DNA of 64,000 bases, taken from positions 290,841 to 354,840 of the forward strand of contig JBKJLI010000003.1 in NCBI GenBank assembly GCA_046597065.1, written 5' to 3'. The notes beneath the pieces were generated by a model that saw nothing but the letters and a program-made list of their open reading frames with translations, made no database searches and was not told where the DNA came from. This document shows positions 1-64,000 of this stretch, one piece after another (position 1 is the first letter of the stretch; each line of letters starts with the position of its first letter). The DNA comes from Candidatus Saccharimonadia bacterium. GTDB lineage: Bacteria; Patescibacteriota; Saccharimonadia; UBA4664; SCTI01. The translations under genes were made by a program, and so were the position numbers.

Positions 1-514
1 TTCCAGCTGCCAGGCTGGCACGAGCCAGCTCAATATATATGCGAGTTTTGCCAGAACCGGTCACACCCTGTAGTAAATAACTGGTTTCTTTTCCCGACAT
101 GATGCGGCTAAAAGCAGTTGTTTGCTCGGCGGTCAGTTTGTGATCTGGTGCCGGCAGTTCAATGAACTCTACGGCTTTGGTATTGGCCCGCCGCTTTTTT
201 GTGATTCCAGCTGGTAGTATAGTCTGCCAAACTGCCTTGGCGCTGGCGAAATAGTAGTTTTTCATCCATTCTGCCAGCTGCACCAGGTGGGAGGGTAACG
301 GCTTAAGCTCTAGAGAATCGGCCACGGGTTTGGTTTTAAATTCCGGTATCGCTACATTGACCGCCGTTACCACCCCGATAGCCGTCCGACTGCCTAATGG
401 TATCCTTACAATTTGTCCGATATCCAAATTGTTCTCGGTTGAATAAGTGAACCCTGCGCTGTTGGCGCCGGTATAAGTAAGTGGCTCCACCACTACAAAG
501 TGTTGTTTACTCAT
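1..514 (-). CDS. priA: Primosomal protein N' (PriA helicase), N-terminal part. The gene runs off the window start.
   Basis: Hand translation of the minus strand gives MSKQHFVVVEPLTY...GQIVRIPLGSRTAIGVV...LTAEQTTAF...LLQGVTGSGKTRIYIELA, i.e. the PriA N-terminal DNA-binding region followed by the Walker A motif GVTGSGKT. It is open to the window edge. Start could be 514 or 587. Confidence 0.6.
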   Translation of the reverse strand, partial: MSKQHFVVVEPLTYTGANSAGFTYSTENNLDIGQIVRIPLGSRTAIGVVTAVNVAIPEFKTKPVADSLELKPLPSHLVQLAEWMKNYYFASAKAVWQTILPAGITKKRRANTKAVEFIELPAPDHKLTAEQTTAFSRIMSGKETSYLLQGVTGSGKTRIYIELARASLAAG

Positions 515-587
515 ATCTATATTGTAACCGAGCGACGCACTGTGCGATTGTCCCCACCCAGCTGAATGCGTTACACTATCAACCATT

Positions 588-1916
588 GTGAGTTTACGTT
601 GGAAGTTTTGGTTAATCATATTGCTGACGCTGGTGTGCGTCGGCTTGGCCTACCCGCGCGAAGATCAGATTTTTAAAGCTCTCGGCCTAAAAAATACCAA
701 ACTACAAGTTAAGCAAGGGCTGGATTTACAGGGCGGCGCATATCTGTCGTTCCAGGCTGATCTGGCAAAAACTGCTAGCGGTGATCGCGACAAAGCCATG
801 AATGCCCTTATAGAAGTGATTCAAAAACGAGCCAACCCCAGCGGTACCGCCGAAGTGTCGGTTCAACGGCAGGGAAGCGACAGAGTAGTGGTTCAGCTGC
901 CCGGAGTAAAAGACGTTAATGATGCCATCGACCGCATTGGTCGAACCGCCAATCTTACCTTTCTAGAGATTCCTGGTGGTGCTGGAGGTGCAACTGCTGG
1001 CACCAATCCCGCCCAAGATACCGGTATTAGTGGTAAGGATGTCGATCGGGCCGATGTCGATTTTGATACCACCAGAAATCAGCCAATCGTTACTTTAACG
1101 CTTAAAAGTGAGTCCACCCAGAAGTTTGGCGACTTAACCACACGCATAAATAAAGAGGGCGGTCAGTTGGTAACCTTGCTTGATGAGCAGGTGATATTTG
1201 GACCGGCCACAGTATCGTCGCCAATCACCGATGGCCGCGCCCAACTAGAAGGTAACTTTAAGAGTGTCGCCGAAGCCCGTAAAGTGGCTGATCAAATTAC
1301 GGCCGGCGCTCTACCAGTGCCGGTGACTCTAGTTGAAGAGCGCAGCGTAGGGCCAACGCTGGGCCAGGAATCGATCCAGCACAGCCTGGTGGCTGGCATC
1401 ATTGGCCTAGCCGTTGTGGCCCTGTTTATGGTGGCCTATTACCGCATTGCTGGATTACTGGCGGTGGCCGCTCTAGCCATCTACACCTTGGTAACGCTGG
1501 CGATTTATAAGCTTAGTGGCATCACGCCGTATGCGATTGTGCTGACCCTAGCAGGCACAGCTGGTTTTATTCTAAGTATAGGAATGGCCGTTGATGCCAA
1601 CATTCTAATTTTTGAGCGGTTAAAAGAAGAACTGCGAGCTGGAAAATCCTACCAGGCGGCTTTAGAAGCTGGCTTTGACCGCGCCTGGACATCAATCCGC
1701 GACTCTAACGCCTCCACCTTAATCACTTGCTTTATTCTTTACCTATTCGGAGCGCCGATCATCAAAGGTTTTGCCGTTACGCTTGGTTTGGGAGTACTCA
1801 TCAGTTTGTTTAGTTCAATTGTGGTTACTCGCACATTTATGCGCTTAGCGGTACAGCGCGGTTGGGGTCGTAAGCCCGGTACGTACGGCTTGAAAGCAGA
1901 CGAGGTCAGCCCATGA
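588..1916 (+). CDS. secD: Protein translocase subunit SecD
   Basis: 442 aa ORF with an N-terminal TM segment, a periplasmic domain and C-terminal TM helices typical of SecD. It overlaps secF by 4 nt. GTG start. Confidence 0.9.
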   Translation: MSLRWKFWLIILLTLVCVGLAYPREDQIFKALGLKNTKLQVKQGLDLQGGAYLSFQADLAKTASGDRDKAMNALIEVIQKRANPSGTAEVSVQRQGSDRVVVQLPGVKDVNDAIDRIGRTANLTFLEIPGGAGGATAGTNPAQDTGISGKDVDRADVDFDTTRNQPIVTLTLKSESTQKFGDLTTRINKEGGQLVTLLDEQVIFGPATVSSPITDGRAQLEGNFKSVAEARKVADQITAGALPVPVTLVEERSVGPTLGQESIQHSLVAGIIGLAVVALFMVAYYRIAGLLAVAALAIYTLVTLAIYKLSGITPYAIVLTLAGTAGFILSIGMAVDANILIFERLKEELRAGKSYQAALEAGFDRAWTSIRDSNASTLITCFILYLFGAPIIKGFAVTLGLGVLISLFSSIVVTRTFMRLAVQRGWGRKPGTYGLKADEVSP

Positions 1917-2824
1917 ATATAATTGCCCGTCGCCGTTGGTGGTATGCCATCTCGCTTTTGATTATTGTTCCCGGTACCATCGCCCTGTTTACGCATGGCC
2001 TAAAGCTTGGAATCGACTTTAAGGGTGGGCAACTGCTCGAAGTAGAGGGGCGGGTGGTTCAGGCTGATGTTAGCGGAGTGGCCGGTCAACTGAAAATTAA
2101 AGATTTATCGGTTACGCCAGCCGGAGGCAACACTTTGATCCGTTATCGCGATGAGGCCGAGCCAAAAACTCAGCAAAGCAACCGTCAACAGCTTAGTCAA
2201 ACCTTGGGCACATCTGGCCACAAAGAGGTTCGCTTTGAAACCGTGGGCCCATCTGTAAGTCAGGATATTACTCGAAATGCCTTAATTGCGGTCGGGCTGG
2301 CGGCCCTAGCCATTGTGCTCTACATAGCCTTTGCATTCCGAAATGTGCCACCACCAATGAAATCGTGGAATTTTGGCGTAGCCGCTATCATCGCTATGCT
2401 TCATGATGCGGTATTGTTACTGGGAGTTTTCTCGCTGCTCGGAATTTTCTTTAATGTTGAAGTCGACGCGCTGTTTGTAACCGCCATCCTTACTGTTATC
2501 GGTTTCTCTGTTCATGACACGATCGTTGTATTCGACCGTATCCGCGAAAATCTGCGACGCGAAAGAGGAGAGTTTAGCGATATTGTAAATAACAGTATCC
2601 TTGAAACCTTCGCCCGTTCGCTTAACACCTCGTTAACCGTATTATTAACACTTTTGGCGCTGTATTTGTTTGGTGGTGAGTCGATCAAGCTGTTCGTTTT
2701 AGCTTTGTTGATCGGTGTAGCATCGGGCACCTATTCATCAATCTTTAACGCCTCCCCAATTCTAGTTAGTTGGCACAATTGGAGGCTTAATCGCGAAGCC
2801 AAAGCAGCTGCCCGAAAAGCCTAA
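1913..2824 (+). CDS. secF: Protein translocase subunit SecF
   Basis: 303 aa multi-TM ORF directly coupled to secD (ATGA overlap). Confidence 0.9.
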   Translation: MNIIARRRWWYAISLLIIVPGTIALFTHGLKLGIDFKGGQLLEVEGRVVQADVSGVAGQLKIKDLSVTPAGGNTLIRYRDEAEPKTQQSNRQQLSQTLGTSGHKEVRFETVGPSVSQDITRNALIAVGLAALAIVLYIAFAFRNVPPPMKSWNFGVAAIIAMLHDAVLLLGVFSLLGIFFNVEVDALFVTAILTVIGFSVHDTIVVFDRIRENLRRERGEFSDIVNNSILETFARSLNTSLTVLLTLLALYLFGGESIKLFVLALLIGVASGTYSSIFNASPILVSWHNWRLNREAKAAARKA

Positions 2825-2886
2825 ACTAGGTCAAGCTCACTATTGCCGAACAAGTTTTGTATACTCGCAACTTAAGCGGTAGCGGT

Positions 2887-2915
2887 TTGCAATGAACCGG
2901 CGCTTTTAGTAATAT
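2887..2915 (+). promoter_or_regulatory. Sigma70-like promoter: TTGCAA, 17 nt spacer, TAATAT
   Basis: Read directly from sequence upstream of the 2970 ORF. An extended -10 element tTGtATACT also lies at about 2862-2872. Confidence 0.4.
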
Positions 2916-2969
2916 AAGTACAACACCAAGTGGGGTGCCAGTAACTCAAGTGAGGTTGTAGTTGTCACA

Positions 2970-3254
2970 ATGTTAGAGGTTTTTATTACATCTAAGACTC
3001 GCCGCAAGATCATCACGGTCTATACCAAGTATCCCGATCACAAGGCCCATGTGCGAGCTTTAGCCCAGATGATTCGTGAAGATCCCGGTAACGTACAGCG
3101 CGAACTTAAACGCCTGGCCGAAATCGGATTTGTAAAAGCCAGTAAGGAAGGCAACACCAACGTTTACTCGGCCAACCCCAAATTTTCGTTGTACAAAGAG
3201 CTGCAAAGCATGGTGCTAAAGTCACAAGCCTCCAAGCGCCGCCTGGTTCAATAA
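2970..3254 (+). CDS. Small winged helix-turn-helix DNA-binding protein (94 aa)
   Basis: The sequence VRALAQMIREDPGNVQRELKRLAEIGFVKASKEGNTNVYSANP fits a helix-turn-helix followed by a beta-hairpin wing. The gene has its own promoter and a hairpin terminator. Confidence 0.5.
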   Translation: MLEVFITSKTRRKIITVYTKYPDHKAHVRALAQMIREDPGNVQRELKRLAEIGFVKASKEGNTNVYSANPKFSLYKELQSMVLKSQASKRRLVQ

Positions 3255-3283
3255 GCCTAAAATTTGCCCTAATAAGATTGACG

Positions 3284-3309
3284 TACCCGGTATCAGCGGG
3301 TATTCTTTT
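3284..3309 (+). terminator. Intrinsic terminator-like hairpin: tacccg / cgggta stem followed by ttcttttg
   Basis: 6 bp stem, 7 nt loop and a T-rich tail immediately after the wHTH gene. Confidence 0.45.
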
Positions 3310-3355
3310 GGCCAAGCTCCGGGTGGAGGAGAGTACCTTTTAGAGAGGAATTTAG

Positions 3356-3721
3356 ATGCGCACGATTGGGCATTTCTCACGATTTGTGCTCGAGTCGCTC
3401 CGGCGGGGCTGGAATGGCCTGCGCCCCAAGACGATGAATCAAGTCATGATTGCCTTTAGGGGCATGAGAGACGAGATGACAGAGTCGGGCAGTTTGACCC
3501 CATACCTCGAGCGCTGGGGCCTGACCAGCTTTGAATATGAGGCCGCCTTATATTACGTACAAAGCGGGTATCGCCTGGATGCTGCTCTAGAGCTGGCAGA
3601 AGACGACGCTCTGCATGATCCTTATAACACCTGCCGAAAGGTCCAGGAAATCTTGCTGCGCTGGGGGGCGGTTTACAAATTGGAGCCGCAACATGGAAAC
3701 AATACAAAGGTGGTGATGTAA
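3356..3721 (+). CDS. Hypothetical protein (121 aa), paralogous to the next gene
   Basis: SD sequence gagagg lies 8 nt upstream. It shares the motif GLTxxE(F/Y)EAA(L/I)...LxRW(G/A) with the 3724 ORF. Confidence 0.5.
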   Translation: MRTIGHFSRFVLESLRRGWNGLRPKTMNQVMIAFRGMRDEMTESGSLTPYLERWGLTSFEYEAALYYVQSGYRLDAALELAEDDALHDPYNTCRKVQEILLRWGAVYKLEPQHGNNTKVVM

Positions 3722-3723
3722 TC

Positions 3724-4044
3724 ATGGGTATTGCAGCATTGCTTAGGGCGCCATTCGTATTGATCTCAGACCTGTTCGAGATCATTACGAGCGGTGAGGC
3801 CACGCTAGAGGACGCACTTGCCGAGGTCCGTCGAGTTAGATCGGATGGAAACGGTGATTTCTTTAAGTCCAGGGGGCTGACAATCACCGAGTTCGAGGCT
3901 GCAATTCGAGTGCTAGAGGCCGGCGGCCCAAGAAATGCACTCAGTCATTACGGTCGCGAGTCTCGGCTCAAAGATAAGCGCCGCTTTGATGCAACCGAGG
4001 CAGTCCTTTGTCGATGGGCGCTAGATCAACCATCTTGTCATTAA
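3724..4044 (+). CDS. Hypothetical protein (106 aa), paralog of the 3356 ORF
   Basis: Starts 3 nt after the upstream stop. Shares the GLTITEFEAAIRVLEAGG motif with its neighbour. Confidence 0.5.
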   Translation: MGIAALLRAPFVLISDLFEIITSGEATLEDALAEVRRVRSDGNGDFFKSRGLTITEFEAAIRVLEAGGPRNALSHYGRESRLKDKRRFDATEAVLCRWALDQPSCH

Positions 4045-4049
4045 TCAAC

Positions 4050-4076
4050 CCGGCGGGGGCCATAGCGCCCCCGCCG
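4050..4076 (+). terminator. GC-rich hairpin (cggcgggggc / gcccccgccg, 10 bp stem) closing the two-gene cassette
   Basis: Perfect 10 bp inverted repeat read from the sequence. No clear U-tract follows. Confidence 0.4.
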
Positions 4077-4154
4077 TGGTAGTAAATTTCACATCAAACT
4101 TAATAAACTAAAAGCAATAATATCTTAATAATTACTTGTTATACTTAGGGCACT

Positions 4155-5834
4155 ATGAAGGCCCAAGATACGGTTTTAGCAACTGGCGAGGCCGAGCATA
4201 AACTGCCCGGCGTGGTTAAGGCTGTGTTGCGTCAGCGCGGTATCATCGAACCCAACGAAATTGATGAATTTCTTTATCCCGATTATGAACGCGATATCGC
4301 CGACCCATATTTGATGACCGATATGGATAAAGCTATCAAACGTTTGCTCGTTGCAATCGACAAGTGTGAAAAGGTGGCGGTATACGGTGACTACGATATC
4401 GATGGTATTGCCTCTACCGCCCTGATGCTGGAAGTATTAAAGTTGCATGGGCTTGATCCGCTGGCGTATATCCCAGACCGTTACGATGAGGGATACGGCA
4501 TTAATCAGTCGGCCCTTGAATCCTTGCAAAAACAGGGTGTAACGCTAGTTATATCGGTCGATTGCGGTATCACCTCGGCCAATGAGGCTAAGTGGGCGGC
4601 TACGGCCGGCTTGGATCTTATTATCACTGATCATCATGATGTGCCAGATGAACTACCCGCTGCGGCTTTGGCGATAGTTAACCCCCGTCAAGATGGAGAC
4701 AGCTACCCGTTTAAAGATCTGGCTGGCGTTGGTGTAGCTTTTGCGGTGGTGCGAGCGCTGCAGCAGCGCACTAAAATACCCGAGGCCGGCCAAGAAAAAT
4801 GGCTTCTCGATTTAGTGGCGCTAGGCACCGTGTGCGATGTTATGCCACTAATTGGCGAAAACCGCATGCTTGTTCATTATGGGCTGATTGTACTAAGACG
4901 CACACGCCGCGTAGGTCTGGTTGCACTTAGCCAGAGTGCCGGTACCGAGCTAGCCAGTGTCAGCGCTTACCACTTGGGTTACGTGTTTGGTCCGCGGCTA
5001 AACGCCGCTGGGCGTCTAAAGCATGCCAGTCATAGTCTAGACCTTGTTACAACGACCGACCCTATAGCCGCTCAACAAATGGCTTTCGAGCTAGAAGAAA
5101 TGAACCATCAGCGCAGGTTAGAGCAAGATCGGATTACCAAGGAGGCCGAAGAACAGGCCGAAAATTACAGCGCCGACCCAGTATTGGTGCTTGCAGACTC
5201 CAGCTGGCCGCATGGTGTTGTAGGAATAGTCGCCTCAAAAATTGCCGAAAAGTATTTAAAGCCCACGTTGGTATTGCAGATATTGGATGATAAGGCCAAG
5301 GGATCCGGACGTAGTTCAGGGGGCTATAACTTAATTGATGGTTTGCGTAGTCAGGTGGGGTTGTTTGATAAACTGGGCGGCCATCACTTTGCGGCTGGCT
5401 TTACTTTAGATGTCGCTAAACTTGATGACCTGCGCCAAGGCTTAATTGGCCATTACCTAATTGCTGCCGATGACCTGCCAGCAAAGACGGTTCGCGAGGC
5501 TGATGTTGTAATTGATGATTCGGCCGACATTAACTGGGATACCTATGGCTTCTTAGAGCAGCTAGAACCTTTTGGTAATGGCAACCCTCAACCGGCCTTC
5601 GGTTTAAACAACGTTAAGCTGGTTGATATCGATACCGTAGGCAAGGACAAACAACATCTAAAGCTGCGACTGTCTAGTGAGACTGGGACTATTTTTGAGG
5701 CGATAGGCTTTGGAATGATGGAGCGCTACCCAAACTTAAAAGCCGGCCAGACTGCTAACGTGCAGTTTTACCTACAAAAAAATACGTTTAATGATCGCTC
5801 AACATTGCAGTTGGTATTGGTTTCGGTGCAATAA
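4155..5834 (+). CDS. recJ: Single-stranded-DNA-specific exonuclease RecJ
   Basis: 559 aa with DHH/DHHA1 motifs (YGDYDIDGIAS, DHHDVPDE). Confidence 0.9.
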   Translation: MKAQDTVLATGEAEHKLPGVVKAVLRQRGIIEPNEIDEFLYPDYERDIADPYLMTDMDKAIKRLLVAIDKCEKVAVYGDYDIDGIASTALMLEVLKLHGLDPLAYIPDRYDEGYGINQSALESLQKQGVTLVISVDCGITSANEAKWAATAGLDLIITDHHDVPDELPAAALAIVNPRQDGDSYPFKDLAGVGVAFAVVRALQQRTKIPEAGQEKWLLDLVALGTVCDVMPLIGENRMLVHYGLIVLRRTRRVGLVALSQSAGTELASVSAYHLGYVFGPRLNAAGRLKHASHSLDLVTTTDPIAAQQMAFELEEMNHQRRLEQDRITKEAEEQAENYSADPVLVLADSSWPHGVVGIVASKIAEKYLKPTLVLQILDDKAKGSGRSSGGYNLIDGLRSQVGLFDKLGGHHFAAGFTLDVAKLDDLRQGLIGHYLIAADDLPAKTVREADVVIDDSADINWDTYGFLEQLEPFGNGNPQPAFGLNNVKLVDIDTVGKDKQHLKLRLSSETGTIFEAIGFGMMERYPNLKAGQTANVQFYLQKNTFNDRSTLQLVLVSVQ

Positions 5835-5979
5835 TTTGCATTAAGGCAGTGCATCAAAATATCTGAGCACTTAATTTATTCAAAAACCGACAATTGAGAG
5901 CCTTGTCAGCGGGCCATAAACATGGTAATCTTAAGGTCAGTTTTGTGATGGTCTAATCGACGGAAAGCAAGAGGAAGTA

Positions 5980-7275
5980 GTGGCCAAACGGTTTCAGCAT
6001 GTTCGGGGAATGCCCGATATACTACCAGCAGAGGAACAGGGTTATAGATACGCAATAGATAGCTTTTCATCGCTAGCCGATGCGGCTGGCTATGAGCGCT
6101 TACAGATTCCCGTACTAGAAGATAAGGGTGTGTTCGAACGCGGAGTTGGTGACGATACCGATGTGGTGTCTAAAGAGATGTACGTATTAACCGACCGATC
6201 GGGAAATGAGTTGGCTCTACGCCCTGAGCCCACTGCCGGTATTGTGCGGGCTTATTTAGAGCATGGTATGTCTAGTTTGCCTCAGCCGGTGCGTGTGCAG
6301 GTGGCCGGTGCCATGTTTCGCTATGATCGCCCGCAGGCCGGACGCCAGCGTCAGTTTACGCAGGTCGGCGTAGAGGTTATTGGTGAGGGTGCCTCGAGCG
6401 TTGATGCTCAGTTGGTTACCTTGGCCCTACGTTACTATCGTATGCTGGGTTTGCGTAATATTACTCTCCAAATCAACAGCCTTGGTGATACAGCCGATCG
6501 CGCTGCTTACCTTAAGGCCTTGGTGGCATATCTTAAAGAGCACAAATCTAAGTTAGCCGATGTTGATCAGAAGCGGCTTTCTGGTAATCCGTTGAGAGTG
6601 CTTGATTCCAAAGAAAAAGCTAGTCAAAAGATTATTCAAGGGGCACCTCAGATTCTTAATTATCTTTCAGAAACCAGTAAGGCCCACTTTACCGGTGTGT
6701 TGGAATATCTAGACGCTCTGGGAATCGCCTACGAATTGAATCCTCAGCTAGTGCGAGGCTTAGATTATTACACCCACACCGTATTCGAGTTTTATGGCGG
6801 CCGCGATGGCTCACAAAGCAGTCTTGGTGGTGGCGGTCGCTATAATCATCTGGTAGAGCAGCTAGGTGGCCAGCCAACTCCGGCTGCCGGTTTTGGCATT
6901 GGTATAGAGCGTGTACTACTGGAAATGCGCGAAGAGGGTATCGACATTCCGCACTCTAAACCGGTCAGCGTTTACGTTGCCAGTTTGGGTGAGCCAGCTC
7001 GCGTTAGCGCCTTTGCTTTGATCGAAAAGCTGCTGGATGCCGGAGTTGGAACAGTTGGTGCTGTCGACAAAGATGGGATTGGTCCACAACTTGAACGTGC
7101 CAACAAGCTGGGAATGCCATTTGCGGTTATCATCGGCCAAAAAGAGGTACAAGAAGAGACGGTTATTTTGCGCGATATGAAATCGGGTGCTCAGGAGATG
7201 ATGCCGCTTGCCACCATTGTTAAGGAACTGCAGACACGATTTAAACCGGTCAAGCCAGTTAAAGTGGCTAAGTAA
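5980..7275 (+). CDS. hisS: Histidyl-tRNA synthetase
   Basis: 431 aa class II aaRS with HisRS motifs (RYDRPQAGRQRQF, GGGRY). GTG start with the SD sequence agaggaag. Confidence 0.9.
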   Translation: MAKRFQHVRGMPDILPAEEQGYRYAIDSFSSLADAAGYERLQIPVLEDKGVFERGVGDDTDVVSKEMYVLTDRSGNELALRPEPTAGIVRAYLEHGMSSLPQPVRVQVAGAMFRYDRPQAGRQRQFTQVGVEVIGEGASSVDAQLVTLALRYYRMLGLRNITLQINSLGDTADRAAYLKALVAYLKEHKSKLADVDQKRLSGNPLRVLDSKEKASQKIIQGAPQILNYLSETSKAHFTGVLEYLDALGIAYELNPQLVRGLDYYTHTVFEFYGGRDGSQSSLGGGGRYNHLVEQLGGQPTPAAGFGIGIERVLLEMREEGIDIPHSKPVSVYVASLGEPARVSAFALIEKLLDAGVGTVGAVDKDGIGPQLERANKLGMPFAVIIGQKEVQEETVILRDMKSGAQEMMPLATIVKELQTRFKPVKPVKVAK

Positions 7276-7542
7276 GTGAACGCTTACGACTTTCTGGTCA
7301 ACACTTATAACAGTTTCCTGGCAATATTCCCTCCGTCAACCCAGTGGCTGGTAACTTTGTTTGTACTGCTGGGCGTGATTGGCGCGGCCGTTAGTATGGT
7401 GCGCAGCAACTGGCTGGCGCTGATCGTTATCGTGCTTTTACTGCCATTTTTGTTGCCCGTACTGCAGCATTTTATAAGTGATATCTTGCACTTCTTTAGT
7501 TATCTACTGCAAGCTTTGCGGTTACAGGCCCCGCCAAATTAA
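7276..7542 (+). CDS. Small two-TM membrane protein, hypothetical
   Basis: 88 aa hydrophobic ORF that abuts the hisS stop. GTG start. Confidence 0.35.
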   Translation: MNAYDFLVNTYNSFLAIFPPSTQWLVTLFVLLGVIGAAVSMVRSNWLALIVIVLLLPFLLPVLQHFISDILHFFSYLLQALRLQAPPN

Positions 7543-7562
7543 TAAGTTCGGACCCTAAACCC

Positions 7563-7591
7563 AAACAACCGCCCACAAGGGGCGGTTGTTT
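7563..7591. terminator. Bidirectional intrinsic terminator hairpin (12 bp stem aaacaaccgccc / gggcggttgttt)
   Basis: Perfect 12 bp stem with a 5 nt loop between convergent genes. A T-run follows on the plus strand. Confidence 0.6.
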
Positions 7592-7609
7592 GATAGCGGT
7601 CTCTACTGC

Positions 7610-8149
7610 TTAGCTGCCAGAGATCATACGACCACAGGCAGGCCATGGCGACCAGCCGCGAACGGCAAAGTCGGCCTGAGCCTTAGCATCCTGAACCTCG
7701 GCCGGAGCCTGGTCGGGACGGGCAAAACCACCATAGCCATTCCAAGTACCCAATGAGTACTGGTAGGCGCCGTAGTAGCCGTTACCACTGTTGCGAGTGT
7801 AGGTGTTACCCGACTCACATAGACGTAAGCGGTACCAGGTATCGGCGGTGGCTGGAGCGTTGGCAACGGTTACAATCCGGACTCGCGCCTTAGCAGCCTT
7901 TTGGGCAGCCTTAGCGGCTTGAGCCTGACGCAATGGAGTCAAAACATCGGTATCGAAGTTGGGCTCCGTTGGTTTAGTCACCGCCAGTGCGGTAGCCGAG
8001 CTAGTATCTAGAGTTAGCTTGTAAGGTACGGTTTGGGCTACAGCTGCATGAGCTGTATTAGCCTGAAGCATGATCGGCAGAGCCGTCACAATTTGGGCTG
8101 GACTGGCCAACAGTAACAGTAAAGTGGCCAGAGTGTGTAAGCGGTACAT
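7610..8149 (-). CDS. Secreted Rpf-like transglycosylase-domain protein
   Basis: Carries a signal peptide. The C-terminal sequence WYRLRLCESGNTYTRNSGNGYYGAYQYSLGTWNGYGG matches the resuscitation-promoting-factor transglycosylase-like domain. Confidence 0.75.
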   Translation of the reverse strand: MYRLHTLATLLLLLASPAQIVTALPIMLQANTAHAAVAQTVPYKLTLDTSSATALAVTKPTEPNFDTDVLTPLRQAQAAKAAQKAAKARVRIVTVANAPATADTWYRLRLCESGNTYTRNSGNGYYGAYQYSLGTWNGYGGFARPDQAPAEVQDAKAQADFAVRGWSPWPACGRMISGS

Positions 8150-8413
8150 GGGGGATTAGAGGACTCCTTTCTCCCGTGCGAGGCGCTTGCAGCCTCAGAG
8201 CATCATCTCTATCTGTGAAATTCCTCACACAAACGTTTAAAAGGTGCTCTGATAACTAAAAAAGCCTGTCGCAACTGGACAGACTTTCGAGTCATCGGGA
8301 AGTACTATACCAACATAAGCGGTATTTGTCAAGTAGTTTAATGTCTGGTATGATCAAAAATAGCTAAATTAACCCATCTGTACAACAGATGTGAGCAAAA
8401 ACTGCTAAAAAAG

Positions 8414-8448
8414 GTTGACGTTATTAACAATAAGCGGTAAAAATAGGG
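8414..8448 (+). promoter_or_regulatory. Sigma70-like promoter: TTGACG, 17 nt spacer, TAAAAT
   Basis: Near-consensus -35 and -10 elements with a 17 nt spacer. The spacer contains the recurring taagcggta motif. Confidence 0.5.
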
Positions 8449-8528
8449 GGTCTTGAGTCGATATGTGATTCGAGTTTTTTTGAAAGTAGCACCTTTTTAG
8501 ACCCCCAGCACGAGGAGCGTGTTCGAGT

Positions 8529-8780
8529 ATGTGCAGCATCGCCATCCAGAGCATGATCGATGAATTCATCGCCAAGCATGAGCTCAAGTACCAAAAGATC
8601 GTCGGCAGTAAGGGGGGTTTCGATCATGCCATGTCGTTGCTCGCTCGATCGGGCATCAGCGGCACAGATCGGCGTCTGATGAAGAAGGAGCTGCACCAGG
8701 TGCTCGTGTCGAATCTCGAGAGCCAGGCCCGCAAGCGTCGTAGGGATGCAAGCCAACCCTCCGTTGCCGTACCGGCCTGA
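8529..8780 (+). CDS. Hypothetical small protein (83 aa) with high G+C and strong GC3 bias
   Basis: Promoter upstream and an AGGAG SD. Third codon positions are strongly G/C, unlike flanking genes. Confidence 0.4.
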   Translation: MCSIAIQSMIDEFIAKHELKYQKIVGSKGGFDHAMSLLARSGISGTDRRLMKKELHQVLVSNLESQARKRRRDASQPSVAVPA

Positions 8781-9158
8781 GCGGCCAGATGGCTCGCCCT
8801 AAGAGATTAACTACTGGCGCGAAGGGGCAACAAGGTTCTGTGAAACAGATGCCCCGGCCGTCGCCGGTCTGGCCTCCACCTGTTAGGACCGATAGTCGAC
8901 AGCGCTACCTGAATGGACGCCCCGGCCGTCGTCGTCCTCGTGCCCGGACCTGAAGTCCGGATAGCACTTGCCAAACTACGGTACCGGTTTGGCACCCCGA
9001 CCCCCGAGCCACGAATGGCATAGGGGTCGGGTCTTCCGCACTACTTTGTTCAAAATTCTAAATCAGATCTTGCAATACGCTTATGCTTATGATAGGTTAA
9101 AAGCATAAGCCCAGATACGATTCATCCAAGGAGGATGATTCACATGCCGGGAAGCACC

Positions 9159-9473
9159 TCAAATGGACTGCTCGTCTGCGAAGACAGAGCCTTGGATCAT
9201 GTCGGGAAGGCTCTCCCCAAGAGGATGGCTGCGGATACGCACCGCGACCGCCTCATCCCGCACCCGCTGCACCCTCGCGAGCGCGTTCGGGTGAGCGTTG
9301 CCTGCCTCGACCTCGTCACGTGCCTCCATGAGAGGAACATTCGTCATCGACGCGGTCAGGCTCCTCGCTGTGAGGTTGATGCTCTGATCGCCATCGGAGC
9401 AGATCGCCTTCTCATCGAGGCGGTTCTCGAAGTCGCGGCCTAGCACCATCTTCGCGTTTAACGCGGAAACCAC
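9159..9473 (-). CDS. Hypothetical protein (104 aa) in the high-G+C island. It overlaps completely a plus-strand ORF (9135..9443).
   Basis: GTG start preceded by gaggaggaggaa. Its amino-acid composition is protein-like, whereas the opposite-strand ORF is Arg/His-rich. Confidence 0.3.
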   Translation of the reverse strand: MVSALNAKMVLGRDFENRLDEKAICSDGDQSINLTARSLTASMTNVPLMEARDEVEAGNAHPNALARVQRVRDEAVAVRIRSHPLGESLPDMIQGSVFADEQSI

Positions 9474-9529
9474 ACGAGTATTCCTCCTCCTCGTGGCGTC
9501 GGAACCTGACGGGGGCGTCAGGCGGTAAA

Positions 9530-9570
9530 CGGGCCCGGTCCTTCATTGGACCGGGCCCGGAAGTATTTTT
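9530..9570 (+). terminator. Intrinsic terminator: 12 bp stem cgggcccggtcc / ggaccgggcccg followed by tattttt
   Basis: Perfect 12 bp inverted repeat with a 6 nt loop and a T-tract. Confidence 0.6.
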
Positions 9571-9592
9571 AGGCACTTATATCTGCTACATT

Positions 9593-9904
9593 ATGGACAT
9601 GAAGCCAAATTGTTTGTTTTGCAAAATTATCGCCGACAACAGCTCATTGGTTTGGCAAAACGAGGAGTTTGCAGCCTTTAAGGACATCCACCCGAAGGCT
9701 AACCTTCATCTGTTAATAGTGCCCAAACTGCATATAGATAGTCTTGATCATCTGCCACCGGCTGAGTCACCCGGATTAATCGCTGCCATTCACCAAGTGG
9801 CTGAATCGCAGGGGGTTAAGGGAGCTTATTGGGTTCAGGTCAACGTTGGTAGAGCCGGAGGCCAAGAAATCGATCATTTGCACGTCCATTTGCTAGCTAG
9901 TTGA
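9593..9904 (+). CDS. HIT-family (histidine triad) hydrolase
   Basis: 103 aa. The C-terminal sequence EIDHLHVHLL is the histidine triad. Confidence 0.85.
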   Translation: MDMKPNCLFCKIIADNSSLVWQNEEFAAFKDIHPKANLHLLIVPKLHIDSLDHLPPAESPGLIAAIHQVAESQGVKGAYWVQVNVGRAGGQEIDHLHVHLLAS

Positions 9905-9978
9905 TATTGCCCCAAGCGGTATTATCAGGTAAGATGATCTGGTGACTCAACCGAGTCGGAAAGGCAGGTGATTAAACT

Positions 9979-10188
9979 TTGCTTCAAGTAACTCGCAAAG
10001 ACGACAAGGAATCATTAGAAAACCTGATTAGGCGCTTTAACAAGAAAGTGCAGCAATCGGGTGTATTAGGTGTCGCTCGACGCAAACGTACTTTTGAGCG
10101 CCCCTTAACTAAGCGGGCCCAGCGTGAAATCGCCATCCGCAAAACCGCTCGCAAGGCTGCCAAAGCCAAGCAGGCAATGTACCGCTAA
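9979..10188 (+). CDS. rpsU: 30S ribosomal protein S21
   Basis: 69 aa basic protein (LIRRFNKKVQQSGVL...RKTARKAAKAK). TTG start. Confidence 0.8.
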   Translation: MLQVTRKDDKESLENLIRRFNKKVQQSGVLGVARRKRTFERPLTKRAQREIAIRKTARKAAKAKQAMYR

Positions 10189-10213
10189 TATCGGATAGTT
10201 TAGGTATTACCAG

Positions 10214-10657
10214 ATGTCACTGATGCAACAGCTAGATCAAGATCTTACTACCGCTATGAAAGGTGGAGATGCAGCGCGCACAGGCGTCATTCGCTTAATT
10301 AAAAACGGTTTTAAGAATGAGCAGATCAAGCTTGGCCACGATCTAAGTGAAGATGAAGCTCTTAAAGTGGTTGCGAGAGAAGCCAAACAGCGTCGCGATT
10401 CAATCGAACAGTATTTAAAGGCTAATCGTAAAGACTTGGCCGACGCGGAGCAGGCAGAGTTAGAAATTATTAATTCTTATCTGCCTAAACAGATGGACGA
10501 AAAAGAGTTAGGAATAATTGTCGATTCGGTGATTGCCGAAACTGGCGCTAGTGGGCCGGCCCAGATGGGGCAGGTTATTGGCGCCGTAATGCAAAAAGTG
10601 GCTGGTGCGGCCGATGGTGCTGCGGTATCTAATTTGGTACGAGCCCGCCTGAAATGA
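10214..10657 (+). CDS. GatB/YqeY domain protein
   Basis: 147 aa helical protein with the YqeY-like pattern. Confidence 0.75.
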   Translation: MSLMQQLDQDLTTAMKGGDAARTGVIRLIKNGFKNEQIKLGHDLSEDEALKVVAREAKQRRDSIEQYLKANRKDLADAEQAELEIINSYLPKQMDEKELGIIVDSVIAETGASGPAQMGQVIGAVMQKVAGAADGAAVSNLVRARLK

Positions 10658-11106
10658 CCATAAACCTGGTTGGTGACTGGCCGGCCAACCTGGCCAAAGC
10701 CGCTCAATCGGTGAACGCAGTACTAATTAGTCAACCCGATATCAAGGCACCGATCGGCGTAGTTAACCTGAAATTGGTTGACGCGAGCGAAAGCCAGGCG
10801 TTAAATAAACGTTATAGCGGTAACGCTTACGCCACCGATGTACTGACCTTTAATTACCATGAAAGTGAGCCCTTATCCCTTACGGCTGCCGATATTGCTA
10901 TCTGTTTACCGGTTGCCGAAAAGCAGGCAAGGGCGGCCGGCAGCAGGCTAGAAGATGAGTTGGCTCTGCTTACGGCTCACGGCCTATTGCACGTTTGTGG
11001 TCACGACCACGCCGATAGTCGTGGACGAGTCAGTATGGAGTCTAGGCAGCAGCAGATTATTAAGCTGGCCGGGTATGAATACCGGGAGTATAAATGGGAG
11101 CAGTAA
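10654..11106 (+). CDS. ybeY: Endoribonuclease YbeY (rRNA maturation factor)
   Basis: Contains HGLLHVCGHDH, the zinc-binding motif. Confidence 0.85.
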   Translation: MTINLVGDWPANLAKAAQSVNAVLISQPDIKAPIGVVNLKLVDASESQALNKRYSGNAYATDVLTFNYHESEPLSLTAADIAICLPVAEKQARAAGSRLEDELALLTAHGLLHVCGHDHADSRGRVSMESRQQQIIKLAGYEYREYKWEQ

Positions 11107-11468
11107 TGAAGTTTACTAAAAGTCTTAGAGCCGCTTTTGATGGGTTGGTCTACGTTGTAAAAAGCGAGCAAAACGCCCGTATTCATCTGTTAACGGCAAT
11201 TATTGCCCTAGCCGCCGGCGTGCTCTTGGGAGTGTCAAACGCCGAGCTGGCGGCCATCTTTTTTGCCATCATTATTGTTTTTATTGCAGAAATTGTTAAC
11301 ACTGCTGTTGAAGAGATTTTAGATTTAGTAGAGCCGGCCAAAAATGAGCAGGTGAAAATGGTTAAAGATATTGCCGCCGCCGCCGTATTGGTAGCCTCAA
11401 TCGGTGCTGCTGCGATTGGCTTGGCAATCTATGCACCATACGTAACAGAGCTGTTATGGCACCGCTAA
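11094..11468 (+). CDS. dgkA: Diacylglycerol/undecaprenol kinase family membrane protein
   Basis: 124 aa with three TM segments and the AEIVNTAVEE motif. An alternative start lies at 11106. Confidence 0.75.
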   Translation: MGAVMKFTKSLRAAFDGLVYVVKSEQNARIHLLTAIIALAAGVLLGVSNAELAAIFFAIIIVFIAEIVNTAVEEILDLVEPAKNEQVKMVKDIAAAAVLVASIGAAAIGLAIYAPYVTELLWHR

Positions 11469-12007
11469 TTACCATTATGGGGCCAATTGGATCCGGTAAA
11501 ACCGATCAGGCGCAGCGTTTAGCCGCCGATTTAGGGTGGCTAACCTTTTCAACCGGCCAATTAGTGCGCGAGGATGGCGATGTCGCTGCTATGGCAGCCG
11601 CCCAGATAGGCAAGCTTGCCCCCACAGCATACGTCCAAGAGTTGGTACTTGCCAAAATCAAATCGATCCCCAAAACTACCGGCATTATTTTAGATGGTTC
11701 ACCGCGAATGTTGGCCGAGGTTGAGCGAATGGAGCGCGACCTGCCCAAATTAGGGCGCAAACTTAATTTGGCCATTTTTTTGCAGATTAAAGAGTCGGTA
11801 GTCGAGCAACGTCTGGCCAAGCGCGGCCGTAGCGATGATCAACCCGAGATTATTAGAGTGCGCTGGGATGAGTACCAGCGAGATACCGTTCCAGTGGTGG
11901 CTTATTTACGCTCAAAGGAAGCGGTTTGTGAAGTTGAGGCCGATGCCAGCCTGGATGAAGTTGCCATTTCGATCAAAAAATGTTTGGAACAACGTGGTCT
12001 CATCTAG
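11456..12007 (+). CDS. adk: Adenylate kinase (short form)
   Basis: P-loop IMGPIGSGKT and motif GIILDGSPR. Confidence 0.8.
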   Translation: MAPLITIMGPIGSGKTDQAQRLAADLGWLTFSTGQLVREDGDVAAMAAAQIGKLAPTAYVQELVLAKIKSIPKTTGIILDGSPRMLAEVERMERDLPKLGRKLNLAIFLQIKESVVEQRLAKRGRSDDQPEIIRVRWDEYQRDTVPVVAYLRSKEAVCEVEADASLDEVAISIKKCLEQRGLI

Positions 12008-12749
12008 CCAGATTAAAACAGCCGGCGAAATCGCCACAATGCGGCGTGGCGGTAGGATGCTGGCGCAAGTGCTAGAGGTTGTTGGAATGGCGGCCAAACC
12101 TGGCATAACGCCGGCCGAGCTAAGCGCCTTGGCCGGTCGCGAGGTACAGCGACTTGGAGGTGAACCGGCCTTTTTAGGCCATCAGGGCTTTTCGGCACCC
12201 ATCTGCATATCGGTCAACGATGCGGTGGTACATGGTATACCGGGCAAAATCCCACTGCGCGATGGTGATATCGTTGGGCTAGATTTTGGCGTGCGGCTAA
12301 ATGGTATGCTAACCGATGGCGCGGTTACAGTTGCTGTCGGATCAATCGATTCTGAAGCCCAGCGGTTACTAGATGTAACTAAAGCGGCGCTTGCGGCTGG
12401 CATTAAGGCGTCTCGCGGTGGCAATCGGGTGGGCGATATATCGGCGGCCGTCGAGCGGGTGCTAAGGGCCGGCGGCCTCGGTGTGATTGAGGATTTGGTT
12501 GGTCATGGCGTTGGCCACAGCCTGTGGGAGGAGCCTCAGGTTCCCAACTACGGCCCGGCCGGCAAGGGCCCCAAGCTGGTTCCGGGTATGACCATTGCGA
12601 TTGAGCCGATGGCGACCCTGGGCAGCCACCAAATCAAGACCGACAGCGACCACTGGACCATCCGCACTATCGATGGCAGCCTGGCCGCCCAGTTCGAACA
12701 CACAATTGCCATTACCCCCGGTGCTCCCCAAATTCTGACCGCCCTTTAG
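11994..12749 (+). CDS. map: Methionine aminopeptidase type I
   Basis: N-terminal IKTAGEIATMRRGGRML plus metal-binding D, D, H, E, E residues. A GTG start at 11994 is chosen instead of the ORF-track ATG at 11835. Confidence 0.8.
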   Translation: MVSSSQIKTAGEIATMRRGGRMLAQVLEVVGMAAKPGITPAELSALAGREVQRLGGEPAFLGHQGFSAPICISVNDAVVHGIPGKIPLRDGDIVGLDFGVRLNGMLTDGAVTVAVGSIDSEAQRLLDVTKAALAAGIKASRGGNRVGDISAAVERVLRAGGLGVIEDLVGHGVGHSLWEEPQVPNYGPAGKGPKLVPGMTIAIEPMATLGSHQIKTDSDHWTIRTIDGSLAAQFEHTIAITPGAPQILTAL

Positions 12750-12770
12750 ATTGCATCAGCTTGCCTTCGG

Positions 12771-14066
12771 GTGAGCGTAACCACTATAATGGGGGTTAGC
12801 GATAAGGAGCGGACACAGCAAGTGGCAGCCCGCGGGCAAGAAGAAATTTTCATCGGTTTAGATATTGGCAGCACCAAAGTGTGCTGTATTGTTGGTCTGC
12901 ACGAAGAAACCGCCGCCCAGCCTAGTATTATTGGAGTTGGTGTCGCGCCGGTTTCGGGACTACGCAAAGGCGAGGTCATAGATATTGAAGAGACGGTTTC
13001 ATCAATCACCGCGGCGGTTGATGAGGCTGAACGAATTTCTGGCGTCCCGATTGACCGAGCCACTATCAACCTAGACGGTGCTCACGTAGAGAGCCTAAAC
13101 TCTAGCGGCGTGATCGCAGTGGGTCGCGCTGATCAAGAGATCTCTGTAGAGGATGTTCGCCGCGCTGAGGAAGCCGCCGCCGCCGTCCAGCTACCGCCAA
13201 ACCGCGAGATCATCCAAATGTTCCCGCGCTCGTTTAGCGTTGATGGTCAGCATAATATTAAAGACCCAGTAGGAATGAACGGTGTGCGGCTAGAGGTCCA
13301 GACCCATGTTGTCACTGGCTCTATCCCTGTAATAAAGAACTTACATCGCAGCATTTATCAGGCTGGTATTGATATTGAAGGTCAGGTACTGGTACCCTTG
13401 GCCGCCGCCCGTGCGGTTTTAACCAAAAAGCAGATGGAGCTAGGTGTAGCGGTTGTTGATATAGGTGGAGGCACTACCGGCGTTGCGATTTATGAGGAAG
13501 GGGAGATTCTTTATTCAAGCGTGTTGCCCGTTGGGGCTACCCACATTACAAACGATATTGCGATTGGGCTACGTACAGATGTAGAAGTGGCTGAAAAAAT
13601 TAAGCTTGAACATGTCAAAGCTTACGTTGGCCGGCCAATTGCCGCCAGCGAAAAAGTAAGGATAGATGAGTTGGGGAGTGAAGCCGGGCTAGTATCAAAG
13701 CGGGATCTATTTGGGATCGCCGAAGCTCGCTTAGAAGAGATTTTTGGTATGGTACACGATGAGTTCAAAAAGGTGCATAAGGCTGGGATGTTACCCGGCG
13801 GGGTTGTACTAACCGGCGGAGGTGCCAAAATGCCAGGTATTGAACAGCTTGCAAAGCAGTTATTAAAGCTACCGGTAGTGATTGGTAAGCCCGAGGGTTT
13901 AAGCGGTTTAAGTGATAAAGTTAATGATCCGGCCTTTGCAGTACCGGTAGGTCTGATGCTAGAGAATATGAACTACGCCGGTGGCAGCGGCAGTGGTCGA
14001 ACAAGCGATAGATTAGGCGATACCGTAGATAGGATTCGCAAAACACTTCGTAATTTACTGCCTTAA
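12771..14066 (+). CDS. ftsA: Cell division protein FtsA
   Basis: FIGLDIGSTKV actin-fold N-terminus. Start is uncertain within 12771-12822. Confidence 0.85.
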   Translation: MSVTTIMGVSDKERTQQVAARGQEEIFIGLDIGSTKVCCIVGLHEETAAQPSIIGVGVAPVSGLRKGEVIDIEETVSSITAAVDEAERISGVPIDRATINLDGAHVESLNSSGVIAVGRADQEISVEDVRRAEEAAAAVQLPPNREIIQMFPRSFSVDGQHNIKDPVGMNGVRLEVQTHVVTGSIPVIKNLHRSIYQAGIDIEGQVLVPLAAARAVLTKKQMELGVAVVDIGGGTTGVAIYEEGEILYSSVLPVGATHITNDIAIGLRTDVEVAEKIKLEHVKAYVGRPIAASEKVRIDELGSEAGLVSKRDLFGIAEARLEEIFGMVHDEFKKVHKAGMLPGGVVLTGGGAKMPGIEQLAKQLLKLPVVIGKPEGLSGLSDKVNDPAFAVPVGLMLENMNYAGGSGSGRTSDRLGDTVDRIRKTLRNLLP

Positions 14067-14569
14067 TAAATTCTCAAACACCCAAATATTTGTAGCGCAT
14101 TGCTTCATTATGAAACATTTCTATATTTTCATATACTAATATTTAAGTACTTATTACACTCATAAAGCTGTGTAGAAGCTATTAGTTGGTTGTAGTTATA
14201 ACAACTGTATATAAAGCTATTTCAAAATATATTATCGAATCAGTACGACCAAACTCATCTGGATAAGCGCTTATGCTAGGCATAATCAAGATATTACTAA
14301 TCTAACTTGTCCCCAGTAATTTGCCGCCCAATTTAAACCTGTTAACAAGCTATACCTATCAGTGCTGACATCGGGCACTTTTATTACCAGTATGACTGTA
14401 TAAATAATGTGAACAATAATTATACTCAAATAATCTTGAACAATTAATTTGCATTGCGTGAACACATTAACTAAACTCTGTTTATACCGCTTATTTAAGA
14501 AAAACTTAATCTGTCGTCCATCTGGATGAATGGCTAAAAGCGGTCATGTGGTAAGGAGAATTTATAGTT

Positions 14570-15964
14570 ATGGCAGAGGTATTGCCCGATATTCAGACTT
14601 TTGCGCGCATTAAAGTGTGTGGAGTCGGCGGCGGCGGCGCATCCGCGGTCGAGAGAATGATTAAATCTAAGGTTCAGGGTATTGAGTTTGTAACCATCAA
14701 TACTGATGCTCAGTCACTGCATCATTCACATGCTCAAACCAAGATCCATATTGGTCAGAGCTTAACCCGAGGCCTGGGAGCAGGAGCAGATCCGCAAATC
14801 GGACGCAAGGCGGCCGAAGAAAACGAACAAGAAATTCGTGATGCGCTTAAGGGAACCGAGATGGTCTTTATTACGGCCGGCGAAGGTGGCGGCACCGGTA
14901 CTGGTGCCGCTCCATTGATTGCTCAGATTGCTCGCGAATCGGGGGCGCTTGTCGTGGGTATTGTTACTAAGCCCTTCACCTTCGAAGGTGAACGTCGTTC
15001 CGCACAAGCTGACAAGGGGATTGAAGAGCTAAAAGACCACGTTGATACCCTTATCACCATACCAAACGACCGCCTTCTAGATATGATCGACCGCAAAACT
15101 TCACTCCTTGATGCCTTTAAGGTGGTGGACGATGTATTGCAACAGGGTGTCCAGGGCATCTCAGATTTAATCACGGTACATGGTTTAATTAACCTCGACT
15201 TTGCCGATATTAAGTCGATCATGCAAGACGCCGGCTCGGCCCTTATGGGCATTGGCCAGGCCAAGGGCGAAAACCGCGCTCTAGAAGCCGCTAAGCAAGC
15301 TATCGACTCACCTTTACTCGAGGTTAATATTGAGGGTGCAAAGGGTGTGTTGTTTAATATCACCGGTGGGCGGAATATGAGCATGCATGAAATTGATGAA
15401 GCCGCCAAACTGATCACAGAAGCAGTTGATCCTAATGCAAATATTATATTTGGTGCGGTGCTAGATGAGGAGATGGAAGACAATATCAAGATCACCGTGG
15501 TTGCAACCGGTTTTGAAGGTGGTCGCCAGGTTTCGCGCCCTGCTATGGGTCGCACACCCGAAGTTGCGACCGAATCCATTCGTCCAACATTTCTAGACCT
15601 GGAGCCTTTACCAGACCCAGACCCAGAGCCGGTTGCCAGCCGGTTTTCTAAAGGCCCATTTATTGATGAAAAGCTTGATGACAAGCCGGCAAACCTAAGT
15701 GAACACAGTGATCTGTTCTTTGATGAGCCGTCGAAGCCCAGTGTTAACTCAATTGAACCAGAAGTATTAGAGGATGACGTCCGCAAGCCCGAGATGCATC
15801 ATGACTCAAGCCATGAAGATAAAGAGGATGCTAAAGGCGAGCCAGCCAAGAGTAAAAGCGGGGCACGCTCTTTGTTTGACCGCGCCAGCAAGGCCGTTAC
15901 CGGTCGCGGAGGTGATGACGATTTAGACGTCCCCGCCTTCATTCGCCGCCGCAAAAACAAGTAA
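14570..15964 (+). CDS. ftsZ: Cell division protein FtsZ
   Basis: [14 protein letters not shown] and [10 protein letters not shown] tubulin signature motifs, plus an acidic C-terminal tail. Confidence 0.95.
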
Positions 15965-15987
15965 AGCCTTGGCCAGGCATAACCGGC

Positions 15988-16015
15988 TTGACACCACAAC
16001 CATTAGCGTTATGAT
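15988..16015 (+). promoter_or_regulatory. Sigma70-like promoter for nrdR: TTGACA, 16 nt spacer, TATGAT. An imperfect palindrome TGTTATacATAACA follows at 16016-16029.
   Basis: Read from sequence. The palindrome immediately downstream of the -10 is a candidate autoregulatory operator. Confidence 0.4.
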
Positions 16016-16053
16016 TGTTATACATAACACTAAATGTGGGGTTTACCGTTCAA

Positions 16054-16515
16054 ATGCGCTGTCCGGATTGTGCTTATATCGACTCTCGAGTTATCGAATC
16101 ACGTGATCTCGAAGAGGGTGGGTCAATTAGACGGCGCCGTCAGTGCTTAAAGTGTAACTTTCGATTTACTACATATGAACGAGTTGAGGCCTCGCGCTTG
16201 GCTGTCATTAAAAAGGATGGCCGCCGCGAGCCATTTAATCGTGCAAAGCTGGCCAGCGGCCTGCACCGAGCAGTTGAAAAGCGGCCGGTAGCTACCGCCA
16301 AAGTCGAGGAGGTTATCGACCTTATAGAGCGTCAATTACGCAGTAGCGGCGACTCAGAGATTGAGGCTTCAAGAATTGGTGAGTTGGTCATGGCCGCTCT
16401 GTTGGAACTCGACGAAGTAGCTTATGTGCGTTTTGCCAGTGTTTACCGCTCATTTACCGATGTGGCGGCCTTTGAAACCGAACTGGCGCGTATAAAATCA
16501 CGCGGCCGGCCATGA
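16054..16515 (+). CDS. nrdR: Transcriptional repressor NrdR
   Basis: MRCPDCAY...CLKCNFRFTT zinc ribbon plus an ATP-cone. Start is set at the internal ATG 16054 rather than the track start 16015. Confidence 0.85.
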   Translation: MRCPDCAYIDSRVIESRDLEEGGSIRRRRQCLKCNFRFTTYERVEASRLAVIKKDGRREPFNRAKLASGLHRAVEKRPVATAKVEEVIDLIERQLRSSGDSEIEASRIGELVMAALLELDEVAYVRFASVYRSFTDVAAFETELARIKSRGRP

Positions 16516-16754
16516 AGTTCTAATAATTGCGGTTTAACACCGGTTCGGGGGCATTAAAACAAACATCAAAATAATGCTTTCCGAATCGGCGCTCAACCGC
16601 CGAGATGGCCTTTGACAACCAGCAGTTAGACACAAAATGCTGCATCAACCGATGGGCTTTCCGAGACGACTTTAGATAATAAAGTTGTGTCGGAAAGTCG
16701 CTAAAAGGCGATGTGGTAACCAAACACTACCGCCGCTAAAGCGGCAGGAGAACC

Positions 16755-19673
16755 ATGACCGACACTCTGGCTGCCGCATCTGTGGCAGCAACACCTGAAC
16801 CCAAGGGCATGACAGTGAAGCGTCGCTTCACCACGCCTGGGGTGCACCCGTTCGACACCGTCGAGTGGGAGTTGCGTGACGCTCGCATTGGACACGGCGA
16901 CAAGGTCGCGTTCGAGCAGAAGGGCGTCGAGTTCCCGACTACCTGGAGCCAGAACTCAACCAACATCGTGGCCCAGAAGTACTTCCGCGGTCAACTGGAC
17001 TCGCCAGCGCGAGAGCGTTCGGTGAAGCAGATGATCTCGCGAGTGGCCAACACCATTACCGAATGGGGCCATGAGCACGGATACTTCGCCACTCAGGAAG
17101 ACGGCGATGCGTTCCAGGACGAGCTGACCTACTTCCTGTTGCACCAGATGGCGGCCTTTAACAGCCCGGTCTGGTTCAATGTCGGGTTTGAAGATCAGCC
17201 GCAGTGCAGCGCCTGCTTCATCCTCAGCGTCGACGACACCCTGGATTCGATTCTGGACTGGAACACCAAGGAAGGTAAGATCTTCCGTGGTGGCTCTGGA
17301 TCGGGCATCAACCTGTCGAACATCCGCGGCTCGGTAGAGCCGTTGAGCAAGGGCGGCACGGCCTCTGGGCCGGTGTCGTTCATGCGCGGGACCGATTCTT
17401 GGGCTGGCACCATCAAGTCCGGCGGCAAGACGCGTCGGGCGGCTAAGATGGTCATCCTCGACATCGATCACCCGGATGTGGGTGAGTTCATCTGGTGCAA
17501 GGCCAAGGAAGAGGACAAGGCCGAGGCCTTGCGCGACGCCGGCTTCGACATGTCGATTGACGGCGAAGGGTTCAAGAGCATCCAGTATCAGAACGCCAAC
17601 AACTCGGTGCGTGTGAGCGATGAGTTCATGCGTGCCGTTGAGGCAGATGAGACATGGGTGCTGAAGGCGCGGGCCGATGGTTTGCCGGTAGGCGAGCCGA
17701 TTCCGGCTCGTGAGCTGATGCGTGACATCGCCAAAGCCGCCTGGCGCTGCGCTGATCCTGGTGTACAGTATGACACCGTGATCAACCAGTGGCACACCTG
17801 CCCGAAGTCTGGGCGCATCAACGCCTCGAACCCCTGCAGCGAGTACATGCATGTCGATAACTCGGCCTGCAACCTCGCCAGCCTCAACCTGATGAAGTTC
17901 CGTCAGCCGGACGGCACGCTGGACGTGGCAGCTTACGAGCATGCCATCGACATCGTGTTCATGGCTCAGGAAATTCTGGTGGGACCGTCGAGCTACCCGA
18001 CCGATGAGATCGGGATCAATGCTCGGGCGTTTCGTCAGCTTGGTATGGGGTACACCAACCTCGGCGCCTACCTGATGGCAGACGGCACTCCGTACGACTC
18101 GGATGCCGCTCGTGGAACGGCAGCGGCCCTTGCGGCGCTGATGACCGGTCGGGCCTATCGCCAGTCAGCCATGATGGCTGATGCAGTCGGCCCGTACGAG
18201 CGCTACCAGCTCAACCACGAGGGTCACATGGGTGTGATGCAGATGCATCGTGATGCGGCCCACGAGCTGCCGGATTCAGGGGTTGCGGATACGGCGTTGC
18301 ATATGGCCGCCCGTAATGCGTGGGACGATGTGGTCGAACTTGGCAACGAGTACGGCTTCCGTAACGCCCAGGCCACGGTGCTCGCGCCGACGGGGACGAT
18401 TTCGTTCCTGATGGACTGCGACACCACAGGTGTTGAGCCGGACTTCTCCTTGGTGAAGTTCAAGGAGCTGGTGGGCGGCGGTCAGATGACCATCGTTAAC
18501 CAGACGATCCCAAGTGCCCTTGCCAATCTTGGGTACACGCCCGAGCAGGTAGAGGCAATCAAGGACTACATCGAGGAGCCGATTCCGGTTGGCGAACCCG
18601 TAGATGGGGTGCAGCTGATGCAGGCTCGTGGCACCATCGTTGGTGCCCCGGGGATCAGCAAAGAGGATCTGCCGGTGTTCGATGTGGCGGTGGGTGAGCG
18701 GGCGATCGCTCCGATGGGTCACATCAAGATGATGGGCGCTGTTCAGCCCTTCATCAGTGGTGCGATCTCGAAGACGGTCAACATGCCGGCTAGCTCGACG
18801 GTCGAAGACATCTACGATGCCTACATGGATTCGTGGAAGCTCGGCGTGAAGGCACTGGCCATCTACCGCGATGGGTCTAAGACGGCCCAGGCGCTGCGCA
18901 CCGATGCGCAGTTGGGCCAGGATGGTGCGGCAGATGAGCCGTTGTTCACACAGGCTCAGGTGGATGAGTTGATCACCAAGGCCAATGGCTCAATCGGCCC
19001 GTTGCGTCGCAAGATGCCTCGGGAGCGACAGTCATTGACCCACAAGTTCACGATCGGTGGACACGAGGGTTACATCACTGCCGGCAAGTACGAGGACGGC
19101 ACGCTGGGTGAGATCTTCCTGACCGACATCGGGAAGGAAGGTTCAACCATGCGAGGGATGATGAACTCCTTCGCCACGATGGTTTCGATCGCGCTCCAGT
19201 ACGGTGTGCCGCTCGAGACTCTGGCAAGGAAGTTCAGCTACGTTCGCTTTGAGCCGGAGGGGATCACACAGAACATCGAGATCCCGTTCGCAAAGAGCAT
19301 GCCCGACTACATCATGCGTTGGTTGGCTTCGCGCTTCCTCGATCCTAGCATTCAGCTGGAATTGGGGATCAGAACGCCGGCCGCCGAAGCATTGAAGGCG
19401 GATCAAGAGGCTGCCACCAGTGTGCTGGAAACAGCTGCACCGGTGGTGAAAACTCCTGCAAAGCCGCCTGGTGCAGAGCTGGGTCCTCAGGGTTCCATTA
19501 CCCACACCGCCGCAGCTGAGGGCAATGGCAACGGAGTTCATCAGCCGGTCATGACACAACACAACGTGCAGTTGGACGCTGGCCCTCCATGCAAAATCTG
19601 TGGAGGCATGACACAGCGTTCGGGAGTCTGCTACGTTTGCTCCCAGTGCGGTGCAACAACCGGTTGCAGTTGA
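16755..19673 (+). CDS. nrdJ: Adenosylcobalamin-dependent (class II) ribonucleoside-diphosphate reductase NrdJ, with C-terminal zinc ribbon
   Basis: 972 aa with class II RNR motifs and a CxxC...CxxC C-terminus. G+C is markedly higher than in flanking genes. SD sequence aggag lies 4 nt upstream. Confidence 0.9.
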   Translation: MTDTLAAASVAATPEPKGMTVKRRFTTPGVHPFDTVEWELRDARIGHGDKVAFEQKGVEFPTTWSQNSTNIVAQKYFRGQLDSPARERSVKQMISRVANTITEWGHEHGYFATQEDGDAFQDELTYFLLHQMAAFNSPVWFNVGFEDQPQCSACFILSVDDTLDSILDWNTKEGKIFRGGSGSGINLSNIRGSVEPLSKGGTASGPVSFMRGTDSWAGTIKSGGKTRRAAKMVILDIDHPDVGEFIWCKAKEEDKAEALRDAGFDMSIDGEGFKSIQYQNANNSVRVSDEFMRAVEADETWVLKARADGLPVGEPIPARELMRDIAKAAWRCADPGVQYDTVINQWHTCPKSGRINASNPCSEYMHVDNSACNLASLNLMKFRQPDGTLDVAAYEHAIDIVFMAQEILVGPSSYPTDEIGINARAFRQLGMGYTNLGAYLMADGTPYDSDAARGTAAALAALMTGRAYRQSAMMADAVGPYERYQLNHEGHMGVMQMHRDAAHELPDSGVADTALHMAARNAWDDVVELGNEYGFRNAQATVLAPTGTISFLMDCDTTGVEPDFSLVKFKELVGGGQMTIVNQTIPSALANLGYTPEQVEAIKDYIEEPIPVGEPVDGVQLMQARGTIVGAPGISKEDLPVFDVAVGERAIAPMGHIKMMGAVQPFISGAISKTVNMPASSTVEDIYDAYMDSWKLGVKALAIYRDGSKTAQALRTDAQLGQDGAADEPLFTQAQVDELITKANGSIGPLRRKMPRERQSLTHKFTIGGHEGYITAGKYEDGTLGEIFLTDIGKEGSTMRGMMNSFATMVSIALQYGVPLETLARKFSYVRFEPEGITQNIEIPFAKSMPDYIMRWLASRFLDPSIQLELGIRTPAAEALKADQEAATSVLETAAPVVKTPAKPPGAELGPQGSITHTAAAEGNGNGVHQPVMTQHNVQLDAGPPCKICGGMTQRSGVCYVCSQCGATTGCS

Positions 19674-19799
19674 TCAATTAACAATCGTGGCCGCAGCGGG
19701 TCACGGGTATTCGTCCCATGGAACCAGGGCGATCCAAGTAAAGAAGAGGTTCCACATGTTTGGCGAGGGTGTGAAACCTATCACACCTCCGTCTGCTAG

Positions 19800-19830
19800 C
19801 GGGCCGGATGCTAACCATGCATCCGGCCCG
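19800..19830 (+). terminator. GC-rich hairpin after nrdJ (12 bp stem cgggccggatgc / gcatccggcccg)
   Basis: Perfect 12 bp inverted repeat with a 7 nt loop, at the 3' edge of the high-G+C island. Confidence 0.5.
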
Positions 19831-19879
19831 TAAAGCTTTCTAGGGCTAAAAATCTTCCCTTTTGCTATAATTGAATCAG

Positions 19880-20143
19880 ATGAAAGTTCATGTTTTATTT
19901 ACCTCAAACACTCCGCTCGACCGCGAGCTTGATCATCTGGACCAGCGCTTAAGTGAGCTGCAAGTTGATCACACTATGGTTGATGCTGATAGCCGAGAAG
20001 GCTCGGCACTTGTTGAGTTGTATGACGCTATGCAGCGCCCGAGCGTTCTCTTAACCACCGACGACGGACAGTTAGCCGAAATGTGGGCAGGTTCGCTGCC
20101 AACACCCGAAGAGCTTTCAGGCCGCTACCACTCAGGATCATGA
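19880..20143 (+). CDS. Hypothetical small protein; possibly a thioredoxin/glutaredoxin-like fold with no cysteines
   Basis: The -10 element TATAAT at 19866-19871 lies 8 nt before the ATG, so the mRNA is likely leaderless. The pattern KVHVLFT...VDAD..GSALVELYD..PSVLL.DG resembles a Grx fold but has no Cys. Confidence 0.4.
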   Translation: MKVHVLFTSNTPLDRELDHLDQRLSELQVDHTMVDADSREGSALVELYDAMQRPSVLLTTDDGQLAEMWAGSLPTPEELSGRYHSGS

Positions 20144-20403
20144 TTACTGGCGTATTCGTTAGCTTTATAAATCTGTTCGTATTCTTTTTTAATATCGTTT
20201 TGTTGGCGCGGGTTGTTTGGAGTTGGTTTGACCCCGTGCCCAGCGGCGGAATTGGCCGCATTCTTATCGACCTAACCGAGCCGGTTTTACAACCGATCAG
20301 GCGTTTGCTGCCACCAACCCAAATGCTTGATTTTGCACCGTTATTGGCATTCATTATGCTGCAGTTACTCGCTATGCTTGTAAACGCCAACTTTCCCCAG
20401 TAG
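20140..20403 (+). CDS. yggT: YggT-family membrane protein
   Basis: FNIVLLARVVWSWF...TEPVLQPIRR matches the YGGT motif. Start is set at the ATG overlapping the upstream stop. Confidence 0.7.
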   Translation: MITGVFVSFINLFVFFFNIVLLARVVWSWFDPVPSGGIGRILIDLTEPVLQPIRRLLPPTQMLDFAPLLAFIMLQLLAMLVNANFPQ

Positions 20404-20412
20404 GATTATCAG

Positions 20413-23322
20413 ATGAAGAAAGCCCAAGCAGCAAATCTACCACAGTTCGAAATCGAGCTGTTAAAAACGTGGGAAAATGAGCAAACTTTTGCCGCAAGTT
20501 TACGTCAGCGTGAGGGCAAACAGCGCTTTAGTTTTTATGACGGGCCGCCGTTTGCCAATGGCTTGCCTCATTACGGGCACGTGGTTCCGGTTACCTTAAA
20601 GGATTCGGTTACGCGTTATAAAACCATGCGCGGGTATTATGTACCTCGCCGTAATGGCTGGGACACACATGGCTTGCCGGTTGAAACCGAGGTTGAAAAA
20701 CAGTTAGGTATCAAAAACAAGCGCCAGATACTTGAAATGGGCGTTGATAAGTTCATTAAGGCTTCACGCGACTCGGTATTTAAGTACCGCGGTGAGTGGG
20801 AGCAGTTTTTCGACCGCATTGGACGCTGGGCCGATAAAGATAACGCTTACGCAACGCTAGATGATGATTACATCGAAAGCGTTTGGTGGGCCATTTCAGA
20901 GCTCAACAAAAAAGGCCTGTTATATGAAAGCTTTCGCAGTATGCCATACTGCCCGCGTTGCGCCACCCCGTTAAGCAACTTTGAAGTCAACCAGAATTAT
21001 AAAGATGACACACCCGACCCCAGTGTTTATGTAAAGTTTGCTCTGCTCGATGATCCCACTACCGATTTGTTGGCCTGGACAACCACACCATGGACCTTGG
21101 CCGCTAACGCCGCCCTAGCCGTTGATGCCAAAGCCGACTACGTCACTATCGAGCTCAAGGCCGATGGTGATGGCTGGGCAATGGGCGAAAAGTTGGTGTT
21201 GGCCAAAAAGCGCCTTGATCTACTGGATTTAAAATCCGCCGAATACAAAGTGGTTGAAACCCGCAAGGGCAGCGCTCTGGTTGGGATCAAATACACACCG
21301 CTATATAAGGTTGAAACAACTCCCGAAGAGGGTGCTAAAGCTTACCGAGTTTACGCCGACGATTCGGTTAGCCTAGAAGACGGCACCGGTATTTTGCATG
21401 TAGCACCTCGCTATGGAGAAACAGACCTCGACCTTGGCCAGCGCGAGGGTCTTCCATTGATCGAAAGCGTCGATAGTGATGGCATGATCAAGGCCGATGG
21501 TCCCGTAGCGGCCGGCCAGTGGTTTAAAGACGCCGATACCCACATTATTGCCGACCTTACCACCAAGGGTCGAGTGTTTGCTGCCGAAACCTTTACTCAT
21601 ACTTATCCGTTTTGCTGGCGCTGCGACAGCCCGCTGATGTACTTTGCCACGCCATCTTGGAACGTAGCCGTTACTAAAATTGTAAAACAGCTTGTTTTAA
21701 ACAATCAGCAAATCACTTGGGTGCCTGATCACGTTAAGGCCGGCCGCTTTGGCAACTGGCTGGCCGACGCACGTGACTGGGGGATTAGCCGCAATCGTTT
21801 TTGGGGCAATCCGCTACCAATCTGGCGTAATGTAGACGAACCCAGCGATATCATCGTGGTTGGCAGTCTGGATGAGCTTAAGGAGCTGGCCGGTAAGTTG
21901 CCTAAAGATCTACACCGACCCGAAATCGACAAGATCGTTATTAAGCGCGACTCTAAAACCTACCATCGCGTTGAAGAAGTACTTGACTGCTGGTTCGAAT
22001 CTGGAGCCATGCCCTTTGCGAGCAACCATTATCCATTTAATAAGAACAATGATTTTAATCAGACCTTTCCGGCTGATTTTATCGCCGAAGGAATTGATCA
22101 AACCCGCGGCTGGTTTTACACCTTACACGTTTTAGCCACAGCGCTGTTTGGCCAGCCGGCCTTTAAAAACGTAGCCGTTAACGGTCACGTTCTAGCGGCC
22201 GATGGTTTAAAGCTTAGTAAACGCTTACGTAATTATCCGCCGCTTGAGGAGGTTTTTGATACCGTTGGTGTTGATGTTTTACGTTTCTTTATGATGAGTA
22301 GCCCAGTGGTAACCGGTGAAAACGTGCGTTTTTCGCGCGATGCCCTTGCCGACGTTCAACGTAACGTCTTTTTACGTCTGTGGAACGTGCACAGCTTTTT
22401 TACCACCTATGCAGAGGTAGATAATTGGCAGCCTAGTGCTGACGCGCTAACCAAAGCACCAGAATCTTTAAACGTGCTCGACCGCTGGATGCTGGCCCGG
22501 CTCGACCAAGCAACAGGCGAAGTTACCAAGCAGGCCGATAGCTACCAGCTGGCACGAGCTACCAGGCCAATCATCGAACTAATCGACGACCTTTCTAACT
22601 GGTATGTGCGCCGCAGCCGCCGTCGGTTTTGGAAAAGTGATGCCGATGCCGATAAGCAGTCGGCTTACTCCACGCTTCATTTTGTATTAATTCGTACCGC
22701 TCAGCTGCTAGCACCATGGAGCCCATTTATGGCCGATAAATTATGGCGCGAGCTAACGGTTGATATGGGAGATAGCGTGCCAAAGTCGGTCCACTTAAGT
22801 GACTGGCCAGAAGCAGGGGAGGCTGACGATAAAATAATAAAGCAAATGGCCGACGCACGAGAAGTAATCACAAAAAGTTTGTCTGATCGGGCTGAGCACG
22901 GTATTAAAGTTCGTCAACCTTTGGCCGCCAAGCTTAGTGCGCCAACAGAGTTGGTTGAAGTCATAGTTGAAGAGCTTAACATTAAGGTCGAAGACAAAGT
23001 CACCGCATCCGATAAAGTCAGCGTCGAAATCGACTTTAAGCCAACACCCGAATTACTGCGCGAGGGAATGGCCCGGGATATAATTCGTCAGGTTCAGCAG
23101 TTGCGCAAGGCCGCCGACCTCCGGGTAGATCAACGTATTAAGCTATCGGCTAGTGCCGACGACAAGGAGCTATTTGCGACCCTGACCGACCACAAACAGC
23201 TGATTGCCGATGAGACACTGGCGACCAAAATAGAGATCGTAGACGAAATCAAAGCGGAGCATCAGGCAACCGCAAAGATCTCTGGAGTCGAGTTGACCAT
23301 CGGTCTACAGCCGACCGACTAG
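20413..23322 (+). CDS. ileS: Isoleucyl-tRNA synthetase (type 2)
   Basis: 969 aa class I aaRS with PPFANGLPHYGH (HIGH region) and KLSKR (KMSKS). Confidence 0.85.
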   Translation: MKKAQAANLPQFEIELLKTWENEQTFAASLRQREGKQRFSFYDGPPFANGLPHYGHVVPVTLKDSVTRYKTMRGYYVPRRNGWDTHGLPVETEVEKQLGIKNKRQILEMGVDKFIKASRDSVFKYRGEWEQFFDRIGRWADKDNAYATLDDDYIESVWWAISELNKKGLLYESFRSMPYCPRCATPLSNFEVNQNYKDDTPDPSVYVKFALLDDPTTDLLAWTTTPWTLAANAALAVDAKADYVTIELKADGDGWAMGEKLVLAKKRLDLLDLKSAEYKVVETRKGSALVGIKYTPLYKVETTPEEGAKAYRVYADDSVSLEDGTGILHVAPRYGETDLDLGQREGLPLIESVDSDGMIKADGPVAAGQWFKDADTHIIADLTTKGRVFAAETFTHTYPFCWRCDSPLMYFATPSWNVAVTKIVKQLVLNNQQITWVPDHVKAGRFGNWLADARDWGISRNRFWGNPLPIWRNVDEPSDIIVVGSLDELKELAGKLPKDLHRPEIDKIVIKRDSKTYHRVEEVLDCWFESGAMPFASNHYPFNKNNDFNQTFPADFIAEGIDQTRGWFYTLHVLATALFGQPAFKNVAVNGHVLAADGLKLSKRLRNYPPLEEVFDTVGVDVLRFFMMSSPVVTGENVRFSRDALADVQRNVFLRLWNVHSFFTTYAEVDNWQPSADALTKAPESLNVLDRWMLARLDQATGEVTKQADSYQLARATRPIIELIDDLSNWYVRRSRRRFWKSDADADKQSAYSTLHFVLIRTAQLLAPWSPFMADKLWRELTVDMGDSVPKSVHLSDWPEAGEADDKIIKQMADAREVITKSLSDRAEHGIKVRQPLAAKLSAPTELVEVIVEELNIKVEDKVTASDKVSVEIDFKPTPELLREGMARDIIRQVQQLRKAADLRVDQRIKLSASADDKELFATLTDHKQLIADETLATKIEIVDEIKAEHQATAKISGVELTIGLQPTD

Positions 23323-23362
23323 TCTGAAAACTCCAAATCTAGTTAACGTATAATAAGTCTTA

Positions 23363-24472
23363 ATGTTTAAGTCGCGGTTTTGGAAAAACTTTGATTGGGT
23401 GCTTTTTGGTCTGGCGATAATTCTGACGACCATTGGCTTGCTGGTGATTTACTCCACCTCGTTTAAGGCCGCCAACTTAATTTCACCGGTTGATGCTAAG
23501 AACCAGTTAATTTTTGCGGCCATCGGCCTGGTCGGGTTAATTTTGGCCGCCCGGATGGACTACCGTGGCTGGGCCAAACTAACACCAATAGTTTACGTTT
23601 TAATGATCATTAGCCTAATTGCAGTGCTAGTTTTGGGTAAAACCGCCTTGGGAGCCACGCGCTGGATCAACCTAGGCTTTTTTCAGTTTCAGCCGTCAGA
23701 GTTTGCCAAACTAGCCATGATTTTGGTGCTGGCGAAGTACTTTACTAGCAATTACGACTTTATGGAAAACCCCCGCCACTTAGTTGTTTCGCTGATTTAT
23801 GTCTTGGTTCCAACAGGGTTGGTTCTGGCACAGCCCGATTTGGGCACCGCCCTTGTACTACTAGTAATCTGGTTGGTTATGGCCATAGTAGCGCGGGTGC
23901 GGTGGGGCTATTTGGTGGCTCTGGCTGCGGTAGGACTAGCAGCTATCCCAATGCTGGTCCCATTACTTAAACCATACCAACGCTCTCGGCTTGAGGTGTT
24001 TTTAAACCCAACCGCCGATCCACTTCATACCGGCTACAACGTTGTTCAGTCAACAATTGCTGTTGGAAGTGGGCAGGTATATGGTCGCGGCTTAGCCTCG
24101 GGCAGCCAGTCACAACTAAACTTTTTACCATCTCAGCACACCGACTTTATTTTTGCGGTATTGGGGGAAAAGCTAGGCTTCATTGGTGGCATGTTAGTAA
24201 TCGTACTGTTTGTCGCCCTACTACTGCGCGGCCTATCGATCGCTGCCAGCGCCGAGGACCGATTTGGGGTGTTTGTGGCCTCCGGTATAGTTACAATGTT
24301 GCTGTTTCATCTGTTCATTAACATTGGCATGAACGTTGGTTTACTGCCAGTTACCGGCATTCCGCTACCGTTTGTTAGCTATGGTGGTACCAGTCTGTTA
24401 GTTTCGCTGGTTGCAATTGGTCTGCTAGAGTCAATTGCCGTACGTCGCAAAAAACTACAGTTTTCGGCTTGA
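23363..24472 (+). CDS. SEDS-family peptidoglycan glycosyltransferase (FtsW/RodA)
   Basis: 369 aa with ten TM segments and conserved SEDS motifs. Confidence 0.85.
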   Translation: MFKSRFWKNFDWVLFGLAIILTTIGLLVIYSTSFKAANLISPVDAKNQLIFAAIGLVGLILAARMDYRGWAKLTPIVYVLMIISLIAVLVLGKTALGATRWINLGFFQFQPSEFAKLAMILVLAKYFTSNYDFMENPRHLVVSLIYVLVPTGLVLAQPDLGTALVLLVIWLVMAIVARVRWGYLVALAAVGLAAIPMLVPLLKPYQRSRLEVFLNPTADPLHTGYNVVQSTIAVGSGQVYGRGLASGSQSQLNFLPSQHTDFIFAVLGEKLGFIGGMLVIVLFVALLLRGLSIAASAEDRFGVFVASGIVTMLLFHLFINIGMNVGLLPVTGIPLPFVSYGGTSLLVSLVAIGLLESIAVRRKKLQFSA

Positions 24473-24537
24473 GTCTGCCATCTTTACAAACCGAGACATT
24501 TTAGCTATAGTACCTAGGTTAATTAAGCAAGAATTTG

Positions 24538-24900
24538 ATGCAAGCAGTCATTAAAAGTGGTGGAAAGCAGTACCTAGTTGAACTCAACCAAACGATTGAG
24601 GTTGACCTGCTTGACGCCGAAACCAAAAAGATTGAGTTTGAACCATTGATGGTCATCGATGGTGATAAGATCAGCGTCGGCACCCCAGTGGTGAAGGGCG
24701 TGATTGTGGCTGCCGAGGTAGTCGGACAATCTAAAGGTGAAAAGCTCAAAGTGCTCAAATTCAAAGCTAAAAAGCGGGTGACTAAGCTAACCGGCCATCG
24801 CCAGCATTACACCAGCATCAAAATCGCTTCTATTGGAGCCGCTAAAATCGCTAGTAAGCCGACCGCAGCTAAAGCTCCTGTCAAAACCGCAGCCAAATAG
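24538..24900 (+). CDS. rplU: 50S ribosomal protein L21
   Basis: MQAVIKSGGKQYLVE N-terminus. Confidence 0.85.
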   Translation: MQAVIKSGGKQYLVELNQTIEVDLLDAETKKIEFEPLMVIDGDKISVGTPVVKGVIVAAEVVGQSKGEKLKVLKFKAKKRVTKLTGHRQHYTSIKIASIGAAKIASKPTAAKAPVKTAAK

Positions 24901-24967
24901 TCGGAAGCGGTTTTAGTGCCAGTCACCATCTGGCATGCTAAAATACTTATGATAATAACGAGGGTTT

Positions 24968-25741
24968 GTGGCACACGTAATTGCGATTGCCAATCAAAAG
25001 GGCGGGGTTGGTAAAACTACCACCACTATAAACTTGGCTACCTATCTGGCTAAGCGCAAGCAGCGAGTTTTAGTGGTCGATTTAGACCCTCAGGGTAACA
25101 CCACCAGCGGCTTTGGTATTGATAAGAACGCTCTTGAGATTACTCTATATGATGTATTAATGAACGGGCGCCATGCTCATGAGGCGGCCCTAAAAACCAG
25201 CTTTCACGATGTTGTTGTGGTTCCCGCAGCACCGGTATTGGCTGCCGCCGAGGTTGAGCTGGTTGGCGCCGATCGTCGCGAGTTCCGCTTGCGCGAGGTG
25301 CTGGCTGATCTACCTTACGATTTTGTTCTAATCGACTGTCCGCCATCACTGGGGCTATTAACCATTAATGGTCTGACTGCCGCTGACTCGCTGTTAATAC
25401 CGGTCCAGGCCGAGTTCTACGCGCTTGAAGGATTGGGCCAACTGCTTAGTACTGTCGACTTGGTGCGTCAGGCGCTAAACCCCAGCCTCGATTTACTTGG
25501 CGTAGTCTTGACAATGCACAATGGCCGCACGACGTTGAGCCACCAGGTTCATGCCGAAGTACGTAAACATTTTCCAGACAAGGTGTTCGACACTATTATT
25601 CCCCGCAATGTTCGCTTAGCCGAGGCCCCAAGCTATGGACAGCCCATAAGCCATTACGACCGCTGGAGTAAGGGCGCTCGTAGTTATCACAGCTTGGCTA
25701 AAGAGGTGATGCAGCGGGTTAAAGTTAAGGTGGTGACATGA
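24968..25741 (+). CDS. parA: Chromosome partitioning ATPase ParA/Soj
   Basis: Deviant Walker A motif KGGVGKTT. Confidence 0.9.
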   Translation: MAHVIAIANQKGGVGKTTTTINLATYLAKRKQRVLVVDLDPQGNTTSGFGIDKNALEITLYDVLMNGRHAHEAALKTSFHDVVVVPAAPVLAAAEVELVGADRREFRLREVLADLPYDFVLIDCPPSLGLLTINGLTAADSLLIPVQAEFYALEGLGQLLSTVDLVRQALNPSLDLLGVVLTMHNGRTTLSHQVHAEVRKHFPDKVFDTIIPRNVRLAEAPSYGQPISHYDRWSKGARSYHSLAKEVMQRVKVKVVT

Positions 25742-26694
25742 GCGGTCCGCAGCGTGGTTTGGGCCGCGGTTTAGATTCGCTTATTCCCACCCAATTGCCT
25801 GGGTCAAATCCTGCCCAGCCTGGTACAACAAATGACGTAGCCAGGCCGGTTGCAAGACCATCAGACAATCAAAATCTCAATCCTAAAGGAGAGGTCAAGG
25901 TTGATGCTGTCATTCAAGTGGCGCCTAACGACATTCAGCCCAACCCCCACCAACCTCGGACCGAGTTTGAGCCCGAGGCACTTACCGACCTTGCTGATTC
26001 GCTTAAGACCCACGGAATTCTACAGCCGCTTGTCGCGACAAAGAGTGCCGATGGTTACCAGCTGATTGCCGGTGAACGCCGGTTGCGCGCCGCTAAGCAA
26101 GCTGGGCTTAAGACCGTGCCAGTGATTGTCCGCAGTTTTGACAGCCAACAAAAACTAGAGCTGGCTTTGATTGAAAACATTCAACGCTCACAACTAAACG
26201 CCATCGAAACCGCCAAGGCTTATCGCAAACTTATGGACGAGTTCCATTTGGATCTTGATGCCGTTTCAAGGCGCGTAGGTAAAGCTAAATCGACCGTTTC
26301 GAACCAACTGCGCTTGCTCAGTTTGCCCCCGGCGGTACAAGCTGCCATAGCTAACGGCCAAATTGCCGAAGCCCACGGTCGTGCATTATTATCCATTGAT
26401 AGCCCCCAGCGGCAAGACGAACTGCTTAAACAGATTATCGATCAAAGCTTAAGTGTCCGTCAGATTGAAGAACTAGCTCGTGCCCATAAAGCCGCACCAA
26501 CGCCCGCTGCATCCCAACCACCGGCTCGCCCAGACATTCCGTCCGCTTCAAGCCTAGTTGCTGGCGAACTGTCGACTGCACTGCATACCAAGGTCATCAT
26601 CCAAGCTAAGGCCAAGGGCGGGCGTTTGATTATTAGCTACCGTGACACCGCCGAGCTCCAGCGCATAAGCAGTAGCATTACCAAGAAAGTTTAA
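25738..26694 (+). CDS. parB: Chromosome partitioning protein ParB/Spo0J
   Basis: ParB box GERRLRAA plus an HTH. Overlaps parA. Confidence 0.9.
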   Translation: MSGPQRGLGRGLDSLIPTQLPGSNPAQPGTTNDVARPVARPSDNQNLNPKGEVKVDAVIQVAPNDIQPNPHQPRTEFEPEALTDLADSLKTHGILQPLVATKSADGYQLIAGERRLRAAKQAGLKTVPVIVRSFDSQQKLELALIENIQRSQLNAIETAKAYRKLMDEFHLDLDAVSRRVGKAKSTVSNQLRLLSLPPAVQAAIANGQIAEAHGRALLSIDSPQRQDELLKQIIDQSLSVRQIEELARAHKAAPTPAASQPPARPDIPSASSLVAGELSTALHTKVIIQAKAKGGRLIISYRDTAELQRISSSITKKV

Positions 26695-26701
26695 TCTTTT
26701 A

Positions 26702-27340
26702 TTAGAACGAGCGTACTTGGTCAAAGGGGAACAGGCGCAACACTACGTTGCCAACAATATCTTTGGTGGGCAAAAAGCCCCATTCGCGAGAGTCACTTGA
26801 GCCATTAGGTGTACGATTATCACCAAGCACAAACACATTGCCATCTGGCACCACTAAGTCAACTGGGTTGTCGCTGCTGTCACCCTGAGTGTAGCTACCA
26901 TTAGTTTGAATATTGGCATCAGGGTTGTAGCCGCCGGGGTTGCTTGAGCTGTAAACCCGCACCTGGCCGTCCTTAATGGTGATCCGATCTCCAGGCAACC
27001 CAACCACACGTTTTACAAAGTCGATGGTGGGGTTTTTGGGATAATGAAACACAATAATTTGCCCATGCTTTGGATAGTAGTTGCCTCCAGTTACCAAAGC
27101 TTGGCTGCTAGAAACTCGCGAAATAATTAGGTAGTCAGAGTTTTGTAATGTTGATGTCATGCTACTGCCCTCAACGTGATAAGCGCTAAAGATATAAAAG
27201 TGCAAAAAGTAGATCAAAGCTGCCGGGATCAGGATCCAGCTAATCAGCCAGTGAGACAGTATTTTGGTGATAACTCCGGGTCCCGAGGGTGGCTTTTGGC
27301 CAGGCTCAGACGTCGTGGTATAGGGTGTTTGTGATTCCAA
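26702..27340 (-). CDS. lepB: Signal peptidase I
   Basis: S26 family with the GSSM catalytic Ser region and the GDNR box. Confidence 0.85.
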   Translation of the reverse strand: MESQTPYTTTSEPGQKPPSGPGVITKILSHWLISWILIPAALIYFLHFYIFSAYHVEGSSMTSTLQNSDYLIISRVSSSQALVTGGNYYPKHGQIIVFHYPKNPTIDFVKRVVGLPGDRITIKDGQVRVYSSSNPGGYNPDANIQTNGSYTQGDSSDNPVDLVVPDGNVFVLGDNRTPNGSSDSREWGFLPTKDIVGNVVLRLFPFDQVRSF

Positions 27341-27431
27341 GATGGCTCTAAATTACCAGTAGCATTATAGGGGTAGACCGCCTAAGCGACAACCTTTACG
27401 GCCGTGCCTACAAGCCGCTATACTGGGGCTA

Positions 27432-28991
27432 ATGGATAACCCAAAACCGGCAGCGCGCCGGCTAGACGGACCGGCGCGAGGCCGTCGTCATGGCCGTAAA
27501 CCTGCACAACCCTTACCAACCTCAAAGCCCAAAGCCGATGCTTTAACTACCATTGAGCAGGTGGATGCCGATGGCAACTTGGTGGGCACTGATGCACCCA
27601 AGGAAGCCTTGGGTATACTGCTAGCTCAACCATTGGCACCAACTAGCGGCTCAAAGCCAACCGCCCTAAAGCCTAAAGCCGGCTGGCGTCGGCACTTTAG
27701 CCGCAAGCGTGTGGTTATAGCGGTAGCCGTGCTTTTGCTTGCTCTGCTTGGGACACTTGGGGTCAAGGCGGTACTAGCTAGCCAACGCATCATTACCAAA
27801 AACTCCGGCGGCGGTGCACCGGTGCTGGCCGGCGCGGTTGACCCTACTAAATTGAAGGGTGAGGGCGATGGCCGAATTAATATTTTGCTGCTCGGGATTG
27901 GTGGATCGGGCCATGATGGCGGTCAGCTGAGCGATACCATGATGGTAGCAAGCATAGATCCGGTTAATAAAACCGTGGCCATGCTCAGTATCCCTCGTGA
28001 TCTCTATGTAAAGGTTCCAGGTTATGGTGCCACCAAAATTAATGCTGCTAACGCATATGGTGGTCCAGATTTAGCCAAGACGGTTGTCGGCCGTATTCTT
28101 GATTTGCCGATACATTACTATGTGCAGCTCGACTTTAGTGGATTCAAGCAAGCCGTGGATAGTGTTGGCGGTGTCGATATCAAGAATACCGAAAAACTGT
28201 ATGATCCAGATTATCCTTGTGACAATGATCGCGGCTACTGCAGCTTTAATTTGCCAGTTGGCCAGTACCATATGGATGGTAAAATGGCCCTAAAGTTTGC
28301 GCGATGTCGCCACGGCTCGTGTGGTAATGATTTTGGTCGCGCCGCCCGCCAGCAGCAGCTATTAATTGCTTTGCGCCAAAAATCGCTACAGGCCTCAACA
28401 CTATCCAATCCTGTTAAGCTGGCCGGTTTAATCGATAGTATCGGTAACCACGTGCGCACCGATATGCAACTTAATGAAACCGAAAAGATGGCCAGTATTA
28501 TCAAAGACCTAGATGCTACCAAGGCCACTTCCAAGGTGCTCGATAATACTGCCGAGGGTTTACTGGTTGACGGAAGCGGCCAGTTCCCTGGCGCCGGCTC
28601 AATTTTGATTCCCAAAGCTGGCCCGTTTGACTACAGCGATATTCAAGAACTGGCCCATAGCATTTTTGCCGATGCCTATTTAAAACAAGAAAATGCCGGC
28701 GTAGCAATTCAGAATGGTACATTACGCGGGGGTCTGGGTGCGGCGGTAGCAAAGCAGCTCAAAGCTTACGGCTATAATATTTCGAGTGTTGGCACAGCCG
28801 ATACCCAAAATCATGCCACAAGCACCATCATCGACTACAGTGGCGGCAAAAAGCCTTATACCGTTAAGTATTTGCAGAACCGTTTTAAGGCTAACGTGCT
28901 GGTAGAAACACGGCCATCCAATTCTTCAGCCACACCTCAGCCAGATATTGTTATAATAGTGGGTAATAATTACAAACCAACCACCCAGTAG
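27432..28991 (+). CDS. LytR-CpsA-Psr (LCP) family cell-envelope protein
   Basis: TM anchor followed by the LCP domain (ILLLGIGGSGHDGGQLSDTMMVASI). The -10 element TATACT lies 10 nt before the ATG, so the mRNA is likely leaderless. Confidence 0.85.
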   Translation: MDNPKPAARRLDGPARGRRHGRKPAQPLPTSKPKADALTTIEQVDADGNLVGTDAPKEALGILLAQPLAPTSGSKPTALKPKAGWRRHFSRKRVVIAVAVLLLALLGTLGVKAVLASQRIITKNSGGGAPVLAGAVDPTKLKGEGDGRINILLLGIGGSGHDGGQLSDTMMVASIDPVNKTVAMLSIPRDLYVKVPGYGATKINAANAYGGPDLAKTVVGRILDLPIHYYVQLDFSGFKQAVDSVGGVDIKNTEKLYDPDYPCDNDRGYCSFNLPVGQYHMDGKMALKFARCRHGSCGNDFGRAARQQQLLIALRQKSLQASTLSNPVKLAGLIDSIGNHVRTDMQLNETEKMASIIKDLDATKATSKVLDNTAEGLLVDGSGQFPGAGSILIPKAGPFDYSDIQELAHSIFADAYLKQENAGVAIQNGTLRGGLGAAVAKQLKAYGYNISSVGTADTQNHATSTIIDYSGGKKPYTVKYLQNRFKANVLVETRPSNSSATPQPDIVIIVGNNYKPTTQ

Positions 28992-28995
28992 GTAA

Positions 28996-29757
28996 ATGAA
29001 TCCACAGCTTTTAATTTTTGCCTTTGTCCAGATTGCGCTCGCCAGCGCGGTGCTATTTTTGGGGCACTATGGTTACGGGTGGATTGCCGCCGTGCTTACG
29101 CTGCTGCCAATTGTGGCCTGGTGGCTTAATGGAGGCAGAGGTGCGGCCGGTTTGCGCGAGCAAATACCCAGTGCCATCATCGGCCTATCGGTGGCCGGAC
29201 TAATCAGCTTAAATCAACCACCAGTTGGATCGCCGGTTCTGCCACCAGCTGCTCAAGTTGGGCTGGCGATATTATACGCTGCATGGTTAATGTTGATGCC
29301 TCGTTATGGTGACAAGCAGAGCTGGCAGCTTGGCTTGGCCGCTGTTGCTCAGTTTTTGGGGGTAGCCACCGTTTTTCTGGCCACCGCATTTTGGCACTGG
29401 CCCGAAATTGTGGTTGTGGCTGCAACATGGGCGATTAGCTTTGGATTGGCCTGGTGGTTCTTAGAGCTTAAAGGAGAACGCTCCAGCCAGATCTTAGCTG
29501 CAACCTGGGGATTAATAACGGCTGAAATTAGTTGGGTACTTTTTAACTGGCAGGTTAACTACACTCTGTTCGGTGGATATATTATTATTCCACAAGCCGC
29601 CATTATCATGGCCGGCCTAGGTTACTGTATTGGCAGCATTTACGTTATCCACGCAAGTAAACGCCTGAGTCGCCGTCGGCTAATCGAGTATGTCACCATC
29701 GCCGGAGTGTTACTTGCAATCGTTATTGCCGGAACCCGCTGGAACGGCATCGTTTAA
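28996..29757 (+). CDS. Polytopic membrane protein, hypothetical
   Basis: 253 aa, Trp-rich and multi-TM. Confidence 0.5.
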   Translation: MNPQLLIFAFVQIALASAVLFLGHYGYGWIAAVLTLLPIVAWWLNGGRGAAGLREQIPSAIIGLSVAGLISLNQPPVGSPVLPPAAQVGLAILYAAWLMLMPRYGDKQSWQLGLAAVAQFLGVATVFLATAFWHWPEIVVVAATWAISFGLAWWFLELKGERSSQILAATWGLITAEISWVLFNWQVNYTLFGGYIIIPQAAIIMAGLGYCIGSIYVIHASKRLSRRRLIEYVTIAGVLLAIVIAGTRWNGIV

Positions 29758-29776
29758 TTAATAAGTAGAGGTAACT

Positions 29777-30898
29777 ATGTCAGAAACCACCACAACTAAA
29801 CTCGATCAACGCACATTAATTACCATCGCTTTAATCGGTTTATTTATGGGTTTTCTGGGCGGATTTTTATATATTCGATTTGCCCCTAGTTTGATTCCAA
29901 CCTCTAAGCAGTCGATTTTACTGCAACAAACTTCGGCTACTATCGATGTTGCCAAAAAGGTTTCGCCCAGTGTGGTATCGATCACTTCGCAGTCAACCGG
30001 TTTCAGCTTTTTTGGCACCTCACAGACAAGCCAAGGGGCAGGTACCGGCATCATTGTCGAGAGCGACGGTCTAATACTAACCAACAGCCATGTAGTACCC
30101 TCTACCGCTTCTACGTTTAGTGTCTTTACGTCTGATGGAAAAGAGTACAAGAATGCCAAGGTAATTGCTCGCGACGCCTCGAACGATATTGCGTTCTTGC
30201 GTATTGATGCCAAAGGGTTAAAGGCTGCCGAGTTAGGAGATTCGTCGGGCGTGCCAGTTGGTAGCGCAGTACTGGCAATTGGCAACGCTTTAGGACAGTA
30301 CCAGAACACGGTTACTCAGGGGATTATTTCGGGTATTGGTCGCCCAGTATCGGCCGGCGATCAGCAGGGGCAAGACGTTGAGCAATTGCAAAATCTGTTC
30401 CAAACCGACGCTGCCATTAACCCCGGTAACTCTGGCGGTCCGCTTGTAGATCTTACCGGCAAGGTTATTGGCATCAACACTGCCGTAGCCGGTAACGCCC
30501 AAAACATTGGCTTTGCCATTCCGATTAACCAGGCCAAGAACGAACTTGCGACGGTTAAGACTCAGGGTAAGATCATTAAGCCATACTTGGGAGTTCGGTA
30601 TATTCCCGTCACCAAAGAGTTCGCTAGTAGCAACAATCTAGCAGTGACTAAAGGCGCCTATATTAGTGGCAATCAGGGCGCACCGGGAATTGTAGCGGGT
30701 AGTCCGGCCGATCGCGCTGGTTTAAAAGAGGGCGACATCATCACCAAAATTGGCAACAAAGAGATTAATGAAACATCAAGTTTAAGCTCAATTATCGGCG
30801 AGTACAAAGTAGGGGATAAGGTTAAACTGACGTTAGTGCGCGATGGAAAGGAACAAACGACCGAGATTGAGCTAGCCGAGGCGCCGGCACAACAGTAG
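29777..30898 (+). CDS. htrA: HtrA/DegP-family serine protease with PDZ domain
   Basis: Catalytic triad context (TNSHVV, D, GNSGGPL) plus a PDZ domain. Confidence 0.9.
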   Translation: MSETTTTKLDQRTLITIALIGLFMGFLGGFLYIRFAPSLIPTSKQSILLQQTSATIDVAKKVSPSVVSITSQSTGFSFFGTSQTSQGAGTGIIVESDGLILTNSHVVPSTASTFSVFTSDGKEYKNAKVIARDASNDIAFLRIDAKGLKAAELGDSSGVPVGSAVLAIGNALGQYQNTVTQGIISGIGRPVSAGDQQGQDVEQLQNLFQTDAAINPGNSGGPLVDLTGKVIGINTAVAGNAQNIGFAIPINQAKNELATVKTQGKIIKPYLGVRYIPVTKEFASSNNLAVTKGAYISGNQGAPGIVAGSPADRAGLKEGDIITKIGNKEINETSSLSSIIGEYKVGDKVKLTLVRDGKEQTTEIELAEAPAQQ

Positions 30899-31705
30899 TT
30901 AGGCTGAGTGACGAAACTCTAAAATGAAATAATCGCTGCGTTTTAGCACCAGTCCATACTTAGAAGCTTCTACGATCAGGCCGTCGTGCTGCCAGGGATC
31001 ACACTCGGTTAAAAGCAGCCCGCCGTCTGATAAATGCTTTGGTAGCTGTGTCAGAAACTGACGATATAAATTCAGTCCATCCGGTCCGCCAAACAAGGCT
31101 ACGGCGGGCTCTTTTTTAACTTCGGGCATGAGCTCAGCATCGTCGTTTAGGTAGGGTAGATTGGTCACGATAGTCTCAAATTTACCACCGATCGACTTCC
31201 ATAAATCCGATTCCACAAACTCAATTTCAACGTTATGAGTTTTGGCGTTGCGCTTGGCCACGGCTAAGGCCTCGACCGATACATCGGTCGCGGTAACATT
31301 CAAATCTGGCCGGTGTTTCGCGATCGCCACAGCCAATGCACCGCTACCGGTGCCAATATCGATCAAACGTGAGCCCTGGGGTGCATCCGCCACTGCCCAC
31401 TCAACCATTTTTTCGGTTTCGACGCGCGGTGTCAGCACGTGTTTATCGATGTAAAAATCTAACCCATAAAACTCGCGTTTATTGGTTAAATGAACCAGAG
31501 GGGTATGGTCTCGACGTTCTTTTATTAGATCAAAATATTTGCTGGCCATACCTAGGCTTAATTCATACTCTGGATGGGCCATCAGCCATGATTTAGGCTT
31601 ACCGCTAACGTGTTCTAGTAAAAGGGTAGAATCGATACCGCTAGATGTAATTTTTGACGAAAGCAGCATCGACTTTGCGAGTCTAAGAGCTTCTTCAACT
31701 TTCAT
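30899..31705 (-). CDS. prmC: Release factor glutamine methyltransferase PrmC/HemK
   Basis: DIGTGSGALA SAM-binding motif and the NLPY motif. Confidence 0.85.
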   Translation of the reverse strand: MKVEEALRLAKSMLLSSKITSSGIDSTLLLEHVSGKPKSWLMAHPEYELSLGMASKYFDLIKERRDHTPLVHLTNKREFYGLDFYIDKHVLTPRVETEKMVEWAVADAPQGSRLIDIGTGSGALAVAIAKHRPDLNVTATDVSVEALAVAKRNAKTHNVEIEFVESDLWKSIGGKFETIVTNLPYLNDDAELMPEVKKEPAVALFGGPDGLNLYRQFLTQLPKHLSDGGLLLTECDPWQHDGLIVEASKYGLVLKRSDYFILEFRHSA

Positions 31706-31722
31706 ATCCGTAAATTCACTAG

Positions 31723-32784
<1,062 letters not shown>

Positions 32785-32833
32785 AACAAAACGACGCCCC
32801 TAATCTGGTGCATCGCTTGGTTAGTCTCTGTAT

Positions 32834-33223
32834 TTAAGAGTCGCTAGAATCAGTATCAGTAGCCGTTTTGGTTGCAGTTTCAGCTTTGTCGGGCAGATCA
32901 ACGGTTTCGGCTTTAATCTCTTTGGCAATTTCTTTTAACTCTGGATCACCCTTTTGAGCCTCCTTTGCCTCATCGGCATCGGCTTTAGCCACTTTTTTGG
33001 CACCAGCGGCCTTGGCGGCAGCAGCAGCCTTGCGGCGAGCCTCAAACTTCTCAACACGACCGGCCGTATCTACCAGCTTTTGCTTGCCGGTGTAGAAGGG
33101 GTGACAGTTAGAGCATATTTCGACGGTGATCGATGGAACGGTTGAGCGCGTCACAAAATCGATGCCACAGCCGTTGCAGTGCACCTTAGTTTCCATAATT
33201 TCGGGATGAATTTGGGCTTTCAT
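32834..33223 (-). CDS. rpmE: 50S ribosomal protein L31 (zinc-ribbon type) with a Lys/Ala-rich C-terminal extension
   Basis: [20 protein letters not shown]...[11 protein letters not shown] followed by a ~60 aa [13 protein letters not shown]... tail. Start is trimmed to the conserved MKAQ. Confidence 0.8.
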
Positions 33224-33319
33224 AACCACACGATTGTATCTGAAAAGGCCCAACGGGTCAACCCTCGAAGCGCTTACATTGATCATTAAACACACAGATG
33301 CCCCCAAGGGAACATCTGT

Positions 33320-33835
33320 TCACCCTGAGGGCTTGGGTTTATAGCCGGTACAAATTTGACGATTAGCCACCCGTTGACCTGATTCGGTTGCATGCTGAAG
33401 GCGAACGTGCCCAAGGGCCGGCATATTCGCTGAGCAAAAGCGGTCACTGAAGCAGACAAGAGTTGTAAATATTCGAGTTGGGATAGTTGGTTCAAAGCGA
33501 CGGTTGTCCCAACGCACCATTACCTCGTTGGCCATTACCTTCGACCATTCCTCGAACAGTTCCGGATCGATGCAACATTTATGAGCTGTGATGGCAATGG
33601 CAACAAGATAGCGGTTACCGCCGTCTGCCAAGCATTCAATTGGGCTTTTGCCAAGGTACTCACACTCGCTTAGAAACCACTTAACGGCCTCGCCAATTGA
33701 GGTTTCAAAAGTTGTCATGATTTTCATCATGTCGACTAGATCAGCGGGTCTACAGATGACATCTACGGCGTCGAAGCCATAAGTAACCAGCCTTGCCATT
33801 TCTTTATCGTAACTGCCGTCTGCGTACACATTCAC
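33320..33835 (-). CDS. Hypothetical protein (171 aa), paralog of the 33836 ORF. Shares a W-x5-L-x3-P-(L/I)-x-CLADG motif reminiscent of the MbcA/ParS (DUF2384) antitoxin domain.
   Basis: Motif KWFLSECEYLGKSPIECLADGG. Its start abuts the stop of the upstream paralog. Confidence 0.45.
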   Translation of the reverse strand: MNVYADGSYDKEMARLVTYGFDAVDVICRPADLVDMMKIMTTFETSIGEAVKWFLSECEYLGKSPIECLADGGNRYLVAIAITAHKCCIDPELFEEWSKVMANEVMVRWDNRRFEPTIPTRIFTTLVCFSDRFCSANMPALGHVRLQHATESGQRVANRQICTGYKPKPSG

Positions 33836-34249
33836 CTACTTTCGACGTGCTCGGCGTTGTCGGCGCTCAAACTCGCTTGATGGGAAGGGGATCACAGTGC
33901 CAGTCGGTTGGCGCGATGCCCGAATGGCTTTAATCGCCTTGCCGCCGATTTCAGTTTGGCTTGCAATGAGCTTCTTAAATGCAGATGCCGGCTCTGCTTC
34001 ACAGTAAGCATCGGCTGCCATCATCACCTCTTCGAACATGCCATCAGCCAAGCAGCCGAGCGGTATATCTTCGAGGTGATTCGAGAAGCTGCGAAACCAA
34101 GACACAATCATTGCATCATCTAGCCCGTAGTCGGACATGAACTTGGCTACACGTGCAAATTCCGATGGTTTACAAGTAATTTCATCATCGCGGAATCCTA
34201 AGACGTTCAACCAAAGAACGGCAAGATCCTCTTCTTCGTACGTACTCAT
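33836..34249 (-). CDS. Hypothetical protein (137 aa), first gene of the tandem paralog pair, with a DUF2384-like motif
   Basis: Motif SWFRSFSNHLEDIPLGCLADGMFEEV. Confidence 0.45.
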   Translation of the reverse strand: MSTYEEEDLAVLWLNVLGFRDDEITCKPSEFARVAKFMSDYGLDDAMIVSWFRSFSNHLEDIPLGCLADGMFEEVMMAADAYCEAEPASAFKKLIASQTEIGGKAIKAIRASRQPTGTVIPFPSSEFERRQRRARRK

Positions 34250-34424
34250 TTTGTCAAACTCCCTGAACTCGATGGTTCAAATCTGGTGTGACTTTAACAC
34301 AGTCTAACCCTTGCGCCAACAGGTTAAATTTGATACATTGGCTTGGTCCGAACTAATTAATGAAGCAGCTCGTTACTAAAATCCTCCGTATTCAACGGCC
34401 GGCGAGCGAAGCACAAGGAGTCAT

Positions 34425-35177
34425 ATGGCAGAGACAAACGTAAAAGAACTATTAGAAGCTGGTGCCCATTTCGGCCACCAAACTCACCGCTGGAACCCCC
34501 GTATGGGCCAGTATATTTTTGGTGTTCGTGGCGGCGTCCACATCATCGACTTAACTAAGACGGCCGAGCTACTAGACGAGGCGTTGAGCTTTGTTGAAAC
34601 TACTGCTGAAAACGGTGGCAAGGTGCTGTTAGTTGGCACAAAGCGACAGGCTCGCCAAATTATTCGTGAAGAGGCCGAGGCTGCTCACCAGCCTTTTGTT
34701 ACCGAGCGATGGTTGGGGGGAATGTTAACCAACTTTCGCACTATCCAAACGCGAATAAAGCGACTTAAATCTATTGATGCAGGCTTAGAGTCGGGTGAAT
34801 ATACCAGCAAATACAACAAAAAAGAGGTACTGGATCTAACCAATGAGGGCATTGCCTTGCAGCGCATTTTTGGAGGCATTAAGGATATGGGTGAGTTGCC
34901 AAAGGCCATTTTTGTTGTTGACATGGTTCGAGACTCGATTGCAATCGCCGAGGCACGTAACTTAAATATTCCCGTTATCGCCATTGTTGATACCAATGCC
35001 AACCCAGAGTTAGCAGATTACCCGGTGCCAGCCAATGATGACGCTATAAAGTCGCTACGGATGATAACCCACGCCGTGGCTGATGCCGCCAACCGCGGTG
35101 CTCAGGCGCATGCCAAAAAAGCCGCCGATCAGCCAACTGAAGCCATTGCCGACAGCGACCAGCCAAAAGCTAAGTAG
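34425..35177 (+). CDS. rpsB: 30S ribosomal protein S2
   Basis: AGAHFGHQTHRWNPRM. SD sequence aaggag lies 6 nt upstream. Confidence 0.95.
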   Translation: MAETNVKELLEAGAHFGHQTHRWNPRMGQYIFGVRGGVHIIDLTKTAELLDEALSFVETTAENGGKVLLVGTKRQARQIIREEAEAAHQPFVTERWLGGMLTNFRTIQTRIKRLKSIDAGLESGEYTSKYNKKEVLDLTNEGIALQRIFGGIKDMGELPKAIFVVDMVRDSIAIAEARNLNIPVIAIVDTNANPELADYPVPANDDAIKSLRMITHAVADAANRGAQAHAKKAADQPTEAIADSDQPKAK

Positions 35178-35188
35178 AGGAGACAAAA

Positions 35189-35779
35189 GTGAGCGTATCA
35201 ATCGAAGCAATTAAAAAACTCCGAGCCAGTACCGGTGCCGGCATGATGGACGCTAAAGCTGCCTTGGTTGAAGCCAACGGCGATGTTGAAAAAGCCTCTG
35301 ATATTTTGCGAAAGAAAGGGGCCGCCAGCGCCGCTAAGCGTTCCGACCGTGAAACCAAAGCCGGTGTTATTGATAGCTATGTTCATAGTGGCAAGATAGG
35401 TGTAGTGGTTGAGGTAAACTGTGAGACAGATTTTGTTGCCCGAACCGATGACTTTAAAGCTTTTGCCCACGACATCGCCCTGCACATTGCGGCTGCCGAC
35501 CCGGAATACTTAAGCCCCGAAAATATTCCAGAAAAGATAGTGGCAAAGGAGCGCGAATTTTACATGGGCGAAGTAGAGGGAAAGCCAGCCGATATCGTTG
35601 CCAAAATTGTCGAGGGCAAGTTGGCAAAATTCTATGAAACCGTTTGCTTAACCAAGCAGCCATTTATTAAAGATCCCGAGCAGTCAATCGAACAATTAAG
35701 CACCGCGATAAGCGCCAAAACCGGTGAAAAGATTGTTATTCGCCAGTTCAGTCGGATTGAACTTGGAGGACAACTTTAG
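35189..35779 (+). CDS. tsf: Elongation factor Ts
   Basis: LRASTGAGMMDAKAAL UBA-like N-terminus. GTG start with a strong SD. Confidence 0.9.
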   Translation: MSVSIEAIKKLRASTGAGMMDAKAALVEANGDVEKASDILRKKGAASAAKRSDRETKAGVIDSYVHSGKIGVVVEVNCETDFVARTDDFKAFAHDIALHIAAADPEYLSPENIPEKIVAKEREFYMGEVEGKPADIVAKIVEGKLAKFYETVCLTKQPFIKDPEQSIEQLSTAISAKTGEKIVIRQFSRIELGGQL

Positions 35780-35781
35780 CC

Positions 35782-36342
35782 ATGGTTACGGGTATTGTTA
35801 AAACCGCCGACCCCCGCATGGTTAAAGCCATTGAGCATTTTGAGGCCGACTTGCAAAGTTTGCGAACCGGTCGAGCCCAAACCAGCTTGGTTGAAAACCT
35901 CACGGTTGAACAGTTCGGCAGTCAGCAGCCGCTTAAGGCGGTGGCGAGCATTAACACGCCGGATGCTCAAACTATTGCGATTAGCCCGTGGGATAAAACC
36001 TTGGTAGCACCAATCGAAAAAATGATCCGTGAACAGCAGTCGCTAGGCTTAAATCCCTCAAGTGACGGTAACATCATCCGTCTAAACGTTCCCCAGATGA
36101 CCGAAGAACGCCGCCGCGATATTGTAAAAGATCTTGGGTCCAAAAGCGAACAGTGTAATATTGCTCTTCGAAACATTCGCCACGACATATTGGGCGAGGT
36201 GAAGCGGCTAGAAAAGGATGGCCAGGCCACTAAAGACGACGTCCATTTTGCCGAACAGGAGCTAAATAAAAAGATTGATCACTATAAGCAAAAACTCGAA
36301 GCGCTAGCCAAGGCCAAAGAGGTTGAGGTGATGACGGTTTAG
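35782..36342 (+). CDS. frr: Ribosome recycling factor
   Basis: 186 aa RRF family. Confidence 0.9.
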   Translation: MVTGIVKTADPRMVKAIEHFEADLQSLRTGRAQTSLVENLTVEQFGSQQPLKAVASINTPDAQTIAISPWDKTLVAPIEKMIREQQSLGLNPSSDGNIIRLNVPQMTEERRRDIVKDLGSKSEQCNIALRNIRHDILGEVKRLEKDGQATKDDVHFAEQELNKKIDHYKQKLEALAKAKEVEVMTV

Positions 36343-36381
36343 CCCTTGGGGCCATCGCCAACCTCGCCTATAATGACTGTC

Positions 36382-37077
36382 ATGACTGCCGACCAGCCGA
36401 ACCTACTGCCCAAACATATCGCGATTATCCCCGACGGTAACCGCCGTTGGGCCAAAGCTCGCGGGCTGACTACCAAAGAGGGCCATCAAGCTGGTTACGA
36501 GAACTTTAAAACTATCGGCCGAGCCGCTTTTGACCGGGGGGTTGAAGTCGTAACCTACTTTGCATTTTCAACTGAAAACTGGAATCGAACTAAGGACGAA
36601 GTTGGCTACTTAATGAAGTTGGCCACCTGGGTGATGGAAGAGGAAGCCGAAGAGTATAACAACCAGGGCATACGCTTAAAAATTGCCGGCTCTGCCGATG
36701 GGCTCGATCTTAAACTGGCTAAAAGCTTGCGCGCGGTAGAAGAGCTAACCAAAGACAACACTAAAGGTACTATCTGCCTGTGTTTCAATTATGGTGGTCG
36801 TGGCGATATTGTGCAGGCGGTGAATCGAGCCATTGCGGCTGGGGAAAATGAAATTACCGAGGATAGTTTAGCTACTAATTTAACGACGGCTGATTTGCCC
36901 GATCCAGAATTAGTTATTCGTACTTCTGGTGAGCAGCGTTTAAGCAATTTTATGTTATGGGAAACCGCTTACAGTGAGCTATATTTTAGCCCCAAGCTGT
37001 GGCCGGCCTTCGAGGAATCAGACCTCGATACCGCTCTAGAAGACTTCGCCCACCGACAACGCAACTTTGGCGCCTGA
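36382..37077 (+). CDS. uppS: Undecaprenyl pyrophosphate synthase
   Basis: HIAIIPDGNRRWAK. An internal -10 element TATAAT (36369-36374) lies 7 nt before the ATG, so the start is likely leaderless. The track ORF starts at 36346. Confidence 0.85.
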   Translation: MTADQPNLLPKHIAIIPDGNRRWAKARGLTTKEGHQAGYENFKTIGRAAFDRGVEVVTYFAFSTENWNRTKDEVGYLMKLATWVMEEEAEEYNNQGIRLKIAGSADGLDLKLAKSLRAVEELTKDNTKGTICLCFNYGGRGDIVQAVNRAIAAGENEITEDSLATNLTTADLPDPELVIRTSGEQRLSNFMLWETAYSELYFSPKLWPAFEESDLDTALEDFAHRQRNFGA

Positions 37078-37098
37078 TATTCGTAGTAATATATAGTC

Positions 37099-38178
37099 AT
37101 GTCGATCGCCATAATCTTAATTGTCATCTTGATTTTTGGTCTGTTAGTGTTCGTTCACGAGCTGGGCCACTTTGTAGCCGCACGCCGCAGTGGAGTAGAG
37201 GTAGAGGAGTTTGGTTTTGGTTTTCCACCCAAAGCCTACGGCCGAAAAGTTGGCCGCACCCTTTATAGCTTAAACTGGCTACCGTTGGGCGGTTTCGTCA
37301 AACTAAAAGGCGAGGATCATGCTGACACCAGCCCGGGTAGTTTTGGTGGGGCCGGTTTTTGGGCCAAAACCCGCATACTATTTGCAGGCGTGTTAATGAA
37401 CTGGCTGCTAGCCTTTGCAATACTGTTCTATCTTTGCTTAACCGGTTTACCGCCATTGGTTTCGGGCCAGTACAGTTACGGTAGCCCGGTTCAGGCCCAG
37501 TCCAGTCATTTATTAGTGGTTGAGATTGGCAAAAACTCTCCGGCCGCCGCCGCCGGGATCAAGCGTGGCGATACAATTGCCACTGCCGGTGGCCGCACCC
37601 TGCAAACCGAACAGGAGCTGCTTGATTACACCAAGGCTAACGCCGGCCAGAGCGTGGAGTTAACGGTTAAGAGTGGGGGCCAAATTTCCTCCAAAACCGT
37701 TACATTACGACCGCCAGATAGCAAAGAGGGGTATTTGGGCGTAACGCCGTTTGCTACTTCTCAGCAGCGCTACGGTTTTTTTGAAGCATTAATCACCGCT
37801 GTTGGCTTAACCTTGCAAATTTCATGGTTAACTTTGGCTGCATTCGGCAACATGATCATTGGTTTGTTTGCTCATGGGCAGGTTAGCAACCAGGTAGCCG
37901 GACCAATTGGCATCGTGGTTCTACTTTCGAATATCGTCCACTTGGGAATTGCTTACGTGCTGATATTCGTCGCCTCAATCTCTATTTCGTTGGCAGTCAT
38001 TAATGCTCTGCCGTTGCCGGCACTGGATGGTGGTCGATGGTTACTGATTGCAGCCCAAAAAGTGACCAAACGTCAGCTTTCGCCAACCTTTGAGGCAAGA
38101 GTTCACGCCGCTGGATTCGTGGCATTATTGCTACTTATGGTGGTGGTGACATTCTTCGATATTAAGCGATTGGGCTAG
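37099..38178 (+). CDS. rseP: RIP metalloprotease RseP (site-2 protease)
   Basis: HELGHF zinc motif, a PDZ domain and multiple TM segments. Confidence 0.85.
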   Translation: MSIAIILIVILIFGLLVFVHELGHFVAARRSGVEVEEFGFGFPPKAYGRKVGRTLYSLNWLPLGGFVKLKGEDHADTSPGSFGGAGFWAKTRILFAGVLMNWLLAFAILFYLCLTGLPPLVSGQYSYGSPVQAQSSHLLVVEIGKNSPAAAAGIKRGDTIATAGGRTLQTEQELLDYTKANAGQSVELTVKSGGQISSKTVTLRPPDSKEGYLGVTPFATSQQRYGFFEALITAVGLTLQISWLTLAAFGNMIIGLFAHGQVSNQVAGPIGIVVLLSNIVHLGIAYVLIFVASISISLAVINALPLPALDGGRWLLIAAQKVTKRQLSPTFEARVHAAGFVALLLLMVVVTFFDIKRLG

Positions 38179-38179
38179 G

Positions 38180-38899
38180 GTGAGCTCCGCCCAAATCAAG
38201 GCCGTAGCCTGGAAGCCGCTCGATGCCATGGCGGTTTTTTTATTGCCTTGGGTGATATTGCCGTTAATAATTTGGTTTAGTTTAGAGTTTGCGGCTGGTT
38301 TTGCGCCGGCTCTTAAGTCGCTTCTAACAGATCAATCTATTTCTTCGCCACAAGGCGGGCTAATTTTTTCACTGGTAGATGCCCTGTTGTCCTTTACTGT
38401 TATTGGTTTTTATTTACGCCGCCGTGGTGCTAAATGGGTCGATCTAGGTTACCGCCGCTTTAACGTCATTAAGGCAATCCTGCTTGTAACTACATTATTT
38501 ATCAGCTTTTTTGTGATGATTGGGTTAGTTTATTGGCTCATACAAGTTCTGCTGCCCGGTTTTGACCCTAACCAGGCCCAAGCCAATGAGTTTACTAATA
38601 CTCCTAACAATTTGCGCTTTATCAGTCTGATCGGGTTAGTGATTTTGCCACCGTTGGTGGAGGAGCCAATTTTCCGGGGGTTTATTTTTCCGGCTTTTGC
38701 AAAGCGCTGGGGATTGCCGATTGGGGCTGTGCTTTCTAGCCTACTGTTTGGTTTAGCTCATTTGCAGGGCAACATCAGCGTGTACACCTTTGTGATTGGT
38801 CTGCTACTATGTTTTATGTACACGCGACTTGGCTCGATTGTGCCCGGCATTTTGCTGCACATGGTTAATAACTACTTGGCCTATACCGCGCTACAATAA
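38180..38899 (+). CDS. CPBP/CAAX-family intramembrane protease
   Basis: EEPIFRG...FGLAHL motifs. Confidence 0.8.
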   Translation: MSSAQIKAVAWKPLDAMAVFLLPWVILPLIIWFSLEFAAGFAPALKSLLTDQSISSPQGGLIFSLVDALLSFTVIGFYLRRRGAKWVDLGYRRFNVIKAILLVTTLFISFFVMIGLVYWLIQVLLPGFDPNQAQANEFTNTPNNLRFISLIGLVILPPLVEEPIFRGFIFPAFAKRWGLPIGAVLSSLLFGLAHLQGNISVYTFVIGLLLCFMYTRLGSIVPGILLHMVNNYLAYTALQ

Positions 38900-38909
38900 A
38901 CAATATTTT

Positions 38910-40157
38910 ATGCGCTTATCTAAAAACTTCGGCACAACTCTTAAAACTAACAGCGGCGATGGTGACTCATTCAACTACCGCTTGCTTGTTCGTGGTGGAT
39001 TTATTCAGCAAGTTTCGGCTGGAGTATATTCCTATTTGCCACTTGGGCTCAAAGTTATCAATCGCATCTCGCAAGTCGTCCGCGAAGAAATGAACGCTCT
39101 TGGTGCTAGCGAGCTTTCATTGCCATCATTACAACCTAAGGCTCCTTGGCAGCAGACTGGTCGTTGGACCAGCTTTGATGTGCTTTATCGATTACAAGAT
39201 AGCGCCAAACGTGAGCATGCTTTGGGACCGTCTCACGAAGAGGTGATAACTCCATTGGCCCAGAGCTTTATAAATTCTTATAAAGATCTACCAGCCGCTG
39301 CCTACCAAATACAAACCAAGTTTCGCGATGAACTGCGGCCAAAGAGTGGGCTAATGCGGGGCCGTGAGTTTTTAATGAAAGATCTTTACAGCTTTCATGC
39401 CGATGCCGGCGATCTTGATAAGTATTACGAAACGGTAAAAACCGCCTACGCCAAGGTTTATCACCGCTTGGGCCTGGCCGCCAAGCTGACCGAGGCCTCC
39501 GGCGGGGCCTTTACCAAGTACTCGCATGAGTACCAGGTGTTTACCGAGGCCGGCGAGGATACCGTTTATTACTGCGACCATTGTGACTTCGCTCAAAACG
39601 ATGAGATTGCCACAGTTAAAGCTGGCGACGCTTGCCCAAGCTGTAAAAAGGGAGAGATAAAATCGGCAAAAGCTGCCGAAGTCGGCAACATTTTTAAGCT
39701 CGGGGATCGCTTTTCTAAGGCTTTTGAATTTAACTACACCGCTGCCGATGGCAAATCCCACCACCCAGTAATGGGCTGCTACGGCATTGGCATCAGCCGC
39801 ATTATGGGTGTGCTGGTTGAGGTGCATCATGATGAAAATGGGATTGTTTGGCCGGCCGAGGCCGCACCGGCAGACGTTCACATTGTTAGCATTGGCGCAG
39901 ATCGGGACGACTCTGTCGCCAATGCCGCCGACAAGCTTTACGACGACTTAATTAAAAACGGCTACGAGGTCATTTATGACGACCGCGATGCCACCGCCGG
40001 CGCCAAGTTTGCCGATGCCGACTTAATTGGATGCCCGATCCGTCTAACCGTTAGTCCCAAAACTCTGTCCGAGGGTTCGGCCGAGTTGAAGTACCGCCAT
40101 TCCGAAAAAGCTGAGCTGATCACCTTGGCCAAAGCCGCCGACCCCGATAAGCTGTAA
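38910..40157 (+). CDS. proS: Prolyl-tRNA synthetase
   Basis: Class II aaRS motifs. Start is set at ATG 38910, after the upstream stop. Confidence 0.85.
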   Translation: MRLSKNFGTTLKTNSGDGDSFNYRLLVRGGFIQQVSAGVYSYLPLGLKVINRISQVVREEMNALGASELSLPSLQPKAPWQQTGRWTSFDVLYRLQDSAKREHALGPSHEEVITPLAQSFINSYKDLPAAAYQIQTKFRDELRPKSGLMRGREFLMKDLYSFHADAGDLDKYYETVKTAYAKVYHRLGLAAKLTEASGGAFTKYSHEYQVFTEAGEDTVYYCDHCDFAQNDEIATVKAGDACPSCKKGEIKSAKAAEVGNIFKLGDRFSKAFEFNYTAADGKSHHPVMGCYGIGISRIMGVLVEVHHDENGIVWPAEAAPADVHIVSIGADRDDSVANAADKLYDDLIKNGYEVIYDDRDATAGAKFADADLIGCPIRLTVSPKTLSEGSAELKYRHSEKAELITLAKAADPDKL

Positions 40158-40169
40158 GTTTAGTGAATA

Positions 40170-40424
40170 TTGAAGTTGTCCAAGATACCGACCCATTACG
40201 TTGCGGTTGAACGCAAGTTCACTGGGCAAGGGCTAGTAAAGGTATTGATCGACTATGCAGCAAAACTTGCGAAGCAAACGGGTACGCCGGTTCTGCGTCT
40301 GGACACCAATGCAGATGAACCGAGGCTGATGCAGGCCTACGAAAAGACTGGGTTCAAATTATTAAAAATTGTCGAAGAGGATGGCGGCCATCGGGCTGCT
40401 TTATATCAGAAGTCAGTCAGCTAA
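40170..40424 (+). pseudogene. Truncated GNAT N-acetyltransferase remnant (C-terminal half only, 84 aa)
   Basis: Carries GNAT motif A (RKFTGQGLVKVLI). An in-frame stop immediately upstream of the TTG start rules out an N-terminal half. Confidence 0.4.
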
Positions 40425-40497
40425 GTTTGATGTAGCCAATACTTACCTAGCAGGGCATATGAATAGATTTATCAACAATTAGTTACTTTAATCGCGC

Positions 40498-40522
40498 CTT
40501 ATCGTAACTTTTTTACGATAAG
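40498..40522. promoter_or_regulatory. Operator-like inverted repeat CTTATCGTAA-N5-TTACGATAAG (perfect 10 bp arms)
   Basis: Read from sequence. A near-identical copy lies at 60222-60246 upstream of the Fur-family gene. Confidence 0.45.
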
Positions 40523-40665
40523 CGGATTTATCACATTTGGAAGCATGGGTATCGGGGCTTAACTACGCGCTATAAATAAATAGCGACCAAATCTCGGACT
40601 TAACCACTTCATTATCTGTAAATGCCCTGGTAAACTAGGGTATATATTAACGCCAGCGAGTAATT

Positions 40666-41715
40666 TTGTTCGATCGAATTTTGGGGCAATTTTCCCACGA
40701 CATCGGGATAGATTTAGGTACGGCTAACACCCTGGTATACGTTCGCGGACAAGGGATCGTAATTAACGAGCCTAGCGTGGTGGCTATAAACACTAAGACC
40801 AACCAGGTTCTGGCTATTGGAGACGAGGCCAAGCGCATGGTTGGCCGCACACCGGCCAGTATTGTGGCCACTCGACCGTTGGTTGATGGTGTGGTTAGTG
40901 ATTTCGAAGTTACTGAGCAGATGTTACGTTACTTTATCGATAAAGTGCACAAACAGCGATTTAGTCTGCTGGCTCGACCAAGAGTGGTAATCGGAATACC
41001 ATCAGGCGTTACCGAAGTTGAAAAGAGAGCCGTTGAGGATGCTGCTACAAATGCCGGCGCACGACGCACATTCTTAATTGAAGAGCCAATGGCCGCCGCG
41101 ATAGGAAGCCGACTGCCCATACATGAAGCGGCTGGTTCGATGATTGTTGATATAGGCGGCGGTACCACCGAAGTAGCTGTTATAAGTCTGGGTGGAATTG
41201 TGGCGGCTCGAAGTATAAGAATCGCTGGTGATGAGCTAAGCGATGACATCATCCAGTTTGCTCGCGACGAGTTTAATATGACCATCGGTGAGCGTACCGC
41301 CGAGACAATCAAGATAAAAATCGGTTCTGCCTACCCGTTAGAGCAGCTAAAAACTACACCAATGCGCGGACGTGATTTGGTAACCGGCTTGCCTAAGGAG
41401 GTCGAGGTCAACAGCGAACAAATCAGAAAAGCTTTGCAAAAAAGTGTACGTCAAATCGTTGATGCGGTTAAAATCACGATTGAGGAAACTCCACCCGAAC
41501 TGGTGGCCGACATTTTAGAAACCGGAATCGTAATGGCTGGCGGAGGTGCGCTTTTAAAAGGACTAGACTTACTCCTGCATCAACAAACCAAAATGCCGGT
41601 TCACTTGGCTGACGATCCGCTAACGGCGGTGGCTAGAGGTACGGGGTTGGTGCTTGAAGACCTAGACACCCTTAAAGATATTTTGGTGCCAACTCAGTAC
41701 GGCTCACGGGGCTAG
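40666..41715 (+). CDS. mreB: Rod-shape determining protein MreB
   Basis: Actin-fold DIGIDLGTANT. Confidence 0.9.
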   Translation: MFDRILGQFSHDIGIDLGTANTLVYVRGQGIVINEPSVVAINTKTNQVLAIGDEAKRMVGRTPASIVATRPLVDGVVSDFEVTEQMLRYFIDKVHKQRFSLLARPRVVIGIPSGVTEVEKRAVEDAATNAGARRTFLIEEPMAAAIGSRLPIHEAAGSMIVDIGGGTTEVAVISLGGIVAARSIRIAGDELSDDIIQFARDEFNMTIGERTAETIKIKIGSAYPLEQLKTTPMRGRDLVTGLPKEVEVNSEQIRKALQKSVRQIVDAVKITIEETPPELVADILETGIVMAGGGALLKGLDLLLHQQTKMPVHLADDPLTAVARGTGLVLEDLDTLKDILVPTQYGSRG

Positions 41716-41721
41716 GGCACG

Positions 41722-42525
41722 ATGAAAAGACGCAGTATTAACCGGCGCCTGATAGGCTTGCTATCGGCCGCCGCTCTAATTGGAGTTATTGGCGCTGCTG
41801 GCTGGCTGCGACCGTTACAAGGTGCAGCCAGCTGGTTAACGCGTCCACTAACCGGTGTGGTTAGTTCGGCTTCATCTGCCATCGGCAGCTGGTGGACGGT
41901 GGCAAACTCTGTCGGCAGTTTAGCTAGTGATAATCAGCGCTTGCAAGGTAAGGTGGCCTCGCTTCAAGCTCAGCTCAGCCAACAAACCGAACTACGAGCT
42001 CAAAACGACGAGCTACGCAAACAATTAGGTGTTGGAGCGGTTCGACCAGAAAAGCTTATCGCCGCCGAAGTGATTGGGTATCAACCCGATAACTTTCGTC
42101 AGTTCTTAACAATTGGGCGGGGCAGTAATGATGGTCTTAGCGCCGGCATGGCGGTAGTGTCGCAGGGAACCCTGGTGGGCACTTTGCAAGAAGTCACCGC
42201 TACAAGCTCAAAGGTTTTTCTGCTGATCGATCCAACTTTTAGGGTTACGGCGTTAGATCAAGATTCGCCCAATCGGCCTACCGGTACAATTCACGGGCAG
42301 ATCGGTAGTGGCTTGATAATGGACAAAATCGCCCAAAATGAAAGTCTTAAGCCGGGGGATACCATTGTAACTACAGGTACCGGTGCCGAAATTCCAAAGG
42401 GGTTGATTATCGGCCGTATCCAAACCGTTGATAAAAAGGATAACGGCGTGTTTCAGATCGCCCAAGTTACTAGCGACATTGTCTTTAACCGCCTCGAAAT
42501 TGTTTACGTTGTGGCAAGGCAGTAG
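41722..42525 (+). CDS. mreC: MreC
   Basis: TM anchor, a coiled-coil and a beta-rich domain, in the mreBCD position. Confidence 0.8.
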   Translation: MKRRSINRRLIGLLSAAALIGVIGAAGWLRPLQGAASWLTRPLTGVVSSASSAIGSWWTVANSVGSLASDNQRLQGKVASLQAQLSQQTELRAQNDELRKQLGVGAVRPEKLIAAEVIGYQPDNFRQFLTIGRGSNDGLSAGMAVVSQGTLVGTLQEVTATSSKVFLLIDPTFRVTALDQDSPNRPTGTIHGQIGSGLIMDKIAQNESLKPGDTIVTTGTGAEIPKGLIIGRIQTVDKKDNGVFQIAQVTSDIVFNRLEIVYVVARQ

Positions 42526-42533
42526 GTGCCGCA

Positions 42534-43037
42534 ATGTTGATTCCTATTATCGCCAGCCTGTTCGCCGTGCTACTAGAAGTAGCGTGGTTTGGCCATATCC
42601 GGCCGTTTGGTATCATTCCTAATTTAGCCGTCATCATCGTGGCGCTTACTGCACTGTGGTCGCAAGCCACACCTACTCTGGTGGCAGCTATCACCGCCGG
42701 CTTACTTCTAGATAGCGCTAGCGGCACCGATTTTGGTTTGCGCACAGCCTTTTTGGCGGCTTTAGCAGTTTGTACCATCGCTGCTCGTCAATTAGGCTTA
42801 CACGCCGACTCGCTGGTGGCAGCACTGGGTATTGTAGCCATAGCTACGATTTTGTTTGATCTAGCGGTAGTAACCAGCGTGCACAGTGCGGCCATCGACT
42901 GGCATCTGGTAGCCAGCCGCATCGGTATCGAGCTACTACTAAATTTGCCTATAACCGCAACAGCTTGGGTTTTTGGTAGCGCCTGGCGCAATCGTCAGCC
43001 GGTGCTTCCAGACGCGGATCGCGGAAGCTGGTTGTGA
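42534..43037 (+). CDS. mreD: MreD
   Basis: Small polytopic membrane protein in operon position. Confidence 0.6.
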   Translation: MLIPIIASLFAVLLEVAWFGHIRPFGIIPNLAVIIVALTALWSQATPTLVAAITAGLLLDSASGTDFGLRTAFLAALAVCTIAARQLGLHADSLVAALGIVAIATILFDLAVVTSVHSAAIDWHLVASRIGIELLLNLPITATAWVFGSAWRNRQPVLPDADRGSWL

Positions 43038-45076
43038 CCAAAAAAACTACCGGCCAGTTTGGCTACGGCGGTGAAGAGCGGCCGCAAAAGAATCGTGCCA
43101 CCATTAAGCGCGACCAGGGAGGCCACGAGCGTTGGGCCGAGGCCATATTGCCGGCAGACGCCGAGGCCGGTACCATCGAGACTCCTACCAGCCGCCGCCC
43201 TTTGGTAATTTTGGCTTCGTTAGTGATTGTAGCCGCAACAGTATTGGCCGCACAGTTATTCCATTTACAGGTGGTCGATGGCCAACGCAATTTGGGTCTG
43301 GCTGATGGCAATCGATTACGCCAAAAAATTACTCGAGCACCGAGGGGAGTAATTTATGATCGTCATAAACAGGTTCTAGCCGAAAATCTGGCCAGTTTTG
43401 ATTTAACGGTTACAGCTAGCTTGCTGCCCAAAGCCGCTGACCAGCGGGATGCCTTATATAGCCGTGTTGCAACCCTAACCGGTCTTAGCCCGACTGAAAT
43501 TAAATCTAAAGTAGAAGGCGACTGCGCAGCTGCTCAAATTGCCTCAAAGGCAAATGGAAATAAATCGACGTCCATCTGCCTTGATCAACCCCAAGCCAAG
43601 CTAGTCGCCAGTAATCTGCCGAGGCAGCAGGCTCTCGACTTTGACCAACAGTCTGCCAGCGTTCCTGGATTTAGTCTTGATGTTAACCCTATCCGTCAGT
43701 ATGACGACGCCGGCTTGCTGTCCTCTATCTTGGGTTATACCGGGCGGGTTAGCGAAGACGACCTGCTGCGGAATCCAACTTATGGCTCCACCGATTTTAT
43801 TGGTAAACTCGGTATCGAAAAGCAGTACGAGGCACAGTTAAAAGGGCAGAATGGTAGCGAGCAGACCGAGGTTGATGCCAGCGGCCGGCCAATTAAACTG
43901 CTTAGTGCTCGGCCGTCGGTGGCCGGCCAAAATTTGGTTTTGTCACTGGATATGGATTTGCAGCGCAAGCTAGCAGAGGCTCTCCAGAATCAGCTTATAG
44001 CCAGCGGCTCTACCAAGGCCTCTGGGGTCGCCCTTAATCCTAAAACCGGAGAAGTTCTGGCCACTGTTAGCCTGCCCGGTTACGATAACAACCTGTTTGC
44101 CAAGGGCATATCGCAAAATGATTACAATAAGCTGCTTAAAAACCCGGCTCAGCCCCTATTTAATAAAGCTATCGCCGGCGCCTACCCAACTGGATCAATT
44201 ATAAAGCCGTTGATTGGTTCGGCCGCGCTGCAAGAAAAAACTATCAATACCGGCACAACTGTAAACGACACCGGACAGCTAGAGGTGCCCAACCGTTATG
44301 ATCCCAAGGTTAAGTATACTTTTCGTTCATATGAGCCAGGCGGGTTGGGGGTAGTAAATATCACCAAGGCAATCGCGGTTAGTTCAAACGTCTTCTTCTT
44401 TAGCATTGGGGGTGGTTTTGGAGATGTATCTGGCCTAGGGGTTGATCGGTTGGTCAGCTACTACCAAAAGTTTGGTCTAGGTAAAAAAACCGGGATCGAT
44501 ATTGGCGAAGAGACAGCCGGATCGGTACCAACGCCTGCAAGTAAAAAAAAGGCAACCGGCGAGGGCTGGTTTTTGGGTGACACCTTTAATATATCCGTAG
44601 GCCAGGGTGATCTTAGAGCCTCTCCGCTACAGATGGCGGTGGCGATTGCGGCGGTTGCAAATGGTGGCAACGTTATTAAGCCGCATTTTTTGAAAGAAGT
44701 CCAGGATGCTAGTGGGCGCACCGTTGATACCACCAAAACTCAAATTACCCAATCGGCATTTATTTCACCAGAGAATCAACAGATTATCAAAAACGCGATG
44801 CGGCTGGTTGTATCTGCGCCCTATGGAACCGCTTGCTGCAAAATAGAGCAAACCGTTCCAGTAGCGGTGGCGGCCAAAACCGGAACCGCTGAAACTGATC
44901 CCGACGGCAAACGTAAACCCCACGCTTGGTTTGAGGCTTATGCTCCCTATGAAGATCCCCAAATTGTGATCGTGGCTTTAGTCGAAAATTCTGGAGAGGG
45001 CGCCCAGTTTGCGGCACCAGCGGTGCGAGAAACTTTGCAATGGTGTTTTTCTAGGCCGGGTGGTTGTGTGCAGTAG
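43034..45076 (+). CDS. mrdA: Penicillin-binding protein 2 (transpeptidase)
   Basis: TGSIIKP (SxxK) and KTGTA motifs, downstream of mreD. Confidence 0.85.
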   Translation: MTKKTTGQFGYGGEERPQKNRATIKRDQGGHERWAEAILPADAEAGTIETPTSRRPLVILASLVIVAATVLAAQLFHLQVVDGQRNLGLADGNRLRQKITRAPRGVIYDRHKQVLAENLASFDLTVTASLLPKAADQRDALYSRVATLTGLSPTEIKSKVEGDCAAAQIASKANGNKSTSICLDQPQAKLVASNLPRQQALDFDQQSASVPGFSLDVNPIRQYDDAGLLSSILGYTGRVSEDDLLRNPTYGSTDFIGKLGIEKQYEAQLKGQNGSEQTEVDASGRPIKLLSARPSVAGQNLVLSLDMDLQRKLAEALQNQLIASGSTKASGVALNPKTGEVLATVSLPGYDNNLFAKGISQNDYNKLLKNPAQPLFNKAIAGAYPTGSIIKPLIGSAALQEKTINTGTTVNDTGQLEVPNRYDPKVKYTFRSYEPGGLGVVNITKAIAVSSNVFFFSIGGGFGDVSGLGVDRLVSYYQKFGLGKKTGIDIGEETAGSVPTPASKKKATGEGWFLGDTFNISVGQGDLRASPLQMAVAIAAVANGGNVIKPHFLKEVQDASGRTVDTTKTQITQSAFISPENQQIIKNAMRLVVSAPYGTACCKIEQTVPVAVAAKTGTAETDPDGKRKPHAWFEAYAPYEDPQIVIVALVENSGEGAQFAAPAVRETLQWCFSRPGGCVQ

Positions 45077-45281
45077 CCAAAGTCATATCAAGTCACAAAA
45101 TTATATTTGGAATTAACAAAAGTAACTCTTGACCAGATTAGCAGACTAAGACAAAATGGTGACATCACAAACGAACCATAAGCGTGATTCACCATAGCTC
45201 GTTCGCACTCGAGGTCAATCCCTCGGGCATTTTTTTCGCCCAAGTCTATGCGCTCCTTCGAACAGCAGAAAGGTAATAACT

Positions 45282-45758
45282 ATGACCAACACAACCGCTA
45301 AACGCGAATTTTATGTAACAAAAGACGGCCTAGCTAAACTGCAGGCCGAGCTTGAAGACCTAACTAAAAACCAACGACCACAAGTTGCTAAAGAACTTAA
45401 AGAGGCCAAAGAGTATGGCGACCTCAGTGAAAATGCTTCGTGGGACTCCGCTAAAGATCATCAAGCGTTTGTAGAGGGCCGGATAGCCGAGGTAGAGCAA
45501 ATTATCCGCCATGCTGTGATCATCAAGGCACCACGTTCAAGCGAAAAGGTCGCTATTGGTTCTAAGGTTCATCTTGAGCTCGAAGAAGGCAAGCAAATCT
45601 ACACTATTGTCGGCTCGCAAGAGGCTAACCCGGTAGAGGGTAGAATTTCAAACGAATCACCTATTGGCCAAGCCTTAATGGGCCGTTCCAAGGGAGAAGA
45701 GATCGAAATCAATGTCCCTTCGGGCACAATGACCTACAAAATTACTCACATCGAATAA
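45282..45758 (+). CDS. greA: Transcription elongation factor GreA
   Basis: N-terminal coiled-coil plus an FKBP-like C-terminus. Confidence 0.9.
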   Translation: MTNTTAKREFYVTKDGLAKLQAELEDLTKNQRPQVAKELKEAKEYGDLSENASWDSAKDHQAFVEGRIAEVEQIIRHAVIIKAPRSSEKVAIGSKVHLELEEGKQIYTIVGSQEANPVEGRISNESPIGQALMGRSKGEEIEINVPSGTMTYKITHIE

Positions 45759-45786
45759 TTTAAGTATTCAAGCTTTACAGCAGAAG

Positions 45787-45811
45787 GCGCCCTCCTGGGC
45801 GCACTTTTGTT
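45787..45811 (+). terminator. Intrinsic terminator (gcgccc / gggcgc stem followed by acttttgtt)
   Basis: Read from sequence after greA. Confidence 0.55.
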
Positions 45812-45824
45812 ACAATAGAGGATA

Positions 45825-47405
45825 ATGAACGACAAAATACCATCCAAATACTGGCTCGATCAAGTGGCCGAGACTATCATTCAACAGTTTCCTGAAGGCG
45901 AGATTGTGGTCTCAAGCGGGCATTCACCATCCGGTACCTACCACGTTGGCACTATGCGCGAGATTATTACGGCTTCGGCCATAACTTGGGCCCTCCAGCA
46001 GCGCCAACGTCAGGCTCAGCATTTAGATTTTGTCGATGATTTCGATATCCTGCGAAAACTGCCTGCCGACATGCCCGCAAAACTACGAGCCGAACTGGGC
46101 AAGCCGCTATATTTGGCCAACGGTCCAGATAAAGGCGTTACCTACGCCGACAATCGCTTGGCCGACCTATTTGCGGCCGAGAAGCAGATTGGTTTTGAGC
46201 CCGATCAGACGCTGCGGGCATCTACAACCTATGTGAAAGAACATCGTTATACCGACGCAATCACTAAGGCCTTAGATAAACTAACTGATGTCCGCGAGAT
46301 TATTGAGCGGGTTAGCCAACGTCAACTCCCAGTCGACTGGGCGCCGGTGCAAATTTTAAGCGATGACGGACTGCTTAACCAGTGGTCTTATAGTGGCCAT
46401 GATACCGCCAATCAATCGATTAGCTATCGCGACAAAGCCGGCAAAACCGGCGAGATTAGCTACGCCGAAGGTCGAGTAAAGTTGGATTGGCGGCTAGACT
46501 GGCCGGCGCGCTGGTGGATGTGGCAGGTTCGTGTAGAGCCATTTGGGCGAGATCATGCAAGCAAGGGGGGCTCCTACGATACCGGCAAAGCGCTGGTAGA
46601 AGAGATTTTTGGCGGCCAGGCTCCTTTCCCGGTGCCGTATGAGTTCATTAATAGCCCCGGCGCCACCAAGAAGATGAGTAAGTCATCTGGAGGGGTGTTA
46701 ACTCCGTTAGATGCAATCGAGGTGATGCCGGCCGAGGTACTGCGCTATTTTATGGTGCGATCGCGACCAACTAAACAGCTGATTTTTGATCCCGGTATTG
46801 GTCTATATAATTTGGTAGACGAGTTTGCGGCGGCTGAATCGGCCGTGACTTCTGACCAGTTGCACGAGTTTGCCGATGCCTACCGCTTTGCCATTGCTGC
46901 TGGGGGGAATGCCAAACAGTCCATGCGGACAATCTCTAGTGTGCCCTTTAAGCACCTAGTCTCGGTTTATCAGGCGGCCCAAAATGATGTTGCAGAAACT
47001 CTTGCGATTCTAAGTCGCACTGGGTATGAAGGGGCTGTAAACGGCCAGCGAGAAGTTATCTTGTCTGAGCTGAAGTTTGTTAAGACTTGGCTGGCCAATT
47101 ACGCACCAGATGAGGTCAAATTTGAGGTTCAAGCTAAGCTGCCGAAGGTGGAGCTAAGTCAGAATCAGCAGCATTTTTTAGGCGATTTAGCAGCAACCAT
47201 AACCAAGCAATCCGGCGAAATTGATGGCCAAGCCATGCATGTGTTGATTTACGCCGCCAAGGATGCGACTGAATTAACACCCATCCAGGCATTTCAAGCA
47301 ATTTATCGGGTTATTTTGGGCCAAGATAGCGGCCCCAAGGCCGGCTGGTTTCTTGCCAACTTGGATCGCGACTGGTTGGTAGCTCGCTTGCTGCGCACCG
47401 CCTAA
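45825..47405 (+). CDS. lysK: Class I (archaeal-type) lysyl-tRNA synthetase
   Basis: HSPSGTYHVGTMRE (HIGH-like region) and KMSKSSGGV. No class II motifs are present. Confidence 0.8.
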   Translation: MNDKIPSKYWLDQVAETIIQQFPEGEIVVSSGHSPSGTYHVGTMREIITASAITWALQQRQRQAQHLDFVDDFDILRKLPADMPAKLRAELGKPLYLANGPDKGVTYADNRLADLFAAEKQIGFEPDQTLRASTTYVKEHRYTDAITKALDKLTDVREIIERVSQRQLPVDWAPVQILSDDGLLNQWSYSGHDTANQSISYRDKAGKTGEISYAEGRVKLDWRLDWPARWWMWQVRVEPFGRDHASKGGSYDTGKALVEEIFGGQAPFPVPYEFINSPGATKKMSKSSGGVLTPLDAIEVMPAEVLRYFMVRSRPTKQLIFDPGIGLYNLVDEFAAAESAVTSDQLHEFADAYRFAIAAGGNAKQSMRTISSVPFKHLVSVYQAAQNDVAETLAILSRTGYEGAVNGQREVILSELKFVKTWLANYAPDEVKFEVQAKLPKVELSQNQQHFLGDLAATITKQSGEIDGQAMHVLIYAAKDATELTPIQAFQAIYRVILGQDSGPKAGWFLANLDRDWLVARLLRTA

Positions 47406-47430
47406 CAAAGTTCGCTATAATGAAATCATA

Positions 47431-48657
47431 ATGATTGATCTAAGGCAGCTACGAGCTAACCCCGAACCATACCAGACCTCAGCCAAACTACGAGGCATAA
47501 AGGTTGATATCGAAAAACTACTCAAACTTGATGCCGAGCGCCCAAACCTGCTTGCAACTGTTGAGGCTCTGCGGGCTAAATTAAACGTTAAGGGTAAGCC
47601 GTCTGTCGCCGAACTTAAGGATCTACAGGCAGCCAAGGCCGAGTTAGCGCCTCTTGAAGTTAAGTTGCAAAAACTTGAAGCTGAATTGGCCGACTTGGCT
47701 AGCCAGTTGCCGAATTTGATGGCCGATGGTACTCCCGAAGGTGGCGAGGAGCATAATCACCAAGAGCGCCGCTGGGGTAAGGCCGAAATTAACCCACAGG
47801 CCAAAGATCACTTAACACTGGCCGAAACCAACGACTGGGTCGATTTTGAGCGTGGCGCCAAGGTGGCCGGTTCTAAGTTTTACTTCACCAAAGGTGCGGC
47901 TGTCCGATTAGAAATGAGCGTGGTTAGGATGGGGATGGATTTGCTCGAAAAGTCTGGGTTTACCTTAATGGGGGTGCCTCACCTGGCAAATGCCGTCACC
48001 ATGAACGGCACAGGGTTTAACCCACGTGGAGAGGAAAAGCAGATTTATGAGATTAAGGATCAAGATCTTAATTTGATAGCTACAGCCGAAATCCCACTGA
48101 CCGGCTATCATGCCGGCGAAATAATCGATCCAGCTAAATTGCCCTTACTATACGTTGGCTATAGCCCCAGCTACCGACTAGAGGCCGGTGCCTATGGCAA
48201 ATACAGTAAGGGTCTATACCGGGTGCATCAGTTTAACAAGTTAGAAATGTACGTTTACTGCCAGCCGGCAGACAGCGAAAAGTGGCATCAAAAGTTGGTC
48301 GAGATCGAAGAAGATATCTGTAAACAGCTTGAGATCCCATATCGGGTGGTTAGGATCGCATCAGGAGACCTGGGCGGCCCCGCTTACAAAAAGTACGATA
48401 TCGAGTACTGGAGTCCAGTTGAGGGCGAGTATCGTGAGCTGATGAGCTGCTCTAATGTTACCGACTACCAAGCCCGCCGTCTTAGCATTCGTACTCGTGC
48501 AAAAGATGGCTCCACCGAGTTTTTACATACCCTAAATGGAACCGCTATGGCCACCAGTAGGATATTTATCGCCTTACTCGAAAATCACCAAACTGTAGAC
48601 GGAAAAGTTAAGCTACCTAAGGCTTTGCAAACTTATTATGGAGGAGAGCATCTATGA
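47431..48657 (+). CDS. serS: Seryl-tRNA synthetase
   Basis: N-terminal coiled-coil arm plus a class II core. The -10 element TATAAT lies 9 nt before the ATG, so the mRNA is likely leaderless. Confidence 0.9.
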   Translation: MIDLRQLRANPEPYQTSAKLRGIKVDIEKLLKLDAERPNLLATVEALRAKLNVKGKPSVAELKDLQAAKAELAPLEVKLQKLEAELADLASQLPNLMADGTPEGGEEHNHQERRWGKAEINPQAKDHLTLAETNDWVDFERGAKVAGSKFYFTKGAAVRLEMSVVRMGMDLLEKSGFTLMGVPHLANAVTMNGTGFNPRGEEKQIYEIKDQDLNLIATAEIPLTGYHAGEIIDPAKLPLLYVGYSPSYRLEAGAYGKYSKGLYRVHQFNKLEMYVYCQPADSEKWHQKLVEIEEDICKQLEIPYRVVRIASGDLGGPAYKKYDIEYWSPVEGEYRELMSCSNVTDYQARRLSIRTRAKDGSTEFLHTLNGTAMATSRIFIALLENHQTVDGKVKLPKALQTYYGGEHL

Positions 48658-49022
48658 TTTCACTACAAGTCACCGGTCGACATTTTGAGGTTGATGACAA
48701 AATTGCTGAGTATCTTGATAAGAAGATCGGTAATTTAGATAAGTATTTGCCAAAAAAAGTTTTACCGACGTATTGCGGAGTGATGCTGGCTGTTGATGGA
48801 TCAAACAAAGAAGGTAACGCTAACACTTGCGAAGTAATAATTGATATTCCCGGTGAGCGCTTTCAAGCTACCGAGGCTACTGGCAACATGTACGCAGCCA
48901 TTGATATCTGCGAAGAAAAGTTGAAACATCAGATAAGCCGGTACAAAGATAAGCATGACCCAGCGCGTAATCGTGGACGACGCATAATTGGGAAGCTGTT
49001 CCAGCCCTCCGAAGAAGAATAG
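48654..49022 (+). CDS. hpf: Ribosome hibernation promoting factor (short HPF/RaiA)
   Basis: 122 aa sigma-54-modulation-protein fold. Confidence 0.8.
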   Translation: MISLQVTGRHFEVDDKIAEYLDKKIGNLDKYLPKKVLPTYCGVMLAVDGSNKEGNANTCEVIIDIPGERFQATEATGNMYAAIDICEEKLKHQISRYKDKHDPARNRGRRIIGKLFQPSEEE

Positions 49023-49067
49023 GCCTGTCGTTATCTCGATCTGTAAATATGCTAAAATAATCAGGTT

Positions 49068-51647
49068 ATGAATCTGAAAAAAAGCCTAGATAAACTGTTT
49101 GGCGACATCAGCAAGCGCGAGGTCACTAAGGCTCGCCGACTGGTAGAGCAGGCTAACGCGCTCGAAGCCAGCATTAAAAAGCTAACCGATGCCAAGCTAA
49201 AGGCGCGTACGGTTGAGCTAAAGCAGCGGGTAGAGCAGGGAGAAGAGCTCGACAACCTGTTGCCCGAGGCATTCGCAACTGTGCGCGAAGCGGCTCAGCG
49301 AGTAATTGGCCAACGTCACTACGACGTCCAGTTGGTTGGTGGGATAGTTTTACACGATGGCAACATCGCTGAAATGCGCACCGGAGAGGGTAAAACCCTA
49401 GTGGCTACCGCCCCAACTTACCTAAACGCATTGACTGGTAAAGGCGTTCACGTGGTAACAGTAAACGATTATTTAGCGCGGCGTGATGCCGGCTGGATGG
49501 CACAGATTTACCACGCCCTGGGATTAACCACTGGAGTGATCGTGCCCGAAGCCACTTTTGGTGTATCTGCCTATCTGTTCGATCCCGAATTTAATGACGA
49601 GTCGGCCGATGACGATCGTCTGCGTCATCTTCGCCCTGTGCCTCGAGCCGAGGCATATGCTGCCGATATCACTTATGGCACCAACAACGAGTTTGGTTTT
49701 GATTATCTACGCGACAACATGGTTTCGGATGCCGGCCAGATGGTGCAGCGTCCGTTGAATTATGCGATTGTTGATGAGGTTGACTCGATTTTGATTGATG
49801 AGGCCCGCACTCCCTTAATTATTAGTGCACCAGCCGAGGAAAGTACCGATAAGTACAACCAGTTTGCCAAGCTTGCCCACGCTCTTACGCCGGAGGCCGA
49901 TTATACGGTAGATGAAAAAGACCGAGCCGTAAGTTTAACCGAGGAAGGTATCGCTAAGCTCGAAAAAGCCTTAGGCGTCGAAAACATCTACGAATCGGGA
50001 GGCATAGAGGATATTCACCATGTCGAGCAGAGCTTAAAGGCCGAGGCGGTTTACAAACGCGACCGCGACTACGTGGTTCGTGATGGTGAGGTCTTGATTG
50101 TTGATGAGTTCACTGGCCGGTTGCTGCAGGGTAGACGCTATAGCGATGGGCTGCATCAGGCTATCGAAGCCAAAGAAGGTGTACACATTCGCCAGGAATC
50201 ACTAACCCTTGCTACCATCACCTTTCAGAACTACTTTCGGTTATACGCAAAGCTGGCTGGTATGACCGGTACAGCCGAAACCGAAAAAGAAGAGTTCTTT
50301 AAGATTTACCAGCTAGAAGTCGTAATTGTACCAACCCATATGCCGATGATCAGAGAAGACCATGCCGATCGTATTTATCGCAGCGAGATGGGGAAGTTTC
50401 AGGCAGTCGCAAACGAGATTGCCAACCGGAATAAAACCGGCCAACCGGTACTGGTAGGGAGTGCTTCGATCGAAAAAAACGAGCTGCTTAGCCAGATATT
50501 GGGCCAAATGCGCGTAAAGCATGAGATTTTAAACGCTAAGAACAACCAGCAGGAGGCGGCAATTGTGGCTCGGGCTGGTCAAAAAAGCGCCATTACGCTG
50601 GCCACCAACATTGCCGGCCGCGGCACCGATATTGTTTTGGGCGAAGGCGTTACTAATTTGGGGGGCCTGCACGTGATTGGTACTGAGCGTAACGAATCGC
50701 GCCGCATTGATAACCAGTTGCGCGGCCGTGCCGGACGTCAGGGCGACCCCGGCTCCAGCCAGTTTTTTGTTTCACTCGAAGACGATCTGATGCGTATCTT
50801 TGGAGGGGACCGCGTTACTGGTTTGCTGGCCGCTTTGGGGCTTAACGACGACGCACCCCTAGAAAACCCTACTGTTAGCCGCTCACTCGAAAATGCCCAG
50901 AAAAAGGTGGAGGGCCACAACTTTGATATCCGCAAACAGGTGGTGGATTTCGATGACGTCATGAACCGGCACCGTGAGGCAGTTTACGGTCGACGTCGCC
51001 GAGCCATGGAAAATGCCAATTTGCGTTCAGATGTGGAAAAGATGCTCGATACGGAGTTCGATAACCTGGTAGTAACCCATACCGATACCCGAACAGGGGT
51101 TACCGAGATCGATCAGATCATTGAATCTGCCAGTGCCATTATGCCTGTAGAGCCGGCTTTAGTAGATAAACTTAAGCAAACTGACCCCCGCGATCTGTCA
51201 GACACACTCAAAGAGTATGCGCGCGATCTATATAGCGCACGGGAACAGCAGTTTAGCCCAGATGCAACCAGGGTAATGGAGCGATTGGTTTATTTACAGA
51301 TTCTTGATCGACTATGGATTGAGCACCTAGAGGCTATGGAGCGGTTGCGCGAGGGGATTGGTTTGCGCTCAATTGGTCAGCGCGATCCGTTGGTTGAGTA
51401 CAAGAGTGAGGGTTTCAAGCTATTTAAACGCTTACTACAACTACTAGATGCCGAGATTGCCGGCACCATCTTTAGAGTTTCAATAACTCAAGAGCCTACA
51501 CCTGCACCGGTAGAGACGGCCGTTACCAAAGCTGCCGCCCATGCCAATGTGTTAGCAGATACCAGTCAGGCAGGGAGTGATGGAGCTGTAGGTGTAAACC
51601 GAGCTGATCGTAGAGCCTCCAAAAAGGCCCGTAAGCGACGGCGCTGA
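49068..51647 (+). CDS. secA: Preprotein translocase ATPase SecA
   Basis: 859 aa with DEAD-like motor motifs. Confidence 0.95.
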   Translation: MNLKKSLDKLFGDISKREVTKARRLVEQANALEASIKKLTDAKLKARTVELKQRVEQGEELDNLLPEAFATVREAAQRVIGQRHYDVQLVGGIVLHDGNIAEMRTGEGKTLVATAPTYLNALTGKGVHVVTVNDYLARRDAGWMAQIYHALGLTTGVIVPEATFGVSAYLFDPEFNDESADDDRLRHLRPVPRAEAYAADITYGTNNEFGFDYLRDNMVSDAGQMVQRPLNYAIVDEVDSILIDEARTPLIISAPAEESTDKYNQFAKLAHALTPEADYTVDEKDRAVSLTEEGIAKLEKALGVENIYESGGIEDIHHVEQSLKAEAVYKRDRDYVVRDGEVLIVDEFTGRLLQGRRYSDGLHQAIEAKEGVHIRQESLTLATITFQNYFRLYAKLAGMTGTAETEKEEFFKIYQLEVVIVPTHMPMIREDHADRIYRSEMGKFQAVANEIANRNKTGQPVLVGSASIEKNELLSQILGQMRVKHEILNAKNNQQEAAIVARAGQKSAITLATNIAGRGTDIVLGEGVTNLGGLHVIGTERNESRRIDNQLRGRAGRQGDPGSSQFFVSLEDDLMRIFGGDRVTGLLAALGLNDDAPLENPTVSRSLENAQKKVEGHNFDIRKQVVDFDDVMNRHREAVYGRRRRAMENANLRSDVEKMLDTEFDNLVVTHTDTRTGVTEIDQIIESASAIMPVEPALVDKLKQTDPRDLSDTLKEYARDLYSAREQQFSPDATRVMERLVYLQILDRLWIEHLEAMERLREGIGLRSIGQRDPLVEYKSEGFKLFKRLLQLLDAEIAGTIFRVSITQEPTPAPVETAVTKAAAHANVLADTSQAGSDGAVGVNRADRRASKKARKRRR

Positions 51648-51742
51648 TCCAATTATTCTATAATCATTAGAACTTTATACAATTATCAACTGTCAGATTA
51701 ACCAATCTGAGTGTAAACGTTAGAATTATCACCTATAAACTA

Positions 51743-51771
51743 TTGACAAATAACACAATTAATGCTATATT
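51743..51771 (+). promoter_or_regulatory. Strong sigma70-like promoter: TTGACA, 17 nt spacer, TATATT
   Basis: Consensus -35 element, 17 nt spacer and a good -10 element in an AT-rich intergenic region. Confidence 0.5.
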
Positions 51772-51777
51772 AGCTCA

Positions 51778-51990
51778 TTCACTCTGAATGGGTGTTGAGG
51801 CGGATTCAGAAAGTCTGCTTGGACACACTTCACCGAGAGGATCGTTGACAAGCTGGATAGTCATGGGTCGCTTAAGATCCATGCGACTACTTTAAATATT
51901 GAGAGTTACAGCTTAGGGTTTTGACCTTATGGGCAACACTCTGCAAATGTACCCGTGCCGCCCACGGTACATTTGCAGGTTGTTGTTTGT
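51778..51990 (+). ncRNA. Candidate ~210 nt non-coding RNA or attenuator leader, running from the predicted TSS to a strong intrinsic terminator
   Basis: The promoter above is followed ~165 nt later by a 16 bp stem (ctgcaaatgtacc-c-gtg / cacggtacatttgcag, one bulge) and ttgttgtttgt. It contains internal hairpins and only a 34-codon ORF with no SD. Confidence 0.35.
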
Positions 51991-52125
51991 AAGCGTTGAA
52001 ACACAAAGGCCACGTGCTTTCAACTTAACCCCGTTCATCCAGAAAGGATGATGCCTCGTGGCAACTGACAGCAGGATGGTCGGGGGAAACTTCCTGGCCA
52101 CAACGACCACCAAGGAGAAGTGACG

Positions 52126-53355
52126 ATGCGCTCCATGCTCATCAAGCTGTTCCTGGTCGCGCTCGTCGCGGCCATCTTCACCATCCCGGCAGTGGCCTCG
52201 GCCGCTTCCACGGCACCGGTCGCTCACGCGGCTTCGTCGTACTGCGGCCCCCCGGCCATGAACAAGACCCAGTGGGTTTCGTTCTGGAGAGACCATCCGA
52301 ACTCGTCGCTCACCAAGAGCTTCGAACGGCTGGTCCGAGCGGACGCCAAGCACACCCACATCAAGAAGGATCAGACCTTCTTGTCGTGGGCTCAGTCCCC
52401 GAACATCAAGATCGTCAGGACACCGCCTGGCTACAGGCTGGATTCCAACACCTATTGCCCTGGTGGGCAGTACCAGCCGTATCCAGATCTCCTGGGCTAC
52501 GGCAACCAACTCACGCCTTCATGGTGTGAGGGTGGCGCGAAGCCGTCCACGACGGTGACGAAGGTGCAAAAGCGTGGCAAGTGGTACTACAAGTACACCA
52601 CCACTGTCACTGAGTCCTGCGCGCCTCTCGCCAAGGGATACTGCCGCAACCGGGCGACTGGGAAGTCGTTCAAGGTCGTCAAGCGCAAGGTGACGTATAA
52701 GCGCATCAAGCACAAGACGCCCAAGTGCGGCTGCAAGCCCAAGCCCAAGCCGCCGCCTGCACAGGTCAACTACTGCCCCAACGGTTCGCCGGTGGTCAGC
52801 GGTGTTGCCTGTGTCAATCAGTCTCAAGCCCAGGAGGTCAAGCAGGACTGCAAGGGTCCGAACGTTGACAGCACTCAGTGCATCAGCATTCAGATCCAGC
52901 AGCAGATCGTGTGCGGCAACGGCACGATCATCATCGGGAGCAGTACCACGACGTCGACCACTGGTGACCAGTGCAACACGGTCATCGTGGTGCCACCCCC
53001 GCCGCCGCCGGTCTGCATCCCGCCGACCACCGGTACGTACCCGAACTGTCAGGTTCCCACCTGTCCGGCGGGCACAACCGGTACCTACCCGGTCTGCAAT
53101 GCTCCGGCGGTTTGCCCCGCTGGTGACCTGCAGGCAACCGACACCACCTTGAGTGGCTTCGGTTACCGTACTGGTGACTTTCTCGGCATTGCCGGGGGGT
53201 ATTTCCAGTACTACGTTCGGGCTGATGGTTCGGGCAAGCTGTTCTTTGCGAAGGATTACACCTCGGTGCAGTCCAGTTACACGAACGGCAGCCCGATCTG
53301 TGGCAAGGCCAACCCGGCCGGCCCCGGAGGCACACCGCCTCCGCCGTCGCCGTAG
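52126..53355 (+). CDS. Secreted Cys-rich, Pro-rich protein encoded in a high-G+C island
   Basis: SD sequence aaggag lies 8 nt before the ATG. It has a signal peptide, many Cys residues, a PPPPPPP linker and strong GC3 bias. Antisense ORFs here are artefacts of the G+C content. Confidence 0.55.
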   Translation: MRSMLIKLFLVALVAAIFTIPAVASAASTAPVAHAASSYCGPPAMNKTQWVSFWRDHPNSSLTKSFERLVRADAKHTHIKKDQTFLSWAQSPNIKIVRTPPGYRLDSNTYCPGGQYQPYPDLLGYGNQLTPSWCEGGAKPSTTVTKVQKRGKWYYKYTTTVTESCAPLAKGYCRNRATGKSFKVVKRKVTYKRIKHKTPKCGCKPKPKPPPAQVNYCPNGSPVVSGVACVNQSQAQEVKQDCKGPNVDSTQCISIQIQQQIVCGNGTIIIGSSTTTSTTGDQCNTVIVVPPPPPPVCIPPTTGTYPNCQVPTCPAGTTGTYPVCNAPAVCPAGDLQATDTTLSGFGYRTGDFLGIAGGYFQYYVRADGSGKLFFAKDYTSVQSSYTNGSPICGKANPAGPGGTPPPPSP

Positions 53356-53397
53356 GGCAGAAGCAGAAGTAGTCGCGCTCCGAAAGGAGTAACGGTT

Positions 53398-53424
53398 GGG
53401 GGTCGAGCTTTTAGCTCGACCCCC
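53398..53424 (+). terminator. GC-rich hairpin (gggggtcgagc / gctcgaccccc) after the Cys-rich gene
   Basis: Perfect 11 bp inverted repeat with no strong T-tract. Confidence 0.4.
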
Positions 53425-53591
53425 GCCGTACCACTTGTTACTCATGACTATCCAGTTTGCTGATCCCTCACATGAGGTGGTTCTTTAACAATTTAAGCTA
53501 CTGATTAACAAATTTACGAACCCAACCTGTGAATTAAATTAACAAACTCATACTTGTCGGCGCTAATGTCGACTTGAGAGGAGAGTAAACC

Positions 53592-54422
53592 ATGAAACTT
53601 ACCAAGACTCGAATAGCTGCTGCTGTTGCCACTAGTGCAATTGCAGTTGCGCTTCCAATCGCTGCTTTAGCGGCTTTTGGTCCCGATCGTCAAACCTATG
53701 TCTGTGGCCAGGCTGGCATCTGCCAGGGTGCTGACCACGTTCAGTTTGACTCTTTTACCAATAACCCAAGCTACGATCAGCATGATGAGCGTAACTTCTT
53801 AACCATTCGTCCGGCTGCCGGAGGTGCTTACACCGATGTGCAGACCCTAACGGTTGGTCAAGAGTATGTCGTTCGTGCTTACGTACACAACAATGCCGAT
53901 CCAGCGTTAACCAACACACCCAGCGATTACACCGCCGAAAACACCGCCTTTAAGGTGGCAATTCCTAGCGAAGTAAACGGTGACGCGTTGGTTACCGGTA
54001 CCATTTCAGCTTCAAACGCTCAGCCAGGTAGTGTTTATGACACTGTTAGCCTAAAGAGTGGTGAAAAGCTAAAGCTAAACTACGTGGCCGGTTCGGCCAA
54101 GTGGACCAGCAATGGTGCTTCTAACGGTGCTGCTTTAAGCGACAACGTTTTAACTAGTGGCGCTTTACTTGGTTACGATAGCCTAAACGGTGAACTACCA
54201 GGATGCTTCGGCTTTTCCGGTTATGTCAGCCTAAAGGTTAAGGCCGAGAAAATCGAAACTCCAGTAACCCCACCCGTTACTACCACCCCAACTGCCTTAC
54301 CGCAGACAGGTGCTGAAGCCGCCGGCCTAGCCGGTGTCGCCGGAACCGGTGTTGTTGGTTACGCTGCTATGGCTTATCGCCGCAGCAAGCGTGCCCTCGC
54401 TACCGCCATCCGCAACAAGTAA
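53592..54422 (+). CDS. LPXTG-anchored cell-wall surface protein (sortase substrate)
   Basis: Signal peptide, then an LPQTG motif followed by a hydrophobic stretch and an RRSKR tail. Confidence 0.8.
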   Translation: MKLTKTRIAAAVATSAIAVALPIAALAAFGPDRQTYVCGQAGICQGADHVQFDSFTNNPSYDQHDERNFLTIRPAAGGAYTDVQTLTVGQEYVVRAYVHNNADPALTNTPSDYTAENTAFKVAIPSEVNGDALVTGTISASNAQPGSVYDTVSLKSGEKLKLNYVAGSAKWTSNGASNGAALSDNVLTSGALLGYDSLNGELPGCFGFSGYVSLKVKAEKIETPVTPPVTTTPTALPQTGAEAAGLAGVAGTGVVGYAAMAYRRSKRALATAIRNK

Positions 54423-54604
54423 GTTTGATTTCAGTAGCTTTTAGTTAACCGACTAGAGTCGCGGGCCATTGCGGCCCGTAACTCTTAGTTGGCGCCTGTC
54501 GCTAAAACTTCAGGCCGCAAGCAGCCCCGCCTCTATGCATTCGTGCGCAGAAGCCAGGGGCTTTTTGCGTTTAAAAATGGTATTTTCAGGTATAATTGAG
54601 CCCA

Positions 54605-55693
54605 ATGCAAACGCTACAAAAACAGTTAAATGAACTAAAAACACGGGTCGAAGACGCAATGTCACGGCTTAAATTGAGCGATACTCAAGCCGAGCTCGAA
54701 CAGCTTGATGTCAAAATGGCTCAACCCGATTTTTGGGATGACCCAAATAAGGCCGCTGCCGAAAGTAAGCAAGCTTCTGCGTTGCGCAACCACATTGATA
54801 GTTGGGTGCAGTTGCACAAAGACGTAGCGGTGGCTGGTGAGCTGGCCGATTTGGGAGATGAGTCGATGCAAGCCGACATCGAGGTTAACTTTCAGCGCTT
54901 AAAAACCCAGTACGAATCCAAAGAGTTTGAGCTAAAACTTTCGGGTGAGTACGACCGTGGCAGTGCTATTTTGTCGATTTATGCCGGTACCGGCGGTACT
55001 GACGCTCAAGACTGGGCCGAAATGCTCTTGCGAATGTACTTACGTTTTACAGAGGCTAATGGCTGGCAAGCTGAGGTTGTCGACCGCTCAGATGGCGAAG
55101 AGGCCGGAATTAAAAGCGTAACGGTCGAAATTGTTGGTGCTTACGTCTATGGCAAACTAAAAAGTGAAAAGGGGGTGCACCGGCTGGTACGCCTGAGCCC
55201 GTTTAACTCCGACAACTTACGCCAAACTAGCTTTGCGATGGTCGACATTATGCCGCAACTGGATCATCCCGAGGAGTTTGAGATAGATGAAAGCGATTTG
55301 CGCATAGATGTATACCGCGCCGGCGGCCATGGTGGACAGAGCGTTAATACCACCGACAGCGCAGTACGCATTACTCACATCCCAACCAATACCGTGGTGG
55401 CAATTCAGAATGAGCGTTCGCAACTACAAAACAAAGAAAAGGCACTAGCAATCTTAAAAGCTAGACTTAACGTTTTAATGATTGAACAACAAAAGGCTGA
55501 GCTCAGCGAGTTACGCGGCGCACCGCAGTCGGCCGATTGGGGCAGTCAAATCCGCAGTTATGTTCTGCACCCTTACGCAAAAGTAAAAGATCATCGCACC
55601 GGGCATGAAACCAACGCCGCCCAAGCTGTACTTGATGGCGAAATTGAGCCTTTTATAGATGCCTATCTACAGGATCAAATCGGTAAATCCTAG
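54605..55693 (+). CDS. prfB: Peptide chain release factor 2 (contiguous ORF, no programmed frameshift)
   Basis: SPF and GGQ motifs. The -10 element TATAAT at 54583-54588 places the ATG at 54605 as a near-leaderless start. The track ORF starts at TTG 54596. Confidence 0.85.
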   Translation: MQTLQKQLNELKTRVEDAMSRLKLSDTQAELEQLDVKMAQPDFWDDPNKAAAESKQASALRNHIDSWVQLHKDVAVAGELADLGDESMQADIEVNFQRLKTQYESKEFELKLSGEYDRGSAILSIYAGTGGTDAQDWAEMLLRMYLRFTEANGWQAEVVDRSDGEEAGIKSVTVEIVGAYVYGKLKSEKGVHRLVRLSPFNSDNLRQTSFAMVDIMPQLDHPEEFEIDESDLRIDVYRAGGHGGQSVNTTDSAVRITHIPTNTVVAIQNERSQLQNKEKALAILKARLNVLMIEQQKAELSELRGAPQSADWGSQIRSYVLHPYAKVKDHRTGHETNAAQAVLDGEIEPFIDAYLQDQIGKS

Positions 55694-55751
55694 ATTGATC
55701 AAACTTATGCTTAGGCTTTCGGGTCGTTGCGATGGATGCTAAAATAGCCAG

Positions 55752-56432
55752 GTGATTTTATTCGATCGCGTAACTAAGATGTACCCCAATAAGTCGATAG
55801 CGCTTAGCGGGTTAAATCTGCATATTCAGCCCAAAGAGTTTGTAACGATTGTTGGTGCCAGTGGCGCCGGTAAGTCAACCTTAATCAAACTGCTAACTCG
55901 TGAAGAGGTACAGTCTTCGGGCAAGATCATTGTGGGCGGCTTAGATTACGACACCATTATTTATAAGAACATCCCACATTTGCGTCGGCGCATTGGGGTG
56001 GTCTTTCAAGATTTTAAATTGCTGCAAAACCGCAACGTATATGAAAACGTATCATTTGCCTTAGAAGTGGCCGGCGCTCCAAACCGCGAAATTAAACGGG
56101 CCGTACCTAGGGTACTTCAGATGGTTGGATTGACCGGCAAAGAAAAGAATTTCCCCGCCGAGCTTTCGGGTGGTGAGCGCCAGCGCGTTGCCATCGCCCG
56201 GGCATTGGTGCGTCAGCCCAAAATATTAATTGCCGATGAGCCTACTGGCAACCTGGATCCTAAAAATGCCTGGGAGATCATTGACCTGCTTCTTAAGATT
56301 AATCGCTTTGGGACGACTGTTCTCTTAACTACTCACAATAAAGAAATCGTTAACGCCTTAAAGCGTCGCGTAGTAACGATTCAACGCGGACGGATTATTA
56401 AGGATGAAGAGCAGGGGAGGTACGCCCTGTAA
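55752..56432 (+). CDS. ftsE: Cell-division ABC ATPase FtsE
   Basis: Walker A GASGAGKST and the signature LSGGERQR. Confidence 0.9.
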   Translation: MILFDRVTKMYPNKSIALSGLNLHIQPKEFVTIVGASGAGKSTLIKLLTREEVQSSGKIIVGGLDYDTIIYKNIPHLRRRIGVVFQDFKLLQNRNVYENVSFALEVAGAPNREIKRAVPRVLQMVGLTGKEKNFPAELSGGERQRVAIARALVRQPKILIADEPTGNLDPKNAWEIIDLLLKINRFGTTVLLTTHNKEIVNALKRRVVTIQRGRIIKDEEQGRYAL

Positions 56433-57349
56433 TGTTGGTAACAACTGCCCGGATAACTAAAACCGGCCTGCGTAACTTTGTACGAAACGCCTGGCTGAGC
56501 ACCGCTGCAACGGCAGTGATGACGGTTACCCTGTCGCTCGTTGCAATCTCATATATCGCCAATGTGGCACTGACGTCGACAATTAAAAGTGTGGTTCAAA
56601 AGATTGATGTATCGATTTATCTAAAAGACGCCGATACCCCAGATCAGATCAACGCCCTTAAGGCAAAGCTGGAACAGCTGCCGAACGTACAAGAGGTCAA
56701 GCTGGTAAGCAAAACCGACGCCTTAGCCGAGTTTCGCCGTCAAAATGCTGATAATCCTAAATTACTATCTGGTATCTCTGAAACCGACAACCCTTTGCCA
56801 GCCAGCTTGCAAGTAAAAGCTAAAGACCCCAATAAGCTAACACCGATAACCGACCTAGCAGCGCAATCAGACGTAAAGCCGCTGCTAACCGAACGTGATG
56901 CAGTCAGCTATACCGGTGATCGTAAGGCAACAATTGATAAGATCATCCAGACATCCAACTTTTTTAAAGCTACCGGTGTCGTGGCTTCACTGATATTTGT
57001 AGTCATCTCCACCTTAATTATTTTCAACACCATTCGGATGGCCATTTTTACCCGCCGCGAAGAAATTGAAATTATGAAGCTGGTAGGGGCAACCAGCTGG
57101 TATATCCGAGGACCTTTCATTTTTGAAGCCAGCCTCTACGGCTTCATTGCGGCGATTGTAGCCATGGTTTTCATCTATACAATAGTGCTTAGTGGTGCAC
57201 CAAAGCTGAATAACTATATTGATACCAACACCATAGTAAACCTGTTGCGAGATCACATATGGCTGGTCGGGTTTGCGATGTTCTTAGTTGGAATCTCGAT
57301 CGGAGCCATTAGCAGTCTGGTGGCGCTAAAGCGGTATTTAAAGTTATAA
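56432..57349 (+). CDS. ftsX: Cell-division ABC permease-like FtsX
   Basis: Large extracellular loop followed by four TM helices, coupled to ftsE. Confidence 0.85.
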   Translation: MLVTTARITKTGLRNFVRNAWLSTAATAVMTVTLSLVAISYIANVALTSTIKSVVQKIDVSIYLKDADTPDQINALKAKLEQLPNVQEVKLVSKTDALAEFRRQNADNPKLLSGISETDNPLPASLQVKAKDPNKLTPITDLAAQSDVKPLLTERDAVSYTGDRKATIDKIIQTSNFFKATGVVASLIFVVISTLIIFNTIRMAIFTRREEIEIMKLVGATSWYIRGPFIFEASLYGFIAAIVAMVFIYTIVLSGAPKLNNYIDTNTIVNLLRDHIWLVGFAMFLVGISIGAISSLVALKRYLKL

Positions 57350-57405
57350 GATCTTGATAGTCGGCCATTGACTTACAGGTGACGTAAGCGGTATAGTTAG
57401 AACAA

Positions 57406-58533
57406 ATGAAAGGGCGAACCATTAGTAGGTTTTCATTCAAAAACAAAAACAGCGCAGTCGCTAAAACGGTATTATCGTTTATAGCAGTTGCGCTGTTTTT
57501 AATTGCGACTCCACAGATTGCTAAGGCAAACACGATTGATGATCAGATCCGTATTTTGACCCAGCAGGCAAGCAGCCAGCAGGCTCAAGCCGATGCCTTG
57601 CGCGCAAAGGGCGACACCCTATCTAATAAACTGGCGTCAATAAATAATCAGGTAAGCGCCTTGGCTACCCAGATTAGCTTGAACCGGGCTAAGCAGGAGC
57701 GTTTAACCGCTCAGATCGAACAAGCCAAGAAGGATTTAGTCCAAAAAAAGCAGATTCTAGACGAAAACGTACGTCAAATTTACCAGCAATCGCAGATCTC
57801 TCCCCTCGAAATGCTAGCATCGAGCCACAGTTTTAGTGAGTATGTCGATCGCCAGCAGTATCTGGATCGAATTAAAGATCACGTTCAAGAAGCCGCCGCC
57901 GCAATTACCACTCTTAAGGCTGAGCTAGAGAAGCAACAGGTTGATGTTGCTAACTTGATTAAGCAGCAAGGCGATTTACAGCAGTCGCTGGCTATTCAAC
58001 AAAATGAGGCCGCCAGTATTTTAAACCAAACCCGTGGCGAAGAGTCTCGCTACGCATCGCTGGCCGCTGCCAATAATGCTCAAGCAAACGCTCTGCGGGC
58101 TCAGCAGGCTGCCGCTCTGGCCGCAATCTATGGCAATGCATCCGGTGGTGTCGCATGTGGTGGTGGATACCCTAGCCGTTGGTGTAATGCCGGGCAGGAT
58201 ACCCTTATCGATACCTGGGGCATGTTTAACCGGGAGTGTGTCAGCTACACCGCATTTAAGGTAGCCGCATCCGGCCGCTACATGCCTTACTGGGGTGGTC
58301 ACGGCAATGCCAAGCAATGGCCCGGAAATGCCTCCGCAGCAGGAATACCAGTTGATGGTTCGCCGCGTGCTGGTGATATAGCTATCTCGCTGGCCGGTCC
58401 CTACGGACACGCCATGTATGTTGAATCTGTCAGCGGCAGCAATATCAGTGTTAGCCAGTATAATTACGCAAATAACGGTGAGTACAGCACCATGACGATT
58501 CCTTCGTCGGGCTTGTCCTTCATCCACTTTTAA
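57406..58533 (+). CDS. PcsB-like secreted coiled-coil protein with C-terminal CHAP peptidoglycan hydrolase domain
   Basis: Signal peptide, a long Q/A-rich coiled-coil, then Cys (WCNAGQ...CVSYTAFK) and His (GHAMYVESV) in a CHAP arrangement. Confidence 0.8.
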   Translation: MKGRTISRFSFKNKNSAVAKTVLSFIAVALFLIATPQIAKANTIDDQIRILTQQASSQQAQADALRAKGDTLSNKLASINNQVSALATQISLNRAKQERLTAQIEQAKKDLVQKKQILDENVRQIYQQSQISPLEMLASSHSFSEYVDRQQYLDRIKDHVQEAAAAITTLKAELEKQQVDVANLIKQQGDLQQSLAIQQNEAASILNQTRGEESRYASLAAANNAQANALRAQQAAALAAIYGNASGGVACGGGYPSRWCNAGQDTLIDTWGMFNRECVSYTAFKVAASGRYMPYWGGHGNAKQWPGNASAAGIPVDGSPRAGDIAISLAGPYGHAMYVESVSGSNISVSQYNYANNGEYSTMTIPSSGLSFIHF

Positions 58534-58538
58534 GCCCT

Positions 58539-59726
58539 ATGCAAGAGCCAACATCAGAGCGGTCGAACCGCCGATCGCCCAAACTACTATTATCTGTAGC
58601 AGCATTACTGCTATTTGGTTTTTTGGTTGGGCAGATGGCTCCTACACTGGTACCAGCCAACTGGAAGGCGGCTAACAATCGCCTAGAATCATCGGATCTT
58701 AATGATCTTTACAGCTTACTGCAGCGTAAGTTTGATGGTGGTGTCGACCATCAGAAAGCTGTCGATGGCGCAAAATCTGGTTTGGTTTCGGGCGCTGGAG
58801 ATCCATACACCGTCTTTTTGGATGCCAAATCAGCCAAAGCCCTTACCGACCAGTTGAGTGGAACTTTATCTGGCATCGGTGCTGAAGTGGGGATAAAGAA
58901 TAACCACTTAACCGTGATTTCGCCAATAAGTGGTTCACCAGCAGAGCGAGCGGGCTTAAAGGCGGGGGATATTATCGCCAAAATTGACGGTAACGATACT
59001 AGCAATTTGCTGTTGGATGAGGCGGTTAGTAAAATTCGTGGCCAAAAGGGCACCGAAGTGACACTAAAAGTTGTGCGTGGAAACACCGACGCCATCGACA
59101 TTAAGGTAACTCGCGACGTCATTACAGTACCGAGCGTTAAATCGAGCCTTAAGACCGGCAATATTGGCTATATCCAGATATCTCAGTTTGGAAACGATAC
59201 TTCAGAAAAGGTGGCTGCTGCTGCCGCTGGGCTTAAAAATCAGGGCGCTGAAAAGATTATTTTAGACCTGCGCAACAACCCGGGAGGGTTCTTAGATAGC
59301 GCCGTTATGGTTTCTAGCCAGTTTATGCGCGAAGGCAAAGTAGTGGTAGAAGAGCGTCGTAATGGTAAAACAACCGAGAAGCTACAAACTCGATCCGGGG
59401 GTAGCTTGATTGGACTGCCGATGGTCGTGTTGATAAACAGCGGCAGTGCTTCGGCCAGCGAGATTGTAGCCGGTGCACTAAAAGATAACGGCGCAGCCAA
59501 ACTGATTGGCGAAAAAAGTTTTGGAAAGGGTAGCGTTCAAGAAGTTATTAACTTAGGCGGTGGCGCACAGCTTAAGGTTACAGTGGCCCACTGGTTTACG
59601 CCTAGCGGTAGGGGAATCGATAAGATTGGTATAACACCGGATATTGAAGTTAAGCAGGATCAGGCCGATTATAACGCCGACCGTGATCCACAGCTGGATC
59701 GTGCGATCCAAGAACTTTCTAAGTAA
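58539..59726 (+). CDS. ctpA: C-terminal processing (S41, tail-specific) protease with PDZ domain
   Basis: PDZ domain plus S41 motifs LDLRNNPGG and the catalytic Ser/Lys region. Confidence 0.85.
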   Translation: MQEPTSERSNRRSPKLLLSVAALLLFGFLVGQMAPTLVPANWKAANNRLESSDLNDLYSLLQRKFDGGVDHQKAVDGAKSGLVSGAGDPYTVFLDAKSAKALTDQLSGTLSGIGAEVGIKNNHLTVISPISGSPAERAGLKAGDIIAKIDGNDTSNLLLDEAVSKIRGQKGTEVTLKVVRGNTDAIDIKVTRDVITVPSVKSSLKTGNIGYIQISQFGNDTSEKVAAAAAGLKNQGAEKIILDLRNNPGGFLDSAVMVSSQFMREGKVVVEERRNGKTTEKLQTRSGGSLIGLPMVVLINSGSASASEIVAGALKDNGAAKLIGEKSFGKGSVQEVINLGGGAQLKVTVAHWFTPSGRGIDKIGITPDIEVKQDQADYNADRDPQLDRAIQELSK

Positions 59727-60183
59727 CGCTCACTAGCTGTGAGCATTTCTGGCAAACTCCGGTGACTAAAATTTGTGAGGATGTGTGTCGGTAACCTCGC
59801 CGGACCGTCAATCTATTAACTGCTGAAATAATAGACTTATCTTGGAAATTACGGACCGACCCGCAATTTTTACAACCGATCACTTGTTCATTTATCTTAA
59901 AAACTTGATTAAGCGATGTATGGACTCTGTCGTTAACTACCATCGATGAAGTGATCCCGGCTTTTTCTAGCGCCTTCAGGTTGGAGTATGTGGTTTTTTG
60001 AGGTATCCCATGGGACAGATGCAACTCCTTGGCTAACTTGGCGCGGTTTTTTTGAACATGTTGGCTCAGCAGCTTAAGAAGCCTTGCTTTAGCGACAGTT
60101 AATCTTAAGCCCCTTGAGTTCAGTACTAGACGTAGAATATCATCCGTTTCATTATGGGCTAGTTGGTTGATGTCTTTTAGCAT
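59719..60183 (-). CDS. Fur-family metalloregulator (Fur/Zur/PerR)
   Basis: Winged-HTH N-terminus, plus CKNCGSV and CQKC metal sites. Confidence 0.8.
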   Translation of the reverse strand: MLKDINQLAHNETDDILRLVLNSRGLRLTVAKARLLKLLSQHVQKNRAKLAKELHLSHGIPQKTTYSNLKALEKAGITSSMVVNDRVHTSLNQVFKINEQVIGCKNCGSVRNFQDKSIISAVNRLTVRRGYRHTSSQILVTGVCQKCSQLVSVT

Positions 60184-60221
60184 ACTATTTGTTTATTAAC
60201 AGAAACTTACGTTAATTGGTC

Positions 60222-60246
60222 CTTACCGTAATAAACTTACGATAAG
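60222..60246. promoter_or_regulatory. Operator-like inverted repeat CTTACCGTAA-N5-TTACGATAAG, 39-63 bp upstream of the Fur-family gene start
   Basis: 10-5-10 palindrome with one mismatch. Its half-sites resemble Zur-box TCGTAA/TTACGA cores. Confidence 0.45.
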
Positions 60247-60341
60247 CGATAACATCAAGATTTAGCACGTACCAATATAGGCGATATAAAAAATGCGCCT
60301 GTATTTTGGGAGAAATTAATTCAGAGCGGGAGGGAAAATTT

Positions 60342-60614
60342 CTACTTAACGTTTACGTGGGTTCGTTTAACCTTGGAACCTGTAAACTTGGTGATTTTTT
60401 TTTCGGTGAACTCTACCACCCCAGAAACTACCGAGTAGATTGTGTGATCTTTGCCCACGCGAGTGCCAATACCTGGCTCCATGCGCGTACCACGCTGGCG
60501 CACGATAATTGCACCTGGCTGCACTAACTCGCCGCCAAACAGCTTAACACCAAGCCGCTGACCTGCTGAATCGTGAACGTTTTTAGTTGTACCGCCGGCT
60601 TTTGTCTTCGACAT
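60342..60614 (-). CDS. rpmA: 50S ribosomal protein L27
   Basis: GGTTKNVHDSAGQRLGVK motif. Confidence 0.9.
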   Translation of the reverse strand: MSKTKAGGTTKNVHDSAGQRLGVKLFGGELVQPGAIIVRQRGTRMEPGIGTRVGKDHTIYSVVSGVVEFTEKKITKFTGSKVKRTHVNVK

Positions 60615-60620
60615 TTATGA

Positions 60621-61757
60621 TTACTTCTTCTTAAGCACTAGGATTTGGCGACCCACAAACTGGTTGGGCCTTCTGTATACTAACGCACGACTTTCGACGT
60701 GCGTAAACCGTTTTAAACTATACCCCAGATCTGATAATTGGTCAATAAGACCTAGCTCAGCCCAACCCTTAGGAGTCCTCCAAACCGGGGCGGTAATGGT
60801 AACCTCAGAGTTGGTTTTAAGCTGCCAGGCAAAATTAACTAAACAGTCCGAATAAAGCTTAAGTAACACAGGTTGGAACTTAGAAATATCTGCTGGTGTG
60901 GCCAGCCGGCTAAAATTTTGCCCCAAGTAGCCTTCACTGACGACCGCTAACTCATCTGTTGGAAGTTTAACGTTGCGAGCATCGGCCCGGTTAACGCTCC
61001 ACGGCTTTAGGCCCGGCCGTTTTGCCGCTAACCACGCCATGTTTTCTTTACTGGCCGCCACCATTTCGGGAGATAAATCACTTCCGCAAGAGCTGCGATG
61101 TAACAGTAAGGCTTCTTGCAATAACACTCCGGTGCCGCAAAATGGGTCAAATATCACTGGGGAGGATGTAGTGTTAATCATGATTTGAGCCAATTTGGGT
61201 GGTAGCATCCCAACTTTTGGGTTACGGGCAGGTCGTTGGTAGTCACGAATGGCGTACCAGTCTATATCTTGTACCTGTTCGGTAATGCCAACTACCATTT
61301 CAGTATTATTTTGAGCTAACACAAGCTCGAATCCGCGGTTTCCAACCAACCCATTAAACTTTACTTGGGCAGCGCCCAAATTTGTGCCGGTTTGAGGTGA
61401 AACTAAGCGAATTCCACCACGAACCTTTAAGCGCTTCTTTAATGTTAAGCCAACTGATTGCACAAAGCGGTTGGTAGCCCGCACGCCATAAAAACTCAGG
61501 CCAATATTAGTTTTACCGGATTCCCGCAACGGTAGTTCAGCAAGATCGATTGGGGCATGATTTAGATCCTGCGCCGGGCCTCGATAAATAACTCGTGCTA
61601 GTTTTTGCGCGCCACCCAGCGATCCAAGGTCAATCAATTCTGAACTCACCAAAGCAGTATCGCGTCCCCAAGGCATAACAGCCTCAGCGCCAAAACGCGA
61701 TTCTAGCTCTAGCAGCCCCAGTTCGGGTTGCCGCCCCAATATTAATATATAATTCAT
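60621..61757 (-). CDS. THUMP-domain class I SAM-dependent RNA methyltransferase
   Basis: N-terminal THUMP-like region plus DPFCGTGVLLQEA motif I. Confidence 0.7.
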   Translation of the reverse strand: MNYILILGRQPELGLLELESRFGAEAVMPWGRDTALVSSELIDLGSLGGAQKLARVIYRGPAQDLNHAPIDLAELPLRESGKTNIGLSFYGVRATNRFVQSVGLTLKKRLKVRGGIRLVSPQTGTNLGAAQVKFNGLVGNRGFELVLAQNNTEMVVGITEQVQDIDWYAIRDYQRPARNPKVGMLPPKLAQIMINTTSSPVIFDPFCGTGVLLQEALLLHRSSCGSDLSPEMVAASKENMAWLAAKRPGLKPWSVNRADARNVKLPTDELAVVSEGYLGQNFSRLATPADISKFQPVLLKLYSDCLVNFAWQLKTNSEVTITAPVWRTPKGWAELGLIDQLSDLGYSLKRFTHVESRALVYRRPNQFVGRQILVLKKK

Positions 61758-61862
61758 GGCATAATTGTAGCTTAAACAGTTGATCGATATTTAATCATCA
61801 AAATAGTAATAAGTCAATGATATTACTTCGAGTAGCTTTGATCATCAGCTATACTAATACTC

Positions 61863-63041
61863 ATGGAACCAATCCCCGAAATCGCAATTGGTGTTAAGGC
61901 CTTTTTAAACATCCTCAATGAAACAATGGGGTTTGCTTTCCCGTCGGTGACGATCGAAGGCGAGGTATCGAGCTACAAAGTTAATCAAGGCAAGTGGGTA
62001 TTTTTTGATCTAAAAGATGAAGACGCAACTCTACCATGCTTCATGCCGATTTTTCATCTAAAAGTGCCTTTAGAAGATGGTATGAAAGTTAAGGTTACCG
62101 GTGTCCCCAAAGTTACCAACTGGGGCAAGTTTAGTCTAACTGTTAAAACTGTACAGCTAGCCGGGGAGGGTGAGCTGCGACGAGCTTTTGAGTTGCTTAA
62201 AGCCAAGCTTGAGGCCGAAGGACTGTTTGCCGAAGAGCGTAAACGCCAACTGCCACGCTTTCCGCGCACGATTGGGCTGATAACTTCTGGCGCCTCTGAC
62301 GCCTATGCCGATTTCATTAAAATTCTTGCTACCCGCTGGGGAGGTTTGACGGTACGGCTCGCCGACATCCAGGTACAAGGTGCACCTGCGCCGGGGCAAG
62401 TAGTAAATGCCATCAACTACTTTAACCAACTAGCAACGCCACCGGATGTGCTAGTGATTACGAGAGGTGGGGGAAGCCTAGAAGATCTACAAGCATTTAG
62501 TACCGAGGATGTGGCCCGGGCGGTGGCATCGAGCCGAACCCCCACGATAGTGGGGGTTGGCCACGAACGCGACATCAGTTTGGCCGACTTAGCTGCCGAT
62601 CGACGTGCCGCCACCCCAACCGATGCCGCCCGCTTAGTAGTCCCAGAGCGCCTCGAGGTACTGCAGCAAGTTGACGTCCTAGCTCGTCGTAGTGAGCAGT
62701 TGCTACGTGGCCGGCTGCAGTCCGCCGATATCCGTATTGATCGCCAAGTGGCATTGCTGGAACGCTTTGTACGCCTGCCCGCCACTCAGCTACAACAGTT
62801 AAACGCGCGACTGCTAACTGCCCAAAAACGCAGCGCTGAACGGGCAGGTGAGCGGCTGCGTTCCCTTGAGCGCTTACTGGCCAGCTTTAACCCGCAGGCC
62901 ACCTTAAAGCGCGGCTATGCTATCGTGCGAAGTGGTGATCGGGTGGTGACAAGGCCCGAACAGGTTTCGAGCGGAGACGGCCTCGTGATACAATTGGCGG
63001 CAGGAAAACTAAGCGCAAAGGTGGAAAATGGCAGAGATTAA
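61863..63041 (+). CDS. xseA: Exodeoxyribonuclease VII large subunit
   Basis: OB-fold N-terminus and catalytic core. The -10 element TATACT lies 7 nt before the ATG, so the mRNA is likely leaderless. Confidence 0.85.
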   Translation: MEPIPEIAIGVKAFLNILNETMGFAFPSVTIEGEVSSYKVNQGKWVFFDLKDEDATLPCFMPIFHLKVPLEDGMKVKVTGVPKVTNWGKFSLTVKTVQLAGEGELRRAFELLKAKLEAEGLFAEERKRQLPRFPRTIGLITSGASDAYADFIKILATRWGGLTVRLADIQVQGAPAPGQVVNAINYFNQLATPPDVLVITRGGGSLEDLQAFSTEDVARAVASSRTPTIVGVGHERDISLADLAADRRAATPTDAARLVVPERLEVLQQVDVLARRSEQLLRGRLQSADIRIDRQVALLERFVRLPATQLQQLNARLLTAQKRSAERAGERLRSLERLLASFNPQATLKRGYAIVRSGDRVVTRPEQVSSGDGLVIQLAAGKLSAKVENGRD

Positions 63042-63303
63042 TGATTTTGGAGCGAAGTTAGCCGAGCTCGAGGCCATCACCGAATGGTTTGAATCAGAAG
63101 ATGTCGATTTAAATCAGGCTCTAACTAAGTTCGAGCGGGGAATGAAGCTAGCCGGTGAGCTAAAGGGGGAATTAGGTCAACTTGAAAACCGAGTAGAAAA
63201 GATCAAACAAAAGTTTGACGCTCCTTCGGCCGCCAACGCACCAACTCTGGCAGAACCCAATCCAACTGACGCCGACCCCGAAGATGGTCCAACCCTGTTT
63301 TGA
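63028..63303 (+). CDS. xseB: Exodeoxyribonuclease VII small subunit
   Basis: FEEAL-like helical hairpin. Overlaps xseA. Confidence 0.85.
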   Translation: MAEINDFGAKLAELEAITEWFESEDVDLNQALTKFERGMKLAGELKGELGQLENRVEKIKQKFDAPSAANAPTLAEPNPTDADPEDGPTLF

Positions 63304-63779
63304 TCCTATTCTTGCTAGCGGTCTTGTTTCTGGCGGTCGCAGTAGGTGCGTTAGTAGGTGCTCCTTATTTGCCGGCCCGCTACCCCGACATTGAGGCCGC
63401 TTTGGATTTGGCCGAACTTAAAGCCGGCGAAACTTTAATTGATCTGGGCTCGGGCGATGGGCGCGTACTACTTGCGGCTGCAAAGCGTGGCGCTACTGCC
63501 ATTGGCTACGAAGTTAGCCCCGTGCTATTTGTATGGTCATGGTTACGCTGCCTACGCCATGGCCCAAAAATTAAGATCTATTTGCGTGATTATTGGTTAG
63601 TAAAGCTGCCCCAAGCCGATGTTGTTTACACCTTTTTGGCACGTCAGTATGTTAAGCGGCTCAACAAAAAACTAACGGCAGAGATTAAAACTCCAACTAA
63701 ATTGGTTAGCTATGTGTTTGAGCTGCCGCGCGAGATTATCTCTAAAAATCGCAACTGCTTTTTATATCGCTATCCCTGA
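63300..63779 (+). CDS. Small class I SAM-dependent methyltransferase with N-terminal TM segment
   Basis: LIDLGSGDGRVLLAAA motif I. Confidence 0.6.
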   Translation: MILFLLAVLFLAVAVGALVGAPYLPARYPDIEAALDLAELKAGETLIDLGSGDGRVLLAAAKRGATAIGYEVSPVLFVWSWLRCLRHGPKIKIYLRDYWLVKLPQADVVYTFLARQYVKRLNKKLTAEIKTPTKLVSYVFELPREIISKNRNCFLYRYP

Positions 63780-63892
63780 TGCTCATCTGATCGTAGCGCT
63801 TGCTGCCAGCCATTAAAACTGCTATAAACATAAGCATAATGCCGCCAACAAACCCCCAGCCATCAAATTTGCCACCCTTGCCTACGCCTAAC

Positions 63893-64000
63893 ATGCAATC
63901 GCAAGTCCCTTCAACGCCGCCTCGCCGCCCCAGGGCCAACTTTCATCTAATTTTAACCGTATTCCTTGCAATCGGCATGATACTGTTTGGCGTTATGGCG
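63893..64000 (+). CDS. Possible membrane protein, 5' fragment running off the window end
   Basis: An ATG-initiated ORF open to the window end, with a hydrophobic stretch. Weak evidence. Confidence 0.2.
   Translation, partial: MQSQVPSTPPRRPRANFHLILTVFLAIGMILFGVMA

Follow-up and report, generated by a model that had tools for sequence, protein, structure and literature searches.

A conserved structured RNA element and a candidate rrn-like leader at a secreted-protein cassette of soil Saccharibacteria

The secA–prfB locus and its genes

The window, a 64,000-nucleotide stretch of a Saccharimonadia (TM7/CPR) genome, carries between secA and prfB a promoter, a series of structured elements, a gene for a Cys-rich secreted protein (the cargo gene), a further set of structured elements and a gene for a second secreted protein (Table 1). 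The TTGACA-17-TATATT promoter, already noted in the initial annotation, scores 11 of 12, has a TG-extended −10 element and is kept in relatives; sites of equal stringency number two in the 64 kb, against 0.36 expected. It stands at an equal distance in all 16 relatives examined first, as well as in L017 and L021, and transcription would start at about 51777-51779. At least 20 related genomes carry the structured element in their secA–prfB region, and in each of them a TTGAC-N17-TGnTAnnnT promoter precedes it. It is kept in 19 full and two partial Saccharimonadia loci, all at one secA...prfB position and each with the identical promoter type. The chromosomal position of the element and its cassette is fixed across the class. 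The flagged promoter and hairpin are real and are conserved across soil Saccharibacteria. A pattern scan of metagenomes gave 12 matches, three of them true homologues, and a pattern scan of viral contigs gave none.

Table 1. Coordinates of the features at the locus (positions in the window)
Feature	Position	Strand	Remarks
Sigma-70-type promoter	51743..51771	+	−35 TTGACA, 17-nt spacer, extended −10 TGcTATATT
P1/P2, 5′-terminal hairpin domain	51782..51837	+	Base conserved (AUCACUCUG... pairs with the segment directly before boxA1), tip variable
boxA1-like motif GGATCGTTGACAAG	51839..51852	+	Pattern as in the post-trailer boxA2 set; putative assignment
Leader strand of the long-range helix	51849..51868	+	Core CAAGCTGGATAGTCATGGGT, nearly invariant GGATAGTCA; inverted repeat with 53440-53459
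P3 hairpin (AUGGGUC / GAUCCAU)	51863..51882	+	Covariation; local fold −14 kcal/mol
P4, the "terminator" of the initial annotation	51928..51991	+	Long irregular hairpin, conserved bulge
Remaining 5′ UTR	51992..52125	+	Further small hairpins, AAGGAG ribosome-binding site
Cargo gene, 409-aa Cys-rich secreted protein	52126..53355	+	Signal peptide, 61% GC, ORFan
GC-rich hairpin GGGGGTCGAGC-TTTTA-GCTCGACCCCC	53398..53424	+	No T-run; directly 5′ of the trailer strand
Trailer strand ACTCATGACTATCCAGTTTG	53440..53459	+	Complementary to leader strand 51849-51868
Small hairpin (CCTCA-ca-TGAGG), then boxA2 GTTCTTTAACAATTT	53466..53494	+	boxA2 at 53480-53494
Downstream gene, 276-aa secreted protein, C-terminal LPQTG sortase signal	53592..54422	+	Conserved; 80% identical in L094

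The cargo gene has no match in Pfam or among the PHROGs, and the homology search returned only one homologue of its product, in the closest relative (L094); L024 carries a 31% identical homologue at the same position. Compared with L094, the whole 5′ UTR of about 350 nt is 84% identical, whereas the cargo protein reaches only 53% identity. Identities are 81–84% for the 5′ UTR and the trailer/boxA2 segment, with blocks at 100%, and 80–82% for the neighbouring genes. Cassette content differs between lineages, the downstream genes being unrelated ORFans with no metabolic theme, and in 7 of 12 loci the segment between the repeats lies 10–13 GC points above its flanks. Recombinase, transposase or phage domains are found neither in the six window genes from serS to prfB (the LPXTG gene included) nor in the 10 cargo genes of relatives that were scanned, and the genes called 3′ of prfB in L093 contain no recombinase domains.

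A sequence-variable GC hairpin occupies the position before the trailer in all 12 trailer-bearing loci. In the window it is a candidate 3′ protective hairpin. It could also be an actinobacterial-style terminator that lacks a T-run, and leader and trailer would then not be joined in a single transcript. The LPQTG gene is probably the last gene of the unit; 3′ of it stands a GCCCC...GGGGC+TTTTT feature, followed by a separate promoter for prfB.

Conserved structure and coding potential of the leader

In the minimum free energy fold, P1/P2 occupies the position of boxB relative to boxA1 and ends 1–2 nt 5′ of that motif. Because the length of this domain varies widely among relatives, its closing helix (the first against the last 26 nt) was judged without a formal alignment; it is predicted in 16 of 16 sequences, with the sequences themselves differing. 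P3, which in the window's clade can be extended to 51858-51889 (UAGUC / GACUA), has changes on both sides at five of six pairs, and 77–82% of cells pair. The corresponding values for P4 are compensatory changes at 23 of 27 pairs and 92–98% of cells. For P3 and P4 combined, double changes occur at 28 of 33 pairs and 91.4% of cells pair, compared with 34–43% in slid controls; none of 500 shuffles reaches this level, and three sequences left out of model building conform to the model. Compensatory change, which the initial annotation had proposed to look for in relatives, is thus strong, but the internal hairpins it had listed (cattc/gaatg, ctgaat/attcag, gtcgc/gcgac) are not the conserved ones, which are P1/P2, P3 and P4. 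The remaining 5′ UTR is conserved with L094 and partly with L001 and L024, and the region 3′ of P4 is as conserved as the region 5′ of it.

P4 had been described as a 16-bp stem with a T-run, one of the strongest intrinsic terminators of the window. The hairpin stands, with core arms at 51934-51953 and 51966-51985 inside the full helix. Its apical U-G[CCGCC]C-A, at 51956-51964, is invariant, and a 215-nt RNA containing P4 folds at −82.7 kcal/mol (z = −6.1). As a terminator P4 fares less well: it is a stable, GC-rich hairpin, but no conserved, uninterrupted U-tract follows it. In the window the T-run is interrupted (GTTGTTGTTTG) and the tail (GUUGUUGUUUG) forms an outer stem with the sequence that flanks the hairpin on its 5′ side. 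A T-run is missing altogether from most relatives, whose tails include CUGCAGCACA, AUCCUGACC and CUCUUGCUCG, and a moderately T-rich tail is present in the window, L084 and L021. A consensus terminator scan, which is unable to handle the bulge in the stem, does not call P4. Since the T-run is not conserved, P4 is not a conserved terminator; what is conserved is the stem with its invariant loop, flanked by boxA-like motifs. Between the leader and the cargo gene, neither a further promoter-like site on the + strand nor, by scan, a terminator-like site was found in the window and three relatives.

One locus (L021) has a minimal form in which only the promoter and P4 are present, with a T-rich tail behind the hairpin. 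This argues for a function of P4 that is independent of boxA and of the long-range helix described below. A search from −120 to +450 nt found no conserved partner for the CCGCC loop, a downstream GGGCGG included. A pseudoknot of the loop with a 5′ GAGGYGG motif was discarded because that motif is already paired in P1/P2, and a REP or MITE origin of P4 was discarded because the hairpin core occurs once in the window.

The element also lacks coding potential, as had been proposed from the outset. A 35-codon ORF in it is conserved in neither length nor frame, and a leader peptide was rejected, as the ORFs of relatives range from 23 to 59 aa and differ in frame and ends. The sole shared "peptide", SWIV[M/K]G, results from translating an invariant RNA motif, whose codons show no synonymous third-position variation. 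A public record calls an antisense ORF at the element, which indicates that gene callers misannotate the locus. With Rfam 15 at the gathering threshold, the whole window gives no match, the riboswitch, raiA, 6C and RsaE families included; at E<=10, the segment 51500-52300 gives only chance-level fragments of miRNA, PYLIS and Hatchet families, far below their thresholds. Both searches agree with the earlier statement that 6S, SRP, tmRNA and RNase P signatures are absent. Inspection by eye likewise led to rejection of SRP (no conserved domain IV motif), 6S (no central bubble within a 5′/3′ closing stem) and RNase P (P4 signature of that RNA absent).

Leader–trailer complementarity and boxA motifs

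The leader strand, with the almost invariant sequence GGAUAGUCA, lies in the position of boxC and is complementary to a trailer strand beyond the Cys-rich gene. Read as sense RNA, the two strands of the window pair at 20 of 20 positions (18 Watson-Crick and two G·U), and the extended pairing runs from about 51837-51880 to about 53427-53470. The predicted duplex energy is −43.5 kcal/mol, about 5 sd below that of other 50-mers, which average −22.7 kcal/mol (sd 4.4). These arms form a single pair in the 64 kb, with no further copies. Such repeats, 18–40 nt long and 76–94% complementary, flank the cargo in 12 of 20 loci at a leader–trailer distance of 1.3–4.5 kb. Lineage-specific variants are matched in both arms (e.g., GGATAGATAAGG in L005 and CGAATAGTCTAAATATATGAA in L017). 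Eight of the 20 loci yielded no trailer. Five of them have less than 2.3 kb of downstream sequence, too short to reach the partner; L011, L007 and L013 show none despite 2.9–3.5 kb. The leader strand overlaps P3, and P3 and the long-range helix are therefore mutually exclusive.

When the arms are read as sense RNA, their transition mismatches are 15 G·U and one A·C, counts that are not phylogenetically independent; a hand count gives about eight or more independent events against one. This bias points to an RNA leader–trailer helix and not to a DNA repeat. Two properties of a processing helix are present: the leader is complementary to a segment beyond the payload with compensatory change (12 loci), and G·U pairs are tolerated on the transcribed strand only. 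A third, a stable RNA inside the helix, is absent, since the enclosed sequence is a signal-peptide ORF with its UTRs and contains no rRNA or tRNA; a 16S signature was sought in the window and in the relatives' loci and none was found. Because the enclosed sequence is an ORF with UTRs, the element would work like an rrn operon but is not one.

The boxA of E. coli rrn operons is UGCUCUUUAACAA (PMC2724277). boxA2 comes near this consensus, has 13 contiguous bases (CUUUAACAAUUUA) in common with the rrn boxA of E. coli and its spacer (PMC2724277), and is the only exact match to the degenerate boxA pattern in the 64 kb. The pattern at the locus is G[UA][UA]CNUUNACAA; relatives have GGCTCTTTTACAATTT, GGTACTTTCACAA, GTCCTTTCACAATTC and GTTCATTTACAAATT at boxA2 and GGTTCTTTGAAAAG, GGAACTTTGACAAG and GGTACCTTGAAAAG at boxA1. 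The boxA1 match is weaker than that of boxA2, at about 7 of 9 positions of the E. coli boxA core, a consensus that may not be that of Saccharimonadia. A hairpin directly 5′ of boxA, as in rrn leaders, is present at boxA1 in the form of P1/P2, and boxA2 has a small hairpin in front of it in the window, L092, L089 and L004. In E. coli, the 5′ strand of the leader–trailer helix contains boxC, which directly follows boxA, is nearly invariant and covaries only by Watson-Crick/wobble exchange (PMC10250234). The present locus shows this pattern as well. The sequence GTTCTTTGAAAACT is confirmed only as a conserved primer site in the 16S–23S spacer of Mollicutes. A putative boxC of M. tuberculosis, GAACUCAAUAG, is left out of the evidence.

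A possible rrn-like unit around a protein-coding cassette

Several other readings of the locus deserve consideration. The RNA could be a stand-alone, trans-acting sRNA of about 210 nt that ends at P4 and uses the CCGCC loop as a seed for G-rich targets, much as RsaE/RoxS or the actinobacterial 6C RNA do, with the cargo transcribed separately or by read-through. A strong promoter of its own, a stable covarying structure with an invariant single-stranded loop, the moderately T-rich tail of three loci and the minimal form in L021 all suit such an RNA, and downstream genes that differ between lineages are expected of an independent RNA gene. We nevertheless regard it as unlikely: P4 is not followed by a T-run in most relatives and the tail lies within the outer stem, the cargo gene has no promoter of its own, conservation continues undiminished past P4, and the leader strand pairs with a distant trailer with an RNA-type G·U bias. 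The loop also has no conserved partner nearby, and the Rfam search, 6C and RsaE included, gives no match. A riboswitch or another ligand- or protein-sensing cis leader, in which an aptamer formed by P1–P4 controls termination or translation of the downstream gene, would explain a long, conserved, covarying 5′ UTR with invariant unpaired nucleotides. It would also explain the mutually exclusive pairings, both between P3 and the long-range helix and between local and distant partners of the leader strand. This reading is improbable, as no Rfam riboswitch class is matched even at E<=10, P1/P2 is highly variable in length and the downstream genes are unrelated ORFans without a metabolic theme. Despite the conserved structure, the locus offers neither a conserved terminator nor an SD-sequestering element as an expression platform for an aptamer.

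The inverted repeats themselves invite two explanations at the DNA level. In one, the segment 51869-53440 is flipped between the repeats by a site-specific recombinase, so that a surface-protein gene is connected to or disconnected from a fixed promoter by phase variation. Repeats of 18–40 bp do flank the surface-protein gene next to a fixed, outward-facing promoter, and the arms evolve in concert within each genome. However, the inner and adjacent genes have no recombinase or transposase domain, and all 20 loci are assembled in one orientation, in which P3/P4 immediately follow the leader strand on the strand of the promoter. In several loci the arms match imperfectly around the core, and strand-asymmetric mismatches (15 G·U against 1 A·C) are not predicted by a DNA-level site, which makes inversion very improbable. 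The repeats might otherwise be the terminal repeats of a non-autonomous mobile element or recombination cassette that brings foreign, GC-rich genes into a fixed hotspot. They bracket a variable segment whose content differs between lineages and which is GC-richer than its surroundings in over half of the 12 loci. We consider this the least probable reading, given the missing transposase, the single repeat pair in 64 kb, a chromosomal position fixed across the class, a left "end" that lies inside a conserved transcribed leader, the G·U bias in favour of RNA, and a cargo almost without homologues anywhere.

The reading that we favour, somewhat more probable than improbable on the sequence comparisons at hand, is that the flagged region comprises the promoter and the 5′ part of a non-coding structured leader of about 350 nt, belonging to an rrn-operon-like unit with a protein-coding cassette inside. 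The initial annotation had offered a choice between an sRNA and a terminating leader of the Cys-rich gene. Its non-coding, structured, promoter-driven RNA is borne out by conservation and covariation, and the leader is the better of its two options, because no other promoter precedes the cargo gene, the 5′ UTR is far better conserved than the protein, and the trailer lies beyond the gene; only the "terminating" part is not supported. In the proposed layout, the strong promoter is followed by the 5′-terminal hairpin, a boxA-like site, the leader strand, P3, P4 and the remaining UTR. The 3′ half would then consist of the fast-evolving, GC-rich secreted-protein gene, the GC hairpin, the trailer, a second hairpin, a near-consensus boxA and the LPXTG gene, all on one transcript. 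NusB/NusE and other Nus factors may load at boxA. The resulting complex would make RNA polymerase withstand Rho along a long, foreign-looking RNA that is not translated, and would keep the leader strand close to the RNA exit channel. Emergence of the trailer could then allow a helix of 20–40 bp to form and displace P3. RNase III cleavage of this helix would set free a cargo mRNA whose 5′ end is capped by P3/P4 and whose 3′ end is capped by the GC hairpin, and boxA2 may reload the complex for the downstream gene. The invariant CCGCC loop of P4 is unaccounted for by the rrn-like leader model.

The closest parallel is the E. coli rrn leader, in which a strong promoter, a hairpin and boxA likewise precede a nearly invariant leader strand whose pairing partner, the trailer, lies past the payload, with Watson-Crick/wobble covariation and a second boxA directly after the trailer and before the next gene (PMC10250234, PMC2724277). 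Unlike in rrn operons, the payload here is a fast-evolving secreted-protein gene with a structured 5′ UTR (P3, P4) and not rRNA, and the leader strand is unrelated to the enterobacterial boxC (UCUGUGUGGG). boxA is also known before non-rRNA targets, namely suhB and other genes (PMC5725501) and CRISPR arrays (PMC7665894), where an RNA loop to RNA polymerase is the proposed means by which boxA modulates Rho-dependent termination or translation (PMC5725501, PMC7665894). These cases share with the present locus a boxA within a long transcript that is translated poorly or not at all, but they come from other phyla and have neither a leader–trailer helix nor a second boxA. The literature searched contains no boxA at non-rRNA targets in Saccharibacteria. 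In the lambda nutL-N region, a boxA-containing nut site precedes a highly structured, RNase III-sensitive leader of about 200 nt ahead of the regulated gene (PMC5725501). The order of boxA and structured leader before a gene is the same, but lambda needs binding of N protein to boxB and has no trailer strand past the gene and no conserved C-rich apical loop.

Pairing between the 5′ leader and the 3′ end also controls stability, translation or RNase III cleavage in S. aureus icaR and in hok mRNA (fbi/tac), where it masks the ribosome-binding site or a translation activator. By contrast, the paired segment here lies 260 nt before the start codon and is linked to boxA motifs. RsaE/RoxS and the actinobacterial 6C RNA present an invariant C-rich loop on a stable hairpin. 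P4 differs in having a single CCGCC loop rather than CCCC runs, as well as in lacking a conserved terminator and an Rfam match.

Saccharibacteria and other CPR bacteria are epibionts, and surface proteins mediate their contact with the host. To our knowledge, almost nothing has been reported on RNA-level regulation in CPR bacteria, and their few known structured RNAs are universal ones. The locus adds a class-wide, covariation-supported RNA element that is absent from Rfam and precedes the gene for a secreted protein that ranks among the fastest-evolving ones of the genome. We tentatively suggest, as a proposal that may well turn out otherwise, that soil Saccharibacteria co-opted the rrn machinery (boxA/Nus, a boxC-like strand, the leader–trailer helix and RNase III) to transcribe the mRNA of a hypervariable, GC-rich surface-protein cassette in a fixed chromosomal slot, to excise it and to stabilise it. 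Its leader would include P4 as a new class-wide module with a partner of its own, able to act alone as in L021. If true, this would be the first case known to us of a full rRNA-operon architecture on a protein-coding cassette. The locus also offers a testable handle on Nus-factor antitermination, Rho and RNase III in CPR bacteria, and published work shows that Patescibacteria can be manipulated genetically (PMC10633639). Finally, the conserved flanks might serve in addition as homology arms for cassette swapping.

A conserved, probable leader between secA and prfB

The element in the gap after secA is most likely a structured leader, new and class-wide, whose design resembles that of rRNA operons, and it merits experimental follow-up. 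The initial annotation had proposed a consensus promoter and one of the strongest intrinsic terminators in the window, bounding either a stand-alone sRNA or a terminating leader. The observation stands and is far from a chance effect. The promoter has a TG extended -10 and a score of 11/12; with two mismatches allowed, its full pattern is expected 0.36 times in 64 kb and occurs only twice. The hairpin, P4, is likewise genuine, and the fold of the 215-nt RNA has an energy of -82.7 kcal/mol (z = -6.1). P4 is not conserved as a terminator, however, and the T-run is absent after it in most relatives, whose tails (e.g., CUGCAGCACA, AUCCUGACC, and CUCUUGCUCG) form an outer stem. In the window the supposed T-run reads GTTGTTGTTTG and forms an outer stem with the 5′ flank in the minimum-energy fold. 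Scans of three related loci (L045, L001, and L017) and of the window up to 56000 called neither a terminator at P4 nor any additional + strand promoter upstream of the cargo genes. The reading as a terminator and stand-alone unit is largely wrong, while the alternative of a leader is right in outline.

Features of the locus in window positions, and the ~300-aa protein gene in four related loci (L numbers denote loci compared with the window)
Feature	Position	Description
serS	47431-48657
hpf	48654-49022
secA	49068-51647
Gap between secA and cargo ORF		478 bp
Promoter	51743-51771	TTGACA-17-TATATT
P1/P2		5′-terminal hairpin domain, variable length; conserved base (AUCACUCUG...)
Junction		conserved CCUUGAAAAGYUGGAUAGUCA; window version GAUCGUUGACAAGCUGGAUAGUCA
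Leader strand	51849-51868	CAAGCTGGATAGTCATGGGT
P3		short hairpin
Linker		A-rich
P4	51928-51991	long hairpin, conserved bulge, invariant tip U-G[CCGCC]C-A; core arms 51934-51953 and 51966-51985
Cargo ORF	52126-53355	409 aa; signal peptide, cysteine-rich, 60% GC, no Pfam family
GC hairpin	53398-53424
Trailer strand	53440-53459	ACTCATGACTATCCAGTTTG
boxA2	53480-53494	GTTCTTTAACAATTT
276-aa ORF (LPXTG gene)	53592-54422	+ strand; secreted; C-terminal LPQTG motif, hydrophobic stretch, basic tail; no Pfam family
Release-factor gene (prfB)	54606 (ATG)	after 276-aa ORF
~300-aa protein gene, L020	10402-11322
~300-aa protein gene, L045	3911-4840
~300-aa protein gene, L012	5932-6786
~300-aa protein gene, L022	12346-13341

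The RNA matches no known family, with no hit at the gathering threshold of Rfam 15 across the whole window and chance-level fragments only at E ≤ 10 around the element. The earlier view that it lacks coding potential also holds, as its 35-codon ORF is not conserved. A candidate leader peptide, SWIV(M/K)G, was rejected as an invariant RNA motif read in frame, without synonymous variation.

By its SecA relatives in the genome collection, of which the best are 62-74% identical, the organism belongs to the Saccharimonadia (TM7, CPR). An nhmmer search of the intergenic region against 80 SecA loci gave matches in 13 Saccharimonadia loci (best E-value 5e-21), and a metagenome pattern scan added three further copies. 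The matches always lie between secA and prfB but do not always adjoin secA, with zero to two genes (e.g., murD, murI, M16 peptidase) inserted between secA and the element. Every copy is preceded, at a constant distance, by a TTGAC-N17-TGnTAnnnT promoter. A covariance model built from 16 sequences finds 19 full copies and two partial ones, in L021 and L010; in the window it finds one copy only. The closing helix of P1/P2 is predicted in 16/16 sequences.

The initial annotation had suggested looking in relatives for conservation with compensatory changes, and these are plentiful. In a MAFFT alignment of 16 sequences, 26 of the 33 pairs changed on both sides and 88.8% of cells pair, a value reached by 0/500 shuffles; control pairings with slid partners give 34-41%. 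The model-based alignment of 19 sequences, three of which were not used to build the model, gives 28/33 pairs and 91.4% of cells. P3 and P4 are thus under selection as helices. P4, the most conserved module, differs in the closest relative (L094) by UA-to-CG and AU-to-GC double changes in an otherwise identical stem, and the 134 nt from P4 to the start codon are as conserved with this relative as the part before P4.

Long-range pairing of leader and trailer

Weak minus-strand matches to the model a few kb downstream in several loci drew attention to the junction motif in inverted form. The window's leader strand is complementary to its trailer strand, and the motif occurs nowhere else in the 64 kb. 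The core pairs at 20/20 positions (18 Watson-Crick, 2 G·U). The extended duplex (~51837-51880 with 53427-53470) reaches -43.5 kcal/mol, against a mean of -22.7 (sd 4.4) for control duplexes with other 50-mers of 52000-56000 and -14 kcal/mol for the competing local P3 fold. Inverted arms of 18-40 nt, enclosing 1.3-4.5 kb, are present in 12/20 loci; five of the 8 loci without a trailer have <2.3 kb of downstream sequence, and in the other three it is absent from 2.9-3.5 kb. Where a lineage has its own variant of the motif, the partner arm carries the matching change (L005 GGATAGATAAGG, L017 CGAATAGTCTAAATATATGAA, L023 CGGATAGTCTATGAGCA).

Inverted arms could also mark a DNA element that inverts or moves. 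If the arms acted as DNA, as recombination sites or transposon ends do, G·U and A·C should be equally frequent when they are read as sense RNA; if they form a helix in the RNA of the transcribed strand, only G·U is expected. The arms hold 238 Watson-Crick pairs, 15 G·U, 1 A·C, and 16 other mismatches; the 15 G·U cases are not independent, and a hand count of at least ~8 events against 1 gives a one-sided p of ~0.02. Because of this strand bias, the absence of any recombinase or transposase among the enclosed genes, and the identical orientation in all loci, a DNA element is unlikely.

boxA-like motifs and likeness to rRNA operons

The putative RNA helix is accompanied by boxA-like motifs. Directly 3′ of the window trailer lie a small hairpin and then boxA2, which has 13 contiguous bases in common with the E. 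coli rrn boxA and spacer, UGCUCUUUAACAAUUUA (PMC2724277). The same site in relatives, usually preceded by a small hairpin, reads GGCTCTTTTACAATTT, GGTACTTTCACAA, GTCCTTTCACAATTC, GTTCATTTACAAATT, or GTTCCTTTACAC. Directly 3′ of P1/P2, the segment just upstream of the leader strand (boxA1) fits the same pattern, G[UA][UA]CNUUNA[CA]A[AG] (window GGATCGTTGACAAG, L005 GGTTCTTTGAAAAG, L004 GGAACTTTGACAAG). Both are read as putative boxA sites from their similarity to E. coli boxA and their mutual consistency. Directly 3′ of P4 in L017, at 9049-9080, come another small hairpin and GGTTCTTGATCT, possibly this lineage's third boxA-like site.

Ribosomal RNA operons have the same order of promoter, hairpin, boxA, invariant leader strand, payload, trailer strand, hairpin, boxA, and next gene. 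The nearly invariant boxC of E. coli is part of the 5′ strand of the 16S leader-trailer helix, a short way 3′ of boxA; its covariation with the trailer is limited to Watson-Crick/wobble exchange, and NusB-bound boxA is thought to tether the boxC strand to RNA polymerase until the trailer has emerged (PMC10250234). boxA also occurs upstream of suhB and other protein genes, and of CRISPR arrays (PMC5725501, PMC7665894), and lambda nutL-N combines it with a structured, RNase III-sensitive leader (PMC5725501). No literature was found that links boxA with Saccharibacteria or CPR, or that reports a protein gene enclosed by a leader-trailer helix.

By analogy, Nus factors would load at boxA1 and shield the long untranslated GC-rich transcript from Rho. 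Once the cassette is transcribed, the leader strand would pair with the trailer and displace P3. Cleavage by RNase III could follow and free a cargo mRNA with P3/P4 at one end and the GC hairpin at the other; an equivalent of this hairpin is found in 12/12 trailer-bearing loci. boxA2 would load the complex anew ahead of the LPXTG gene. A GCCCC...GGGGC+TTTTT feature upstream of prfB is the probable end of the unit, and prfB has its own -10.

This boxA/leader-trailer model has no need of P4, and the CCGCC loop has no conserved cis partner within -120 to +450 nt; its partner is likely a protein or a trans RNA. A minimal form in L021 (9943-10058) has the same promoter type, ~25 nt, and then P4 alone, with the same loop (AUGCCGCCCAU) and a T-rich tail, without boxA, leader strand, or P3. 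P4 may therefore act as a stand-alone or processed sRNA, although this is rather unlikely to be the main function.

Cargo and neighboring genes

Cys-rich secreted proteins are the cargo in the window, L001, L024, and L004, a ~300-aa protein in L020, L045, L012, and L022, and other proteins elsewhere. In a second clade the conserved first cargo gene encodes the ~300-aa protein, which is marked by a CxxC motif and the signature ELRFRRLH(L/I). The enclosed genes match no family in Pfam or PHROG, and their GC content is 10-13 points above the flanks in 7/12 loci. The window cargo has a single homologue among 5.8 billion proteins, in L094 (1620-2885), at only 53% identity, compared with 82% for SecA, 80% for the LPXTG protein, and 81-84% for leader (84% overall), trailer, and boxA2, which retain long identical blocks. 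The secreted cargo protein is thus changing very rapidly, within an RNA framework maintained by purifying selection.

On the 3′ side of the right arm stands a conserved gene whose secreted product bears an LPQTG sortase signal; in the window this 276-aa product is a predicted sortase-anchored surface protein. The GCCCC...GGGGC+TTTTT feature beyond it (within 54520-54610) is followed by TATAAT (54592-54597), only ~9 nt upstream of the release-factor ATG; this mRNA may be leaderless, and no obvious programmed-frameshift site was seen.

The public gene call on a matching Logan contig (L093 2268-3194, window 52519-53445, - strand) annotates a 308-aa antisense ORF and omits the + strand ORF with signal peptide, ribosome-binding site, and homologues; the call is likely a mis-annotation caused by high GC. 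More GC-rich islands (55-61% against the ~50% of the window) occupy 12001-13000, 17001-19000, and 62001-63000, and contain no leader motif or second RNA copy. A second near-consensus promoter, TTGACA-N17-TGgTATAGT, and the leader it drives occupy 8332-8150 on the - strand, upstream of the ORF 8149..7610, which encodes a secreted Rpf/transglycosylase-like protein. This leader of ~150 nt has no Rfam match and forms a hairpin followed by TTTTTT shortly after the start, and may be another attenuator-type leader.

Follow-up and report, generated by a model that had tools for sequence, protein, structure and literature searches.

A G+C-rich secreted-protein gene of Saccharimonadia lies in a class-wide cassette with a putative 5'/3' mRNA clamp

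Introduction

Saccharimonadia are obligate epibionts whose surface proteins decide the host to which they attach, and most such proteins are unannotated. Nanosynbacter lyticus TM7x, Southlakia epibionticum and Ca. Mycosynbacter amalyticus are in culture, and for the last a published proteome accounts for about 75% of the predicted proteins. Genes for S-layer and other abundant surface proteins carry long stabilising 5' leaders. In rRNA operons, the stems flanking the 16S and 23S rRNA pair into a long duplex, and cleavage by RNase III releases the enclosed RNA. Pairing between the 5' and 3' UTRs of the hbs mRNA of Bacillus subtilis controls ribonuclease access and mRNA stability (PMC5737220), and the 3' UTR of icaR in Staphylococcus aureus pairs with the 5' UTR to give an RNase III substrate, masking the Shine-Dalgarno (SD) sequence and repressing translation (PMC3868564). 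The Pam pili of Ca. Mycosynbacter amalyticus and other Saccharimonadia are encoded by a pam operon that adjoins the ATP synthase genes, and their pilins are Ig-like (bioRxiv 10.64898/2026.03.03.709456).

The locus described here was found in a 64-kb stretch of Saccharimonadia DNA, which is referred to as the window. As with the rRNA processing stems, the segments predicted to pair flank a long, G+C-rich, highly structured and presumably strongly transcribed RNA, but the enclosed RNA is a protein-coding mRNA and its cleavage is presumed. A strong promoter, a long structured leader and a secreted surface protein recall the S-layer genes; unlike these, the window protein is rich in cysteine and contains none of the known S-layer or anchoring domains. 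The likeness to hbs is that the two untranslated ends of one mRNA would pair, and hbs is also strongly expressed, with a structured 5' UTR and a strong SD sequence (PMC5737220). The Saccharimonadia duplex, known from sequence alone, differs in being much longer (20-34 bp), in lying approximately 250 nt upstream of the SD sequence and enclosing 1.3-4.5 kb, in being conserved with covariation across the whole class, and in coming with a G+C-rich cargo. Long-range pairing of the 5' and 3' UTRs within one mRNA is also the point of resemblance to icaR, from which the window locus differs in that the part of the leader that pairs is distant from the SD sequence, so that repression by SD masking is unlikely. 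The Pam pilins are likewise secreted surface proteins confined to the CPR, lacking annotation, bearing paired cysteines and recognisable by structure alone (bioRxiv 10.64898/2026.03.03.709456). The pam operon was dropped as the identity of this locus, because its published description places it elsewhere (bioRxiv 10.64898/2026.03.03.709456). The domain modelled here has an alpha/beta fold.

A G+C-rich gene beside secA

The original prediction of a 409-aa protein encoded in a high-G+C island was borne out. The open reading frame (52120/52126-53355, forward strand) gives 409 aa when read from the ATG at 52126, and the neighbours of the locus are secA, prfB and ftsEX. The features of the gene are as follows.

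52112-52117, forward strand: SD sequence AAGGAG, 8 nt before the ATG, read from the sequence and kept in the related locus L001
52126-53355, forward strand: coding sequence (CDS) of a 409-aa secreted Cys/Pro/Lys-rich protein, based on ORF translation, composition, family alignment and structure model

Related loci were obtained by a secA-based scan. The closest secA genes, with 70-74% identity, were all from Saccharimonadia, which assigns the genome to this class (TM7/CPR). A pattern scan for the LPXTG protein encoded downstream detected no relative in genome contigs and just two distant loci in metagenomes.

The CDS showed a G+C content of 0.62 and a GC3 of 0.80, compared with about 0.50 in its neighbours (GC3 0.46-0.53 in secA, the LPXTG gene, prfB, ftsE and ftsX), a compositional anomaly well beyond chance. 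The promoter region upstream is AT-rich, in agreement with the predicted AT-rich flank. Among the approximately 60 ORFs of the window, only a NrdJ-like gene (0.74) and a dubious 104-aa ORF (0.76) came near in GC3. A occupied only 4% of the third codon positions, a pattern typical of high-G+C genomes that the NrdJ-like gene shares. The enrichment was also seen in the family: 9 of the 11 family genes measured were GC3-rich (0.66-0.95) on flanks of 0.44-0.59 G+C, the exceptions being those of L004 and L027.

Selection for mRNA structure in the CDS was dropped as the cause of the high G+C. Against synonymous shuffles, the CDSs of family genes were far more structured (z -3.7 to -8.5), but the G+C-rich NrdJ-like control gene exceeded its shuffles likewise (z -8.3 and -4.9), and CDS structure was thus not counted as specific evidence. 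Codon bias tied to high expression was dropped as well, since the ribosomal protein and tsf genes of the window have a GC3 of approximately 0.5.

Long ORFs in several frames are common in G+C-rich DNA, and the sense frame might be regarded as an artefact of composition or the 308-aa antisense ORF (52519-53445) as the true product. This can hardly be right, because the sense ORF has a conserved SD sequence and start, a signal peptide and a peak of G+C at the third codon position (0.51/0.54/0.80), as well as an ortholog of 53-60% identity with a dN/dS well below 1. Its product also gave a confident AlphaFold2 domain from a 38-member alignment, whereas the antisense frame reads through the 3' hairpin and yields an Arg/Gly-rich nonsense sequence.

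A conserved promoter and structured leader

The region upstream of the gene contains a promoter and a long leader.

51743-51771, forward strand: near-consensus extended -10 promoter, TTGACA, 17 nt ending in TG, then TATATT
51779-52125, forward strand: structured 5' leader of approximately 345 nt, with its start placed from the promoter and its end set by the start codon
51929-51991, forward strand: leader hairpin b, a long stem with the invariant apical UG[CCGCC]CA at 51956-51964, based on covariation in 13 sequences

The promoter matched 11 of the 12 consensus positions and had the TG extension in addition. A promoter of the form TTGAC(A)-17-TGn-TAnnnT was found in all related loci compared (18/18), 54-83 nt upstream of the leader model. 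The mean column identity of the leader between the window and L001 was 84% (gap columns excluded), and the nucleotide identity of the CDS was 66%. In hairpin b, 19 of the 24 predicted pairs were retained through changes on both sides in the 13 sequences. The covariance model R1 gave one match per locus, always on the forward strand, in 21 sources (the window and 20 loci, all Saccharimonadia-type), eight of which had not been used for building it; the more distant secA loci gave no match. The search of Rfam over 64 kb revealed no match at the gathering thresholds and just chance-level hairpin matches at E<=10. The covariation indicates that the leader, which is absent from Rfam and conserved across the class, is a structured RNA. 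A riboswitch was considered and rejected, as Rfam gave no match and the spacer between the conserved hairpins and the SD sequence varies from 60 to 200 nt.

Complementary arms in the leader and the 3' UTR

A segment of the leader is complementary to a segment downstream of the CDS.

51836-51880, forward strand: 5' arm of the long-range complement, core CAAGCTGGATAGTCATGGGT at 51849-51868, overlapping the 5' strand of a local hairpin at 51855-51890
53428-53475, forward strand: 3' arm of the long-range complement, core ACTCATGACTATCCAGTTTG at 53440-53459, based on duplex energy and covariation

The calculated energy of the arm duplex was -46.5 kcal/mol compared with -19.5 +/- 3.4 for shuffles (z about -8), and the 3' arm was the best sense-strand partner of the 5' arm in the whole 64 kb. 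The complement between leader and 3' UTR, of 20-34 bp, covaried in 12 loci. In the aligned arms, pairing held for 78% of the cells, while slid registers gave 28-39%; changes on both sides were seen at 27 of 36 pairs, and none of 500 shuffles reached the observed values. The arms change together, as seen with GGATAGATAA in L008, GAATAGTCAA in L011 and CTAGATAGTTAT in L089. A 12-nt core within the arms hardly varies, suggesting that its sequence is specifically recognised and that pairing is not the whole constraint. On the sense strand, the arms showed 27 G·U cells and 4 A·C cells, in related sequences whose events are not independent, and part of the G·U excess could come from the local hairpin constraining the 5' arm. 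Covariation of the arms would also be expected from recombination that keeps a DNA inverted repeat alike. The G+C content between the arms exceeded that of the flanks by 0.07-0.17 in 10 of the 12 loci, whatever genes were enclosed, and no comparable clamp was found around the NrdJ-like island. From the pattern of covariation, we infer that the complement may serve as a clamp between the 5' and 3' ends of the mRNA.

The 3' hairpin and the downstream anchor gene

A hairpin and a second surface-protein gene follow the CDS.

53398-53424, forward strand: GC-rich 3' hairpin, a perfect 12-bp stem with no U tract after it (inverted repeat I7)
53592-54422, forward strand: gene for a surface-anchor protein of 276 aa, LPQTG-type, G+C 0.52

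The hairpin corresponds to the GC hairpin that had been predicted beside the gene. Its stem is followed by GCCGTACCACTTG without a U tract, the terminator scan made no call, and equivalent hairpins without a U tract were found in L001, L084, L089 and L090. In the present lineage, it could terminate transcription and leave the 3' arm out of most transcripts. No promoter-like site was found between the 3' arm and the gene at 53592-54422, which, together with a hairpin lacking a U tract, points to co-transcription of the two genes.

The downstream product agrees with the predicted LPXTG sortase substrate of native G+C. Like other proteins with this sorting signal, it has an N-terminal signal peptide by inspection (MKLTKTRIAAAVATSAIAVALPIAALA) and a C-terminus with LPQTG, a hydrophobic stretch and a basic tail (LPQTG-AEAAGLAGVAGTGVVGYAAMAY-RRSKR...), an arrangement kept in the homologs of L001, L004, L008 and L027; it differs in its unusually long tail (RRSKRALATAIRNK). 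The scans of this protein gave no NCBIfam family at E<=0.01 and no Pfam anchor-domain family at E<=1. An LPXTG-type gene adjoins the secreted G+C-rich gene in the window, L001, L004, L007, L027, L048, L084, L090 and L091, that is, at every related locus reaching far enough for the adjacency to be counted, and in the eight loci besides the window the homolog comes after the 3' arm. This supports the original prediction of a surface or host-interaction locus, and the two genes, judged by their encoded signals and order, form a conserved putative surface locus.

Origin of the cassette and function of the arms

The explanation that we prefer, with a probability of about 0.55, is that a native secreted protein gene lies in a class-wide cassette with a 5'/3' mRNA clamp. 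The cassette would comprise the extended -10 promoter, the leader of approximately 345 nt, the G+C-rich cargo, the GC hairpin without a U tract, the 3' complement and the anchor gene. The complementary segments of the mRNA would base-pair, making the message a closed loop, and the arm duplex would act as a processing and stabilising element, possibly as an RNase III site. Cleavage at the duplex would cut the cargo mRNA free of the anchor gene transcribed with it and shield the two ends of the cargo mRNA, so that a surface or host-contact protein would be expressed strongly and for long. The data show the gene and its family, their synteny and composition, the promoter, and the covariation of the leader and of the arms with its G·U bias, and on these the explanation builds RNA pairing, processing and stabilisation, co-transcription, a surface function and a cause of the high G+C as its conjectural parts. 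A bolder form, which we put forward tentatively, sees in the cassette a class-wide clamped-mRNA device, made up of a consensus promoter, a hitherto undescribed structured leader whose CCGCC loop is invariant, and a duplex of 20-34 bp that covaries and encloses a cargo whose third codon positions have been recoded almost entirely to G or C, the window cargo having a domain without a solved structural relative. Its purpose might be to give fast-evolving surface or host-contact proteins messages of exceptionally long life, in cells whose capacity for transcription and translation is very small.

The original prediction had taken the gene for a foreign member of the locus, possibly from a high-G+C host, and a recent acquisition from, for instance, an actinobacterial host or another donor of high G+C would account for the GC3 of 0.80 against approximately 0.50 and for the scarcity of third-position A, a trait shared with the NrdJ-like gene. 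Actinomycetota are moreover the hosts of cultured Saccharibacteria. Such a recent import is nevertheless very unlikely. The ortholog in L001 stands in the same secA-X-LPXTG order with a GC3 of 0.87, and between the window and L001 the dS of the cargo gene (0.88) is close to that of the adjoining LPXTG gene (0.84), indicating that no replacement has occurred since the two split. No homolog was found beyond the family of about 40 members in 1.84 billion representatives, and homologs or equivalent cassettes occupy the corresponding site throughout Saccharimonadia. The promoter, leader and arms around the gene are specific to the lineage and kept throughout the class; all family members with readable DNA carry the flanking repeat arms, and most also the leader. 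The G+C enrichment is family-wide and has the arms as its limits, also in loci with other cargo genes. The 64-kb window contains no tRNA gene, and inspection by eye of the ORF translations adjoining the gene, without a profile scan, showed neither an integrase nor a transposase. With the synteny in L001, the matching dS, the family-wide GC3 and the lack of donor homologs, import from a high-G+C host was not borne out. Typical G+C with vertical inheritance had been named as what would refute it; inheritance indeed looks vertical, but the G+C is truly atypical. The gene thus appears to be native and inherited in place with its LPXTG neighbour, and its high G+C to be a long-standing property of the cassette with no trace of recent import; an ancient acquisition by an ancestor of the class is possible. 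A transposon or mobile insertion cassette was rejected, as no transposase was seen by eye in the adjoining ORFs, inspection of the printed sequence showed no target-site duplication, and the leader runs unbroken across the left arm; the flanking repeats are inverted and lie inside a conserved transcription unit. The gene was also dropped as a target of a diversity-generating retroelement (DGR), because no template/variable repeat pair was found, nor any direct repeat of more than 32 nt in 51600-53650 or adjacent reverse-transcriptase-like ORF.

The arms themselves can be read in another way, as sites at which a site-specific recombinase inverts the gene segment and so switches a surface protein ON and OFF, with biased gene conversion as a possible source of the raised G+C. 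Invertons likewise have inverted repeats around a segment tied to surface-protein expression, phase variation commonly targets surface proteins, and repeats of 20-34 bp that change together flank the segment in 12 loci. The nearly invariant 12-nt core is as expected for a protein-binding site, and in some loci the 5' arm resembles two inverted half-sites (CTTGAAAACC / GGTCTTCAAG) around GGATAGTCAT, a pattern that is weak in the window. Yet the promoter lies outside the segment, so that flipping would expose no alternative gene, and the segment has the same orientation relative to the promoter in all loci with both arms, as far as consensus assemblies, which miss minority orientations, can tell. 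No recombinase was seen by eye in the ORFs around the window locus, read without a profile scan, and one could act in trans. The strand asymmetry of the arm differences on the sense strand (27 G·U to 4 A·C) is not predicted by a DNA site, and overall inversion seems rather improbable. A recombination hot spot at which Saccharimonadia exchange surface-protein cassettes, the leader and the anchor gene serving as homology arms, is compatible with an RNA clamp and would derive the G+C from GC-biased gene conversion instead of mRNA selection. It fits the cargo genes that differ between loci amid a conserved leader, arms and anchor gene, the fast protein evolution (dN/dS 0.41) and the confinement of the G+C rise to the inter-arm segment. 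We consider it unlikely, because the dS of cargo and neighbour is similar between the window and L001 and the NrdJ-like gene is equally G+C-rich without such an architecture.

Under the preferred reading of a native cassette with an mRNA clamp, the work defines a surface-protein locus shared across the class, whose secreted protein belongs to a new family and has a domain that is modelled with confidence but unclassified. It also adds a conserved RNA element that is new and a long-range clamp of the mRNA, open to direct tests in the few strains in culture. Should the clamp prove to stabilise the message, we would know of no more extensive conserved 5'/3' pairing of an mRNA in bacteria. For genome scans, a sharp G+C island in Saccharimonadia may be a stable inherited property of a transcription unit and not a sign of horizontal transfer.

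The encoded protein and its family

The protein consists of an N-terminal domain, a Lys/Pro-rich linker, a Cys-rich region and a variable C-terminus that ends in PPPPSP. Two features of the CDS fall in its second half.

52993-53010, forward strand: PPPPPP run, residues 290-295, from the translation
53026-53105, forward strand: two C-x2-G-x2-GTYP-x-C repeats, CIPPTTGTYPNC and CPAGTTGTYPVC (direct repeat D1)

By inspection, the N-terminus resembles a Sec signal, with MRSMLIK, a hydrophobic stretch and AVASA|AS (signal peptide at approximately residues 1-26), as the original prediction had stated, and the protein is predicted to be exported through Sec. The predicted Lys-rich patches are also present (29 Lys, with a patch at residues ~180-213, KSFKVVKRKVTYKRIKHKTPKCGCKPKPKPPP), and the polyproline run exists with six residues instead of the seven claimed. 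The claim of more than 30 cysteines failed, the count being 19; with these, the protein is probably disulfide-bonded. A surface function is suggested by its composition and neighbourhood.

Family membership was defined by an exhaustive HMMER scan of 1.84 billion representatives, which gave 47 matches, approximately 38 of them with the N-terminal domain, or about 40 relatives; none of these is annotated, and the scan revealed no homolog outside the family. Word-indexed protein searches with the family alignments gave four matches for A5, swamped by Pro-rich words, and none for A6, and the Pfam and NCBIfam scans of the cargo proteins in other loci gave nothing informative. The dN/dS between the window and L001 was 0.41 for the cargo gene, compared with 0.07 for secA and 0.15 for the LPXTG gene. 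By these searches and alignments, the proteins are a small, fast-evolving family so far seen only in Saccharimonadia-type (TM7) contexts.

The PDB sequence search matched only zinc-finger CxxC noise, and for the N-terminal domain no solved structural relative was found. The AlphaFold2 model showed an alpha/beta domain with a pLDDT of 91-98 across residues ~40-200. This region is conserved (residues ~39-200) with the consensus YCGP...DQ.F...P.GY.L..NT.C...KGYCRN, and C40, G41, D82, P100, N108, C111, K170, C173 and N175 are invariant. The C-x2-G-x2-GTYP-x-C motif repeated at 53026-53105 also occurs in further family members and in the unrelated protein P0003.

Composition and content of the cargo gene

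The G+C-rich gene downstream of secA encodes a member of a new secreted protein family and lies in an RNA-based expression cassette that is conserved and has not been described before; the cassette consists of a promoter, a leader, the G+C-rich cargo gene, a GC hairpin and two complementary arms.

Features of the cassette and of the second G+C-rich gene
51743-51771 (+), extended -10 promoter (TTGACA, 17 nt ending in TG, TATATT)
51849-51868, 5' arm core, in the leader, complementary to the 3' arm core
51929-51991, long hairpin of the leader (leader about 345 nt), invariant apical UG[CCGCC]CA
GTG 52120 or ATG 52126 to 53355 (+), cargo open reading frame (ORF)
53398-53424, perfect 12-bp GC hairpin after the cargo stop codon
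53440-53459, 3' arm core, just beyond the 3' hairpin
53592-54422 (+), LPXTG gene, the next gene (C-terminal LPQTG, hydrophobic stretch, basic tail)
16755-19673 (+), NrdJ-like gene (972 aa), after an nrdR-like gene (16015-16515)

An AAGGAG sequence located 8 nt before ATG 52126 is kept in the ortholog on the related contig L001, and the product is therefore 409 aa. By inspection, its N-terminus has the appearance of a Sec signal peptide (MRSMLIK, hydrophobic core, AVASA|AS), as originally predicted. The protein contains 45 Pro, 41 Thr, 29 Lys and 19 Cys, not the more than 30 cysteines that had been claimed, and its proline run comprises six residues rather than seven. The predicted high-G+C island is real: the gene has a G+C content of 0.62 (0.51, 0.54 and 0.80 at the three codon positions), and its third-position value (GC3) of 0.80 compares with 0.46-0.53 in the neighbouring genes. 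Among about 60 window ORFs, only a dubious short ORF and the NrdJ-like gene came close in GC3. The latter, whose translation reads as a NrdJ-like ribonucleotide reductase, has a GC3 of 0.74, A at 8% of third positions and the codon pattern of the Cys-rich gene. A 308-aa antisense ORF (52519-53445, minus strand) covers the cargo gene and the 3' hairpin; its Arg/Gly-rich product is what the reverse frame of a GC3-rich gene typically yields, and the ORF is almost certainly not a gene.

The GC hairpin and the LPXTG gene directly downstream were also found as predicted, so that, apart from the cysteine count, the original observation was largely right. The LPXTG gene fits the sequence definition of the sorting signal of sortase substrates and had no NCBIfam match at E<=0.01. 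The partnership between the cargo and an LPXTG-type gene is conserved, which supports the proposed surface locus.

Inheritance of the cargo gene

The gene order in the window is hpf, secA, cargo gene, LPXTG gene, prfB, ftsE and ftsX. In L001, the ortholog likewise sits between the 3' end of secA, at 82% identity, and the LPXTG ortholog, at 81-82%; its GC3 is 0.87 against a background near 0.6. Between the window and L001, the dS of the cargo gene was 0.88 and that of the LPXTG gene 0.84, and the dN/dS ratios were 0.41 for the cargo gene, 0.15 for the LPXTG gene and 0.07 for secA; the cargo gene was therefore inherited together with its neighbour while its protein evolved fast. GC3 in other family members was 0.95, 0.91, 0.91, 0.88, 0.77, 0.71 and 0.66, with flanks of 0.44-0.59 G+C; the members at loci L004 and L027 are without enrichment. 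Of the 12 loci with both arms, 10 had a G+C content between the arms that was 0.07-0.17 above that of the flanks, including loci whose cargo genes have no relation to this protein family. No mobility genes were seen by eye among the adjacent window ORFs, and a profile scan of 1.84 billion representatives gave no homologs outside the family. Horizontal acquisition from a high-G+C donor, as originally proposed, is therefore not supported as a recent event. The gene is native, the compositional island is bounded by the arms, and the G+C richness of the cargo's transcription unit is old and has been maintained.

The nearest secA genes among species representatives all belong to Saccharimonadia/Saccharimonadales metagenome-assembled genomes (70-74% identity). 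In most relatives (L004, L007, L008, L010, L013, L014, L025 and L027) secA is separated from the leader by a murD-like gene; several also have a second intervening gene, interpreted as an M16-type peptidase. The cassette directly follows secA in the window and L001, so the neighbourhood was rearranged in this lineage. The 64-kb window contained no tRNA genes or Rfam matches at gathering score, despite its ribosomal protein and translation factor genes.

Promoter, leader and arms

The 478-nt interval between secA and the cargo gene was 84% identical between the window and L001 (gap columns excluded), whereas nucleotide identity of the coding sequences was only 66%. The same extended -10 promoter occurred at a fixed distance in 18/18 related loci. 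In the leader hairpin, 19 of 24 pairs were maintained through changes on both sides among 13 sequences. R1, a leader covariance model built from 13 sequences, matched 21 sources, namely the window and 20 loci (eight of the positive loci outside the training set), all of Saccharimonadia type, with one copy per locus co-oriented with secA. Only one copy was present in the 64-kb window, more distant secA loci, among them those of Parcubacteria, Bacillus and Chloroflexi, gave no match, and nothing similar was found in Rfam. The most distant family members (L085 186-530, L089 about 370-780, L091 1-240) retain the 5' arm and its local hairpin, and the CCGCC hairpin is replaced by another structure, with R1 scores of only 13-21 bits; therefore, the leader has at least two variants.

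In distant relatives, the leader heads a G+C-rich operon of several genes for unannotated proteins, some of which are Pro/Cys-rich membrane or secreted proteins. The first gene of such operons in more distant Saccharimonadia (L023 10402-11322, L025 12346-13341, L015 5932-6786, L010 6133-6798) codes for a protein of about 300 aa that is conserved and not secreted and carries the motif ...C.(L/M)CG...RFRRLHLL(C/H)SVWEE..., for which no Pfam or NCBIfam match was found, and Pro/Ala-rich membrane proteins follow it.

The arm cores were detected by a repeat finder as 20 nt at 90%, both mismatched positions being G·U. The extended duplex reached -46.5 kcal/mol compared with -19.5 +/- 3.4 for shuffled partners, and the competing local hairpin at the 5' arm only -14 kcal/mol. 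No other sense-strand segment in the window paired as well with the 5' arm as the 3' arm did. The pair spans 1.3-4.5 kb in 12 loci, and in L089. The arms co-vary, with GGATAGTCAT in most loci, GGATAGATAA in L008, GAATAGTCAA in L011, ATCGGATAGTCTATG in L026, CTAGATAGTTAT in L089 and CCGG/CCGG in L084. In the gap-free alignment, 78% of cells were paired, compared with 28-39% in slid registers, and 27 of 36 pairs showed changes on both sides; no shuffle reached the observed values. The non-Watson-Crick transition cells on the sense strand comprised 27 G·U and 4 A·C.

Possible function of the cassette and source of its G+C richness

The arms may pair within the mRNA. Such a duplex of 20 bp or more would serve in processing and protection of the message, RNase III being the obvious candidate; processing there would separate the cargo message from the anchor (LPXTG) gene and shield the cargo ends. 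No U tracts follow the 3' hairpins and no promoter-like site was found before the anchor gene; therefore, one transcript plausibly carries both the arms and the anchor gene. The cassette would provide strong, durable expression of a product that may act at the cell surface, in host contact. Alternatively, the arms could serve at the DNA level, for example as an inversion switch. The G·U excess is not predicted by a strand-symmetric DNA site, a single orientation was seen and no recombinase was noticed nearby by eye; however, all covariation counts rest on sequences related to one another and the arm core of 12 nt hardly varies, and a DNA-level role is therefore possible.

Selection on the mRNA may account for the G+C richness itself, as may GC-biased gene conversion in a surface locus prone to recombination. 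Codon bias linked to expression is not the explanation, since ribosomal protein genes have ordinary GC3. The family coding sequences were far more structured than synonymous shuffles, and twenty-five ordinary-GC3 genes averaged about z = -0.9. The NrdJ-like gene had the same excess of local structure (z -8.3 and -4.9), and no inverted repeat or arm duplex was found flanking it; coding-sequence structure is therefore regarded as a property of G+C-rich genes here and not as evidence for the proposed mechanism.

The closest mechanistic precedents include rRNA processing stems. Also among them are the hbs 5'/3'-UTR interaction of B. subtilis (PMC5737220) and icaR of S. aureus (PMC3868564). The cassette differs from all of these in duplex length, distance from the SD, class-wide covarying conservation and recoded cargo. 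The recently described Pam pili of Saccharimonadia have their genes at another locus (bioRxiv 10.64898/2026.03.03.709456).

The protein family

A word-indexed search gave one real homolog, P0002, on a 4-kb contig (53% identity by BLAST, 60% over aligned columns), and the exhaustive profile scan gave 47 proteins, about 38 of which have in common an N-terminal domain 125-175 residues long. In its alignments C40, G41, D82, P100, N108, C111, K170, C173 and N175 are invariant, and two conserved cysteines are separated by a beta-hairpin insertion that varies. The domain leads into a Lys/Pro-rich linker, followed by a Cys-rich stretch, runs of proline and C-termini that differ among members, four of which have PKD domains. 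AlphaFold2 with a 38-sequence alignment gave pLDDT of 91-98 at residues of about 40-200 and <50 elsewhere.

The two C-x2-G-x2-GTYP-x-C repeats of the cargo protein are present in unrelated proteins too. In the form C-P-x-G-x-x-G-T-Y-P-x-C, which no Pfam model matches, the repeat occurs at 53026-53105 of the window, in P0043, P0048 and other family members, and in otherwise unrelated secreted proteins such as P0003, whose precomputed Pfam matches are PF01471 and PF02177. The called start of the protein P0011 sits within the leader hairpin (L084 107-217), so its first 37 or so residues are probably an annotation overcall, and translation likely begins with MTRSKRII at 218.

Follow-up and report, generated by a model that had tools for sequence, protein, structure and literature searches.

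A predicted four-box operator variant beside a divergent Fur-family gene in a Saccharimonadia genome

The Fur-like gene, the mre operon and a shared palindrome

The stretch of DNA analyzed here (hereafter the window; 64 kb) comes from a genome that its SecA neighbors place within the Saccharimonadia (TM7, Patescibacteria). These ultra-small episymbionts possess very few regulators, and to our knowledge their control of transcription is almost entirely uncharacterized. Positions 59719–60183 on the minus strand encode a divergent Fur-family protein of 154 aa that contains a winged helix and a dimerization domain. Its upstream neighbor is rpmA (L27; 60342–60614, minus strand), and no canonical terminator was found between the two genes. 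The gene encoding the Fur-like protein and ctpA (S41 peptidase, 58539–59726) are convergent and share 8 bp at their 3′ ends (59719–59726), which leaves no space for terminators. The second locus of interest is the mreB-mreC-mreD-pbp2 operon (40666–45076, plus strand), a candidate second target whose mreB gene has a TTG start at 40666. The G+C content was 57% in the 4-kb bin 16001–20000, compared with 48–53% elsewhere in the window.

The two loci share an AT-rich palindrome whose arms contain 30% G+C. Site A, on the plus strand at 40498–40522, lies between an 84-aa GNAT C-terminal fragment (40170–40424) and mreB, and consists of the perfect 10-5-10 palindrome CTTATCGTAA-CTTTT-TTACGATAAG. Site B, on the plus strand at 60222–60246, reads CTTACCGTAA-TAAAC-TTACGATAAG and contains one mismatch, C for T at 60226. 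Since the Fur-family ORF occupies 59719–60183 on the minus strand, the site B palindrome lies 39–63 bp upstream of its ATG. The first-pass annotation had described both palindromes, one perfect between a GNAT remnant and mreB and one with a single mismatch at this distance from the Fur-family start, and the sequence and the ORF coordinates confirmed this description with all positions correct. No such palindrome would be expected by chance. When up to three mismatches were allowed, the pattern matched three times in the window versus 0.00 times in 100 dinucleotide shuffles, and the analytic chance expectation per 64 kb was <1e-5 for up to one mismatch and 0.002 for up to three mismatches. Among the perfect hairpins of the window whose arms reach at least 10 bp, site A is also the only AT-rich one. 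The other five perfect hairpin loci (4051–4076, 7562–7592, 9530–9559, 19800–19830 and 53398–53424; arms of 10–13 bp, compared with 0–2 such hairpins in shuffles) are GC-rich and are probably terminators or structured RNAs of this genome.

The third match, with three mismatches, is at 44107–44131 (CATATCGCAA-AATGA-TTACAATAAG), within pbp2, the terminal gene of the mreBCD-pbp2 operon. With an additional box-like sequence, TTACGATAAC, at 44080–44089, the two arms form a cluster of three box-like 10-mers within 44080–44131. This copy arises from synonymous codons that are specific to this genome (ATA TCG for Ile-Ser), and the homologous pbp2 codons of four relatives differ from the motif by 9–14 mismatches. 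Thus, of three occurrences, two are in the mre operon region and one is at the regulator gene.

We scanned 83.2 kb of the source genome, consisting of the window and the Logan contigs L114 and L115, and found the same two strong copies and one weak copy; the approximately 19 kb beyond the window contained no match with up to four mismatches. This sequence includes a GAF-PAS histidine kinase with a stand-alone receiver (L114 2262–4825) and an mraZ-rsmH-ftsL-ftsI cluster (L114 8363–11392), both to the right of the window and neither associated with a copy of the motif. In 596 Gb of species-representative genomes, a collection that does not include the source genome, TTAYCGTAANNNNNTTACGRTAA gave 32 scattered matches versus about 35 expected by chance. 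Metagenome contigs gave 73 scattered matches to the pattern, none of them in a related context, and viral contigs gave one.

A four-box array at both sites

The similarity between sites A and B is not confined to the palindrome, as it continues for 30 bp leftward on the plus strand, ungapped and in register (21/30 identical). Alignment of the sites in the opposite orientation revealed no similarity outside the palindrome. Using the 10-5-10 geometry of the palindrome to set the register, which was extended leftward and not tuned, each site becomes a 55-bp array of four 10-bp boxes (L1, R1, L2 and R2) and 5-bp spacers, with L2 and R2 corresponding to the palindrome. Array A (40468–40522) contains the weak boxes L1 and R1 at 40468–40492 (TTTATCAACA-ATTAG-TTACTTTAAT), followed by the spacer cgcgc and the strong boxes with their ctttt spacer. 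Array B (60192–60246) contains L1 and R1 at 60192–60216 (TTTATTAACA-GAAAC-TTACGTTAAT), followed by tggtc and the strong boxes separated by taaac. The box consensus sequences are TTTATYAACA (L1), TTACKTTAAT (R1), CTTAYCGTAA (L2) and TTACGATAAG (R2), with a 15-bp period and alternating orientation.

The boxes of arrays A and B are identical at 37 of 40 positions, whereas the spacers are identical at only 3 of 15 (Fisher p = 4e-7). L1 and R1, which the first-pass annotation had not included, are identical at 18 of 20 positions, compared with 3 of 10 in the adjoining spacers (p = 0.0017). Because the identity of the spacers is at the random level, the two arrays are not a recent duplication, and near-identical boxes separated by randomized spacers imply selection for contacts with one sequence-specific factor. 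This pattern indicates selection for the binding of one factor, as opposed to a recent duplication or an RNA hairpin, and we consider it likely that the 55-bp element is an operator. The palindrome had been called operator-like in the first-pass annotation. That reading is strengthened by the AT-rich composition, the retained boxes and the position upstream of a Fur-fold gene, but the palindrome is half of a four-box array and not the complete element; we suggest that it is the high-affinity half of a composite operator.

Several other classes of element were considered. A Rho-independent terminator was rejected because of the low G+C content of the arms and the lack of a T-run on either strand, and a terminator scan called neither palindrome. 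A known RNA family was also rejected, as an Rfam search at E ≤ 1 was empty at both sites. Although box L1 of site A (TTATCAACA) differs from a DnaA box at a single position, an oriC or DnaA-box cluster was rejected since the 12 matches to TTATCCACA-like boxes with up to one mismatch are scattered over the window and the cumulative skew has no turning point. Lastly, the few copies in 83 kb, the spacers that are not kept and the chance-level number of database matches led us to reject a dispersed repeat or mobile element.

The palindromes could instead act as RNA hairpins in read-through transcripts from rpmA into the Fur-like gene and from proS into mreB, where they would provide a processing, stability or attenuation signal. 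The predicted hairpins (−15 kcal/mol, z of about −3) are compatible with this explanation, as is the lack of a detected terminator between rpmA and the Fur-like gene. The site B mismatch would also be a G·U wobble on the transcribed minus strand, although chance alone would make half of all single transitions a wobble on a given strand. Against an RNA element, the stems are identical in sequence and display no covariation, and they lack both a U-tract and an Rfam match. Moreover, the conserved L1 and R1 boxes are not self-complementary and, if the targets are the Fur-like gene and mreB, the two transcripts would carry opposite strands of them; thus, an RNA structure cannot explain their conservation. 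We regard the RNA explanation as very improbable, and propose that the array is recognized by a sequence-specific dimeric DNA-binding protein.

The divergent Fur-family protein and its orthologs

The protein encoded next to array B is a member of the Fur family. It matched the Pfam FUR profile (PF01475) with 34 bits versus a cut-off of 23.1, covering profile positions 2–118 of 121, and a phmmer search of the PDB gave PerR at 1.8e-7 with Fur and Zur weaker. The AF2 model has a pLDDT of 69.5, and its top 50 Foldseek matches in the PDB were all Fur, PerR, Zur or Mur proteins. The winged helix and dimerization domain are both present, as is the structural Zn(Cys)4 site, in which a CxxC...CxxC arrangement (C104/C107/C144/C147) aligns with the PerR cysteines. 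In an alignment with nine relatives, C104, C144 and C147 are invariant and C107 is nearly so.

The regulatory metal site is absent. Compared with B. subtilis PerR (2fe3), H37 is replaced by A33, H91 by N98, H93 by Q100 and D104 by N112, such that only D85 of the five regulatory ligands is kept. The His-rich motif preceding the first CxxC, which is HHHH in most other aligned homologs, reads INEQ, and none of the NCBIfam equivalogs for Fur, Zur and PerR came near its cut-off. Within the 83 kb examined, no metal-homeostasis gene adjoins any of the three sites, and neither a metal transporter nor a zinc-independent ribosomal paralog is next to one. None of the sites is at the promoter of a metal-uptake or metal-sparing gene; one accompanies the regulator gene, one precedes mreB and one is within pbp2. 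The first-pass annotation had predicted a small metalloregulon; with four of five regulatory ligands lost, that label is without support. A classical metal-sensing repressor of the Zur or Fur type would account for the fold, the retained Cys4 site and the Zur-like core of the half-sites, but it fits neither the replaced ligands and HHHH motif nor the gene content around the sites, and both orthologs of the protein also lack HHHH, having HQKQ and NRRQ instead. Such a repressor with a small metalloregulon is thus improbable, and it is unlikely that binding to the array is metal-sensing at all. Because the structural Cys4 site is present and the regulatory site absent, binding is probably not under classical Fe, Zn or Mn control.

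Non-classical members of the Fur family, exemplified by Irr and by apo-Fur regulation, have the Fur fold without a canonical regulatory metal site. Irr, a haem sensor, has no Cys4 site. The protein described here likewise has no canonical regulatory site, but it differs from Irr in that it has kept Cys4 and has no recognizable sensor.

Comparison of the array with known operators revealed both shared and distinct features. The consensus for Zur of the Bacillus group is TAAATCGTAATNATTACGATTTA (PMC2706843, PMC545781). The strong boxes share with this Zur box, and with the 7-1-7 operators of Fur, PerR and Zur, an AT-rich inverted repeat containing the heptamer core ATCGTAA/TTACGAT. Written as heptamers, site A is TCGTAAc-ttt-tTTACGA and site B is CCGTAAt-aaa-cTTACGA. 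Three of the four strong half-sites match the TCGTAAT heptamer at six of seven positions, and the fourth, box L2 of site B (CCGTAAT), matches at five of seven. The half-sites are spaced as 7-3-7 and not 7-1-7, placing two extra base pairs between them, so that the 15-bp core of the family is not present, and the conserved bases reach outward into 10-bp boxes. The earlier description of Zur-type cores with an unusual spacer is refined here: the ATCGTAA core does match that of Bacillus-group Zur, with 7-3-7 in place of 7-1-7 spacing. A site that precedes the gene for the regulator itself, with a Fur-fold protein encoded alongside, is shared with the Bacillus-group Zur systems; unlike in those systems, the targets are not zinc-homeostasis genes and the regulator has no metal-sensing site.

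Binding of multiple Fur-family dimers to extended operators is established (PMC5007448), and the Foldseek matches to our protein include a dimer of dimers of E. coli Zur (PDB 4mtd) and a trimer of dimers of S. coelicolor Zur (7vo0). Like the 19-bp Fur box, which consists of two overlapping 7-1-7 repeats, the array contains more than one palindromic unit and would be compatible with cooperative binding of two dimers. In contrast to the overlapping units of those operators, the units here are adjacent and repeat every 30 bp (25 + 5), and one unit is strong while the other is degenerate. We consider it moderately likely that the Fur-like protein is the binder of the array, and it would probably bind as two neighboring dimers.

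Only two proteins of the same subfamily, P0004 and P0005, were found among approximately 15 billion (E of about 1e-13). Both are encoded on contigs of 1.1–1.5 kb (loci L002 and L003) with the synteny of the window, in which rpmA is followed by the fur-like gene and a convergent ctpA. The three Fur-like proteins are 28–30% identical to one another, and the one pair that was compared directly, P0004 and P0005, aligned without gaps. Nucleotide identity to the window is 73–81% in the flanking rpmA and ctpA sequences of L002 and L003. It reaches background precisely at the two stop codons, such that a block of approximately 630 bp comprising the Fur-like gene and its upstream region (window 59714–60341; L002 218–850; L003 333–1000) has no nucleotide similarity. 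This hyper-divergent regulator/operator cassette is the most unusual by-product of the analysis.

Upstream of the fur-like gene, each ortholog has its own significant inverted repeat, no more than 70 bp from the start, with a sequence that differs from the palindrome in the window. The repeat in L003 is ACTTTGTGGCATTT-N8-AAATGCCACAAAGT (14-8-14), and that in L002 is AGAAAAAGTT-N20-AACTTTTTCT (10-20-10), which is part of a longer imperfect repeat. An upstream palindrome is thus a conserved property of the cassette, with a sequence that changes along with the protein, as autoregulation by the encoded protein predicts. Since the ortholog palindromes differ in geometry, a shared mode of binding does not follow from them. 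The autoregulation proposed in the first-pass annotation is thus plausible, being favored by the array upstream of the regulator's own ATG and by the ortholog repeats and tempered by their differing geometry.

The sequences of relatives were obtained through SecA (71–84% identity). Their syntenic loci, totaling about 100 kb, contained no match to the motif with up to four mismatches and no Fur-like gene; within these loci the ctpA-rpmA slot was visible only in L110, a more distant relative, where it is empty. L109 and L112, which were used for the mreB comparison (the L111 sequence includes neither locus), have no palindrome upstream of mreB.

These comparisons bear on whether the arrays could be operators of another, unlinked DNA-binding protein, with the Fur-like gene being merely one of its targets. 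Adjacency is the sole link between the protein and the site, the spacing breaks the 7-1-7 rule of the family, the regulator has no sensor site and one of the sites is distant from the Fur-like gene, all of which would suit an unlinked binder. It would not account as readily for the Zur-type core of the boxes, for the finding that each ortholog has its own palindrome in the same place, as expected if protein and site co-evolve, or for the joint absence of the motif and of a visible Fur-like gene from the sampled loci of relatives. We consider an unlinked binder unlikely. Should the Fur-like protein prove not to be the binder, what is left is an orphan operator for some other factor.

The Fur-like proteins also resemble a phage protein family, as P0001, P0004 and P0005 matched PHROG 13084, for which no function is annotated, at E values of 1e-13 to 1e-16; for P0001 this match was better than that to Pfam FUR (3.6e-8). 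A phage origin was rejected because there was no tblastn match in 50,697 phage genomes and no IMG/VR locus, and PADLOC returned only weak winged-helix matches. By analogy only, the divergent block is reminiscent of the immunity regions of temperate phages, in which repressor and operators diverge together between conserved flanks. Unlike an immunity region, it has no phage context, and the surrounding genes are housekeeping genes. A speculative extension, to which we attach a low probability, is that a fixed ctpA-rpmA slot of some Saccharimonadia houses a fast-diverging cassette that pairs a sensor-less Fur-fold regulator with its operator, the two co-diversifying in the manner of an immunity region, and that the version in this genome has gained sites at mreBCD-pbp2, binds the 7-3-7 four-box array as a new Fur-family geometry, and responds to a non-metal signal.

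Promoters and candidate targets

Array B spans −9 to −63 relative to the ATG of the regulator, and binding to it should therefore autoregulate the Fur-like gene. Consensus scans for the promoter of this gene gave several weak, mutually exclusive candidates. On the minus strand, box L1 of site B reads TGTTAATAAA and resembles an extended −10 element positioned 9–18 nt before the ATG. A better hexamer, TATATT, is present at 60279–60274; if this is the promoter, the whole of array B is in the 5′ leader. With either candidate, a protein bound to array B would be on or just downstream of the Fur-like promoter.

The arrangement differs at mreB, which is preceded by a conserved extended −10 element, TGgTAAACT (40628–40636, plus strand), 29 nt before the TTG start. 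The corresponding elements of relatives are TGtTAAACT in L109 (1585–1593) and TGgTACACT in L112 (1049–1057), and the distance to the mreB start is 29–30 nt in all three Saccharimonadia. Array A lies 144 bp upstream of mreB and is centered approximately 133 bp upstream of this promoter, and thus classical promoter occlusion of mreB is not indicated. Arrays A and B have the same plus strand orientation but, as the Fur-like gene is read leftward and mreB rightward, array A faces its candidate target the opposite way from array B. Between proS and mreB, no plus-strand terminator was detected. An effect of array A on the mre genes, if any, would come from a distance, via a second promoter, or as a roadblock to proS read-through, and not by covering the mreB core promoter.

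The position of array A raises the possibility that site A is a functionless relic, namely a duplicate of the Fur-like promoter/operator that stayed behind in the variable proS-mreB gap when genes were lost or rearranged. In keeping with a relic, array A has the same plus strand orientation as the array at the Fur-like gene, is remote from the mreB core promoter and lies in a gap whose contents vary among genomes, and its similarity to array B may extend to a GCATA that resembles a start codon. However, decay would have eroded boxes and spacers equally, which is not what the 37/40 and 3/15 identities show; a search for a Fur-like coding remnant beside site A found none, and a third copy of the motif is in the same operon. 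We assign little probability to the relic explanation. The first-pass annotation had raised the possibility that the regulon includes mreBCD-pbp2; the weaker copy inside pbp2 speaks for this and the distance of site A from the mreB promoter against it, so we view a link between the regulator and mreBCD-pbp2 as evenly balanced.

Taken together, we infer the identity of the binder and the effect of binding from the sequence and from adjacency as follows. The array would be a composite four-box operator bound by the adjacent Fur-like protein, which would regulate its own gene and, through the array upstream of mreB and the weaker pbp2 copy, be tied to the mreBCD-pbp2 cell-shape operon; we judge that this combined explanation has about an even chance of being correct. 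The variant Fur-family operator described here is predicted computationally, and comes from a little-studied lineage. If the prediction holds, it would be a case in which the Fur scaffold has been reused for non-metal regulation, with a wider-spaced four-box operator and a link to cell-shape and elongation genes. The divergent regulator-plus-operator block between otherwise similar genomes would also provide natural protein/operator pairs for the study of how Fur-family specificity evolves.

Two further observations concern the region upstream of mreB. The proS-mreB gap is a variable slot (window 40157–40666; L109 655–1624; L112 376–1088) that contains the GNAT C-terminal fragment in the window, two unannotated small ORFs in L109, and in L112 a minus-strand gene for a 177-aa protein with a domain resembling the C-terminal domain of the RNA polymerase alpha subunit. 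In addition, the sequence TGnTA(A/C)ACT followed by AG, found upstream of mreB in all three Saccharimonadia, could serve as a promoter model for this lineage.
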